Below are positions 1 through 64,000 of a DNA stretch of 64,000 bases, piece after piece (positions within the stretch are counted from its first letter, which is position 1; each line of letters starts with the position of its first letter). The DNA is taken from positions 109,308,001 to 109,372,000 of the forward strand of contig NC_086107.1 in NCBI RefSeq assembly GCF_963921235.1. The letters run 5' to 3'. The position numbers and the translations under genes are program-made. The DNA comes from Mobula hypostoma (taxonomy: Eukaryota). The notes under the pieces are model-generated. The model worked only from the letters and a program-made list of their open reading frames with translations. It was not told the DNA's origin and searched no databases.

Positions 1-955
1 GTAATATCTATTCCTGTATCAGCCAGTGCAAAATACCAAGCTCAGGATGCAGCCACGAATCGTCAAACACCGCGGTGAACATGCAGCCGTAAGGCACTGA
101 GTGATGCTCTGCTGAGTTAAAAGTGCTGTGACAATGCAAGGTGCTAGTATTTCTTGCAGCCCGAGGCTTTGCTTTACATCTGGTGCAGGAGCGACGGAGG
201 GTTTCGCTACCACACGTAGCAAATCATTGTGCCCCACGTTCAGCCTAAGGGTGTGTGTGTGTGTGTGAGTGTGTGAGTGTGTGAGTGTATGTGTGTGTGT
301 GCAACACCTGCCTGCAGCATTGCAAAATGCTCTAAATAGACTCAGTCACCAAAGGTTATGCACTCTGCCTTCCTGTCTAATCTCACTCCAAATAAAGTTT
401 CAAACCATGTACCCCTGCCGTCTAACAGAGCCCACTTCCACCTCCGTAACTAGCCCCCCCCCCAATTCATTCCCGGGACAACCCCCTTTAATTCAGCTCC
501 TCAGCAGGGTGAATTCTGCAGGTATAAAGCGTTAATCAAGCCATTTATAGACTAAAAATAAGCTGTATTCGTCACATACATATTAAAAACCGACAGTGAA
601 CTGCATCTTTTCCATCAATGACCAACACAGTGCGAATGTGCTGGGGGCAGCCCGCAAGTGTCGCCGTGCTTCTGACCCCATCGTAGCACGCCCACAACTT
701 ACTAAACTGTAATTTATTTACCTGTATGTCTTTTTTTTTTGGAATGTTGGAGGAAACCGATCCACCCGGAGGAAACCCACGTGGTCACGGGGAGAACGTA
801 CAAGCTCCTTACAGGTAGCAGCAGGAACTGAACCTGGCGCTGTACAGCCTTCCAGCCCACAATGTTGTGCCGACCGTTTAACCTACTCCAAGATCAATCT
901 AACCTTCCCCTCCCAGTTAGCCCTCTTAGAGTATTGTGTTCAGTTCCGATCACTT

Positions 956-1562
956 TGTAAGGGGTTTCTTCTTGTATGTTACTGCGCATGTTAATTAAAA
1001 TGGCTTCTTTGTTATGTTAGATGCTGAGAAAGTCTCCAGCTAGCAGTTTGCTTGGGTTATATTATAGATAACAGAGCAAATGAACCAATGGGTGTCCATG
1101 TTATTCTTTCTTGGGTTGATATGCTGTTTCATATGGCTGGGAAACGGGAGGTTTTGGTGGGGAATTGGAGGAGAGACCGTGAGAATGACGGACGTGCTGG
1201 GAGCACTCTGGTGGATCACTCCGGGTGGTCCTGAGCTGCGAGATGAGGGGGTCGGAGTGGATCGCAGGGGGAAGAAAGAAGGTCCTGAGCTCCAACTGTG
1301 TGTGCACGAAGAAATTGGACTTTGATAACTCTGGCGCCTTTTTTTTCATGCCCTTTTGTATTGTATCTCTATTAATCTCATAGTCCTAGTATGATTTATA
1401 AAGTGTAATTTGTAAAACGTACATTGTGTGCTGGCTGATGATTGGTGTTTGAAGCCGAATCAGGTGCCATTTGCGCAGCAACCGACGTAAGCGGGAGACA
1501 AGGTTGGGCTGCGGACGGGGTTTCCCCGAGATAAATACGAGCCAATATAGCTGAGCGTTACA
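956..1562. mobile_element. Solo LTR (Gypsy/ERV-like)
   Basis: TGTAA...TTACA inverted termini; 4-bp TSD ACTT (952-955 / 1563-1566). Confidence 0.8.
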
Positions 1563-1944
1563 ACTTCGTTATAAGAACATGAGAAATAGGAGCAGGAGTC
1601 GGTCAACTGGCCTGTCGAGCCTTCCCCGCCATTCAATAAGATCATGGCTGATCTGACCATGGACTCATCTCCACCTGCCTGCCTTTTCCCCATAACCCCT
1701 AATTCCCCTACTATGCAAAGATCTATCCAACCTTGTCTTAAATATATTCACTGAGGTAGCCTCCACTGCTTCATTAGGTAGAGAATTCCACAGATAAGTG
1801 TACAATATGTTTATAGGAATGTACAAACTCCCTACAGGCAGGGGCAGGAATTGAACCCAGGTCACTGGTGCAATAATAGCGTTACAATAGACTCTGCTGC
1901 TGTCCCACCACAATGTTTAATGCTACACAGAGATAAAGCACAAT

Positions 1945-2755
1945 CACTATTATGTGCTGTTTCGCATGATGTGGGCAATCATGATCTCTCACCAAGATTG
2001 TTCTTGGCAAATTTTTCTACAGAAGTGGTTTGCCATTGCTTTCTTCTGGGCAATGTCTTCACCAGACGGGTGACCACAGCCATTATCAATCAGCACATCA
2101 CACAAACTAATCTTCCGTCCTTGGACTCACTTTACACCACACATTATCGGAGCAGTGCTGCCAGGATAATCAAGGACATGACCCACCCAGCCAACACACT
2201 TTTCATCCCTCTTTCCTCCGGGAGAAGGCTCAGGAGCTTGAGGACTTGTACGGCCAGATTTGGGAACAGCTTCTTTCCAACTGTGATAAGACTGCTGAAC
2301 GGATCCTGACCCGGATCTGGGCCGTACCCTCCAAATATCCGGACCTGCCTCTCAGTTTTTTTTGCACTACCTTACTTTCCATTTTTCTATTTTCTATTTA
2401 TGATTTATAATTTAAATTTTTAATATTTACTATCGATTTGTAATCCAGGGAGCGGGAAGCACAGAATCAAATGTCGCTGTGATGATTGTACGTTCTAGTA
2501 TCAATTGTTTGGTGACAATAACGTATAAAGTATACCATTCAGAGATTGTCTGCCTGGCATCAGTGGTCACATAACCAGGATTTGTGATCTGCACCGGCTG
2601 CTCATATGACCATCCACCACCTGCTCCCATGGTTTCATGTGACCCTGATCGGGGGCTAAGCAGGTGCTACACCTTGCTCAGGGGTGACCTGCAGGCTAGC
2701 GGAGGGAAGGAGCACCTTACACCTCCTTTGGTAGAGACATGTCTCCACCCCGCCG
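1945..2755 (-). mobile_element. SINE with RTE-like tail, split by a Rex-Babar fragment (2091-2533); other copies 45742-46115 and 59665-60047
   Basis: Three homologous copies; minus-strand 3' part GCAATGGCAAACCACTTC resembles RTE-mobilised SINE tails; (ATG)n end. Confidence 0.65.
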
Positions 2756-4301
2756 CTCCAAAAAGGACACTAGGCTCTACATAAGGTGGGTGATGGGAAA
2801 TAATGAAGTAGTGGTGGAGCTAGTGGGTGGAGGTGTTGATCAGCCTTACTGCTTGGGGAAAGGAACTGTTTTTGGATCTGGTGGTCCTGGCACGGATGCT
2901 CCGTAGCCTCCTCTCACGGTAGAGTAGCAGCTAGCGTGACTCTATTACAGCTCAGAATGTTCTGGAGTTTGGAGCCATTCCGTAAGGAGCCTCTGCACGT
3001 CTTCCCCGCAGAATGCACAGTTTTTCTCCGAGTCCTCTAATTTCCCTCCCACGGTCTGAAGACCTACCAGGAAGGCTAATTCCTCATTGTAGGTTGTCCT
3101 GTGATTAGGTTAAAGTTGGTCAATTGTGCTTGTCAGGGGTTGCTAGGGTGACCCGGCTCAAAGGACCTACTCCGCACAGTATTGTGAAATTAATTAATTA
3201 ATGACGGCAGTGGGACAAACGGTCCAGGAGCAGGGTGCGTGGGATCCTTCCTGATGTTACTGGCCCTTTTCCGTCACCTTTCTGTATAGATGTCCTTGAT
3301 AGCGGGTACGCTGGTACTGATGATGTGCTGGGCAGCTTCGACTACCGGTCGGGTTAATTGTCACTGACGTATGTTGTGACATGGCGTGGATGGATGGCCA
3401 CAGGACAAGCCCATGAGATCTTTGACATCCGCAGTCCAACTTCTAATCCTCAAGAAAGAGCCTCAAATTCTCCCTTTGAGCACACGTTGTCCAGAGTTGG
3501 GAGTTGAATCCACAAGGTTCATGACTGAGAGTCAGGGTGGAATTCATGGAGACAGAATTGACATTAAGGAACACCATTTCTTTGAACAAAAAAAAAATTA
3601 TTTATTTAAAAACACAGCATGGAGCAGGCATTTCTGGCTCAATGAGCCATGCTATCCAGCAACCCAGCAGTCCTGAAGATAGATCTCGGCCCAAAACATC
3701 GACTATCTGTCCTTTTCCACGGATGCTGCCTGGCCTGCTGAGTTCCTCCAGCATTTTGTGTGTTGCACTGGATTTCCAGCATCTGCAGATTTAACACCAG
3801 TCTAATCACAGGTCAATTTCCAATGACCAGTTAGCCCACTAATTTCAAGTTTAATTGTCATTCAACCATATATGAATACCAATGAACACTGCCAAACAAA
3901 ACACCGTTACTCCAGGACCAAGGTACAAAACCCAGTACCAACAGTCATGCACAACACAAAGCACACATAGCATATAGAAACATAGAAACATAGAAAATAG
4001 GTGCAGGAGTAGGCCATTCGGCCCTTCGAGCCTGCACCGCCATTTATTATGATCATGGCTGATCATCCAACTCAGAACCCTGCCCCAGCCTTCCCTCCAT
4101 ACCCCCTGATCCCCGTAGCCACAAGGGCCATATCTAACTCCCTCTTAAATATAGCCAATGAACTGGCCTCAACTGTTTACTGTGGCAGAGAATTCCACAG
4201 ATTCACCACTCTCTGTGTGAAGAAGTTTTTCCTAATCTCAGTCCTGCTATGAAATAGCAGTTTGTCTTTGGAATCTGGGGGGAAACCAGAGCACCTGGAG
4301 C

Positions 4302-4750
4302 ACCCTGATGGCATGAACATTGACTTCTCTAACTTCTGCTAATGCCTCACCTCCCCCTCGTACCCCATCCGTTATTTATTTATATACACACATTCTTTCT
4401 CTCTCTCTCTTCCCTTTTTCTCCCTCTGTCCCACTGACTATACCCCCCTTTTCCTTCTCCCTGGGCCTCCTGTCCCATGATCCTCTCATATCCCTTTTGC
4501 CAATCACCTGTCCAGCTCTTGGCTCCATCCCTCCCCCTCCTGTCTTCTCCTATCATTTTGGATCTCCCCCTCCCCCTCCCACTTTCAAATCTCTTACTAG
4601 CTCTTCCTTCAGTTAGTCCTGACGAAGGGTCTCGGCCCAAAACATCGACTGTACCTCTTCCTAGAGATGCTGCCTGGCCTGCTGCGTTCGCCAGCAATTT
4701 TGATGTGTGTTGCTTGAATTTCCAGCATCTGCAGAATTCCTCGTGTTTGC
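4302..4750 (+). mobile_element. Penelope-like element (PLE) family 1, 3' fragment
   Basis: Starts with 'PDGMNIDFSNF' coding end, then pyrimidine tract, mutated hammerhead (4615-4650) and family tail. Confidence 0.75.
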
Positions 4751-4844
4751 ACCCGGAGGAAATGCAGGTGGCAGTGGGAAGAACATACAAACTCCTTACA
4801 GACAGCACCGGAAATGAACTCCAAACTCCATTGTCTGATCCAAT

Positions 4845-5435
4845 GCTGAAAGTATCTAAAGCAAGGTGGTACTGCTGGGGCTTTATAAGGCAATGGTCAG
4901 ACCACAAGTGGAGAATGTTGGGCAGATTCAGGCCCTTTATCTCAGAAAAGTTATGCTGGAATTGGAGAGGGTCTAGAGGAGGTTCACAAGAATTATCCCA
5001 AGAATTAAGTGGTTAACATATGAGGAGCTTTTGATGGCTCTGGGCCTGTACTTGCTGGGGTGCAAAAGACTGGTGGAGGATCTCATTGAAACCTATCGAA
5101 TATTGAAAGGCCTAGACAGAGTGGTCACTGGAGAGGATGGGAGAGTCTAGGACCAGAGGGCACCCTCAGAACAGAGTGACGTCCATTTAGAACAGAGATG
5201 AGGATCATTTTCTTTAGCCAGAAGGTGGTGAATCTGTGGAATTCATTGCCACAGACAGTCACCAAGTCATTGTGTATATTTAAAGCAGAGGTTGATAGGT
5301 TCTTGGTTAGTCAGGGCATCAATAGTTACAGGGAGAAGGCAGGAGAATGGGGTTGAGAGGGATATTAAATCAGCTACGGTAGAACGGACTCGACGGGCCG
5401 AATGACCTAATTCTGGTCCAATGCCTTATGGCCTT
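4845..5435 (+). mobile_element. CR1 LINE 3' fragment upstream of exon 1
   Basis: Degenerate CR1 ORF2 end plus 3' UTR. Confidence 0.8.
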
Positions 5436-5672
5436 AAGATAATGGGAAGGGGCGCCACTCTGAATCAATAACTTCTTTGCCACCTGACTGATTCTTGTGT
5501 GTCGGTGTCACTTTAAGACAAGTTTCATATTCGCCTGTGGTGGGAGGGAGAGAGAAAGGCTTTTGCACACGCCCACGGCACCCAGAGCGCTTGGTAAAGG
5601 AGAAACTGCAGATACGGGCAAACTAACGGAGACGTAGGCAGGGAATTGTGTTTTCTTTAAAAAGTTTTAAAA

Positions 5673-5728
5673 ATGATGAAGAAACAGTTTAATCGGATGT
5701 TACAGCTGGCAAACCATACCGCAGGAAG
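5673..5728 (+). CDS. SH3BP1: SH3BP1-like BAR-RhoGAP, coding exon 1 (MMKKQFNRMLQLANHTAG-R)
   Basis: ATG at 5673; peptide matches the family N-terminus (MKKQFNRMxQLANxTxGR); donor AG|GTAAG at 5729; phase 2. Confidence 0.9.
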
Positions 5729-7141
5729 GTAAGAGTAAAAGGATCTGCATAATGTCGTTTTGAACGCCTTTGACAATTGCTTTTTGCAGTACTCGATTAA
5801 GGAAGTTACAGTCTTGCTGGCTGATTTGACCGCTCTTCGGTTAACATTAAAAAGCAGGGAGATCCTCCCGCCGGGTCGTAAATGCCTTAAATGATGCACT
5901 GACTGGACACATCTGGGAGATGGGTGGCCGCTGGAGAATGTAGGCATGTGCCGTTTCCAGTTTTTTTTTAAATCTTCAACGCACGATCATAACCCAGAAA
6001 TGTGCTCGCAAACGCGACCCCTCGTTCTCTCCTGGTCTCCCCCCCCCCCCCACTCCTTTGTGCAATGCTCCTACTAAGCAGCTGGTCTTGGGGTTGAACC
6101 AGAAACCAGAATGGTATTTAATATCCCCGGCATACGTCGTGAAATATGCGAACTTTGCGGCAGCAATACGTGATAATGGAGAGAAAAAAATAGAATTATG
6201 GTAAATATATAATAGTTAAAAAAAAAGTAGTACAAAAAATTAGGAAATAAGAAAGAAGAGAGGTGGTGTTCATGGGTTCGATGTCCATTCAGAAATCTGA
6301 TGGCAGAGGGGAAGAAGCTGTTCCTGAATCGTTCAGTGTGTGTACCTTCAGGCTTCTGTCTCTCCTTCCTGGTGGTAGCAACGAGAAGAGGGCATGTCCT
6401 GGGTAGTGGGGGTACTTAATGATGGACGCCGCCTTTCTGAGAAAGATGTCTTGGATTCTCCGGATTTTTGGAGAGAACTTCCACACTGAGTATTAGTCAT
6501 CTCCGGCAGGACGGAATCGAACCACCCAGTACGCATTACCGCTGCCAAGTCCCTCAACACACTGACAAGGTGAAAAAATACCTTGTACCACAACCTGGAG
6601 GTGCTGGCCGCATAACTACCGAGGCAGCGACGCCAGGTGAGATTTTGGTATTCGGGGGGACTCACCCAGCAGGGAGTCTCGGTGCTGTAAATTTACCAGT
6701 CTGGCAGCCGGAGTTCTAATCCGCGACAGATGCTGGGGGATTCAAATGTAAGAAATTAAATAAATCTTGTATTTCTTTTTTTTTTAAAACTGAGGCGAGA
6801 CTTAGTAACAGTGACTATTAAGCTACTGAAATCAGAGGGGAGATCAGCCCCGTGATTAGGCTAGGGTTACATCAGTGGATTGCTCGGCGGCGCGGCTCCA
6901 GGGGCCGGAAGGGTCTGTACCACGTTGTATCTCAAAAAGGCCCAATCGATAATCACGGGCACCGTAGAGCGACTGCGCTAACCTCTATGCTACCGTGCCA
7001 GTCACACGGTGCGCGAAAGGTGATGATGTCCATGTGCGGCTCACATCTCCTGTATCTGTCAAAGGTTCTTGACACACTCAATGTAAATGTATCCAATTAG
7101 ATTGGGAGCACGAATGTCTGTTATTAAATCTTCACCCTATT

Positions 7142-7144
<3 letters not shown>

Positions 7145-7197
<53 letters not shown>

Positions 7198-7204
7198 CGC
7201 GCGC
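7145..7204. repeat. (GT)n/(GC)n microsatellite; others at 251-301, 9649-9672, 12460-12540, 38321-38390, 41572-41596
   Basis: Direct inspection. Confidence 0.95.
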
Positions 7205-7483
7205 ACCACCTGAGTTTAAAGAATCTTTGCCTAAACGGAAAATTAAGGAACCACTGTGGAATATATATTGCTTTCCTTCTAATTCTTGCATCTTTTAGAT
7301 GATGATATTGAAAGTGTCCAACATATCTGTTTGAATTCTATGACTCTTAACACATACTTCAACTGTTTTCATGAAATGTTCTTGGTTTCATCATATTGGA
7401 ACAAGAGGCCAGAGTTTCTGTGAGATTGAGGAAGTGTGTATTCATTCTTAACAAGATGCAAAGCTACTGTAATGTCCCTGCAA

Positions 7484-7945
7484 TGCACACAAAATGCTGG
7501 TGAACGCAGCAGGCCAGGCAGCATCTATAGGATGAGGTACAGTCGACGTTTCAGGCTGAGACCCTTCGTCAGGACTAACTGAAGGAAGAGCTAGTAAGAG
7601 ATTTGAAAGTGGGAGGGGGAGGGGGAGATCCAAAATGATAGGAGAAGACAGGAGGGGGAGGGATGGAGCCAAGAGCTGGACAGGTGATTGGCAAAAGGGA
7701 TACAAGGCTGGAGAAGGGGGAGGATCATGGAACGGGATGCCTAGGGGGAAAGAAGTGGGGAGGGGAGCCCAGAGGAAGATAGAGAGCAGGCAAGGAGTGA
7801 TTGTGAGAGGGACAGAGAGAGAAAAAAGATAGAGAGTAAAGGGGGGGGGGAATAATAAATAAATGAATAAATAAATAAATAAGGGATGGGGTAAGAAGAA
7901 GAGGAGGGGCATTAACGGAAGTTAGAGAAATCAATGTTGAATGTC
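7484..7945 (-). mobile_element. PLE family 1 fragment
   Basis: Close reverse-complement match to 4302-4750; 'NIDFSNFR' end. Confidence 0.75.
7541..7576 (-). ncRNA. Minimal hammerhead motif (stem II with substitutions)
   Basis: Minus strand reads AGUC-CUGACGA-A-GGGUCUCAGCCU-GAAAC-GUC-GACU. Confidence 0.6.
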
Positions 7946-8680
7946 CCTGTCTGTCTCTCTTCCTCTTCTTGGGCCCTTTGCTCCCAGTGGAGCATAGACC
8001 ACTGATGATTTCCCATCTCCATTGTCCAAAGTCGATGGTATGGTTGGAGTTCATCAATGTCTCTGCAATCCATTTTATCCACGGTATAGGCGATTGGCCT
8101 GTACATCTTCACCAGAGCCCTGTTGCCCTGCCTTACCCGATTCCACCACTTCAGTTCCAAGTTCCTGGGTGTCAATATCTCTGAGGTCCTAACCTGGACC
8201 CAATGTATCGATGTAGCTAAAAATAAGGCAAGACCACAGCCATATTTCATTAGGAGTTTGAGGAGATTTGATATGTTACCAAACATACTCACAAATTTCT
8301 ACAGATGTACCATGAACAGCATTCTGACTGGCCGCATCACTGCCTGGTTTCGGGGGTACTGTACAGGATCGAAGTAAGCTGCAGAGAGTTGTAAACTCAG
8401 TCAGCTCCATCATGGGCACCAGCCTCCATAGTACCCAGGACATCTTCAAGGAGCAATCCCTCAAAAAGGTGGCATCCATTGTTAAGGACCCCCATCACCC
8501 CCTCTTCTCATTGCTACCACCAGGGAGGAGGTGCAGGAGCATGAAGACACACACTCTGCGATTCAGGAACAGCTTCTTTCCCTCTGCCATCCAATCCCTG
8601 AATGGACATTCAACCCATGAACACAACCTCACTACTTTTTAATTTCTATTTTTGTACTACTTATTTAATTTAACTATTAT
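7945..8680 (+). mobile_element. Rex1/Babar-type LINE fragment; others at ~2091, 6105, 11500, 21680, 30935, 37833, 53060
   Basis: 'FLGVNISE.LTW', 'SILTG.ITAW', 'LLPPGRR.RS..T.RFRNSFFP.AI' motifs. Confidence 0.75.
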
Positions 8681-8888
8681 ATTTATATGTAGTGCAAAAA
8701 TAGAAACAATATTTATATAAAGTGGATGACTTTGCATTTACCAACATCGTATTTCATCTGCCAGACCCTTGTCCACTGACTTAACCTATCCATGTCTCTC
8801 TGTAGATTCTCCTCATCCCCTGCACAATATGCTCTTCCATTCAGTTTAGCTTCATGAGCAAACTTACAGAAGATACACTACACATACA

Positions 8889-9515
8889 TGGTAATGTTAC
8901 AGCTACATAGGACCCTGGTCAGGCCCCTCTGGTAATGGTACAGCTATATAGCTATATAGGACCCTGGTCAGACCCCACTTGGAGTACTGTGCTCAGTTCT
9001 GGTCACCTCACTACAGGAAGAATGTGGAAACTATAGAAAGGTTGCAGAGGAGATTTACAAGGATGCTGCCTGGATTGGGGAGCATGCCTTATGAGAATAG
9101 GTTGAGTGAACTCGGCCCTTTCTCCCTGGAGCGACGGAGGATGAGAGGTGACCTGATAGAGGCGTATAAGATGATGAGAGGCATTGATCTTGTGGATAGT
9201 CAGAGGCTTTTTCCCAGGGCTGAAATGGCTAGCAAGAGAGGGCACAGTTTTAAGGTGCTTGGAAGTAGGTACAGAGGAGATGTCAGGAGCAAGTTTTTTA
9301 CGCAGAGAGTGGTGAGTGCGTGGAGTGGGCTGCCGGTGATGGTGGTGGAGGCGGATATGATAGGGTCTTTTAAGAGACTCCTGTACAGGTATATGGAGCT
9401 CAGAAAAATAGAGGGCTACGGGTAACCCTAGGTAATTTCTAAGGTAAGGACATGTTTGGCACAGCTTTGTGGGCTGAAGGACCTGTATTGTGCTGTAGGT
9501 TTTCTCTGTTTCTCT
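8889..9515 (+). mobile_element. CR1 LINE 3' fragment
   Basis: ORF 8979..9425 'EYCAQFWSPHY...RRMRGDLIE...FFTQRVV'. Confidence 0.9.
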
Positions 9516-12495
9516 ATTCCGTAATTCAGATTTTTGCTCTATTATTATGTATTACATTGAACTGCTGCCGCAGATACAACAAATTTCACGACATATACCG
9601 GTGATATTAAACCTGATTCTGATGCACAACAAGGTCTTTGAGAGGTTGTCTCTCTCTCTCTCTCTCTCTCTCTGACTTACAAAAAAGATCCCTTAGCCAT
9701 CAGCTGAAAGCAGAAAAGAGGCCCTTGGCCAGCACTTACTCTTCAGCCAAATGCAATTGTTATCACATTGCTTTTGTTTGAGTTCGCTGAGTACACATTG
9801 TGTTCGCAGAAGTGTCACCCCTTGCACAGTGGGAGGGCAGATCAATAACTTGATGTTACAGTCTGCAGTGTTGGCATCTATAGAAATGAATAGGTAGTCG
9901 AATTTTCGGGCCGAGACCCTTCTTCAGGACTGAGAAGGAAAGAGAAAGATGCCAGAGTAAAAAGGTGGAGTGGGGAAGTGAAAGGAAGATAGCTGGAAGG
10001 AGATGGGTGGGAAAGGTCAGGGACTGGAGAAGAAGGAATCTGATAGGAAAGGAGAGTGGACTATAGGAGAAAGGGAAGGAGGAGGGGGCGAAAGGGGAAA
10101 CAGTGGACAGGTGAGAAGAAGTAAAAGTTCAGCAAATGGGGGGGGGTGGAATTTACATAATAATTTTCACAAATTCCTGTCATCTCAGACCTACCACAGT
10201 GTGCACAGTATGCAATGCTATTACAGCTCGGGGGTGTCGGAGTCCCGCGCTCAGTCCTGGCGTCCTCTATAAGGAGCGTGTACGTCCTCCCCGTGGAACG
10301 CGTGCGTTTCCTCCGGTGCTGCAGTCCACTTCCCCCCCCCCCGCCCCACTCAGTTAGCGGTTGGTAGGCTAATTGGTCATTGTAAATTGTCCTGTGATTA
10401 GGCTCGGGTTAAGTAGGTGGGTTATGGGGCAACACGGCACAAAGGGCCAGAAGGGCCTGTTCAGCACTGAATCGCTAAAAAATTAAAAAATAAAATGTAT
10501 TTTAATTATTTTACATTTAGATACAGCCCTTCCAACCTTTGATCCGTGCCACCCAGCAAACTCCAATTTAACTCTAGCCATATTGACAGGACAATTTACA
10601 ATGACTGATTAACCTATCACCTGGACGTTTTTGGACTGTGGGAGGAAACCAGAGCACCCGGAGGAAACCCACGTGGTCATGGGGAGAACGTACAAACTCC
10701 TTACAGACAGTGGCGGGACTTGAACCCGGGCCGCTGGTACTGTAAAGCCCCGTGTTAACCACGACACTCCAGTCCATTTCATCTTCAAGTCTTCCCAATT
10801 TCAGCAGACCCATCTTCACCATTTTTTTTGAGATCATTGCCGGCAGAAGGATGTCTGGTGTGTGACAAAGTTGCTAAATGGCATCTTGGTGCGGTCACCA
10901 GCGACTTGAATCATATCCCTCCCAGCTCAGCCCTGTGAACTGTAGAACGCTGCTCTCACTATGACACGAGAGGAATCACTCCACTGCCTCTTGGTCTGAT
11001 GTGGTGCTTGACTCTGAGCCTGGAGTTTGTTCTGGGTGCAGAGGATCCCAAACGTTAAATGATTTCGGATGTCCCCAAAGTCCCTCCTTAATTAGCTTTC
11101 AGCCATTTTCACTGTCTATTGGCAGATCCCTAAATTTTCCCCACACAGCATATTCCAGACATCTTAGCTGCCCTTTCTTTTATCTGCGACATTCTCCCTC
11201 AGGGATTCAACAAGTTTCTGAAACAAAGTCAAACTCGACAGGGATACACAAATAATGTCTTCCTAAAGCACAGCTGCCTGTGCCTGACCCGTGTCCCTCT
11301 CTTCTCGCTCCTACCGTTGGGCGCAAGGTTCTGGAGCCCTGACCAGCTGCATTTGCCTCACTTTTGAGGTCTCTGCACTTCCTGCTCTGTGTGTTATTTG
11401 TTCATATCTTTATTGTTTGCACGATTCGTTTTATTTTGCAATTTGGATGTTTGACAGTCTTTGTAATGTGGGTTTTTTTATTTGATTCTGTTGCATTTTT
11501 TTCATAATCAGGTTTATCATCACCAGCATGTGTCATGAAATTTGTTAACTTAGCAGCAGCAGTTCAAAGCAATATGTAATATAGAAGAAAAAATACAAAA
11601 TAATAATAATTACAGTATATATATATAGAATAGATTAAAAATCGTGCAAAAAAAACCAGAAATATATATTTAAAAAGTGAGGTAGTCTCCAAGGGTTCAA
11701 TGTCCATTTAGGAATTGGATGGCAGAGGGGAAGAAGCTGTTCCTGAATCGCTGAGTGAGTGCCTTCAGGCTTCTGTACCTCCTACCTGATGGTAACAGTT
11801 GAGTGAAGGGCATGCCCTGGGCGCTGGAGGGTCCTTAATAATGGACGCTGCCTTTCTGAGACACCGCTCCCTGAAGATGTCCTAGGTACTTTGTACCCAA
11901 GATGGAGCCGACTAAATTTACAACCCTCTGCAGCTTCTTTCGGTCCTGTGCATTAGCCCCACACCCCCATACCAGACAGTGATGCAGCCTGTCAGAATGC
12001 TCTCCACGCTACATCTATAGAAGCTTTTGAGTGTATTTGTTGACATGCCAGATCTCTTCAAATTCCTAATGAAGTATAGACGCTGTCTTGCCTTCTTCAT
12101 AACTGCATTGATCTGTTGGGAGCAGATTAGATCCTCAGAGATCTTGACACCCAGGAACTTGGGACTGCTCACTCTCTCCTTGTGTAGCTGCATTCAAGAA
12201 GATGAATCTCAAGGTTGGATATGCTATACATACTTCGTTAATAAATGTACTTTGAAATTAACGTCAGGATCCTGGACAAGAGAAAATCTGCAGATGCTAG
12301 AACTCCGAGCAACACACACAAAATGCTGGAGGAACCCAGCAGGCCAGGCGGCATCCATGGAGAAAAGTACAGTCGACGTTTCAGCTTGTACTTTTATCGA
12401 CTGTACTTTATTCCCCATAGATGCTGCCTGGCCTGCTGAGTTCCTCCAGCATTGATTTTGTGTGCGCGTGTGCGCTTGTGTGTGTGCGCGTGCGC

Positions 12496-12547
<52 letters not shown>

Positions 12548-13449
12548 CAGGATCCTGGTACCAATCCCAACCATTTTCGAAGTTCAAAGTAAATTTATTT
12601 AAGTTCGAAGTACGCATATGTCACCATGTACTGTACTACCCTGAGATTCATTTTCTTGCCAGCATTCACAGGAAAAATAAATGAATAAAGTAGAATTTGT
12701 GAAAAACTATAAATAAGGAAGTCTGACGAACAACCAATGTGCAAAAGAAGACAAATCATGCAAATAATATAAACAACTAAAATACTGAGTTGTAGTAAGC
12801 CTAAAGGTTGTGGTATCAGTTTAACATTGAGGTGAGTGAAATTATCCAAGATGGTTCCTTGAACGGATTCCATGGTTGTCTTTTTTTCATGGCAGTCTGT
12901 GGAAAGATGAATCTCGGGGGTGTATATTGCATGCATGCTTTGATCCTGATGGTTGAGGGGTAGTAACTTTCCTGAACCCGGTGGAGTGGGACCTGAGGCT
13001 CCTGTAACGCCTGCCCGATGGCAGCGGCGAGAAGAGAACTTGGCTTGGATGGTGGGGGTCCTTGATGATGGATACTACTTTCTTGTGACAGCACCCCTTG
13101 TAAATTTGTTCAATGATGGGGAGGGATTATCTCCTGCTGAAGGATGGAACAGTTTGGCAGCACCCTAGACTGTAATTACGTTTATTTTCCATGCTGTTTT
13201 AGAGAGAGAAATTCTCTTTTTCTCCTGTCAATTTCTACAATATTATGCCGTAAAATCCACAGACTATTAAAATCAAGTTCTGAATTGAATGCTCTTAGTT
13301 ATTGTAACATCCCTATAGCAAGGAGCCCAGGACAGCCATTTGCTGTCGAGCAAACACAAGGAATTCTGCAGATGCTGGAAATTCAAGCAACACACATCAA
13401 AGTTGCTGGTGAAGGCAGCAGGCCAGGCAGCATCTCTAGGAAGAGGTAC

Positions 13450-13485
13450 AGTCGACGTTTCGGGCCGAGACCCTTCATCAGGACT
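13450..13485 (-). ncRNA. Minimal type-I hammerhead ribozyme motif in a Penelope-like repeat
   Basis: Minus strand reads AGUC-CUGAUGA-A-GGG(UCUCGG)CCC-GAAAC-GUC-GACU: core boxes, stem I (AGUC/GACU), stem II, GUC triplet. Confidence 0.75.
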
Positions 13486-14559
13486 TTGCTGTCAAGGTTG
13501 GGTAGATTTTTGCATAGCAGGGGAGTTGAGGGTTATGGGGAAAAGGCAGGTAGGTGGAGATGTGCCCACGGCCAGATCAGCCACGATCTTATTGAATGGT
13601 GGAGCAGGCTCGACGGGCCAGATGGCCGACTCCTGCTCCTATTTCTTGTGCTCTAACCATCTAACCTTAGGTTCACTACATCTTTCATGAGAGTCCACCA
13701 AGTTCACAGGAACCATCAACTGCACCAAACGTGTTTAATTCTCTCCGTGTTAACATCCGCTCCCTTCAGGTTCTCCCGCTCCTGGGCCGATTTACAGTGC
13801 GAGGTTAACCCGCTGCTCTGCACGTCTTTGGGAAGCAGGAGGAGACTGGAGCACTCCCGAGGTCGTGCAGACTCCGCATAGACAGCACGGGAGGAGAGGA
13901 TTGGAATCCTGTGACTCCGTTCCACAATCCATTCTCTTTCAGGGGAAGCACGGTAGCGTAGGGGTTAGCACAACGCTTTACAGTTCCAGCGACCCGGGTT
14001 CAATTCCCGCCACTGTCTGTAAGGAGTTTGTACGTTCTCCCTGTGACCACGTGGAGTGCCCCGGTTTCCTCACAGAGTCCAAATACATGCTGGTTGGTAG
14101 GTTAATTGATCATTGTAAATTGCCCCATGATTAGGCTGGGGTTAAGTCGGGGGATTGCTGGACAGCACGGCTCGGAGGGTCAGAAGGGCCTATTCAGCAC
14201 TGTATCTCAATAAATAATGTTGATTCTGAATATTGTCATTGGATACCAAAACAATGCAGTGTGATTTCCTCGTGATATCAGACCAAACCTCAACTGAATT
14301 GAAATCCAGACAGATTTGTCTGTTTACTCTGGAAGTTTGGAAGCTGAGGAAAGAATTTTTGTAAGTGACTTAAATAGGGTAGACAATCAAATCAGAGTCT
14401 ACTTCTAGAGGGGGAGAGGGGGATAACTTAAAGGAGATGTGAGGGACATTATTTTTTTACACAGATCGTAGTGGGTGCCTGGTGGAGGCGAACACGATAA
14501 CATTGGGATTGGTTTACTTTTGGCACTGAGGAGTGCGGTAAAACAACGGGACTTGAGAA

Positions 14560-15235
14560 CACAGGGTCCATAATTCACTGAAAGTGGCATCACAAGTAGA
14601 TGGGGTCGTGAAGAAAGCTTTTGGCACATTGGCCTTCATAAGTCAAAGTACTGATTGCAGGAGATGGGATGTTATGCTGAAGTTGTATGAAAAGTTGGTG
14701 AGGCCTAATTTGGAGTATTGTGTACAGTTTTGGTCTCCTACCTACAGGAAAGATGTGCAGAGAAAATTTACAAGGGTGTTACCAGCTCTAGATGACCTGA
14801 GTTATAAGGAAAGATTGAATAGGTTAGGACTTTGTTCCTTGGAATTTAGAAGATTAAGAGGAGGTTTGGTAGAAGTATGTAAAACTATGAGCAGTATAGA
14901 TAGGTTAAGTGTAAGCAGGCTTTTTCCACTGTGGTTGGGTGGGACTACAACCAGAGGTCATGGGTTAAGGGTGAAAAGTGAAAAAAGTTTAAGGGGAACA
15001 TGGAGGGGAAACTTCTTCACTCACAGGGTCATGAGAGTGTGGAATCAGTTGCCAGCACAAGTGGTGGATGCCATTTGGATTTGAATGTTTAAGAGAAGTT
15101 TGGATGGGTACATGGATGGTAGAGGTGCAGAGGACTACGGTCCTGGTGCAGGTCGATGGGAGTAGGCAGTTCAAAGGGGTTGGCATGGACTAGATGGGCC
15201 GAAGAGCCTGTTTCTGTGCTGTACTTTTCTATGAG
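14560..15235 (+). mobile_element. CR1 LINE 3' fragment
   Basis: ORF 14584..15084 'LVRPNLEYCVQFWSP...TRGHGL...FFTHRV'. Confidence 0.9.
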
Positions 15236-18200
15236 TCCTGAGATACAGTTAAGAGCTTGCCTTCCATACTGTTCATACAAATCAGATCACAGTTAGAACA
15301 AGGTAAAACAATAACAATGCAGAATTATGTGTAACAGGTACAGAGAAAGTGCAGAGCTGGTACACAATCGAGTGCAAGTTCATAACGAGGTAGATTGTGA
15401 GGTCAAGGTCTGAGTTGAGCTGGGGAGCTGGAGAGGCGAGACCTCTGCTCTACCAGCTGTGCTGTGTGCTAACCTGAAACTGCAATGTGACTCACTCAAG
15501 GTGGACTCCAGAAATTAGATTCTGCCGAGGCATTTTAATACTTGAAAGTGGAAGCTTTTAAGTTCTGCGTGGCGCGGAGAATATTACACCTAACGACTAT
15601 TGAAAGGTCTAGATAGAGTGAATGTTGAGAGGATGTTTTCTGTGGTGGTGGAGTCTAGGACCAGAGTGCACAGCTTCAGAATAGAACAGAGATGAGGAGG
15701 AGTTTCTTTAGCCAGAGGGTGGTGAATCTGTGGAATTCATTGCCACAGACAGCTGTGGAGGCCAAGTCATTGGGTATATTTAAAGAGGAGATTGAAGGGT
15801 TCTTGGTTGAGGAGAAGGCTGGAGATTAGGGTTAATTATCTCTCTCTCTCTCATGAAAATGAGACAAGGATAATAAATTGTCACGGTGGCCATTGACAGA
15901 ACTGGACCCAGGAGTGGAGAAATGGCAGACTTTCCATAAAGAGAGAGAAGCAAGAGGTTATACATTGGAATACCAACAGAGCATTGGAGGCACAACTGAG
16001 AAACACTGCGAGACAAATCATTCTCAGCACAAAGACCCCGCGGTGTTCCCTAAACGGGAGTCTGCTTTAACTAATCATAGAGTACGTAAAACCCATGGAA
16101 GTCACAATTACCTTCACAAGATTAAACAGAAAGCGCAAGAGCTTAAAGACTCTAGTTAAGACCACAATTCGTAAATATACGTGCTCAACGCTCTACGTCA
16201 TGTCACAGAGGTCTGCAGGGCCCATGACGAAAATCGTTAATGATAGAATTGGGGAGCAGTGTTGATGGGCCGAGTGGCCTAATTCTATTCCTATGTCTTG
16301 TGATCTTCTGAAACACAGAAATGTATCACTCAACAACTTGGTCACTGGCCATGACGGGGTCCAACTTGCAAAGTGAATATCTATTGCGCTTCCTAATTCC
16401 CCTCAGGAATGTGCCGGGGGGTGGGTGGGGGGGAGGAGATGAACCTTCATCCTGAAATGGCGTAGTCAATGTGTTAATGGTGCTATCACAGTGCCGCATG
16501 ATGTCAGAGGGCAAAAGGGCAAGGGGTAAATCAGAGAGGGGTGCTGACTTCCCAGTGTCTGGAGAAGACACAGTCAGTCAGAATGAGCACCGGTGGCCAA
16601 AGTACCCCATCAGGGACCTCCACGTTCTTTTGGATGTCTCTCTGTCTGTGTCTCCATCCCCCTCCCTTCCCTCTCGCTGTTTCTCTCTCCACCTCGATCG
16701 ATCTCTCTCTCCCTCTCCCGCTGTTTCTTTCCCTCTCTCTCGATCTTGCTGTCTCACTGTTTCTCTCTCAGCCCATTGTTGCATATTCAATATTTGAATT
16801 GTGTTGTAAATTGTTGTAAACTTTGACAGCTAGGACACAGTGTCCATGGTCAACCCCGACCGACAAAGGCCTCACATTTCATTAAGTTCCCATGATATTA
16901 ATAGTTTCATAAGCCCAATGCACATCTGCACATTTGTTTCGATTAACAGAAGTAGTTCCTCTTCACTTTTAGAAATTATTCTTTCATATCCATTTTATGT
17001 GTCTTAAGTACCATTCGTTACAATACTGTGAATGAACAGTTACCATAATGAAGGCTTTTTTTGTGGACAAAGACAAATGACACCATGAAAACGAAATCCA
17101 AATCACTTCTGAGATTCACTACGCTCTGGGTGAAGAACATTGATTGGCCTAATCTAAAATAATAATGAGGCAGCCTACAGAGAATTCATCACCCTGACAC
17201 AGTGGTGTCAAGAAAACAACCTCTCCCTCAATGTCGCAGAAACGAAGCCACTGGTTGTAGACTACAGGAGGAATGGAGACAGGCTAACCCCTATTGACAT
17301 CAATGGATCTGGGGTTGAGAGGGTGAACAGCTCGACATACACATCACCGAGGATCTCAGGTGGTCTGTACATACCGGGTGAGTGGTGAAAAAGGCACAAT
17401 AGCGTCTCTTTCACCTCAGAAGGTTGGAGAAGTTTGGTATGGGCCCCTGGATCCTCAGAAATTCCTACAGGGGCACAATTGAGAGCATCCTGACTGGCTG
17501 CATCACTGCCTGGTATGGGAACTGCACCTCCCTTAATCGCAGGACTCTGCAGAGAGTGGTGCGGACAGCCCAGCGCATCTGTAGATGTGAACTTCCCACT
17601 ATTCAGGACATTTACAAAGCCGGGTGTGTAAAACGGGCCCAAAGGATCATTGGGGACCTGAGTCACCCCAACTTCAAACTGATCCAGCTGCTACAATCTG
17701 GGAAACGGTACTGCAGCATAAAAGCCAGGACCAACAGGCTCTGGGACAGCTTCTTCCACCAGGCCATCAGTCTGATTAATTCATGCTGATACAATTGTAT
17801 TTCTGTGTTATGTTGACTGTCCTGTTGTACGTACTATTTATTACAAATTTCTTCCTTCTCCCGTCTGCGTGAGATGTGGGACATTTGAGAGACTTTGAAC
17901 TTTTACTGTGCTCGTGGACTTCTTCATCAAGTTATGGTATTGTTGCACTGTTGTAAGTATATGTTATGATTATGTGGTTTTGTCAGTTTTTTCAGTCTTG
18001 ATCTGTCCTGTGTTTTGTGATATCACACCGGAGGAAATATTGTATCATTTCTTAATGCATGCATTACTAAATGACAATAAAAGAGGACTGCGTGACTTCA
18101 TAATCTAAAAAGTTACTATAAATTGCATATTTAGACGGAGACATAACGTAAAGGTTTTTACTCCTCCTGTATATGAAGGATGTAAGAAATAAAGTCAAGT

Positions 18201-18947
18201 CAATTCAGTTCAGTTTCTCTCACAAACCCCTAACTTTGACATGGTGACCCTGGGTTCGTGACATCCCAGCCAGGAGAAATTTATTTTATTCTGAGCTGTA
18301 GTGCGGAACAGGCCCCTCCGGCCAAAGAGCCACGCTACCCAGCAGCCCACCTACTTAACCCCAGCCTAATCGCGGGACAATTTACAATGACAGATTAACC
18401 TACTAGCTGTACATCTTTGGACTGTGGGAGGAAACCAGGGCACCCAGGAGTAAACCCACACGGAGAGCGTCCAAACCCTTTACAGACAGAAGGGGTGATA
18501 GCACTTTGAACTCCGCCACCCCAAGCCATAATAACATCACGCCAACCACAGCTCTACTGTGATGCCCCTGCCTTCCTTGCATTTACCCCGCCAAGCCCTG
18601 TAAGGATTTTGTATGTTCCAATGAAAGGTGGAAAGTATAATCGGTTTAACCTCGTTCCTACTGGGTCTTACACAGTGGATTATATCATGTTCTGTCACTT
18701 CTGGTGTTTGGTTTTAAGCAAAACTCAAACTATGTCATGAGAACCAACAGCACAAGGGAGAGGAAACAGTCCTTTACTCTCAGCAACACACGCAAAACGC
18801 TGGAGGAACTCAGCAGGCCAGGCAGCTTCTATGGAAAAGAGTACGGTCGATGTTTCGACCCGTAATTCCAGCTTGGATTTCCAGCATCTGCAGATTTTCT
18901 CTTGTTTGTGATTCAGTCCATTACTCTACAGGCTTTGTACCTCATTC

Positions 18948-19628
18948 TGTGACACAGATCTACCCCTTAGTAATAGGGAGACACCGAGAGAATCAGAAAT
19001 TACCTGCAAGTACCTTTTATCGTCTCAGCTGAAGAGCATGTAAATTTACACAAGCTGTGTGTACGCCTACTAGGTTTTTCTGACCCTCCATGAACACTAA
19101 AAGAATAGAAAAGTTATTACCCGGGAAAGGAGTCTTTGCTGGCTACGTGTTCCTCAGCGTCCCGATCTAATCTCACGTGTCCGTGGGGTCTTCCACATCC
19201 GAAGAGCTGTCGCTCCTTTGCATTTGAAGTTCATAGCTCTTGTAGTGTTCCTCATCAGTTCAAATGATGCTCTTCTGTCCCATTAGCTCCAGGTCGCCTG
19301 ACCTACCTGGGTCACCACCTTATTCATTCTCGTCCAGGGCTACAATCAGCATTGTTCTACGGTCTCTGCTCTCAACATTGTGCCTTTGTTCTTTTCAACT
19401 GGTTCAATCCAGGTGGGTCTAACAATATTACAGATTGCTTCTCCTGCAAACCTGCCACTTTACATAATATATGGCTTCTTGTCTGAGATTGTTCTCCAAA
19501 TTTAGCACGTCATTGGTTGAAACTCCTTGTATCCGCCTTCAATTGCTCTGATTATGTTATCGCAGAACAAGAATCAGTTCACAAAATGGGGGGGATGCAC
19601 GGACAGTATCACAAAATGGCTGCTTCCA
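18948..19628. mobile_element. Possible solo LTR
   Basis: Starts TGTGACA; CATTC on both sides, but the TSD and terminal CA overlap at the right end. Confidence 0.3.
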
Positions 19629-20266
19629 TTCCTGTTCACTAACTTTCATTCTTTCTGGCCATCCATACACTTTATAAGGTGCTGGTCAGATTGCACTTGA
19701 GCAATTTTGAAGCCCATATCTAAGAAAAGATATGCTGGCCCTGACGAGGGTCTAGATAAGGTTCACAAGAACGATCCCAGAAACAAAAGGTTTGATGTGT
19801 GAGGAGCCTTTAATGTCTGTAGGCTTGGATGGGTGGGTGGACTGGATCTTTTTAAAACCTACAGGGTACTGAAAGGCCTGCATAAAGCGGACGTGGAGAG
19901 GCTGTTTCCATTAGTAGAAGGGCCAAAGTAAAGGGATCCCTTTAGAATGGAGATGAGGATGAGTTTTTACAGCCAGCGGATGGCGAATCTGAACCTGTGG
20001 AATTTGTTGTCACAGCGGGCTGTGGAAGCCAAGTTACTGGGTGTTGTAGGAGCCATGTATCTGTTCTCTATCTGCATTGTAGTCTATGTTGTGTGTTTAT
20101 GTTTATTATGGTAATTAGTCACGTGGGTGGGGCGTGGTAGAGGCAAAGAGTTTTAGTTACTTATTCATACTTGTGTCTTTAGTTCAGTTTGAGTTAGAGA
20201 CAGCCGGAAATGACATCTTTTATGTTGACCACTTAACTTTGCTCAAAACCACTTGATTACGTTTTA

Positions 20267-20862
20267 AGCAACACACATAAAAGTTGCTGGTGAATGCAAC
20301 AGGCCAGGCAGCATCTCTAGGAAGAGGTACAGTCGACGTTTCGGGCCGAGACCCTTCGTCAGGACTAACTGAAAGAAGAGATAGTAAGAGATTTGAAAGT
20401 GGGAGGGGGAGATCCAAAATGATAGGAGAAGACAGGAGGGGGAGGGATGGAGCCAAGAGCTGGACAGGTGATTGGCAAAGGGGATACGAGAGGATCATGG
20501 GACAGGAGGCCTAGGGAGAAAGAAAAGGGGGGGGGAACCAGAGGATGGGCAAGGGGTATAGTCAGAGGGACAGAGGGAGAAAAAGGAGAGAGAGAAAAAG
20601 AATGTGTGTATATAAATAAATAACAGATGGGGTACAAGGGGGAGGTGGGGCATTAGCGGAAGTTTGAGAATTCAATGTTCATGCCATCAGGTTGGAGGCT
20701 ACCCAGACAGAATACGAGGTGTTGTTCCTCCAACCTGAGTGTGGCTTCATCTTTACAGTAGAGGAGGCCATGGATAGACATATCAGAATGGGAATGGGAC
20801 GTGGAATTAAAATGTGTGGCCACTGGGAGATCCTGCTTTCTCTGGCGGACAGAGCGTAGGTT
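20267..20862 (-). mobile_element. PLE family 1 fragment with GIY-YIG endonuclease C-terminus
   Basis: ORF 20653..20880 'DLPVATHFNSTSHSHSDMSIHGLLYC...RLEEQHLVFCLGSLQPDGMNIEFSNFR', followed by hammerhead. Confidence 0.8.
20331..20366 (-). ncRNA. Minimal hammerhead ribozyme motif in a Penelope-like repeat
   Basis: Minus strand reads AGUC-CUGACGA-A-GGGUCUCGGCCC-GAAAC-GUC-GACU. Confidence 0.75.
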
Positions 20863-23305
20863 TGCGTAATTACGTTTCAAATGGCTTAATTACGTTGAAG
20901 AAAGCTTAATTACATTTATTACACTAAGACTGTTTATTTTGTTATATCACTGGTATTAGTTCATTAGTTTTATCACTTCAAAGTTGTTCATTTTGCTGGT
21001 TTTTCAATAAAGGATCGAATATTTTCTTTGACTTTGAAACCTTATTGTTGGATTTGATTGGAAGGCACATCACACAGAATTAATTCCCACCGCCCATGCT
21101 TAGTCTCCAAGCGGTGATGGTTTGTTCGAGTAGCCACAACAGGTGTATTTAAGGCAGATATCGATAAGGTCTTGATTAGTAAGGGGATTAAGGGCAACTG
21201 GGAGAAGACAGGAGAATGGGATTGAAAATAAAGGGTGTCATGATGGAGCAGACACGATGGGCTGAATGGCCTCATTCTGCTCCTATAACGTATGGTCTCA
21301 GAAGTGCATCTCTGGAGCCATGTTTGATGCTCCACAGCCTCTAAAACAGAAGCTACTAGACTGGCATGTCATTCACCACCCTAGACCCCCATTCCCACCT
21401 CTCTGAAGCTTCCAAATCCTTCCTATAATGAGGTGACCAGAACAGAACACAATACGTCAAGTGCAGCTTAACTAGTGCTTTTTAGAGCTACAGGATTACT
21501 TTGTGGCTCTTGAACTCAACTAAAGAGGGCCAACATGTCATACGCCTGCTTCACCACTTTATGAACTTGTGCGTTAACTTTGAGGGATCTGTAGACCTGA
21601 ATCTCAAGATCCCTCTGTTCCTCCACACAGCTAAGACTCCTGCCATTAACCCTGTATTCCGCCTTTAAGGTTGACCTTCCAAAGTCAAAGTACATATATG
21701 TCACCATACACAACCCACAGATTCATTTTCCTGCAGGAATACTCCGCAAATCTATTGAGTAGTAACTATAACAGGGTCAGTGAAAGATCAACCAGAGTGC
21801 AGAAGACAACAAACTGTGCAAATGTAAATAAATAGCAATAAATAATAAGAACATGAGATTAAGAGTCCTTAAAGTGAGATCATTTGTTGTGGGAACATCT
21901 CAATGATGGGGCAAGTGAGTGTAGTTATCCCCTTTTGTTCAAGAGCCTGATGGCTGAGGGGTAGTAACTGTTCCTGAACCTGGTGGTGCGAGTCCCGAGG
22001 CTCTTGTACCTTCTACCTTGACGGCAGCAGTGAGAAGAGAGCATGGCTTGAATGGTGGGGATCTCTGATGATGGATGCTGCTTTCCTGCGACAGCATTTC
22101 ATGTAGATGTGCTCAATGGTTGGAAGGGCTTTACCCGTGACGGACTAGGCCAAATCCACTATCTCGGTGGGATTTTCCGTTCAAAGGTATTGGTCCAAAA
22201 CGTAACCATTTTCCGGTGTGGAGTGTTGTTAGAGGTGTACCTCTCCAGTCAAGTGTGCCCTACTGGCCAACACTCCCGATTTGTGTCTTGTAGATGGTGG
22301 AAAGGTTTTGGGGTATCAGGAGGTGAATACCCTGCCACCAACCCGGCCTTGCAGCCCTGGTATTTATATAAATCTCTGTTGTCATTGTTGTCGACCAACA
22401 GCATTGATCCTGAAGGAGGTGGAGATTAATAGTCTTTTAACTTTGGAGCAAAGGAGGATGAGAGGTGATTTGATAGAGGTGTACAAGATGATGAGAGGCA
22501 TTGATCCAGTGGACAGCCAGTGGCTTTTTCCCAGGGCAGAAGTGACTAATACGAGGGGGCATCATTTTAAGGTGATTGGAAGAAAGTATGGGAGGGGGAT
22601 GTCTTTTCCACAAAGAGTGGTGGACGGTGGTAGAAGAGATACATTACGGACATTGACGCTCTTAGAAAAATGCAGAGCTACGTAGGGGTGAAGGGTTAGA
22701 TTAATCTTAGACTAGGTTGAAAGATCAGCGCAACATTGTGGGCCAAAGGGCCTGTTCTGTGTTAATAGACAATAGGTACAGGAGTAGGCCATTCAGCCCT
22801 TCGAGCCAGCACCGCCATTCACTGTGATCGCGGCTCATCGTCCACAATCAGTATCCAGTCATTATTGTTCTTTTCTATTTTCTACGTAGATTAGTGAACA
22901 TACTCACTTCTGGCCTCAGTATAGAAGAAAAGCCACTGATGTTGGTGATTCGAACTACCACTGAAAGGCAGTTGAGTTTGGTTAGACCTGGGACATTGCC
23001 CAAGGAATTGCAGCTTTGATTCCGGAGGCTGGGATGATCAATTTCCAACATCACCCCCCACCCCATCTTGCTTTACGCATGATATGAACTTTTGGGCTTC
23101 TTCAGCCGAGGGACTGCAGAAGTTCAAGGAGACCCCACCAGTTAGGTCTGGGGAATGAAAATATACGAAACATCATGAATATTTGAGAGCCAGAAATACA
23201 GATGTGTTATACCACACAGCTCACAAACTCCTTTCAATCAGAAATACCTATTTTTAAATAAGCGGCACACCTAATCTTGTTTTCTCCTCTCTGTCTCCCC
23301 TCTAG

Positions 23306-23345
23306 AACCGAGAATTCTCTGCTTCTCACCGAGGACCTCATCCAG
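23306..23345 (+). CDS. SH3BP1: SH3BP1-like exon 2 (R-TENSLLLTEDLIQ)
   Basis: Polypyrimidine tract + TAG acceptor, CAG|GTACG donor; 40 nt; phase fits exons 1 and 3; 'EDLxQ' family motif. Confidence 0.88.
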
Positions 23346-24583
23346 GTACGTTGCTGTCACACAACTCAGAACCTTAATGTCAGGATGACACTTGCGCTAT
23401 AAGCAGGCGTGCTGGGAAATGACTGAGGCAAATAGTCCCATTTTCTCCGGCACCCTGCCCTTCTCCCTCCATCAAAAGAAACAGAATTGTAACCCAGAGG
23501 CTTCTCACTGCCCACTGATCCTGACAATCCATCCGTCCATCCCCTTCCGACCCTTCGAGAAATGCTGCCCAACAACCCCCAATTTAATCTGAACCGAATC
23601 ACAGAACAATTTGCAGTGACCAATTAACCTGTGGACAGGTACGTCTTTGGACTGTGGGAGGAAACCAGAGCACCCGGAGGAAACCCACATGGTCACAGGG
23701 AGAACGTGCAAGGTCCTGGGTTGCCAGTACTGTAAAGCACTATGCTAGCCGCTGCACTGTCCTGACTACCGGCTCACTCCAACATTGGAGGCTTCTTGCA
23801 AGTACCCCATGCACTGTGACGTTCTCACTATGTGTCACACAGTTTAACCTCACTGGTAGTATTTGTACGTGCAGGTTAGAGGTGCTGAGGGACGAGTTCA
23901 AGTTCATTTATTGTCATTCAACCACGTACACGTATACCGCCAAACGAAACAATTTTCCTCCAGACTAAGGTGCACAAGACAAGTACTTCTAACTCCACAC
24001 ACAACACGTAAAGTAAATATTACCGCAAACAACTTAACAAATTATATATAAATATTCCAGAAGGCTGGCATTTAGTATAAGATGCATTTACGACACAAGT
24101 TAGAAGGCAGAAGTTAAACTAGTGATGTGGGTAGGGGTTCAGTAGTCTCACTGGGGGAAGAAGCTGTTTCCCATCCTAACAACCTTTGCCCTAACACTAC
24201 GGTACCTCCTGCCTGATGGTAGAGGTCAAAGGGATTGTTGGACGGATGGGAGGGGTCATTGCCAATACCGAGGGCCCTGCGCTCCTGATAAATGTCTCAG
24301 AATGGTGGAAGAGAGGCCCCAGTGGTAACTAATACTGAGGCTGCACTGTCACTCCGATAACTAAGGAAGTCTTGTATGGCCTGAGGTTCAATGCCTAAAC
24401 TGCTTAATCTGCCTTAAAGCCACACTGGGAGGTAAGGGGCCTGGGTTTTTAAGAGACTTGAACAAAACGCTTTTCTTCGTTCAGTCTTCGGCCTTGCTCT
24501 GTTGCTATGGCAACTCTACTACCATGTCGATGCAGAGTGAGTTGATGTCGCACCTTCTTTCTTGTGTCTCCACCATTGATCAG

Positions 24584-24688
24584 TTCGAGAACAGGATCGA
24601 ACCCGCGAGGCGCGCCACATCCAACACGCACAAGAAGCTGCAGGCCTGTCTTCAGGGTCAACAGGGGTCAGATCTCGAGAGACGCCTG
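24584..24688 (+). CDS. SH3BP1: SH3BP1-like exon 3, BAR domain (FENRIEPARRATSNTHKKLQACLQGQQGSDLERRL)
   Basis: CAG acceptor, GTGAGT donor, 105 nt; resembles SH3BP1 'EQRLEPAKRAAHNIHKRLQACLQGQSG'. Confidence 0.95.
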
Positions 24689-25570
24689 GTGAGTGAAGCA
24701 ACCCCACCTGCCGTGTTTATAACAACAGCCTGACGCCCCACCACACACAATTTATTGAAATTAGCCCGAGTGATACCACCAGTCATGGCTTGGATGCTTG
24801 AGAGGGATTGGAAGGAAGATGCTGTGAGGCTGTTTCCCCCATTCGGAGAGCCTCGAATTGGGAGGGGGCTCAGTGTGTTGGCAGAAGGGTTAGACCATGT
24901 TGGGTCTGAACTTGAGGAGGAATATCGTCACATAGGGGATGGTGAACCTTTAAACTATTGAAACCCCAGAGGCTGCAGGCTAGACAGCCCAGTGTCTACG
25001 TGTCCAAGTGTGAATCCAGGTAGGCTGGAGGCTGAAGACGATGGCCTGTCTTGAGATTAGAGGAGTGTGTGCGTGCGCGTGTGTGTGTCTGTGTGCGTGT
25101 GTGTCTCTCTCTCTCTGTGGAAATTGGTATTAGTTTGTTCCTTGCTATGTTCTTTGTTGCTCTGCCAAGCATTGCGGGCACACGGTGTTTGCGCCGGAAT
25201 ATGTGGCAACACTTGCGGGCTGCCCCCAGCGCATCATTTGGTGTGTTGTTAGCACAAACGATGTGTTTCGCTGTGTGTGCCATGGAGTTGCAGAAATGGA
25301 GCCCTTCAGCCCATCTAGTCCATGCTGAACTATCTCAACATGCATGTGATAAATAAAATTGGAACTTGAATCATAATCATTCAAAACATTCATGGCTAGA
25401 GTTGCCAATTTATTGGATACGAATGAAATAGACATGGGAGCAGAATTAGGCCATTTAGCCCATTGAGACTGATCTGTTACTCGTCATGGCCAATTTACTA
25501 TCCCTTTCAACCTCATTCTCCTGTAACCTTTGACACCCTTACTAATCAAGAACCTGTCAACCGCTGTTCT

Positions 25571-26019
25571 CATTTTTTCAGTCTTTTTATTGATACATAA
25601 TCTTCTACAGCTTTAAAATGGTACAAGATTACAGCAAATTAATATATAAATATACAGTTAATAAAGCTGAAGAAAAAAACTTATCAAAAAAGAATAATAT
25701 GATAATGAAAAAAAAATTTTTATAAAGAAAAGAAGGAAAAAGAGAACCCCAACTACTAAAAGAGGGAAAAAAAACCCAGAAACTACAAGAGAAAGAAAAG
25801 GAAAAAAGAAGAAAAAAGAGAGGGGAAAAAAAACCATTAGGAACCAACTCCCGGAGCAATACAACTTACAATCATCTATATAAATAAAGAAGAAAAATCA
25901 TCAACCGCCAATTCACATTTATATAAAATAAGATTGGAAGGAAACCATATAAATTAATTCAAATTAAATGATAATATTTGGCAAAAGAGCCCCCACCTTC
26001 TCTGAAAATCAAATCGAGG
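25571..26019 (-). mobile_element. 5'-truncated L1/Tx1-like insertion inside CR1
   Basis: 15-bp TSD GTCAACCGCTGTTCT (25556-25570 / 26020-26034); T-rich 3' UTR and AATAAA on minus strand. Confidence 0.7.
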
Positions 26020-26209
26020 GTCAACCGCTGTTCTAAATATAGCCGACGACTTGACCTCCACAGCCATCTGTGGCAATGAATTCCATAGATTTACCATCCT
26101 CTGGCTAAAGAAATTACTCCTCATCTCTATTCTAAATGGACGTCCCTCTATTCTGAGGCTGTGCTGTTTGGTCACAGACTCCCCCACTATAGGAAGCATT
26201 CACTCGATC

Positions 26210-26500
26210 CGGTTAGTTAGTTAGTTACTACCTGTTAGACCGCTGGAATTTTGGGCAGTAATGAAGGTCCTCCACCTCTGTCTGTCCTATACCATCAGGG
26301 TTGTCCAGTCAGGGTTGTTAGCCCTGAGCTGGAGGACGAGTGGACCACACTCAGTCTGGCCTCTACCCTTTGACCTGTTTTGTGTGGGTGACCCTATGAA
26401 GAGTCAAAGCATAAAGCCCTGACTCCGGCCAACACAGCTCTCTGGGTCATTAAGGCACGCAAACCTCCAACCCTACAACAAGATTGTGGTCCTTTTAGAG
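26210..26500 (-). mobile_element. Short non-autonomous RTE-like derivative; a second RTE-like piece at ~62250-62750
   Basis: (TAAC)n tail on minus strand joined to RTE-like 5' sequence; family recognised from memory. Confidence 0.45.
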
Positions 26501-28658
26501 GACCTGCTCTATCCATGCCTTCCAATATTAGTCATATTTCAATGAGATCCTCCCTCATTCTTCTAAACTCCAGCAAGTATACAAAATTCTGAGGGGTATA
26601 GCTAGGGTAAATGCAAGCAGGCTTTTTCCACTGAGGTTGGGTGGGACTACAACCAGAGGTCACGGGTTAAGGGTGAAAGGTGAGAAGTTTAAGTTGACCA
26701 TAAGGGGAAACTTCTTCACTCAGAGGGTGGTGAGAGTGTGGAACGAGCTGCCAGTACGGGTGGTGCACTCGAGCTTGATTTCAATGTTTGAATAGTTTGG
26801 ATAGGTACATGGATGGGGGGGGGGGCGCACGGGTATGGAGAGCTTTGGTTCTGGTGCAGGTTAATGGGAGTAGGCAGTTTAATGATGGGTTTGCCATGGA
26901 CTAGATGGGCCGAATGGTGTATTTCCATGTTGTACTTCTCTCTGACTCTACAGGCCCAGGTTTTCCATCCCCAGGTTTTTTTTTAAAGACTCCAAGGAGG
27001 AGCGAAAGCTTGTCCCTTCAGGATAGTTTATTTGATGTTCAAAGAGAAAAACAGGTACCAAACACATGAAACTAAAGAGAAGAAACTTAAGACAAAGACA
27101 AGATGGCAGTTTTTGCAGAGACTGACACTTTTATACAGAGCCAAGGCAAATTCCTGAGATAAGCAAAAGGCCAATGAAAAGACACACAGTCACAGCAAGT
27201 GTCTCATGTGCCAACCCTTCAAAAGGTGATAAACCGTTTTGTAACTGCTATACCACGTTATCACCAGTAGGTGGAGACAAACACCACAAGTTGTGAAAAC
27301 TATTAAGAATGTTAGTAAACTGCAGTTCCAATTTAAATTATTAATTCAACTAATACCTTTTTGAAAGTATGAAAAAAACTGATTCCAACAATGGAGAATA
27401 CATAGGAACAGACTCAACAATTATCAACAGAACAAGGAGATCAGGGAAGGCCATTTAACGGATGTTGAGCAGGGACATTTAGGGTATTACACCTGAGTGA
27501 GTTTGAGAAGCTGCAGGAAAGAGGCTTCAGAGATGACTTGTAGTCCTGGTGGTGATGGACTTGTAGCATCTCCCCGATGGCAATTTTGTGAATAGGTGAC
27601 TGCTAAGGGTAGAAGCCAGAATAAGAAGGTGAGACCAAGGCTTCTTCCCCCTTCCCTTCCAGTCGTGATGAAGGGTCTCATCCCGAAACGCCAGCTGCTT
27701 ATTCCCCTCCAAAGGTACTGCCTGACTTGCTGAGTTCCTCCAGCATTTTGCCTGTGTTGCTCTGGATTTCCAGCATCCGTAGAACCCCTTGTGTCTTCGA
27801 GACTGGCAAATAATCAATGTGCATAAGACGACAAACTATGCAAATGAAAATAATACTGCAAAGATGTGTTGTAAAGAGTCACTGAGAGTGAGAACGAACT
27901 GTATCTGCTGTAAATACCTATTCCCAGTCCCAATGGAGAGCTGTCAACTTGAAATGTGATTGTTTTCCCCATCCCCAGAAGCTGCCTGCCATGCTAAGAA
28001 TTAATCCCCTCCTTGACCTTGCCTGTATTCACACCCTGGCGTACATGTTTCCACTATCCCTACCAGCCTCTACTTTACCCTTCAGTTCACCTTCTCTTCC
28101 CTTGGGTGGAGCTGCCACCTTTAAGATTTTAAAGAAAAGGTCAATGTTATTGTATGTCAAAACATGCAGCGAACGGTGTCCCAGACTGTACTTGTCCTAA
28201 CCCGTAACCTATGGAATTGCAACGCCGTGCTGGGAGGCAGCCCGCAAGTGTCGCCGTGCTCCTGGCGTTCCCGCGACGGACTAACCCAGACCTGGACATC
28301 TCTTGCAATGCGGGAGGAAACCCACGCGGTCACGCGGAGAACAGCAGCGGGTGTCCGCTGACTGTGTGGACTTCGCATGTCTTCCCGGGGGGGTTTTCCT
28401 CCGGTTTCTTCCGCATTTCAAAGACAGAGAAATTGGTGAGTGACTGTAAATCGCCTCTGTTGTGTAGACGAGTGGCAGTGTCTGGAGGGAAGTTGACAAA
28501 AGCATGGGGAGAATAAGATGGGCGAGGATACACTCGGCATAAAAATGAGTGCATCTCCCTACGCCTGTTATTCACTGTTTAGGTGTGTATCGTTCCGAGG
28601 CTCCTGAAGTCCTACTTGGTACACTGTGACTACCCACTCCCTCCCCGCCATCACCTTG

Positions 28659-29299
28659 CACTCAGTGGCCACTTTATTAGGTACAGGAGTGGAGCCCATT
28701 GTGGTCTTCTGCTGCTGTAGCCCGTCCAAGTTCGACGTGTTGTGCATTTGGAGATGCTCTTCTGCACACCACTGCTGTAACACGTGGTTAATTGAGTGAC
28801 TATTGTCTTGACCCTTGAACTAGTCTGACCTTTCTCCTCTGACCTCTCTCTCCTTAACATTGTTCATTTTCATAGCGCAATACAGCACAGGAACAGGCTG
28901 TTCGGCTCACAATGTCTCGTCCACTGGATTTTTATTTTGCCTGTCATACCATTCTCTGTAAACTCTACTGCAGGGGTTTCCAACCTGCGGTCCCTGGACC
29001 CCTTGCTTAATGGTATTGGTCCATGGTATTAAAAAAAGGTTGGGAACACCTCGCTTTAGAGACTGCTATATGTGAAAATCCCAGGAAATCAGCAGGTTTC
29101 AAGATACTCAGACTGCCCCATCTGCCACCAACTATCATTCCATTGTTAAAGTCACTTAGATCAGATTTCTTCCCCATTCTGATGTTTGGTCTGAACCTCG
29201 TGACCATGTCTGCATGCTTTTCTGTATTGAGTTGCTGCCACATGATTGGCTGATTCGATATTTGCATTAACGAGCAGGTGTACCTAATAAAGTGGTCAC
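28659..29299 (-). mobile_element. Internally deleted Tc1/mariner derivative containing a hAT MITE
   Basis: TIR CACTCAGTGGCCACTTTATTAGGTAC and inverted copy at right end; transposase HTH remnant 'MGKKSDLSDF..GMIVGGR'. Confidence 0.8.
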
Positions 29300-29351
29300 A
29301 CTCCTCCCCTCGGCAACACCTACAATAATTGTCTCTTGCATGTTTCTGCAG

Positions 29352-29428
29352 AAAAAGATGCCGCTGATGGTGTTGTCACAGTGTATGGGAGACAGCTGTA
29401 GAGAGCTGGACAGTGAGTCATACATTCG
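29352..29428 (+). CDS. SH3BP1: SH3BP1-like exon 4 (KKMPLMVLSQCMGDSCRELDSESYI-R)
   Basis: TGCAG acceptor, CG|GTGAGT donor, 77 nt; KKxPLMxLS motif. Confidence 0.93.
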
Positions 29429-30609
29429 GTGAGTCAGAAGCCGTCCGTTAAAGGTGGAAGACTAGACGGGGCCAGGACGAGGGACAGGAATGTTCCAAAC
29501 GTGGCCCACGAGGTGGGGAGAATGACCGGAGGGAAAATAGTTATGGAAATAATATCAAAACGGCTGATTCATTTGAGTCATGTTATTCCCTGTTGGGGTT
29601 GTTAATGAGAGCTGAGGTTTATTACTGTTACATATACCGAGGTACAGTGAAAGTATGTGCTGCCCATACCAATCATTGAGGCAATAACAGAATGCAGAAT
29701 AAAGTGCTACAGTCACAGAGAAAGGGCAGCACAGGTCATCGCAGTAGCAAAACAGAATAAAATAACAGAATGCACTCACTCTTATGACTCAAACATACCC
29801 TATTTTACTTGTGCACAGGGAGAACAGCGTGACCCCTGTCACCCACACTGTTCTGAGTTCTGAACAGAGAACTACTATTTTTATACAGAACTCTCTTATC
29901 AGTTATGGGTATTGATTATTTTAGATTGTGTATGTTTGATTTTCTTACTTGCAAGGTCAGCCGACATTTGCAATAGAGGTGTTCAATTCAATTTAATTTT
30001 AATTGCCATTCAACCATACATGAATACCCATGAATACAAGTGAGAGAGCATTACTCCAGGGTCAAGATACAAAACACAGTACCAGCAGTCACACTCAGCA
30101 CGTATAAGACAGCAAGATATCAGCAAAATACAGCCACACGAAAAATAATAATGCAGGCACTGAGTCAATCGAAACTTTAAGCTGACAACCGACGATATTT
30201 TGAAGTTAGTAAATACAATTGATTGTTTATTGATTGGAACTTTAAGCTGGCAACCTTAGTTGTTGGGTGTAGTTCACATCCTTCCATTATTCCTGCCTCA
30301 TCTGTCTGCAGCTCCCATTACTGTGTAAAGGGAAGCTGTGTTCTTCTCAATGTTTGTCCACAATGCTAAACTCAGTCTCACCTCTCTGCCTGCAGTAAGC
30401 AGATTTGGCTCCAGCAGATTTACTTCAAAGTTCAAAATCCAAAACAAATATATTGTGAAAGTACACATTTGTCACCAAACACAACCCTTATATTCATTCT
30501 CTCGCAGGTTTACACAGCAAATCCAAGAAACATCATAGAATGAATCGATGAAAGACACCTAACCAGTGTGCAAACAACAACTAACTGCAAATACAAAAGA
30601 AAATTAATA

Positions 30610-30931
30610 GACTCAAGGAATTTGAAAAAATCTGGCAACCATTACTGCTGTATTTAGAAGAGACCGACAGCTGAACTCAGAGTGCGGGGGGGGGGGGGGC
30701 GGTAGGACCTAAACAGCACATACGGGAGGGATGAGGGGAGGGGAGGGCTGGGAAGGAGAAAGGAGACGGAGTGATAGGGTTTCCCTTGCTTTTTGCTTGT
30801 TTACTATACATAAATTCATTTGACTTTCATTATGTTGTTGTAAGAAAAAAGAAAAAAGAGAAGCATTGTACTTTAGGACATTTTCGGTTGTGGTTAAGCT
30901 GATGTTGCTTCACAAAAAACATTTGAAAACG
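30610..30931 (+). mobile_element. 5'-truncated L1-like insertion
   Basis: 14-bp TSD AAAGAAAATTAATA (30596-30609 / 30932-30945); 'FEKIWQPLL' resembles L1 ORF2 end. Confidence 0.65.
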
Positions 30932-31177
30932 AAAGAAAATTAATAATAAATAAGCAATAAATATCGAGAACATGAGATGAAGGGTCCTTGAAAGTGAGTC
31001 CATAGGTTGTGGAACAGTTCAGTGATGGAGTAAGTTAAGGTGAGTAAAGTTATCCCCTCTAGTTTATGAGCCTGATGGTTGAGGGGTAGTAACTGTTCCT
31101 GAAGCTGGTGGTGTGAGTCCTGAGGCTCTTGTACCTTCTACCTGATGGCAGCAGCAAGAAGAGAGTATGGCCGAGGC

Positions 31178-31482
31178 CAGTGGGCCCCAAACACCGGACC
31201 GCGGACCGATACATTGCCGCGAAGCGTGCCGGGGTGCAGCGGTAGCCAGGACGCACCCAGCACCTCTTTAAGAAAAAAGCCGAAATAAGCAAGCTAACTA
31301 ATTAGGTGCCGCCCGGCACGTAAACGTCAGCCCAGATCAGAGGCGATTGCCGATTGCGTCACCTAATTAATTAGCTCGTTTATTTCATCTTTTTTCTCAA
31401 AGATGTGCTGGGTGCGTCCCAGCTACCGCTGCATTCTTTGCGGTCCGGTATCGGTCCGTGGCCCGGAGGTTGGAGACCACTG
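31178..31482. mobile_element. hAT/Charlie-like MITE inside a Rex-Babar fragment
   Basis: TIRs CAGTGGGCCCCAA / TTGGAGACCACTG; long internal palindrome; imperfect 8-bp TSD. Confidence 0.7.
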
Positions 31483-32959
31483 GCCTGGGTGGTGGGAGTC
31501 CCTGATGATGGATGCTGCTTTCCTACAACACCACTCCGTGTAGATGTGCTCAATGGTTGGGAGGGCTTTGCCTGTGATGGACTGGGCCGTATCCACTACT
31601 TTTACAGAATTTTCCATACAAGGGCATTGGTGTTTCCACACCAGGCTGTGAGGCAGCCAGTCAATATACTCTCCACCACACGTCTGTAGAAGTTCGTCAA
31701 AGTTTCAGATGTCATACTGAATCTACACAAACTTCTAAGGAAGTCGTGGAGTTGCTATGCTTTCTTCATAAATACACTTGCGTTAAGGACCCAGGACAGA
31801 TCCACTGAAATGATAACACTGAAGAATTTTAGACTGCTGACCCTCTCCACCTCTGATTCCCCGATGAGGACAGGCTCATAGATCTCCAGTTTCCTCCTGC
31901 TGAAGTCAATAATCAGCTCCTGGTTTCCCTTCCCTCAGGGCTCTGGTCACCCTTGCCTGGATGTTGTCTTGAACCCCTGCCTTGCCACACCTTCCACAAA
32001 GTCACATAATAAGCCAAAGGTTTCATGAAACCATTAATTAGTTACAAGTACATTGAAACACGCAGTGAAATGTGTCATTTGCGTCAACGACCAACACTAC
32101 GCTAGGGGCAGTCCACGAGTGTCGTCACGTTTCCAGCACCCACATGGCGTGCCCACAACGCACTGACCATAAACCGCTGTCTGTGGAATGTGGGAGGAAA
32201 CCGGGGCACCCAGAGGAGTCATGGGGAGAACGTGCAAACTCCTCAAAGACAGCGGTGGGAATTGGAATTGAACCTGGATCTTCTGATCACTGGTCCTGGA
32301 AAGCGCTACGATAACCACTCTGCCAGCGGGCTTCCACGATCAACGACAGCCGACCACGCGGTAATGAGCCAAGTGGAACCTCCAGTTCTATCACCAGTCA
32401 ATGCCTGTTTGCACTTTATTTCTGAGGAGACAATGAGAGAATCCACTAAGGTATCTGCTCCTGTTCAAAGTCCAGTGACTGTTCCCGTTGTAGCCGTCAT
32501 CTGCTTGTGGGCAGGTGCTCAGCTTTTGACGGTTCACGTCACGTCTGTTGGCCTCAGCCTTTCAGGGAATCGTCAGTTCCTCCTGGATGGTGTGTCCTAC
32601 CACAACCCACCAGAAGGAGATCTCGGAGGCTCGTTGCTGAATAGGGGTTGCTGTGGTAGTAGAGCGGTTAGCACCACGCTATTACAGCTCAGGATGTTGG
32701 AGTTTGGAGTTCAGTTCCAGCGTCCTCTGTAAGAAAGCTCACACGTTTCTTCCCCTCTGCGCGTGGGTTTCCTCCCACAGTTCAAAGACGTACGGTTTAG
32801 TAGGCGAATCGGTCACGAGAAATTGTCCTGCGATTGGTCCAGGGTTAAAATCGCTGGGGTGCCTGGTCCACACTGAACTTGTAAGTAAATAAATTCAGAG
32901 GTTATCAGGGAAGCCTTGTACTGAGGAGAACTAATGTTTCAATGACCTGGTTGCTGTCT

Positions 32960-33530
32960 GTGCAACACACGCAAAATGCTGGAGGAACTCAGCAGGTCAG
33001 GCAGTATCCGTGGGGGAAAATAGTACAGTCAACCTTTTTGGGCCGAGGCCCTTGGGTAGGACTGGAGAACAACAGGGTGAGGAGTAGATTTAAACGGTGG
33101 GGAAGGGGAGCGAGAAACACAGGGTGACAGGTGAAACCTGAAGGGCGGGGATGAAGGAAAGGGCTGGGAAGTTGATTGGTGAGAGAGACAGAAGGCCATG
33201 GAAGGAAGAAAAGGGGAGGGAGCAAGGAGCACCAGAGGGAGGCGATGGGCAGGAGAGGAGATGAGGTGAGAGAAGGAAAAGGGATGGGAAACCGTGAAGG
33301 TGGGCGGAGTTGGGGGGCATTACCGGAAGTTTGAGAAATCGATGTTCATGCCATCAGGTTGGAGGCTACCCAAACAGGATATAAGCTGTTGTTCCTCCAA
33401 CCTGAGTGTGGCTTGATCACAACAGTAGAGGAGGCCATGGATGGACATATCGGAATAGGATTGGGAAGTGGAATTAAAATGGGTGGCCACTGGGAGGTCC
33501 CTTTTTTCTGGAGGACGGAGCGTAGATGCT
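32960..33530 (-). mobile_element. PLE family 1 fragment
   Basis: ORF 33320..33580 encodes the same GIY-YIG C-terminus; same tail. Confidence 0.75.
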
Positions 33531-33659
33531 CGTCTGGTGGCGTGGAGGGACAACACCTTGTATTCTGTTAACCAGTGCAAAGTGCTTAGTCACCCTAGCT
33601 CGATATATGTCCAAGACTTTTGCACAGTACTGTATATATTTTTTATTTTTATCTATTGG

Positions 33660-33905
33660 AATAGGCCTTTCTAGCCCCTCAAGCCGCGACACCCACCAAT
33701 TTAACCTTAATCACGGGACAATTTACAATGACCCATTAATCTACCAATTGATACGTCTTAGAACTGTGGGAGGAAACCAGAGCACCCGGAGGAAACCCAC
33801 GCGGTCACGGGGAGAACGTACAAACTCCTTACAGACAGCAGTGGGAATTGAACCCGGGTCACTGGTACTGTAGAGCGTTGTGCTAACCACTACGCTAACG
33901 TGCCA
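33660..33905 (-). mobile_element. V-SINE (HE1-like) representative copy; others at ~720, 2918, 10200, 10520, 13945, 18285, 23545, 32180, 32650, 35240, 42180, 43297, 45060, 52400, 60615, 63725
   Basis: Core GGGTTTCCTCCGGGTGCTC(C/T)GGTTTCCTCCCACAG typical of V-SINEs, with tRNA-like head. Confidence 0.75.
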
Positions 33906-34039
33906 CCCGATAATATAATCATAATATATAGTAATTTTTATTGCAATGTATTGCAATACACTGCTGCTGCAATGAAATCATTTAACGACTTATGCTAAAG
34001 GTATTAAACCTGACTCGGATTCTCAATGTTCAGTCCGCT

Positions 34040-34622
34040 TACCACTGGACACACCAGCTGTGTGGTGAAAAGGCACAACAGCGCCTCTTTCACCTCAGAC
34101 GGTTGAGAAAGTTTGGTGTGGGCCCCCAGATCCTAAGAACTTCCTACAGGGGCACAATTGAGAGCATCCTGACTGGCTGCATCACTGCCTGGTATGGGAA
34201 CTGTACTGCCCTCAATCACAGGACTCTGCAGAGAGTGGTGCGGACAGCCCAGTGCATCTGTAGATGGGAACTTCCCACTATTCAGGTTATTTACAAAGAC
34301 AGGTGTGTAAAAAGGGTTTGTAGGATCATTGGGGACCCAAGTCATCCCAACCACAATCTATTCCAGCTGCTACCATCTGGGAAACGGTACCGCAGCATAA
34401 AAGCCAGGACCAACAGGCTCCGGGACAGCTTCTTCCACCAGGCCACCAGACTGATGAACTCATGCTGATTCGAGTGTACTCTGTGTTACATTGACTGTTC
34501 TATTTATTATAAATTACTATGATTGCACATTGCACGTTTAGATGGAGACGTATCGTAAAGATTTTTACTCCTCATGTTTGTGAGGGACGTAAAAAATAAA
34601 GTCAATTCAGTTCAATTCAATT
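34040..34622 (+). mobile_element. Rex1/Babar-type LINE 3' fragment; close relative at 17140-17840
   Basis: 'KAQQRLFHLRRL...IESILTGCITAWYG...HPNHNLFQLLPSGKRYRSIKARTNRLRDSFF'; (AATTC)n tail. Confidence 0.8.
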
Positions 34623-34754
34623 CCCCTAGTAGCCCCACCAGAGAGAGCCATGCCCTGTCTGGGATTGAATTTCTGATGTGATACACCCTGCCTTGCTGGG
34701 CCCAGTGTGTTAGCTGCTCTCTCTGCTTCTCATTCTACCCGGACTCTCCCGCAG

Positions 34755-34866
34755 GAAAATGTTGGAGGTGTGCTGCTACGTGGAAGGTACTTTGGCAAAG
34801 GTGCGCGTTGAACACGAACTCCAGCTGGAGAGAGAAATCCTGGACCCGCTCTTTAAGCTATCCGAG
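34755..34866 (+). CDS. SH3BP1: SH3BP1-like exon 5 (KMLEVCCYVEGTLAKVRVEHELQLEREILDPLFKLSE)
   Basis: GCAG acceptor, GAG|GTGAG donor, 112 nt, in frame. Confidence 0.93.
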
Positions 34867-36173
34867 GTGAGGGAATAAGACAGTCACGGGGCGCGGCCAA
34901 ACATTTTAATTCCCGCTCCCGTCCCGACAGTGTCGAGCTAATTAACGCACCGCGAGCGCTTCAAAAGTGCTGGTCGTACTTGTTCCAGGCTGGTTCAAGT
35001 TCTCGGCAGGCTGCTGTTGCTGTGTGCAGTCATTCTCTGGAACGGCTCCCCTTCTTCCTGTTCTTAACGATGTGTAACTGTCAGTTCCACACACTACCCA
35101 TGGGGGTGGGAGGGTGGAAATGGTTCTATATATAGTCAGTTCACAAGCTATTTGTCCGTGAACTGAATTATCCCTAAGGTGCATTCAAAATTCCCAGGAG
35201 TTAGCTCTGTCTCCTTATGGAGTTGTGTGTAGACCCCTGGACGATGCTGTTCCAGTTCTAGGTATCAGATCTTGAAGTTCAGTTCCAGCGTTCCCTGCAG
35301 CAAGTTTGTACGTTTTTCCTGAGCGCGCGTGTGGGTTTCCTCCGGGTGCTCTGGTTTCCTCCCACAGTCCGAAGATGTACCAGTATGTGGCCGTTGTAAA
35401 TTGTCCCGTGATTGGGCTGGAGGTAAACCGGTGGGTTGCTGGGCGACCCGGCTCAGGAGGCCGGAAGGGCTGTTCCACGCTGTACCTCGAAAGAAAGTAA
35501 AAATAAAATTCCTCGTCGCGGAGTTGGCGGGCACTCGAGCGGAGAGGTCGGGGGCGGTCGCTCTGCTGAGAGGGAGCGAGCTTGTGGTTGCTCCGAGCTG
35601 GGTAGAGGAGCTTTCTGTGACTCTGGGAATCTCGTCCCTCTGTCTCAGGGCCTGGGTCACTTGTAGGTGTGGTTGGGGGCATGTGCTTTGTAGCCACAAT
35701 GCTTGACACTCTATGTCACGTTGAGTGGTCTGTGGTCGCTCTGTACTGAGTGGATCTCTCTGTCTCTCTCCCCACCCCATCCCAGAACTTCATTGACTGG
35801 ATGTCCTCTACAACACATCCTTATGCCAACCCCGCGTCCTTTCCACCCCTCCCCCCACCTTCTCGGCAACGCTAGCCTAACTTGTTTCCGCTCCTTCGCG
35901 TCTCAGACAGAGAATCTTCGACCTGAAGCATTAACTCTCCCCCTCCTTCCGCAGACGCTGCCTGACCCGCTCTGTGTTCGCCTGTTATTGATTACCCATT
36001 CGATTGACGAGCTAGGCAAGCAGGAAGGTCCCTGAGGAGTGTGGGGCAGGGGAGGCCCCGATGGGAGTCGGGGTTGTTGGGAACTTGTGGCCCGGGGCAA
36101 TGAAACCAACGGGGCCAGTCACTTCCTGGAAATACTCCCACCCGACCTAACCTGGCTTTCTCTTGCGAAACAG

Positions 36174-36250
36174 GAGGAGCTGCCCAACATTCTCAAACAC
36201 AAGAAGCAGCTTGCCAAACTGACGCAGGACTGGACAGCAGCAAAGAATCG
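36174..36250 (+). CDS. SH3BP1: SH3BP1-like exon 6 (EELPNILKHKKQLAKLTQDWTAAKN-R)
   Basis: CAG acceptor, CG|GTAAG donor, 77 nt; resembles 'EELPAILKHKKSLQKLVSDW'. Confidence 0.95.
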
Positions 36251-36289
36251 GTAAGATCACGGTTGTGTCCAGCTGAGGGCGGAGCCCAA

Positions 36290-37153
36290 CACTCAGCGAT
36301 TTCCGGTGACTGGTGTACACAGGGTACCTCCTGTATCTAATAAAGTGGCCACTGAGTGTATGCTCATGGTCTTCCGCTGCCCCAGCCCATCCCCTTAAGG
36401 GTTCGACATGTCGTGCGTTCAAAGATGCTCTTCTGCACACCACATGGTGCTTTGAGTTACTGTCGCCCAGTCTGGCTATTCTCCTCTGACCTCTCTCATT
36501 AACAAGGTGTTTTCACCCACAGAACAACCACTCACTGGATGTTTTTTTGTTTTTCTCACCATTCTCTGTTAACTCTAGCGACTGCTGTGCGTGAAAATCC
36601 CAAGATATCAGCAGTTTCTGAGATACTCAAACCACCCCATCTGGCACCAACAATCATCCCATGGTCAAAGTCACTTAGATCACATTTCTCCACCATTCTG
36701 ATGTTTGGTCTAAACAACAACTGAACCTCTTGACCATGTCTGCATGCTTTTATGCATTGAGTTGCTGCCACATGATTGGCTGATTAGATACTTGCATTAA
36801 TGAGCTGAAGTTGAAGGCATCCGTTAGTCTTGCGAGACCATGGATTTGCGCCTGGAAAGTCTTCACTCTCCAGGGCAAGGTTGTATGGAAGACCGGCAGT
36901 TGCCCATGCTGCAAGTCTCCCCTCTCCACGACACTGATGTTGTCCAAGGGAAGGGCATTAGGACCCATACAGCTTGGCACCAGTGTCGTCGCAGGGCAAT
37001 GTGTGATTAAGTGCCTTGCTCAAGGACACAACACGTTGCCTCGGCTGGGGCTCGAATTCACGACCTTCAGATCGCTAGTCCGATGCCTTAACCAGTTGGC
37101 CACGTGCCCACTTTAATGAGCAGGTATACCTAATAAAGATGCCACTGACTGTA
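36290..37153 (-). mobile_element. Tc1 derivative interrupted by a tRNA-SINE
   Basis: ORF 36556..36771 'KCDLSDFDHGMIVGARWGGLSISETADILGFSRT'; TIR-like ends. Confidence 0.8.
36806..37112 (-). mobile_element. Young tRNA-derived SINE (family S, subfamily a)
   Basis: A/B-box head on minus strand; 9-bp TSD TTAATGAGC (36797-36805 / 37113-37121). Confidence 0.85.
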
Positions 37154-37168
37154 ATCATTCCTCTAGGC

Positions 37169-37248
37169 CAGTGGTTCCTAACCTTTCTTATGCCATGGAT
37201 CCCTCCCGTTAATCAAAAGGTCTGTGGACCCCAGGTTAGCAACACCTG
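37169..37248. mobile_element. 80-bp hAT/Charlie-like MITE; other copies 28971-29052 and 56289-56362
   Basis: TIRs CAGTGGTTCCTAACCT / AGGTTAGCAACACCTG; 8-bp TSD CTCTAGGC / CTCTATGC (1 mismatch). Confidence 0.75.
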
Positions 37249-38342
37249 CTCTATGCCATTTCAACCCCCACCATCTAGAAAAATGCACAGTGCAAATGCA
37301 ATACTACACTGCGTTAATCTGAATTAATCTGCCAATTATTTGCCCATTTTGCCAGTTCGTTAAAGTCCTCCTGTAGTTGCGGCAGCTCTATTTCGGGTCA
37401 GCAGCATCTCCCAATTTAGAATTTGTGCTTCTGATTCAGGGTCTAAATTTTCAACCTAGCAGTGCTCTCATTCACAGTCCCTGGGGAATATCTTTCTCCC
37501 TTGTGAAAAGTGACTTTTCCATCCCACGGTCTGTATTTCGACCTCGCTACGATCAGTGCTACTCCCACCGATATTTTGCAAAAGCCCTTTGTGAAATAAC
37601 TTACTGGTGGCCTTTGCTACATCTACATAAACTGCAGTCATTGTCTGCTTTTCTCTGTGGCACTCACAAAAAAAAAGTTGGTCAGACGAGATTTTCAATT
37701 TTCCCAGTCAGTCTAACTAGTCAGCTGGTGGCAGTGTGGGATCAACACTGGACCTTGAAGCAAATGGTCCTGAGTTCAAATCTGGCTGGCTCCTTGCATG
37801 CTTTCCATCTGTGCTGGGTTGAGTGCTGAGCAACTTTATACTTTATTGTCGCCAAACAATTGGTACTAGAACGTACAATCATCACAGCGATATTTGATTC
37901 TGCGCTTCCCACTCCCTGGATTACAAATATTAAATGTTAAAGATATTAAAAATAGTTAAAATTAGTAAATATTAAAAATTTAAATTATAAATCATAAATA
38001 GAAAATAGAAAAATGGGAAGTAAGGTAGTGCAAAAAAACCGAGAGGCAGGTCTGGATATTTGGAGGGTACGGCCCAGATCTGGGTGATTTTAAAAAAAAA
38101 ACGGATGAATCTGTAAAAATGGCACCCGATGTGCTATAAGGTGTGAAGGCAGTTCAGATTTCCTTGAAGTCTACTACTGTGGAAAGCTTGCTACCCTGAT
38201 CTTTTACATCCATATTGGCCTTTCCAAATTTTTATCTGTGGCCAAGTAACAGTTCATTCTGATCCTGATTTTCATGTCTAGCCGGGCGGATGCACACATT
38301 CAAACACGCCACAACTCTGTCTGTGCGTGCGTGCGTGCGTGC

Positions 38343-38390
<48 letters not shown>

Positions 38391-38720
38391 ACACGAACAG
38401 ACATATACAGAAAAACATACAGGGGGCATGCAAAGAGAAGCATAGAGCCTCATGAATACAGGAACACCCTCACAGAGGAGCACAAGTACTCGTGCACGGA
38501 GAACCACCGATACAGTAATACAGGCACGGAGTCACTGGCGCGGAAACACGGGAACAGAGACACTGGCACAGAATCAGAGGAAACAACTTCACAAGCACCG
38601 AATCACAGGCACCAAGACACAAACACACGTGTGCACGCACGCTGGACAGAAGAGAAGTTCATTTCATGCCCCCCCTCCCTCAGTTAAATCACTATTTGAG
38701 CTTTGATCAGGATTATTGCA

Positions 38721-39046
38721 GGCACGTGACCAAGTGGTTAAGGCATCGGTCTAGTGATCTGAAGGTCGTGAGTTCGAGCCCCAGCCGAGGCAGCGTCTTG
38801 CATCTTTGAGTAAGGCACTTAACCACACAGTGCTCTGCGACGACACTGGTGCCAAGCTGTATGGGTCCTAATGCCCTTCCCTTGGACAACATCGGTGTCA
38901 TAGAGAGGGGAGACTTGGCAGCATGGGCAACTGCTGGTCTTCCATACAACCTTGCCCAGGCCTGCGCCCTGGAGAGTGAAGACTTTCCAGGCACAGATCC
39001 ATGGTCTCGTAAGACTAACGGATGCCTTTAATTTAATTTAATTTTA
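38721..39046 (+). mobile_element. tRNA-derived SINE (family S, subfamily a)
   Basis: Head GGCACGTGACCAAGTGG...GAGTTCGAGCC; (TTTAA)n tail; ATTGCA duplicated on both sides. Confidence 0.85.
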
Positions 39047-39214
39047 ATTGCAGGCAGGTTGAGGAATGGAATAACAAGCATATTCCATTTAACGCACTGT
39101 TTACCCCAAGCTTGAGGACCTTTCCCACAGTGAAACGTGTCTGATTACTGATGTGGATACTGGGCCGCATTCCACCCAACCTCAAGCTGCTTGTGGTCAC
39201 TCCCTCTTTCCCAG

Positions 39215-39332
39215 GCTGTCGCAGGCGACAAAGTCAGCCAACGCAGGAGCAGCTGCTCAGTCTCAGATGGCGAAGGTGGACCTCCTCAAGGAAGAGGTGG
39301 AGGAAATCTGGAGAAAAGTCGAGCTATCCAAG
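39215..39332 (+). CDS. SH3BP1: SH3BP1-like exon 7 (LSQATKSANAGAAAQSQMAKVDLLKEEVEEIWRKVELSK)
   Basis: CCAG acceptor, AAG|GTGCG donor, 118 nt; 'RLSQATK' and 'KVxxLKEE' motifs. Confidence 0.94.
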
Positions 39333-39510
39333 GTGCGTGGGGAGCGCGTCAGAGATGGGGATTAGACGAACCACGTCCTCTTAACAGAAAAACAAACAAA
39401 CTACGTACACTCAGGGACCTTAGGAATATTGATGTATGGCAAAGTTGGGGTGTTGGTCCATAGCTCCCTGACAGTTGAGACCCGGGTAGGGCATTGAAAG
39501 CATTTGATAT

Positions 39511-40095
39511 ATTCTCAGTGGCTACGTTCTGTTAGACACCCCCTGTACCTAATAAAGTGGCCACTGAGTGCAGGGACATGGCTTTCTGCTACTGTAGCCT
39601 ATTCAGTTCAAGTTCTGACATGTTGTGCATTCAGAGATGCTCTTCTGCACGCCACTGTTGCAACGTGTGGTTATCTGAGTTATTGTCCCCTTCCTGTCAG
39701 CTTGAACCAGTCTGCCCATTCTCCTCTGACCTCTCTCATTAACAAGGTGTTTTCGCCCACAGAACTGCCGCTTACTGGGCATTTTGGTTTTTTGTTTCTC
39801 ACGCCGTTCTCTGTAAACTCCGGAGTCTGTTCTGCACAATAATCCGAGGAGATCAGTAGTTTCTGAGATACTCCAGCCACCCCATCTGGCACCAACAATC
39901 ATTTCCTGGTCAAAGTCACTTAGATCACATTTCTTCACCATTCTTCCCCATTGTTGTTTAGACCAGTTTGGTCTGAACAACAGCTGAACCTCTTGACCAT
40001 GTCTACATGCTTTTATGCATTGACTTGCTGCTACATGATTGGCTGATGAGATATTTGGATTAACGAGCAGGTGTACAGGTGTACCCAATAAAGAC
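39511..40095 (-). mobile_element. Tc1 derivative
   Basis: ORF 39603..40148 contains Tc1 N-terminal region through 'RGQRRMGRLVQADRK'. Confidence 0.8.
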
Positions 40096-40389
40096 GGTAT
40101 GTTTGAAAATTGAAATAATATCAGAAAATGCTGGGGATGCTCAAACAAAAGGTCATAGACTTGAAGAATTAACTCAGCTTCTCTCTCTACAGATGCTGCC
40201 TGACCATCTGAACACTCAAATCATTTTGATTTCAAATGTCCTTATAATGTCAGATAATTTATAATTGACTCACAAGTAACTTTATTTATTTATTTAATGT
40301 TACCATTAGCATGCCGGGAAGCTCTCTTGCCTTGAAGTCAGAATATTGTAAGTTCAAATCCCAGTACAGCAACATTGGTTTAAATATCT

Positions 40390-41140
40390 CCCTCCTCACT
40401 AAAAGTGCTACATCTGTCCGTAAGCCTCCTCCCTCACCTCCATTCAGAGCCCCAAACTGTCCTTACAGGTGAGGCAACACTTCACCTGTGAATTCACTGG
40501 TGTTGTCTATTGTGTCCAGTGCTCCCAATGTGGCCTCTCTACATTGGTGAGACCTGTCATAAATTGAGGTGTCGCTTCAAGCACCATTCACCATATCCAC
40601 CACAAACGAGACTTCCTGATGGCCAAACATTCCAATTCCATTTCCCATTCCAGTTCTGACATTTTGCTCGATGGTCTTCTCTTTTGGCAAGATGAGGCCA
40701 CACTCAGGTTGGAGGAGCAACATCTTATATTCCATCTGGGTAGCCTCCATCCTGATGGCATGAACATCGACTTCTCTTGGTTTAAAAAATAAAGTTTCCA
40801 CCTCGCCCCTTCCGCTCTCTGGCCTCTTATCTCTTCTCACCTACCTATCACCTCCCCCTGAGTCCCCTCCTCCTTCCCTTTCTCCTGTGGTCCACTCTCC
40901 TCTCCTATCAGATTTCTTCCTCTCCAGCCCTTTTACCTGTCCAGCCCACCCTGACTTCACCCATCACCTTCTAACTTTCCTCCTTACCCTGCTGCCCCCT
41001 CCCACCTTTTCATTCTGGCATCATCCCCTCCCCTTCTCAGTCATGAAGAAGAGTCTCGGCTCAAATCGTCGACAGGTTATTCATCTCCATAGATGCTGCC
41101 TGACCTGCTGAGTCCCTCCAGCATTTTGTGTGTGTTGCTT
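40390..41140 (+). mobile_element. PLE family 1 fragment including frameshifted GIY-YIG motifs
   Basis: Reads 'FTCEFTGVVYCVQCSQCG / YIGET ... PDGMNIDFS', then degenerate hammerhead at ~41039-41073. Confidence 0.75.
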
Positions 41141-42444
41141 TGGGGAGACCGATTTAATTCCTTACAAATATTGACGTATAATGCCTATTTCTTAATGTTA
41201 TTTGGTCGTTGTCAATCTGTCGTTAGCAGGATCTTGCTGTGTGTAAGTTTGATGGTTGTAGTTCCCATGAGTCTCACATCAATAGTACTTCCTTCTTATT
41301 TCTTTTTCTTTATTCCACTCACCCTGCTCATGGAGGAGGCTACATAGCATTCACTCCAGGACCACCAGACTCAAAACCAGTTCCTTTCCCCAAGCAGTGA
41401 GGCTGATCAACACCTCCACCCACTGACTCCACCACTACTTTATTATTTCCTGTCGGTCACCTTATGTACAGCCCACTGTCACTCTATGGACACACAATCA
41501 ATCTATGTATGTAAGCTATCTTATGTATTTATATTTACTGTTTTTTTTTCATTATTATTGTGTTCTTTATCGTGTGTGTGTGTGTGTGTGTGTGTGTTTT
41601 TGTTTTGTGCTGCACCAGATCCAAAGTAACAATTATTAGATTAGATTATGAGGACACTCAGTCCTCGTTTATTGTCATTTAGAAATGCATGCATTAAAAA
41701 ATGATACCATGTTCCTCCAGGCTGATATCACAGAAACACAGGACACACCAAGACTAAACCTGACAAAACCACATAATTATAACATATAGTTACAACAGTG
41801 CAAAGCAATACCGTAATTTGATAAAGAGCAGACCATGGGCACGGTAAAAAAAAAAGTCTCAAAGTCCCGATAGCCTCATCATCTCACACAGACGATAGAA
41901 GGGAGAAACTCCCTACCATGAACCTCCAAGCGCAGCAAACTTGCCGATGCAGCACCATTGGAAGCCCGACTGCGGCGGACTCTGAGTCCGTCCGAAAACT
42001 TGGAGCCTCCGACCAGCGCCTCCGACACAGCCTCTCCGAGCACCATCCTCTGCCGAGCGCTTTGACCCCGCCCCGGCTGCCAAGCAACACTTGCGTGCAG
42101 GAAATAACACTGAACAATCTTGAAACTTTAGAGACGTGCCACTGTAACGACGAGGCCACGCCATCCAATTACACCCATGACCAATTAACCTACTATCCGT
42201 TACGTCTTTGGACTGTGGGAGGAAACCGGAGCACCCGGAGGAAACCCACGCGGTCACTGGGAGATTCTACATTCTTCTTACAACGCACACAAAATATTGG
42301 AGGAACCCGAACATTTTTTTCAGTGTTGTCTTAGATTTCCAGCATCTGCAAAATGTCCTTGTTCCTATGATTTGAAATTCCACAACAGACAGTGGCGGGA
42401 ATTGAACTAGCTCGCCGGCGCCGTGATAGCGCTATCTAGCAGTG

Positions 42445-42930
42445 GTTGAGTTGAGTTGTTCTCCGATCTTGGCAATTTACTTGCACATGTTGCATCACCA
42501 TGTAAGGAGATGTTGTCAGTGTTGAATGCTTGGCCTTTATATACTTATCCAGCAGCTGATCGGACGTCATTACAGAAACTCATTTGTGATGTGGGGAGCA
42601 AATCTTCTCGCTGATTGGTTGTCGGGCGAACTTCGTGCGTTGAGGTCTGGAATTTTGCCCTCATTGCCTCATAAACAGATCAAGGTCTACGTGTTTGTTC
42701 ACAGAATTATTCGTGGAAAATCATGCTTCTGGGAACTGCGGTTCTGAAAACTAAGTTTTCAGGACTTGAGTTTCCGAAATGACCTCCAATCAGCTGATTG
42801 AGAAGTCTATAAAGGCCAAACGTTCGGAGGACGCACCACAATTAACAGCGCACTGACGATGCTTCCTTGCATTGTGACGAAACGTTTGCAAGTAAGTTGC
42901 CAAGATCTTGTGTGTGACAACTCAACCTGA
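42445..42930. mobile_element. PLE family 2 short fold-back derivative
   Basis: Inverted ~150-bp arms homologous to 53585-53790; hammerhead-like motif at 42850-42889. Confidence 0.65.
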
Positions 42931-43159
42931 CCATCAGCCACCCGAGCCACACATGCAATGCAATGCCCTGGCAAGAAAGGAGATTTATTTCAGATCAGCT
43001 TTCTGTCTCCTGAATCCCAGAAAATGTGACCTGATGTTACTTACTACAACACAGGCCACTCGCCCCTCCATGCCCATGCTGGCCCTCAGCAGAGTAGCCC
43101 ATCTGTCCCATACCCTCTCTTCGTATTTCTCTCCACCCCTTTAACACCGTACAACCGTA

Positions 43160-43915
43160 ACATATAAGAGCAGAATTAGGCCATTCCGCTCATCTAGTCT
43201 CCACCGTTCAGTCATGACAGCTTTGTTTTCAACAACCTTCTCCCCATAACACTTAAAAACCCCCCACCACCAATCAAAAACCTATCAACCTCAACCTTAA
43301 TTCCTGCCGCTGCCCGTAAGGAGTTTGTACGCTCTTCCCGGGACCGTGTGGGTTTCCTCCGGGTGCTCCGGTTTCCTCCCACAGTCCCAAAGACACGCTG
43401 GATGATAGGTTAATTGGTCATTGTAAATTGCCCTGCAATTAGGCTCGGATTTAATCGGGGGTTGCTGGGTGGCGTGGCTCGAAGAGCCGGGAGGGTCTAT
43501 TCTGCACAGTGTCTCAATCAATCAATCAACAAACAAACCCAGTGACCTGAGCTCCAAAGCCCTCTGAGACAATGAATTCCACGGATTCACCACCCTCTCA
43601 CTAAAGAAGTTCTTCCTCGCCTCCGTTCTAAAGGGACCCCCCCCCCCTTTATTCTGAGTCTGTGTCCTTGGTTCTGAGTCCTTCCGATTAATGGGAATGT
43701 CTGTCCACTCTGTCCAGTCTTTAAATATTCTGTAGGCTTCATTGAGATCCCCCACATGCTTCTGAACTCCATAAGAGTACAAGCCCTAGACATCAAACAC
43801 TCCTCAAATGCCAGCCTTTTCGTTCTTCTGAGCTTCCCCTGGGCTCTTTCCAATGCCAGCACATCTTACCTTAAATAAGGAGCCCAAAACTGCTCCCAGT
43901 ACTCCAAGTGAGGTC
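43160..43915 (-). mobile_element. CR1 3' fragment with V-SINE insertion; further CR1 pieces at ~1572, 3968, 19665, 22440, 25430, 26577, 54330, 55440, 56150
   Basis: CR1 ORF2 C-terminal motifs and 3' tail. Confidence 0.75.
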
Positions 43916-44838
43916 TGACGTTTCAGAGCGAAGTGATGTGAAAACGTAACGCTCTCGCAGTGAGATGTGCTGGAGGCCATTTCTGGGTGGTGTCGCCACC
44001 CTTTCCTCCCGCAGACGTTAGACCAGGCGCTTATTGGCGAGGATCTGGCTTGTGTGTCTGTCCCATTTCCCGATCGTTCAGGTCCTCAGCAGCACTCCCG
44101 TAACCTGAATCATAGAGACAGAAGGTAGCGGATGCTGGAATCTGGAGCGGCAACTGATCCGATGGAGGAATCAGTCCTGACGCAATAAGTGAACAACTCC
44201 GTCCCCCGCTCTGACCAGTTCCTCCAGCAGGTCAACAGTTGCCTCTTGAGCAAAGCTATCCTTCTGACCATCCAGCAGGCCCAAGAGGACACACCGGAAC
44301 CCCTCAGTCAGTATCATCAGAACCAGTCACTTCAATGGTCCTGTTTAATATCAGAGAATGTATACAGTATACAACCTGAGATTCTTACTCATCACAGACA
44401 TCCACAAAACAGAGAAAAAAAACACAAAGAACGAATAACAGAAAAAAAACACAAGATCCCTAAAGCCCTCTCCCCCTCCCAGACACATGCAGTAGCATCA
44501 GCCCCTCCCTCTTTCCCCCACCCTCACTAATTCCATTAGAAAGCATCAACCCTCCCCATCACCATGTAAGCAACATTAAAGCCCCCAAAGAGAGGCCATG
44601 ATCTATGGTCCATCGAAAACCACTCTTCCCTCAGGCTCCCTCTCTCTCACTAACAAGGGAGAGGGGCATTGCTCCTTCCACAGCGAGGGGTGGGGGAGAC
44701 AAACGGTCGCCGATTCGACGTTACAGTCTGTCTGCAGCGCCGCTCTTATTCCGAGCCCCCCAGCTCGAGCATTGGCCGCAAACTCTCTCCTGGTGTAAAG
44801 TAGAATCGCTCGCATCTGCTTCCTTCGTCTCGTTGTAG

Positions 44839-44907
44839 GATGAGTACGCTGCTGACCTGTACCACTTCGCCAGCAAAGAGGAGGAATACTCCAACTACTT
44901 TTACCTG
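44839..44907 (+). CDS. SH3BP1: SH3BP1-like exon 8 (DEYAADLYHFASKEEEYSNYFYL)
   Basis: TAG acceptor, CTG|GTAAG donor, 69 nt; 'DEYxADLYHF' is SH3BP1-like rather than ARHGAP17/44-like. Confidence 0.95.
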
Positions 44908-45439
44908 GTAAGCTAGAAAAACGGAACAACAATTCATTGAGTACGGGCCCTCGACATCAAACACTCCTGGGATGGGCTTTACCTCCTGATCCGAGTAGAG
45001 GGCGTCGAACTCAGTACAATTATCAATGAAAGATCACTTCAGGGTTGATATGAGGGATGGAATGGTGACGTAATGCTTTTTCAGTGCTGGGGATCAGCAA
45101 TGGGGGTTCCATTTCAGTGCTGTCCGTAAGGAGAATGGACGTTCCCCACCCCCCGACCACGAGGCTTTCCTGCGGTTTCCCCCCACACTTCAAAGGCGTA
45201 CCAGTTGGTCGGTTAGTTGGTCACATGGGTGTAACTGGACGGTGCGGGCCCACTGGGCCCAAAACTGAAATGTGGGAGGAAACTGGAGCACTTGGAGGAA
45301 ACCCGGAGGGTGCGTGCAAACTCCTTACAGACAGCGGTGGAAATTGAACTCGGGCCGCGGACGCAGTAATGGTGTTGCACTAATCTCTGCGCTGTCCTAG
45401 GTCCTGTTAATATAACTTCATTTTCTTCAACTTTTGAAG

Positions 45440-45530
45440 CTGATGGAGGCCCAGGCAGATTACCACAGGAGGTCGCTGGATGCTCTGGACACTCTGCTGC
45501 CGACACTGAAGACCAGCACCAACACACCAG
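45440..45530 (+). CDS. SH3BP1: SH3BP1-like exon 9, end of BAR domain (LMEAQADYHRRSLDALDTLLPTLKTSTNTP)
   Basis: AAG acceptor after T-rich tract, CAG|GTCAG donor, 91 nt; 'QADYHRRSL' motif. Confidence 0.93.
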
Positions 45531-46522
45531 GTCAGTAGACTCCGTCTAAAGGGATGGAGAGCACCCTTATCCAAGCTTCTCTTAAACGTTGTAATCACAC
45601 CCACATCCACCACTTCTGCTGGCAGCTCGTCCCATAACTGGGACCACCCTCCATGTGAGGAAGTTCCCTTTAAGCATTTGACCTTTCACCCTTGACCCTC
45701 TCACCTTCAGTGGAAAAAGCCAGCTTGTATTTACCCTATCTATCATCATCATTATGCGCTGTGTCGTATGACATGAGCGATCATGGTCTATCCATAGCCA
45801 CGATAGTTCTTGACAAATTTTTCTACAGAAGTGGTTGGCCATCGCCACCTTCTGGGCAGTATCTTTACAAGACGGGTGACCCCAGCCATTATCAATACTG
45901 TCCAGAGATTGTCTGCCTGGCGACAGTGGTCACATAACCAGGACTTGTGATCTGCACTGTCTGCTCATACGACCATCCACCACCTGCCCCCATGGCTCCA
46001 CCTGACTGGGGGGGGGGGCTAAGCAGGTGCTACACCTTGCCCAAGGGTGACCTGCAGGCTAGTGGAGGGAAGGAGCACCTCCTTTGGTAGAGACGTATCT
46101 CCACCCTGCCACCCAAACCTTATCCATACCCCTCATAATTTTGTCTCACCTCATTCTCCTGCGCTCCAGGAAACAAAGTCCTCACCTGTTCAACCTCCCC
46201 CTACAACTCGTGTCCTCAAGTCCGGGCAATGTCCTTGTAAATTTTCTTTGCACTCTTTCAGCCTTATTGATATCTGACACATCAATTGACTCAAGCACCC
46301 TTTGTCTCATGCATTCTCTCACACACTCGAAGCCTCGCTCTCCCATTCACACTAGAATGCTCTGTCACTGTCTTGCACACATCATTCTTCCAGTTTTGGG
46401 TGAACGGCCCGGGATGTTTGCTGGCCCCCCCCGCCCCCTGCCCCCGGCCGTCAGTCACATGTTAATGATGGTTCCTGCCTCTGCCCCATGCCCTTAATTC
46501 CCTGCCCTTTCTCTGTGAGAAG

Positions 46523-46650
46523 CCGTCAGCCCCAAGAACCCCGCCTTCGGACGCCCGCTGGAGGAGCACCTGGAGAGCCGTGGGCAGGACATCGCCCTCC
46601 CCATCGAGGCCTGCGTCATGATGCTGCTGGAGAAAGGGATGAAAGAAGAG
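46523..46650 (+). CDS. SH3BP1: SH3BP1-like exon 10, start of RhoGAP domain (VSPKNPAFGRPLEEHLESRGQDIALPIEACVMMLLEKGMKEE)
   Basis: 'IALPIEACVMMLL..GMKEE' motif; donor GAG|GTAGG; acceptor ambiguous (46520 or 46523, both in frame). Confidence 0.92.
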
Positions 46651-46834
46651 GTAGGATGAGGGGCGGGTGAAGAGCGAGAGAGCGAAATGAATGAGAAAGG
46701 TCACATGGGTGTAACTGGACGGTGTGGGCCCACTGGGCCCAAAACTGAAATGTGGGAGGAAACTGGAGCACTTGGAGGAAACCCGGAGGGTGAGTGCAAA
46801 CTCCTTACAGAGGAGTCCCCCCACCCCCCTGAGA

Positions 46835-47312
46835 GAGAGCAAGAGATTTTGCAGATGCTGGAAATCCAGAGCAACACACACAATATGCCGGAGGAACTCA
46901 GCTGGCCTCCTGGATGAACATTACTTTCTCTAACTTCCAGTAATTTCTCCCCTTTTCTCTTTTGTTTTTCATTCCCCCTTCTGGTTCTCTGCTCATCCCT
47001 TCTCCTCACCTCACCTCCCCTGGGTCCCCTCCTCCTTCCCTTTCTCCCATGGTCTACTCTCCTCTCCCATCAGATTCCCTCTTCTCCAGCCCCTTTCCTC
47101 TTCAAATTATCACCTCCCCAGCTACTCACTTCTTCCACCGCTCTCCCAGCCACCCACCTTTCCCCTCACCTGGCTTCTCCTCCCCCGCTTCTTAATCTGG
47201 CTTTTTACCCCTTTCCTTTCCAGTCCTGATGAAGGGTCTCCGCCCGAAATATTGACTGTTTATTACTCTCCATAGACGCTGCCTGACCTGCTGAGTTCCT
47301 CCAGCATTTTGT
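46835..47312 (+). mobile_element. PLE family 1 fragment preceded by an inverted copy of its tail
   Basis: Inverted tail 46835-46905, then sense body with hammerhead 47222-47257. Confidence 0.65.
47222..47257 (+). ncRNA. Sense-strand hammerhead motif variant
   Basis: AGUC-CUGAUGA-A-GGG(UCUCCG)CCC-GAAAU-AUU-GACU. Confidence 0.5.
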
Positions 47313-47669
47313 AGAAGTGAAGTGATTATTTTAAATAATTCATTCAAAGGAGTGTTGGCTTCGCAGACAGGGCAAATGTTTAATTGTCTGTCCCTACTTG
47401 TCCTTAAGAAGGTGATGATGAGCTACCTTTTTGAACCTCTGTTGTCTTTGAGGTGAGGTATTCCCACAATAATTAGGGAAGTGTTGCGCTTTGTGACTTC
47501 AGAACATTAAACTAATTCAAAAGAAGACTCGGGACTCCAAAATGTAAGTCTAACTTCAAGTTTACTTTAAGCGAGACGCTCACACATCACGTAGTAGCGT
47601 GATGGCGTGTGCGATTCATGTATTTTTACATATAATACATGAATTATTTAAACAAGAATGCTTAATCAA

Positions 47670-48640
47670 CATGTCTCAGGTAAATAGGGTCGTAAAGAAA
47701 GCTTTTGGCACGTTGGCCTTCATAAGTCAAAGTATTGAGTACAGGAGATGGGATGATATACTGAAGTTATATAAGACATTGGTGAGGGCTAATTTGGAGT
47801 ATTGTGTGCAGTGTTGATCACCTATCTACAGGAAAGATGTAAATAAAGTTGAAAGAGTGCAGAGAAAATTTGCAAGGATGTTGCCCAGTCTGGAAGACCT
47901 GAAATATAAGGGAAGATTGGATAGGTTAGGACTTTATTCCTTGGAACGTAGAAGATTGAGAGGAGATTTGATAGAGGTAAACAAAATTATGAAGGGTATA
48001 GATAGGGTAAATGCAAGCAAGCTTCTTCCACCGAGGTCAGGTGGGACTAGATCCAGAGGTCATAGGTTCGGAGTGAAAGATGAGAAGTTTAAAGGGAACA
48101 TGAGGAGAAACTTCTTCACCCAGAGGGTGGTGAGAGTGTGGAATGAGCTGTCAGCACGTGGTGCGTGCGAGCTCGATTTCAACGTTTAAGAGAAGTTTGG
48201 ATAGGTACAAGGATGGTAGGGGTATGGAGGGTCATGGTCCCGGTACAGATCGATGGGAGTATTTATAGGCACCTGTTAGTCTCGTGAGACCATGGATTTG
48301 CGCCTTGGAAGGTTTTCAGGGCGCAGGCCTGGGCAAGGTTGTATGGAAGACCGGCAGTTGCCCATGCTGCAAGTCTCCCCTCTCCACGCCACCAATGTTG
48401 TCCAAGGGAAGGGCATTAGGACCCATACAGCTTGGCACCGGTGTTGTCGCAGAGCAATGTGTGATTAAGTGCCTTGCTCAAGGACACACACGCTGTCTCA
48501 GCCAAGGCTCGAACGCACGACCTTCAAATCACTAGACGAACACCTTAACCACTTGGCCACGCGCCAACACTATTGATGGGAGTAGGCAGTTTAAATGGTT
48601 TGGCACTGACTAGATGGGCCAAAGGGCCTGTTTCTGCAAC
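47670..48640 (+). mobile_element. CR1 LINE 3' fragment with SINE insertion
   Basis: ORFs 47599..47817 and 47857..48189 carry CR1 motifs. Confidence 0.88.
48262..48574 (-). mobile_element. tRNA-derived SINE (family S, subfamily b) inside a CR1 3' UTR
   Basis: 10-bp TSD GATGGGAGTA (48252-48261 / 48575-48584). Confidence 0.85.
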
Positions 48641-48876
48641 CTAACATAGGTATAGGAACAGTAATTTATTTCCAAGTCAGGATCATGCGTACTTGTCTAT
48701 TTAAGGTTCTGGAAGTGTGGCAACACCCCAGTACATACCTCGCTGATTTAATATGATGCAAAATGATGCATTTCACTCTAACTTTCAATGTATATGTGAG
48801 AGATAAAGCTAATCTATGAATTAAATAGTGAGTATTGAGGAAAATGCAAAGAAAGATCGAGATGATTTAGACTAGT

Positions 48877-49310
48877 TGTCAAAACATTCAGTTATGGCAA
48901 AAGTGCCAGAGAGAGACGATGAAGCGGGTGGACAGTTCACTGACTTTAACAAGAACTGTTGCAGAATTTAAAGGAAAGCAGTAAACACTCAGCCAACAGG
49001 CAGTTAACTAAAGCTTCAAACTAACCAAATACTAAATACTAACCAAATAACCAAATACTAAATGAATACAGCTCCTTCACAGCCTCAGTCAAAATGGTAG
49101 CCCACTTTCCCGGAGAAGGTAAGCAGGGAGTGTAAATGTTGCTGTGGTTTTGGTCAGGTGTCAACAGGACTGGATCAAAAAAAGAGTTAAATACCACCAT
49201 AATGGAACCATGATTCGCTCAGACTTGGTTACTCATGACGGAATTGCCAAGACTGTTGCAGGGGAATGTAGACCCCCCCCCCCACCACAGCAGAGCCCGT
49301 GGTTGTGACA
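48877..49310. mobile_element. Solo LTR A (434 bp)
   Basis: TGTCA...TGACA termini; 5-bp TSD CTAGT (48872-48876 / 49311-49315). Confidence 0.8.
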
Positions 49311-49350
49311 CTAGTGGAATCTGTGGGTAAATGTGAAGTTCATATTCAAA

Positions 49351-49780
49351 TGTCACAGCTGACCAGGTAGCTTGTTCAGTCGAACTTCCCTCACGCTGAA
49401 AGGTGGTGAACCGAATTGCAGGGAAAAGTCATGCAAAATGAGAGGAAAGAATCCAGCGAGGCTTTGCTGGATTCCTTAGCAGGCAAGGTATAAGCAGATC
49501 GTCCAAAAACAAACCTCACAGGCAAAGTCAAAATCCAAAACAAGAACATCAATTAGAGTTCCAGAAACTAGAGATTCCTACAAACAACAGCAAGGCTTCA
49601 CTTACAAAAGATAACTCCAAGAGTGAGCAAAGATAAAAGGGACGAACAACTTATTTTGGGCTACAAACAAGGCGCAGGTGGTAACAATGAACGAATGATT
49701 AGCCTAATGGGTAGGTTAGCGGTAAAGGGGTTGGCCTTCTCATCTCTGTCTCCCTCTGGTGGTCAGTTTGAGGTATGACA
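49351..49780. mobile_element. Solo LTR B (430 bp)
   Basis: TGTCA...TGACA termini; 5-bp TSD TCAAA (49346-49350 / 49781-49785). Confidence 0.8.
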
Positions 49781-49951
49781 TCAAAAGGACAGGCACAGGC
49801 TGTGCATTTGCAATTAAGGCTACTGATATGTTGGTGAGATCACACACCAACATACAGTTTTGCTTGTTTTATCTAATGTGATGCATGAAGATTTTTTAAA
49901 TCTTTGTTTATGACTGATGCTGTCTCCATAATGCTCTTCCAATTTCTGCAG

Positions 49952-50063
49952 GGCCTGTTCCGACTGGCAGCTGCAGCTTCTGTTCTGAAGCGTTTAAAAT
50001 CCGCGCTGGACAGTGGTTCCTTTGACCCGCAGGAGTTTAATTCAGACCCACATGCCGTGGCGG
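49952..50063 (+). CDS. SH3BP1: SH3BP1-like exon 11, arginine finger (GLFRLAAAASVLKRLKSALDSGSFDPQEFNSDPHAVA)
   Basis: TGCAG acceptor, G|GTAAG donor, 112 nt; catalytic Arg codon CGA at 49961-49963 intact. Confidence 0.96.
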
Positions 50064-50371
50064 GTAAGAAGTTTTCCGGCACGGATTTTACGGGGGTTCT
50101 CTTGTCTGCACCTTACAGTAGCCTTGCTGTAGTTGGTCGGAGACTTTTGACGGGATGGTGTGTAGAAATGATCCCTTCTGCCCCTTGCCGCCAATCAGCG
50201 TTGCCGCGCGCAGCAAGGCTGGCGGTGCAGCGGGTAGTGCTGCTGCCTCACAGCTCCCCGCCCTAGTCCAGGTTCAATGCCGACCTCGGGGGCTGCCCGT
50301 GACTGTGATACCCTCTGGCTTCTACCCACACCCCAAAAGCATGCAGGATGATGGGTCCATTGGTGTTTAGA

Positions 50372-51780
50372 CTATAAGATGTAGGTGCAGAATTAGGCCA
50401 TTGGGCCCATCGTGTCTGTTCTGCCATTTTATCGTGGCTGATCCAATTTTCCTCTCAGCCCCAATCCCCCCGTATCCCTTCATGCCCTGACTAATCAAGA
50501 ATCTATCAACCTCTGCCTTAAATATGCCAAATGACTTGGCCTCCACAGCTGCCTGTGGCAAAGAACTCCAGATTTACTTCTCTCCCGCGAAAGAAATTCC
50601 GCCTCACCTCCTTTCTAAAAGTATGTCCCTCTATTCTGAGGCGGTGTCCTCTGATCTTGGACTCTCCCACCGTAGGAAACACCCTCTCCATATCCACTCT
50701 ATCAAGGCCTTTCACCATTCAATAGATTTAAATGAGATCACCCCTCATTCTTCTGAATTCGAGTGAATACAGGCCCAGAGCCATCAAACACTCTTCATAT
50801 GACAAACCATTCAACCCTAGATTCATTTTTGTGAACCTCCTTTGAACCCGCTCCAGTTTCAGCACTTCCTTTCTGAGATAAGGAGCCCACAACTGCTCAC
50901 AATACTCTAAGTGAGGCCTCACCAGTGCTTTATAAAGTCTCAACATTACATCCTTGCTTTCATATTCTGGTCCTCTTTAAATGAATGCTAACATCGCATT
51001 TGCCTTCCTCACCACAGACTCAACCTGCAAATTAACCTTTAGGGAATCCTGGACAAGGACTCCCAAGTCCCTTTGCATGTCAGTCTTTAGTATTTTCTCT
51101 CCATTTAGAAAAAAAAGCAACCCTGTCACTTCTTCTACCAAAGTGCATTACCATGCACTCCCCAACACTGTATTCCATCTGCCATTTCTTTGCCCATTCT
51201 CCTAATCTTTTTAAGTGATGCCCCTCTACCTATCTTCATATTGTCTGCAAACTTTGCAACAGGCCATCAATTCCATCATCCAAATCATTGACATAGAACA
51301 TAAAAAGAATTGGTCCTAACGCAGATCCCTGTGGAACACTACTAGTCACCGGCAGCCAACTGGAAAAAGCTCCCTTTACCCCCGACTCTTTGCCTCTGGC
51401 CGATCAGCCACTGCTTTATCCATACTAGAATCTTCCCTATAATACCATGGGCTGATACATTGTTAAGCAGCCTCATGTTTGGCATCTTGTCAAAGGCCAT
51501 TTGAAAATCCAAGTTCACAGCGTCAGCCAATTCTTCTTTGTCTATCCTGCTTCTTATTTCTTCTAAGAATTACAATAGATTTATCAGACAAGATTTTCCC
51601 TTGAGGAAACCATGCTGACTATGGCTTATTTTATCATGTGCCTCCAAGTATCCTGAAACCTCATCCTTAATAATCAACTCCAACATCTTCCCAACCACTG
51701 AGGTCGGACTAACTGGCCTATAGTTTCCTTTCTTCTGCCTCTCCTCTCTTGAAGAGTGGAGTGACATTGGCAATTTACCA
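50372..51780 (-). mobile_element. CR1 LINE fragment, longest in window (RT to 3' tail, disrupted)
   Basis: 'NYRPVSPTSVVGKMLE', 'QHGFLKGKSCL', 'LDFQMAFDK', 'LVRPHLEYC', 'RRMRGDLI' motifs. Confidence 0.9.
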
Positions 51781-51957
51781 GTGATGGGACAGAGTAGAGG
51801 GAGCTTCACTCTGTATCTAACTTGTCCCTGTCCTGGGAGTGTGTGATGGGACAATGTAGAGGGAGGTTCACTCTATGTCTAACTTTTCACTGCCCTGGGA
51901 GTGTGTGATGGGACAGTGTAGAGGGAGCTTCGCTCTGTATCTAACCCATGCTGTACC
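51781..51957. repeat. 62-bp tandem repeat, ~3 units; degenerate unit at ~52110-52200
   Basis: GTGATGGGACA recurs at 51781, 51843 and 51905. Confidence 0.85.
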
Positions 51958-52963
51958 ACTCTGTTTAATTTGAAGTATACTTCCCCTGCTTGTTTTCTTC
52001 ACTACAGACACTGCCTGACCTGCTGAGTGTGTCCAACATTTTCGGATTTTATTTCAGATTTCCTCCAGCTGCAGCTTTTTGATATGATTTTCGTTTTCTC
52101 TCTTTTATCCTGTGCTGTTTCTGACTTGGGAATGTTTGATGGTTCAGTGGAGGGAGGCGCATTTACTCCACATCTAACCTGTCCCACTCGGGAGTGCCCT
52201 GGAGGTACTTGATGCCAGGATGTGTCTTGGTGTGGCACATACAACAGGATGAGGAGTAAACTTTGACCCTAAGAGTGCATTCGTTGCTATGGTAGAAATA
52301 TAAATAAATTGATTAGTGTAAACAATTCGCTTCTACAAAATCATGGGTTTGATCACAAGGAAAGGTAAAGAAAACAAGTATCATTACATCAGCTTAACAA
52401 ACCTTCTGGAGCTCGGGGATCATTTCTGGCACCATTCTGTAAGGAGTCTGTGGAATGTGTGGGTTTGCACCGGTTTCCTACAGTTCAAAGACGTACTGGG
52501 TGGGTTAACTGGTCATTGTAAATTGTCCCGTGATTAGGTTGGGGTAAACCGGGGTTGTCAAGGGTAACGGGGGGTGGCACGGCTTGAAGGGCCTGAAAGG
52601 CCTACCCTGTCCTGTATCACTAAATAAATGGCCAATAATGAGAAAATTAGATGTTAAAATATTTGTGTTTGTTAAAGAAAAGTGACCCGGCTGGTGGTGT
52701 AGTGGCATCAGCGTCAGACTTCGGGACGAAAGGTCCCGAGTTCGAATCCAGCCGGCTCCCCTGCACGCTTTCCGTCTGTGCTGGGTTACGAGCTGGTGAT
52801 CCCTTTGGAAACTCACCCGGCGGAAGGCAATGGCGCAGTTCCCCACTATGTCAGAGAGGTGTGGAAGTATTCTAGTGATTAAAATTAGAAAACATAGAAT
52901 GCAGGTGAATTCAATTGTCATATCTCTATGAATCATGGTTACCCATCTTCCTCTCTGGGATAG

Positions 52964-53045
52964 GTGCACTGAAGTCTTACCTCCGTGAATTACCTCAGCC
53001 GCTCATGACGTTTGACCTTTACGATGAATGGTTTCAAGCTGCCAG
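52964..53045 (+). CDS. SH3BP1: SH3BP1-like exon 12 (GALKSYLRELPQPLMTFDLYDEWFQAA)
   Basis: TAG acceptor, AG|GTAGG donor, 82 nt; RhoGAP 'LKxYLRELPxPL' motif. Confidence 0.96.
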
Positions 53046-53584
53046 GTAGGTGATGGCACGTTCGTCACTGGAATCAGTCGTGGAATGCGTTGCTTTGTGG
53101 CAGCAGTACGGTGCGGGCGCGCCAAGTGAAAGTCAGTTACAATAAAAATAAGTACATAATGCAAAAGAGAAACAGTGAGGTAGTGTTCATGGGTTCAATG
53201 TCCGTTCAGGAATCTGATGGCAGAGGAACAGGAACTGTTCCTGAATCGTTGAGTGTGTGCCTTCAGGTTCCTGTACCTCCTCTCCGGTGGTAGTAATGAG
53301 AACAGGGCACGTCCTGGATGTTGAGGGTCCTGAATGATGGATGCCCCCCTCCTGAGGCACCGGCGCTTGAAGATGTCCTCGATGGTGTGTAGGCTTTGGC
53401 CGATGACGAAGCTGGCTGCATAGTAACCACCTGAAACCTATTAAGTTTCTGTGAATTGGTGTCTCCTTAAATGGTGATGAAACCAGTGAGAATTTTATAG
53501 TTCTGTGCAGCGTGTTTACCTTTTATAGTTCCTTTCAATCCCTTTTCCTCCAGTACCACAGCTGGAACCTCCTCAAAGGTAAAA

Positions 53585-54826
53585 GAGTTGAGTTGAGCTG
53601 TTCTCCGATCTTGGCGACTTACTTGCAAGCGTTTCATCACCGCGCGAGGAGACATCGACAGTGCGCTGTTGATCGTGACGTGCCCTTCGAATGCTTGGCC
53701 TTGATATACTTTTCAATCAGCTGATTGGTCGTCATTTCGGAAACTCAGTTGCGACTTGGGGAGGAAATCTCATCGTTGATTGGCTGCGTGGCAAACTTTG
53801 TGCCTTGTGGTCTGGAATTTTGCCCACATCGGCTCGTAAGTAAGGATCAAGGTCTACGTGTCTGTTTACAGAATTGTTTGCGGAAAACCACACTTCCAGG
53901 AATTCTCTTCCATGCCCTGTGTTTGCTTGCGCCATGACTTTCACTGATGCCCAGTCAAATTTGTGTCCCTCTCGATCTCTATGGGTAGAGACAAGGGAGA
54001 GTTGGCCATGACGCTTTACAGCCAGTTGACGTTAATGGATCCCTGTGCATAGATTTCTCCCAGTTTGGCCGACGTAATATATGCTGCATTGGGTTTTGTA
54101 GACATTGGTCTCATCCAATAGCCTATTTCAGTCTTCTAGTCTGCAAAGTACTCTCCTCAATGTTGCTGTTAGCTTATGCACAACTGAAATTCTATGTTCT
54201 TGGAGCAGTCAGGCCGTCATTTCACACAACACACCCACAACCAATCAGCGATGAGAATTCCTCCTCACGTCACAACTGAGTTTCTGAAATAACAACCAAT
54301 CAGCTGATTGAAAAGTAGATAAAGGCCAAGCAGGTAGGTTGACAGGTATCTAAGTAGCCAGGGCATCAAAGGTTATGGTGAGAAGGCGGGGGAGTGGGTC
54401 TAAATAGGAGAATGGATCAGCTCATGATAAAATGGTGGAGCAGACTCGATGAGCCGAATGGCCGACTTCTGCTCCTTTGTCTTATGGTCTAAGCATTCCA
54501 AGGACACATTGCCCACATCTGGGGAATATGTTGTCACAAGTGGCCAAGTCATTGGGTGCATTTAAGGCAGAGGTAGACAGGCTCTTGATTAACCAGGGCA
54601 TCAAAGAGTATGGGGAGAAGGCAGGGGAGTGGGGATGACTGGAAGAATTGGATCAGCCATGATTGAATGGCAGAGCAGTCTCGATGGGCTGAATGGCTTA
54701 CTTCTGCTCCTATATCTTATGGTCTTATGGACACACCACAATAACAGCACACTGACAATATTTCCTCATATGGTGATGAAACATTTGCAAGTACATTGCC
54801 AAGATTGGAGAACGACTCAACCCAAC
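53585..54826 (-). mobile_element. PLE family 2 fold-back element with GIY-YIG remnant
   Basis: Minus strand ~54080-53845 reads 'YYVGQTGRNL..IH*RQLAVKRH...GHKFDWASVKVMAQANTGHGREFLEVWFS'; inverted arms; CR1 tails inserted in right arm. Confidence 0.72.
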
Positions 54827-55567
54827 CAGAGCTACACATTTTCAGAATTATTTCTAGGTAATGCAGTGGCCTACAACCAAAGCCAACCACTGGGTGATAT
54901 CTGGGCTTGTATTCTGATCTCTGATTGGCTCCCTAAGGAGTAGACTGTTCTGTGTAGATGAATCACATTGGTGGACAAGTCTGCCCACCTGACCCACATT
55001 GCCTCCACCTATGGAGGCAGGAAGATCACGCAGTCTGCCACATTTAGAATACTGCGTCCATCTCTGATTGCTGCACTTTGGGAATGCAAAGGGCCAAGAA
55101 GATTGCTGGAAAGGTTCTGGAGGTACTGTGCATTAGAACATTGTTTCTAATCTGATCAACTAACATTGCTTACTTTGCAACAGAGGCGGCCGAGTGGAGA
55201 CTTAAGCATGTAAAATAAGAAGGGGCTTAGTGCAAATGAGAAGAACCCGTTTTCTGTAGAAGGGTTTGAAAAGCAGATGCATAGAACCCAAGTGATGGGC
55301 GGGAGGATTACAGGGGAGATGACGAGAAATATTTCACCCAGAATGTGGTGGGTCTGGAACTCGGTGTCTGAAAGGGTGGTGAAGGCAGGGACCCTCGTCA
55401 CCTTGAGGCAGTACTTGGCTAAGGTACTGGAGAGAGGTCTGGGCACATTGCATCGCACACAGGAGTTGGGATGCTATTTTGAAGTTGTATATGACATTGT
55501 GCATATGTGTATGGCTGAATTTGGAGTATCGTGTGCAGTGCTGCTCACCTAACTACAGAAAAAATTA

Positions 55568-56149
55568 CAGACATCCCACTTTTCCCGGAAGTTCCGGGAG
55601 TCACCTGCATATTGATAGTGGCTCCCTGATGCCCGCAAATTATATACAGTATCCCGGAAATCAATTTTTTTGAGAGTGAGCAAGTGAGAGAAAGCAAGAG
55701 AAGAACGCGAGAGTGACCATGAGAGAGAGAGAGAGCGCATGCGAGAGAGAGCGAGAGCAAGCAAGCGAGAGCGTGTGTGAGAGAGAGAGCGCACGCCATG
55801 GCAGAATGGTCCAAAAAAAGAAAATATAAAACGTACGTCACCCCAGACTACACTAACGTGTACCCCTACCTAATAGGGGTCAAAATAATGACAGTGTTGC
55901 TCACTGCACTGTTTGCAACAGTGACTTTTCTATTGCCCGTGGTGGGTTAAGACTGTAAAAGACATGTTGAGGTGAGTTTAACAGGTGTCATTCGTTCATT
56001 AGCATAGCTAACGTTATTTAAACTAGCTGGCCAGCTGCTCAGGAGCTACTCTATTGCAGACATCCCACCTCTCCCAGAAGTTCCAGGAGTCTCCTGCAAA
56101 TTGATGGTGCTACCTCCCTGAAATGAGTTTTTGCAGGGTGGGGTGTCTG
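55568..56149. mobile_element. MITE (hAT-like) inserted in CR1
   Basis: TIRs CAGACATCCCAC / GTGGGGTGTCTG; AAATTA on both flanks; CR1 resumes after it. Confidence 0.65.
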
Positions 56150-56934
56150 AAATTATAAAGTGTGTAAGAGTGCAGAGAAAATTAAAAGGATGTCACAGGA
56201 ATTTGAGGACCTGAATTATGGAGAAAAGTTGAATAAGTTAGGACTTTATACACAGCAGTGCAGAAGAAAGAGAGAAGCTCTTAAAGACCAGGGGTTCCCA
56301 ACCTTCTTTATGCCTTGGACCCCTGCCCTTAACCAAGGGGTCCGTGGACCCCAGGTTGGGAATATACAGAATTATGATGGGTATATTGATAGGGTGAATG
56401 CTTGCAGGCTTTTCCTCCTCACATTGGGTGAGACTAGAGCTGGAGGTCATAGGGTTAGCGTGAAAGGTGGAACATTTAAGGGGAACCTGAGGGGGAGCTT
56501 TGCCACTCAGAAGGTGGTGTGAATGTGCTAAAAAGCTTCCAGCACAAGTGTTGGACGCAGGTTCAGTTGCAGCGTCTGGGAGCTGTTTCAATGGTTGAGA
56601 AGGGCATGGAGGACTATTATCCGGGTGCAGGAAGATGGTTCGGGGTGGCACAGACTAGATGGGCTGAAGGGCCTGTTTCTGTGCTGTAGTGCACGATGAC
56701 TCTCTGTTATCTACAAGAGCTCTCTCCTACAGGGTTACAGACCCAGTGCTGGAAGATGGAAGTAGGCTTGGGAGCATAGACTTGATGGGCTGAATAGCCT
56801 CTGTCAACATAGTAAGTAAGCTCTAATGATACAATGAGAAGTTTCAATCAGAGATTTAGAGTGAAGAGGCTGGACTGTTCCACTGAAGCATGAAATTTGC
56901 AAGGAGATTTGATTGGATTATATAAGGTTATTAT

Positions 56935-57472
56935 GTACGCCGGTATGCCTGTTTGTTTATGCAAATATCTAATCAGCCAATCGTGTGGCAGCAACTCAAA
57001 GCATAGAAGCATGCAGACATGGTCAAGAGGTCCAGTTGTTGTTCAGGCCAAACATCAGAATGGGGAAGAAATGTGATCTAAGTGGCTTTGACCGTGGAGT
57101 GATTGTTTGTATCAGACGGGGAGGTTTGAGTGTCTCAGAAACTGCTGATCTCCGGGGAGTTTCACGCCTAACCATCTCTGGAGTTTACAGACAGCGGTGT
57201 GAGAAACAGAAAACACCCAGTGAGCCGCAGCTCTGTGGGTGAAAAGGCCTTGTCAATGAGAGAGGTCAGAGGTGAATGGACAGACTGGTTCAAGCTGACA
57301 GGAAGGTGACAGTAACTCAGATAACCACATGTTACAACAGTGGCGTGCAGAAGAGCAACTCTGAACGTACGACATGTTGAACCTTGAAGTGGATGGGCTA
57401 CAGCCACAAATTTACACTCAGTAGCCACTTGATTAGAAAAGGAGGTACCTAATAAAATGGGCATTGGGTGTA
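56935..57472 (+). mobile_element. Tc1 derivative
   Basis: ORF 56985..57242 'MGKKCDLSGFDRGVIV...LSVSETADL'; terminal TIR hairpin. Confidence 0.8.
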
Positions 57473-57613
57473 CATTGGGGGAAATGGTCCCATTAGTGGC
57501 CGGATCAAAGATCAAACAGAATGGGTTCAAAGTCATGGGCGTAAAATAGAGAGAAGGCGAGTTCCAGGAGAGACTGCTTGCGAACCTCATGCTGTCTACT
57601 TTCCCCTGCGCAG

Positions 57614-57694
57614 TGAGAAAGATCTTCCTAAGCAGATAGAACAGCTGAGAGACGTGTGTGCCAAGATGCCTGCAGAATCCTACAAGAACTTGCG
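57614..57694 (+). CDS. SH3BP1: SH3BP1-like exon 13 (SEKDLPKQIEQLRDVCAKMPAESYKNL-R)
   Basis: GCAG acceptor, CG|GTAAG donor, 81 nt, phase 2/2. Confidence 0.92.
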
Positions 57695-58394
57695 GTAAGG
57701 CCACCCGGGAGAATGGTGAGGGTTGGCGGTTACTCACTTCTGTACGACGATGCCCCGCGCCATGCCCCATCCCGCCCCGCCCTTGGCCAAGAACTGAGTC
57801 GGGGCACAGTGGCCGCTTGATGTATAAAGTGTAAAGAATGAGGAGATAACCAGCTCGGTACTGGGCAAGTGAGCAGAGGCTCAGTGGGTTTAATGGATCG
57901 TCTTAATGTGGTGAGGCGGAAGGGGGGACGTACACGGGCTGGATAGGCAGAAATTCCTGATGTAGACCAGGAGCAACAGGACAGAGAAAGGCCCTTCTGC
58001 CCAATATCCATTCTGACTTACTTATACTTAGCATACATTATCCTGTCCTCTTTCAATTCTTCTTTCATCATCTCTCCCCCTTCCACCTGGCTTCACCTAT
58101 CACCTTCTAGTTTGTACTCCTTTTCCACTCTCCCCCACGTTCTTATTCTGATGTCTTCCCCTTTCCTTTCATGTCTTGATGAAGGGTCTCTGGCCAAAAC
58201 ATCACATCTTGATTCCTCTCCATAGATGCTGCCTGACCTGCTGAGTTCCCCCAGGATTTTGTGTGTGTTCATCTGGGCTTCCAGCATCTGTAGAACCTCC
58301 TTGCCCTCCTTGTATTTATCTTTTAAGTTCTCCCCACATTCTCATCAACACCCACTGGATTCCACCACTCACCTGCGTTCAGGGTGCTTTACAG

Positions 58395-58703
58395 TGGGCA
58401 CGTGGCCAAGTGGTTAAGGCATTGGACTAGCGATCTGAAGGTCATGAGTTCGAGCCCCAGACAAGGCAGCATGTTGTGTCCTTGAGCAAGGCACTTGACC
58501 ACACAGTGCTCTGTGACGACACCGGTGCCAAGCTGTACTAGCCCTTGCCCTTCCCATGGACAACATTGGTGTCGTGGAGAGGGGAGACTTGCAGCATGGA
58601 CAACTGCTGGTCTTCCATACAACCTCGCCCAGGCCTGCGCCCTGGGGAGTGAAGACTTTCCAGGCGCAGATCCATGTTCTCGCAAGACTAACGGATGCCT
58701 TTA
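58395..58703 (+). mobile_element. tRNA-derived SINE (family S, subfamily a)
   Basis: A box TGGCCAAGTGG, B box GAGTTCGAGCC; TSD TTACAG. Confidence 0.85.
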
Positions 58704-60070
58704 TTACAGCGGCCAAGAAGGCTTGGGGGTTTGATGTTTTTGTTGCTGTCTGCACGATTTGTTTTTGCGCAGGTAGGGGTTAGGGTTGGATGTTCTTGTT
58801 GTCTGCACGATTTGTTTTTTGTGTGGGGGGAATTATGTTTTTCTTTGTATGGCTTCCGTGGTTTTCTTTGTTCCGTGGCTGTCTGGAGAAGATGAATCTC
58901 AGAGTTGTATACTGCATGCACACTCCACATAGACAGCACCAAAGATCAGGATTGAACCCGATTCTCAGGCGCACTGAGGCAGGCTCTACCAGCTGTGCCC
59001 TTGTATTAGACAGAGCCCCCCCCCCCATAATGCTGACGACAGAGCGGGGTGGCGAACCTTGGTGAGATCGTGCGCCCAAATTGGCGATGATCGAAAGTTC
59101 TCTTGTATTCTATGGTAATTATCCAAAGAGATTATCGTTGATTAGTGAATAAGTAATTATAATTAAAATAATGAATCTTGGGTCTTATTCATTGTTTAAT
59201 ATGAATAAAACTATTACAGAGACCGATTGAAATAAAATCAAGTGTTTTAGAGAACATTTTCAAAGATTACTAATATTAATCTTTGAAAAAGAGAATGGAA
59301 AAATAACATAATTTTTAAATCACAAACACGAGATCTGCAGATTTGCTGGAAATCCAAAGCAACACACACACAGCAGGCCAGGCAGCATCTATGGAAAAGA
59401 GCAAACAGTGGATGTTTCTGTTCAGGGTCCTTGTTCAGGAACGAGAAAAGGGTCTCACCCTGAAATGTTGACTATTTACACTTTTCCATATTGGCTGCCT
59501 GGCCTCCTGAGTTCCTCCAGCATTTTGTGTGTATAATTTTTAAATAGCAATCCAGGTGCAATTCAATGCTACTAGGCAGAATAATAGTTCAGCATTGACT
59601 AGATGGGCTGAAGGGCCTGTTTTGTGCTTATGTCACTCTATGACTCTATGTTTCTATTGTTTTAGTCATCATCCTTTAAGTACCATGTTGCATGATGTGG
59701 GTGATCATGGTCTACGTGACCATGATTGTTCTTGGCAAATTTTTCTACAAAATTGATTTGTCATCGCCTTCTTCTGGACAGCATCTTTACAAGATGGGTG
59801 ACTGCCAGCTATTATCAATACTCTTCAGAGATTGTCTGCCTGGCGTCAGTGGTCGCTTAACCAGGACTTGTGATATGCACCAGCTGATCATACGACCATC
59901 CACCACCTGCTCCCATGGTTTCATGTGACCCTGATCAGGGGGGCTAAGCAAGTGCTACACCTTGTCCAAGGGTGACCTGCAGGCTAGCGGAGGGAAGGAG
60001 CAGTCTTACACCTCCTTTGGTAGAGACGTATCTCCACCCTGCCACCCAGTTTACATGTAAAATTGTTATT

Positions 60071-60382
60071 GTTTATAGGCATCCGTTAGTCTCATGAGAC
60101 CATGGATTTGCACCTTGCAAGGTTTCCAGGGCGCAGGCCTGGGCAAGGTTGTATGGAAGACCAGCAGTTGCCCATGCTGCAAGTCTCCCCTCTCCACACC
60201 ACCGATGTTGTCCAAGGGAAGGGCATTAGGACCCATACAGCTTGGCACCGGTGTCGTCGCAGAGCAATGTGTGGTTAAGTGCCTTGCTCAAGGACACACA
60301 CACTGCCTCAGCCAAGGCTCGAACTAGCAACCTTCAGATCACTAGACGAACGCCTTAACCACTTGCCCACGCGCCAACAAAG
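60071..60382 (-). mobile_element. tRNA-derived SINE (family S, subfamily b)
   Basis: TSD TTGTTATT (60063-60070 / 60383-60390). Confidence 0.85.
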
Positions 60383-60489
60383 TTGTTATTATACCTCAAA
60401 TAAAACATAAGAAATATGAAAATTGGAATTGTGAGCATTAGTGCAAATTCATAAAAGAGCAAGAAAAGGAGGACTAACACACTTTATTC

Positions 60490-61250
60490 TCGTAAACACA
60501 AGATGCTGGAAATCTTGAGGAACGCACACAAAATGGTGGAGAGATTCGGTTGGTCAGGCAGCATCCATGGTGGGAATAAAGAGTCAATGTTTCGGGCTGA
60601 GACCCTTCATCAGGGCAGTTAGCACAACGCTTTACGGTACAGGCGGCCCAGGTTCAATACCCACCGCTGCCTGTAAGGAGTTTGTACGTTCTCCCCATGA
60701 CCACGTAGGTTTCCTCCAGGTGTTTTGGTTTTGCCCTCACGGTTCAAAGACCTACCGGTTGACAGGTTAATTGGTCATTGTCCCGTGATTAGGCTAGGAT
60801 TAAATCAGGAGATTGGCTCGAAGGGCCAGAAAGGCTTATCTCAATAAATAAATCAGGACTGGAAAGGAAGGGAGGAGCCAGAGTAAGAAGGCGGGGGGAA
60901 GATAAGGCAGGTGATAGGTGAGGCCAGGTGAGGGGGAGGGTGGATGAAGTAAGAACTGGGGCGGGGGGTGTGATGGGTAGAAGAGGTAAAGGGCTGAAGA
61001 AGAAGGAATTGGATAGGAGAGGAGAGTGGACCATGGGAGAAAGGGAAGGAGGAGAGGCACCAGAGGGAGGTGAGGAGAAGAGAAAGGCAAGAGGGGAGCC
61101 AGAATGAGAAATGGGAAAAGAGAGAAGGGGAAGTTACCAGGAGTTAGTGGAAGTTAGAGAAATCAATATTCATACCATCAGGTTGGAGGCTAATCAAGCA
61201 GAATATGAGGTGTTGCTTCATTGTGACTTTGGCATCACTGTGGCAGTAGA
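60490..61250 (-). mobile_element. PLE family 1 fragment interrupted by a V-SINE (~60615-60852)
   Basis: ORF 61144..61356 ends 'SLQPDGMNIDFSNFH'; ATCAGG duplicated around the SINE at the hammerhead edge. Confidence 0.7.
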
Positions 61251-61593
61251 CTTTTATTCTCATTGTGCCATATGCTAACAAAATGTTTGCATGTGCCATT
61301 TTGGGCCAGTGTGCTGTAGGTTTGCCATCCCTGTGAGGGTATGGTTTGGGAATCACTCTTACTCCTTCTAATAGAATCCACTACAAATGGGACACAAGGA
61401 GAAAGTCACAGTTCTGTAACCCACCTTCTAACCAAACTCGCCCACGAAAACCACACCCACTTTTGTACAGAGTCACCTTACTTGTTTTGTGATGCCTCAC
61501 ACAGTTAAATAGCTCACCACCAAAGGCAACCCCAGTTGGCTGACTATCTATCTCAAGAGAAAATAAATCTCTATGTTTTGTTTGGAAAACCAG

Positions 61594-61707
61594 GTATCTC
61601 ATTAAATTTTTGGCGAAATTGGCCGAATACCGGGATGTGAACAAAATGACGCCCAGCAACATTGCCATTGTGCTAGGGCCAAATCTTCTCTGGCCCAGGA
61701 ATGAAGG
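61594..61707 (+). CDS. SH3BP1: SH3BP1-like exon 14 (YLIKFLAKLAEYRDVNKMTPSNIAIVLGPNLLWPRNE-G)
   Basis: CAG acceptor, GG|GTAGG donor, 114 nt; RhoGAP 'NKMTPSNIAIVLGPNLL' motif. Confidence 0.96.
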
Positions 61708-63599
61708 GTAGGTTAAAGGTCAGGTAAGAGGTCGCTTTCAAGGACTCTTTACAACTTGTGTTCTCAGTATTGAGTTTTTTCACAATTTATCTTCTTTTCC
61801 TCATTGGTTGTTTGTCGGTATCTGAATCTTCTTTGTAAAATTTTGTTGTATTTCTTTTTTCCTGTAAATGCCTGCAAGGAAAAGGAATCTTTTATGAGGT
61901 AATATATGGTGATATATACATATACTTCTAACTTTTTGCGAAGTGTGTCTTGCATCTATTATAATACATCGCAGACACATCCCTCCCCACTGTCAGGCAC
62001 TGCCTCATGGAGGCAACGTCTATCATCAAAGATACCCATCACCTAAGCTGTTCCATCATCTCACAGCTAACACTGGACAGGAGGTACAGAGGTGCAAAGT
62101 CCCACACGCCACCAGGTTCAAGGACAGCTACTGCCCTTCATCCATTCTGTCCTTGAACCTACCTGCGCCCTGACCAGTACTTCAGCATAGCAGCACTATA
62201 AACACTTTGCTTCTTTTTTGAGGGAAATGGGTTGTTTCTCATCAAAAGTTCGTATCTTCTTCTTCCTTAAGCCCACCGCGCCTACGGTGGCATAGGCCGC
62301 CGAGAGCAGCTCACCAGAGCCCTCCGTCCTAGGCCGAAGGTTGATCAGCCCTCTGGCTTCTGCTTTCACCGCACAACCTCCCACGTCTTCTAGGCGAAGG
62401 TCCTTCCTCTTCCAGGAATGAGGTCTTTGGAGCTCCTGTTGGTGTTTCTGCAGCACAAACACGAGGGAATCTGCAGACGCTGGAAATCCGAGCAAAATGC
62501 TCAGAATGCTGGAGGAACTCGGCAGGCAGGCAGCATCTGTGGAAACAACTACAACCAGTCCTGCTGGAGGGTTTTTCAGCCAGAAATGTCGACTACTTTT
62601 TTCCATAGACGCTCCCTGGCCTGCCCAGTTCCTCCAGCATCTTGTGTGTGTTGCTCGGTGTTTCTGTAGCTCTTGAGTTTTTACTTGATGGGATTGCTAG
62701 CCCCATGCCCAACCCTCCTCTTTTCACAGCCGGGCTTAGGGCTGTCCATGGCAGAGTTAAACACTTTGTAGAGTTTATCTTTAATTTATGTTTTTCTTGT
62801 AAATGTTGCATATCTGATGCTATTTGCCTGTGATACTTCTCTAAGTAAGTTTCTTATTACATCTGTGCGCACACGTATATGACAATAAACTCCACTTTGA
62901 CTTCGGTCACAGCAAGCATTCTAAGACAGACGATTGCCTATTGTCTCCTGTTTCCATAGGTCAGTAAGTTGTTTTGTATCACTTTGTCCTGAGAGTAGAA
63001 AGATATGATTATGAGGACACGCAGTCCCCTTTTATTGTCATTTAGTAATGCATGCATTAAGAAATGATAAAAATGTTACCATGGCATCTGACATAAAACA
63101 ATAATATGGCATCTGGTTGATCAGAAATCCTGACAGTCCAGTATCTGACTCATTCATTGGTCCAGAATGAGCCTGGGGTCAAAGTGCAGTTGGGTGGAAT
63201 AGCTGCAGCCAGGGTACAGATTGTGGGTTGGGGTCCAGATACCAAGGCTCAGGTACCTGGGTTAATTTTCCAGATAGCTTGTGTCCTTCCTGCTCCCTTT
63301 ATGTTCACTATACTACTGTATTGTGTAGCATTTCATTACTTTTTTAAAATTATTTTACTTTGTTAAGATACAGCATTGTCCTTTGAGCTACACCATACAG
63401 CAATCCCCTAACTTAACCCTAGCCTAATCACAGGGCAATTATCAATGACCAATTAACCTACCAACCGGTACATCTTTGGACTGCTCTCCACAGTCCGTCT
63501 GTAGAGGATCCAATTGCAGAGGGAGGTGCAGAGGCCGGGATTTTGAAGCTGGTTGATGAGTACTGAGGATCTGACACTTGTGTTTTCCTCATTTCCCAG

Positions 63600-63697
63600 G
63601 AAGGTGTCAATGATGGACATGGCATCGGCATCTTCGGTTCAAGTAGTGTCCGTCATCGAGCCCATCATACAGAACGCGGACAGCATCTTCCCTGAAG
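63600..63697 (+). CDS. SH3BP1: SH3BP1-like exon 15 (KVSMMDMASASSVQVVSVIEPIIQNADSIFPE); gene continues beyond window
   Basis: CCCAG acceptor, AAG|GTACG donor, 98 nt; resembles the end of the family RhoGAP domain. Confidence 0.93.
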
Positions 63698-64000
63698 GTA
63701 CGGCCCCATTTCGATTTATTCATTTGAGATAACAGCGCAGAATAGGTCTTTTCGGCCCTTCAAGTCGTGCCGTCCAGGAACCTCACAAGTAATCCTAGCC
63801 CAATCACAGGACAATTTACGAAGACCAATTAACCTACCAACCGGTACGTCTTTGGACTGTGGGAGGAAACCGGAACAGAACCAGAAAACCCACATGCTAC
63901 AGGCAGCAGCGGGAATCGAACCCAGGTCACTGCTACTGTAAAGTGTTATGCTAACCACTACGCTGCCGCCCCCTCCCCCCAATAGTATAATTTTAATAGA

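What the first reader, a model, noticed from the sequence alone, without database searches (positions are those of the whole stretch)
13450..13485. Dispersed minimal hammerhead ribozymes carried by an abundant Penelope-like repeat family
Seen: the commonest unexplained repeat contains the 36-nt motif AGUC-CUGA(U/C)GA-A-GGG(UCUCGG)CCC-GAAAC-GUC-GACU. It is intact at 13450-13485 and 20331-20366 (both minus strand) and variably decayed at ~3668, 4615, 7541, 9896, 27661, 41039, 47222, 58172, 60582 and 62556. It has both hammerhead core boxes, stem I (AGUC/GACU), stem II and a GUC triplet (predicted cut between 13454 and 13453), but stem III is only AC/GU with no loop. In the longer copies it lies just downstream of a GIY-YIG endonuclease C-terminus. 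Known: Penelope-like elements carry minimal hammerheads with reduced stem III that cleave better as dimers. Inference: this genome holds a very high-copy ribozyme-bearing retroelement family, about a dozen motifs in 64 kb.
Basis: partly seen in the sequence, partly recalled or inferred. Interest (0 to 1): 0.72.

Follow-up and report, generated by a model that had tools for sequence, protein, structure and literature searches.

The report
Minimal hammerheads in ray Penelope repeats
The 36-base motif is the small, already described self-cleaving-RNA (hammerhead) motif that Penelope-like jumping genes carry near their ends, here scattered in large numbers, mostly as truncated relics, through what looks like a ray genome.

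Summary
Observation confirmed. The motif is intact at 13450-13485 and 20331-20366 (minus strand), and all ten other listed sites are real. A family-independent hammerhead descriptor finds 5 loci against 0 in each of 30 shuffles. The motif fits the published minimal hammerhead (min-HHR) consensus of Penelope-like elements (PLEs; Cervera & de la Pena 2014). The carrier is a Neptune/Nematis-type PLE: the upstream fragment hits ray proteins with RT, CX3-4CxxC linker and GIY-YIG motifs. Six head-to-head inverted pairs each carry the ~30-nt PLE 'tail' on one arm only. Between two subfamilies the motif is 80% identical, against 41% in both immediate flanks. Covariation is not significant, cleavage is untested, and no tandem pair exists here. 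Corrections: stem II is 4 bp; three 'decayed' copies keep core and stems; the headline copy is a solitary 137-bp insertion with no endonuclease upstream. Window density extrapolates to several hundred thousand motifs per genome. This scan reported the same kind of motif at four other places in this genome and in three windows of other (shark-like) genomes. Verdict: correct, a new member of a known kind; only the host lineage and abundance stand out.

The parts
13450..13485 (-). Intact minimal type-I hammerhead motif (predicted cut 13454/13453)
13349..13485 (-). Whole solitary insertion (~137 bp): hammerhead, conserved block and ~30-nt tail extension; begins at stem I, no endonuclease remnant
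13485..13493 (-). Left copy of a 9-bp direct repeat (probable target-site duplication; its last A is the first base of stem I)
13339..13347 (-). Right copy of the 9-bp direct repeat
20331..20366 (-). Intact minimal hammerhead motif (predicted cut 20335/20334)
20262..20330 (-). Downstream block of the 20366 copy, ending at the short terminus (no tail extension)
20367..20652 (-). Pyrimidine-rich 3' UTR / pLTR between the ORF stop and the hammerhead
20656..20862 (-). C-terminal ~69 aa of the PLE GIY-YIG endonuclease (84% identical to ray protein P0002)
7541..7576 (-). Hammerhead with intact core and stems (G10.1-U11.1 wobble); element 7478-7938 includes the last residues of the ORF
9896..9931 (-). 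Hammerhead with intact core; 15.2-16.2 = A-U
47222..47257 (+). Hammerhead with intact core; 15.2-16.2 = U-A, position 17 = U; element 46911-47312, with an inverted tail copy at 46840-46907(-)
4615..4650 (+). Hammerhead copy with G12A (CpG decay); element 4301-4750 includes the ORF end
3669..3704 (+). Decayed hammerhead (G12A, stem II broken); short insertion 3668-3790 starting at stem I, inside a SINE-like repeat
27661..27696 (+). Decayed hammerhead (C3G, U16.1C); short inverted UTR piece at its 5' end
33028..33063 (-). Decayed hammerhead (core broken, 1-nt insertion)
33323..33508 (-). Endonuclease C-terminus of the 33063 copy, preceded by a short inverted piece (33543-33568)
40403..40789 (+). 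Longest ORF remnant: second half of the linker CxxC, VVYC..C..C and frameshifted YIGET of the GIY-YIG domain
41039..41074 (+). Decayed hammerhead (C3A, G12A, A15.1U)
58172..58207 (+). Decayed hammerhead (C3U, G12A, stem I lost)
60582..60614 (-). 3' part of a hammerhead split by a ~240-bp SINE-like insertion (CCTGAT duplicated); core letters intact, stem I and 15.2-16.2 broken
60852..60860 (-). 5' part (stem I strand and core start) of the split hammerhead; endonuclease end at 61150-61251
62458..62663 (.). Head-to-head inverted pair: decayed hammerhead 62556-62593(+) and a tail copy on (-) with extension; junction at the AGTC/GACT of stem I
59322..59534 (.). Head-to-head inverted pair with two decayed or truncated hammerheads; extension on the (-) arm only
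12279..12466 (.). Head-to-head inverted pair truncated inside the hammerhead (+20 and +28); extension on the (-) arm only
18772..18903 (.). Head-to-head inverted pair: (-) arm truncated at +18, (+) arm is the extension only
42262..42357 (.). Head-to-head inverted pair of tail-only pieces; extension on the (+) arm only

Best explanation
The motif is a minimal type-I hammerhead (min-HHR) in the pseudo-LTR of a Neptune/Nematis-type Penelope-like retrotransposon that has amplified enormously in a myliobatiform-ray-like genome. Shown: the anatomy (ORF end, ~250-335 nt UTR, hammerhead, ~70-nt conserved block, optional ~30-nt tail). Inferred mechanism: reverse transcription starts internally about 105 or 135 nt past the motif start and usually stops early, so nearly every insertion is a short 3' piece that carries the motif passively. 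In full-length tandem source elements two motifs on one transcript can pair through the ACGU palindrome to build helix III, probably helped by the element's protein, and cut after GUC to process the multimeric RNA. A lone copy prefers an inactive fold in which the core (GAYG) pairs with CGUC. Dispersed copies are then knocked out quickly by CpG deamination, which hits catalytic G12 and the helix III pair.
For: Match to the min-HHR consensus 'NNN CUGANGAH G..C GAAA N palindrome U H NNN'; the Acropora Neptune example has the same C G U C. Descriptor: 5 loci against 0 in each of 30 shuffles. Endonuclease fragment: 10 hits among 17 candidates, all named from Mobula, Hypanus or Hemitrygon, best E 1e-31. 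In 5 of 5 examined hits the RT YIDD-like, CX3-4CxxC and VVYC..C..C..YIGET motifs are present. Pfam GIY-YIG hits 4 of 6 at E 5e-4 to 2e-3, below the curated cut-off; a more distant hit, P0094, has both RVT_1 and GIY-YIG. 6 of 6 inverted pairs carry the tail on one arm only, the PLE signature described by Craig et al. and explained by two RT start sites in Frangieh et al.. Subfamily A versus B identity is 0.805 in the motif, 0.409 and 0.407 in the adjacent flanks and 0.649 in the tail block. CpG positions differ in 27 of 99 cells against 23 of 281 elsewhere, p 7e-6, and 20 of the 27 are transitions. G12A in 4 of 12 copies. The monomer MFE is the core-sequestered rod, 2.2 and 4.2 kcal/mol below the open-core fold for the two headline copies.
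Against: No cleavage data. Covariation is not above shuffles (136/500 for % paired, 50/500 for the covariation score). Core versus non-core decay is not significant (10/121 vs 40/259, p 0.07). Folding z-scores are unremarkable (-1.2 to +0.2). The helix III duplex is weak (-1.7 kcal/mol), and the computed dimer MFE is an extended duplex, not the active dimer. Rfam finds no hammerhead even at E<=10. The window has no PLE RT remnant, no full element and no head-to-tail tandem. No loose end at the cut site appears among those listed (15 shown, 1400 hidden; contigs cannot show RNA ends). In the Anolis element HHR mutants did not affect insertion in vitro and no RNA-seq reads ended at the cut site.
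Confidence: 0.85

Rival explanations
1. Same element and same fold, but cleavage is not what is selected. The motif is kept as a structural or protein-binding signal (or overlaps a promoter or ORF start), and cleavage is negligible in vivo.
For: PAc HHR mutants insert normally in vitro and no RNA ends map to the cut (PMC11167929). Naiads proliferate without HHRs. Only 1 of 9 Xenopus dimer constructs cleaved. Here all tailed copies were made from RNA uncut at the 3' motif, and at most 1 of 23 5' ends (62538) could sit at the cut site.
Against: The conserved island is exactly the ribozyme (stem I edge to stem I edge), with every catalytic base kept in the youngest copies. PAc's HHR does cleave with protein, and min-HHR dimers cleave weakly.
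Confidence: 0.25
2. The short hammerhead-plus-tail units (~120-140 bp, starting at stem I) are a separately amplified non-autonomous SINE-like or retrozyme-monomer family rather than random 5' truncations.
For: 3 of 23 5' ends lie within 2 nt of the first stem I base, and 8 of 23 lie between -13 and +28, against 2 of 23 in the next 87 nt upstream. The 13485 copy has a clean 9-bp duplication. The most-supported X1 loose end is at 20366 (858 contigs, agreement 0.37).
Against: The three copies belong to different subfamilies and have different 3' ends. The loose-end consensus reads like subfamily-B UTR, so it is largely explained by subfamily divergence. 5' ends are spread from -640 to +97. RT pausing at a stable hairpin explains the cluster. 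Numbers are small and untested statistically.
Confidence: 0.1
3. The 13450 copy has been co-opted by the host as a functional ribozyme.
For: It is intact, solitary and cleanly inserted.
Against: It is 95% identical to the 20366 copy over 104 nt, i.e. simply young. No host gene context was identified. A monomer is predicted to misfold.
Confidence: 0.02
4. Chance resemblance of a repeat to the hammerhead core.
For: No Rfam hit; no significant covariation.
Against: All 11 core bases, NUH, both stems, the extra base, G10.1-C11.1 and the palindrome match, at the position known for PLEs; 0 descriptor hits in 30 shuffles.
Confidence: 0.02

Closest known systems
Minimal hammerheads (min-HHR) in the pLTRs of metazoan PLEs (Cervera & de la Pena 2014, PMC4209133)
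   Same: Type I; CUGANGA-H; G10.1-C11.1; GAAA-C-G-U-C with no loop 3; helix I of 4-5 bp; downstream of the RT-EN ORF; mostly single truncated copies. The Acropora Neptune, fugu Xena and Xenopus examples share 'C G U C'.
   Different: Host: no cartilaginous fish in Table S1 or the Fig. S3 alignment. Helix II is at the short end (4 bp). Density is about 5 descriptor-passing motifs per 64 kb, against ~4,000 (coelacanth) and ~9,000 (Xenopus tropicalis) per genome in that paper (different descriptor).
Neptune/Nematis clade of C-terminal EN+ PLEs (as described in Craig et al., bioRxiv 10.1101/2021.04.23.441226)
   Same: CX2-5CxxC linker before GIY-YIG, two cysteines between GIY and YIG, inverted 5'-truncated copies, 30-40 bp tail on one end only.
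   Different: Clade not fixed by an RT tree; the window holds only endonuclease ends, so RT and linker come from ray homologues.
PAc, Poseidon element of Anolis (Frangieh et al. 2024, PMC11167929)
   Same: HHR in the pLTR, two 3' termini about 30-40 nt apart downstream of it.
   Different: The Poseidon clade lacks the linker Zn finger. PAc has been tested in vitro (protein-assisted cleavage); this family has not.
Animal non-LTR retrozymes (Li et al., bioRxiv 10.64898/2026.07.22.740005)
   Same: Type I HHR derived from PLE pLTRs; reported in the one chondrichthyan sampled.
   Different: Defined by head-to-tail tandem units with at least two HHRs; none occurs in this window.

Membership tests
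min-HHR of PLEs | Core boxes CUGANGA and GAAA, with NUH triplet | tested here: met
   6 of 12 full-length ungapped copies keep all 11 core bases; 5 pass the full descriptor
min-HHR of PLEs | Unpaired base between A9 and G10.1; G10.1-C11.1 pair | tested here: met
   H = A in 11 of 12, G10.1 in 11 of 12; feature list
min-HHR of PLEs | Palindromic 15.2-16.2, helix III minimal or absent | tested here: met
   CG in 5, AU in 1, UA in 1, CA (CpG decay) in 5 of 12
min-HHR of PLEs | Helix I of 4-5 bp and helix II | tested here: met
   81.7% and 89.6% of cells paired over 12 copies, against 12-44% for the whole structure when slid
min-HHR of PLEs | Covariation across family members | tested here: inconclusive
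   3 double-sided cells; 140/500 shuffles as high; only 12 closely related copies
min-HHR of PLEs | Located in the pLTR 3' of an RT-EN ORF | tested here: met
   6 copies have an endonuclease end upstream by tblastn; 47222 has the last codons by blastn
min-HHR of PLEs | Self-cleavage as a dimer or with protein | not testable with these tools
   needs in vitro transcription; contigs cannot show RNA ends
Penelope-like element (C-terminal EN+) | Single ORF with RT then GIY-YIG | tested here: met
   in ray homologues 76-92% identical over the fragment; the window itself has endonuclease only
Penelope-like element (C-terminal EN+) | Two Cys between GIY and YIG (CCHH motif) | tested here: met
   VVYCVQCSQC..YIGET at 40490-40555, frameshifted; 5 of 5 homologues
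Penelope-like element (C-terminal EN+) | Inverted 5'-truncated copies with a 30-40 bp tail on one end only | tested here: met
   6 of 6 inverted pairs; 59390 was called from its alignment, since the script's motif test missed it
Penelope-like element (C-terminal EN+) | Full-length copy flanked by two pLTRs in partial tandem | tested here: inconclusive
   none in 64 kb; no whole genome is held
Neptune/Nematis clades | CX2-5CxxC linker upstream of GIY-YIG | tested here: met
   5 of 5 homologues; second CxxC at window 40403
Neptune (as opposed to Nematis) | RT phylogeny | not tested
   no reference PLE RT set among the fetched sequences
Non-LTR retrozyme | Head-to-tail tandem units with at least two HHRs | tested here: not met
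   all copies are solitary or head-to-head; one X1 contig shows a 39-nt go-back joint across the motif
Rfam hammerhead families | Covariance-model match | tested here: not met
   0 hammerhead families among 17 matches at E<=10

The most novel reading that the evidence does not exclude
In this ray lineage the ~140-bp hammerhead-plus-tail unit has become a mobile unit of its own, and with 10^5 or more core-intact copies, many inside introns and UTRs, two motifs on one long host transcript (or in trans) can pair through the ACGU palindrome and cut host RNA. That would make a retroelement ribozyme a genome-wide influence on RNA processing, held in check by CpG decay of G12.
Probability: 0.07. Interest if true: 0.7.

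Novelty: new member of a known kind. Interest (0 to 1): 0.22.

Why it matters
The motif-element link is ten years old, so the finding adds a host lineage and a scale. If the density holds genome-wide, this ray carries one to two orders of magnitude more min-HHR motifs than the vertebrate maxima in the 2014 survey. That gives a large natural mutation series with which to ask the open question of what PLE hammerheads do: intron strand bias, depletion of close same-strand pairs, and 5'-end profiles could show whether cleavage matters in vivo. It also tells annotators that these repeats, whose endonuclease end appears inside several ray gene models, are PLE debris.

Tried and rejected
No whole genome is held, so there is no direct genome-wide count or consensus. 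Rfam at E<=10: no hammerhead among 17 weak matches. Pfam on 6 window fragments: no GIY-YIG hit; the assignment rests on homologues. PDB sequence search with P0003: 0 hits. Raw-read runs X21 (20 low-complexity reads) and X22 (0 reads) do not hold the element and are no test. The per-position variant table showed 40 rows and hid 60; only 1 shown row lies in the motif (20343, the C11.1 CpG, 49% and 60% of depth), which I do not count as a conservation test. The ratio of summed depth at the motif to the unique flank (13.5 million to 8.3) is not a copy number, as the tool states. Possible older-subfamily stem II variants at 35918 and 40180 are too decayed to use. The first per-position tally had a tied consensus at 16.2 and was redone against the 20366 copy. 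ARAGORN found 0 tRNAs. The Lunse et al. paper on dimer cleavage is not held.

Full report
Observation. The two named copies are exactly where stated and differ only at N7. In standard numbering they read stem I AGUC, core CUGAYGA, an extra A, stem II GGGU-CUCG-GCCC, GAAA, C15.2-G16.2, U16.1-C17, stem I GACU. The predicted cut lies between 13454 and 13453. All ten further sites are real: nine by an ungapped scan (14 hits) and 62556 by nhmmer. The core pattern occurs 12 times against 1.62 expected. A descriptor using only core boxes and pairing finds 5 loci (7576, 9931, 13485, 20366, 47222), all in this family, and none in 30 dinucleotide shuffles. Of 12 ungapped full-length copies, 6 keep all 11 core bases; one of these (60617) has lost stem I to a SINE-like insertion. 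Rfam does not recognise the motif.

The carrier. The 67-aa frame upstream of the 20366 copy hit 10 proteins among 17 candidates, all named from Mobula hypostoma, Hypanus sabinus or Hemitrygon akajei, at up to 92% identity. The window is therefore most likely from a myliobatiform ray (inference). The five longest PLE-like hits contain an RT motif of the YIDD type, a CX3-4CxxC linker and VVYC..C..C..YIGET. Pfam GIY-YIG matches 4 of 6 hits just below its cut-off, and a more distant relative has both RVT_1 and GIY-YIG. By the passages read in Craig et al., that linker marks the Neptune and Nematis clades; I did not build an RT tree. tblastn maps six endonuclease ends in the window (4301, 7938, 20877, 33508, 40403, 61251) and no PLE RT. 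Each lies roughly 250-335 nt upstream of a motif. Element pieces cover about 5.6 kb, 8.8% of the window, by approximate intervals.

Insertion anatomy. Copies end either about 105 or about 135 nt after the motif start. Six head-to-head inverted pairs (12384/12396, 18862/18874, 42306/42310, 46907/46911, 59440/59448, 62577/62552) each carry the extra ~30 nt on exactly one arm. This is the PLE 'tail' signature, which Frangieh et al. trace to two internal RT start sites. The headline copy is a 137-bp solitary insertion that begins at the first base of stem I and is flanked by a 9-bp direct repeat; it has no endonuclease upstream. Of 23 pieces, 8 have 5' ends between -13 and +28 relative to the motif start, 3 of them within 2 nt of stem I, against 2 in the next 87 nt upstream. 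At most one could start at the cut site. This suggests that RT stalls or switches template at the fold, but the numbers are small and I did not test them.

Conservation. Comparing 3 young (A) with 5 older (B) copies, identity is 0.805 in the 36-nt motif, 0.409 in the 36 nt upstream, 0.407 in the 15 nt downstream and 0.649 in the next block. Consensus differences are 3 of 36, 21 of 36, 10 of 17 and 9 of 36. The B copies were first found by motif similarity, but 4 of the 5 are also found by the tail anchor alone and 2 by tblastn, which limits that bias. In organism A's contigs, two of the six best-supported loose-end positions are the two edges of the motif (858 and 623 contigs in X1; 96 and 79 in X12). 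Against this, stem covariation is no better than shuffled, and core bases are not significantly spared after insertion (p 0.07), as expected for neutrally decaying copies. Decay is CpG-driven: 27 of 99 cells at CpG positions against 23 of 281 elsewhere (p 7e-6), with G12A in 4 of 12 copies.

Abundance. 215,569 contigs of DNA run X1 (which may be the source of this window) and 10,882 of run X12 (RNA is a guess) lie on a 661-bp stretch; summed depth is about three times higher at the motif than over the endonuclease end. Sixteen of 24 listed runs, from five organism codes, hold half or more of the sampled words. Extrapolating 12 full-length and 5 descriptor-passing motifs per 64 kb to the 2.76 Gb of X1 contigs gives roughly 500,000 and 200,000 (inference from one window; the second figure could be 70,000-500,000 on Poisson error alone). 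An earlier unchecked note of this scan gives tens of thousands intact and about half a million decayed.

Mechanism. Shown: anatomy, family, truncation pattern, decay. Computed: the lone motif prefers a rod in which the core pairs with CGUC, 2.2 and 4.2 kcal/mol below the open-core fold for the two headline copies; the ACGU self-duplex is only -1.7 kcal/mol, and the dimer MFE is not the active dimer. From the literature: min-HHR monomers do not cleave and dimers cleave weakly; the Anolis motif cleaves only with protein and is dispensable for insertion in vitro; 1 of 9 Xenopus dimers cleaved. Inferred: cleavage, if any, happens in tandem source transcripts, and dispersed copies are passengers. 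I put 0.85 on the identification with this general model. About one chance in four remains that cleavage is not the selected function.

Comparison with what is known. The motif fits the Fig. S3 consensus of Cervera & de la Pena, including the extra base, G10.1-C11.1 and the 15.2-16.2 palindrome. Their Table S1 and Fig. S3 list no cartilaginous fish. Four searches listed 1, 4, 3 and 6 papers, none of which by title or abstract start describes a ray or shark PLE hammerhead; the library lacks most subscription papers, Repbase and Dfam. Li et al. 2026 report HHR retrozymes in the one chondrichthyan they sampled; their supplements were not available and may already list this family. Penelope elements were detected in all vertebrates surveyed by Chalopin et al., a set that includes the elephant shark. 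This scan noted the same kind of motif at four other places in this genome and in three windows of other genomes.

Papers seen: PMC4209133, parts 1-2 of 4 of the text and parts 1-2 of 3 of the supplementary PDF; PMC11167929, parts 1-2 of 4; bioRxiv 10.64898/2026.07.22.740005, parts 1-3 of 5; bioRxiv 10.1101/2021.04.23.441226, PMC6765202 and PMC4350176, passages only; Lunse et al. (RNA Biol), not seen, known only from its title and citation in PMC6765202. Hammerhead numbering, the catalytic role of G12 and the labels 'SINE-like' and 'LINE-like' are from my own knowledge.

Verdict. A correct catch and a correct reading, but a new member of a known kind. Interest 0.22.

Noticed in passing
window 60609-60860 (-): A ~240-bp SINE-like repeat is inserted inside a hammerhead core, duplicating CCTGAT; conversely the 3669 element sits inside a copy of the same repeat, so the two families were active in overlapping periods.
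   Followed up: partly
window 62556-62559: The junction of an inverted pair falls on stem I: AGTC of the plus copy doubles as GACT, the predicted post-cleavage 5' end, of the minus copy. It may be template switching through stem I complementarity; the next ~10 nt align poorly.
   Followed up: partly
window 35918-35983, 40150-40224, 27924-27995, 51996-52043 (+): Older, heavily decayed relatives of the tail; two suggest a different stem II (AGGTC..GACYT) and an AACT stem I strand, i.e. a third subfamily.
   Followed up: partly
run X1 laid on window 20328-20366: One contig shows a 39-nt go-back joint spanning the motif (depth 53), a possible direct tandem of two hammerheads elsewhere in the genome.
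   Followed up: no
proteins P0003, P0006, P0008, P0009, P0010, P0016, P0033, P0036: The element's endonuclease end appears inside annotated host proteins (DIPK1C, ATP synthase c, VKORC1L1, ABHD14A, LAMP3 isoforms; an unnamed GPCR, NYAP and RecQ5): exonisation or gene-model error.
   Followed up: no
window 37047-37109 (-), 58396-58458 (+), ~38990-39030: tRNA-like heads of another SINE-like family (Rfam tRNA 27-29 bits, just under threshold); ARAGORN finds no true tRNA.
   Followed up: partly
window 8952-9425, 14557-15084, 47818-48189, 51570-51872, 17403-17789, 33986-34468: LINE-like RT 3' fragments (RVT_1 E 1e-3 at 51573; ALKBH8_N E 5e-8 at 33986); the 13485 element sits next to a LINE-like 3' end.
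   Followed up: partly
window ~54030-54110 (-): A short frame reading VYKTQCSIYYVGQTGRNL, possibly a remnant of a second, unrelated (Poseidon-like) GIY-YIG element.
   Followed up: no
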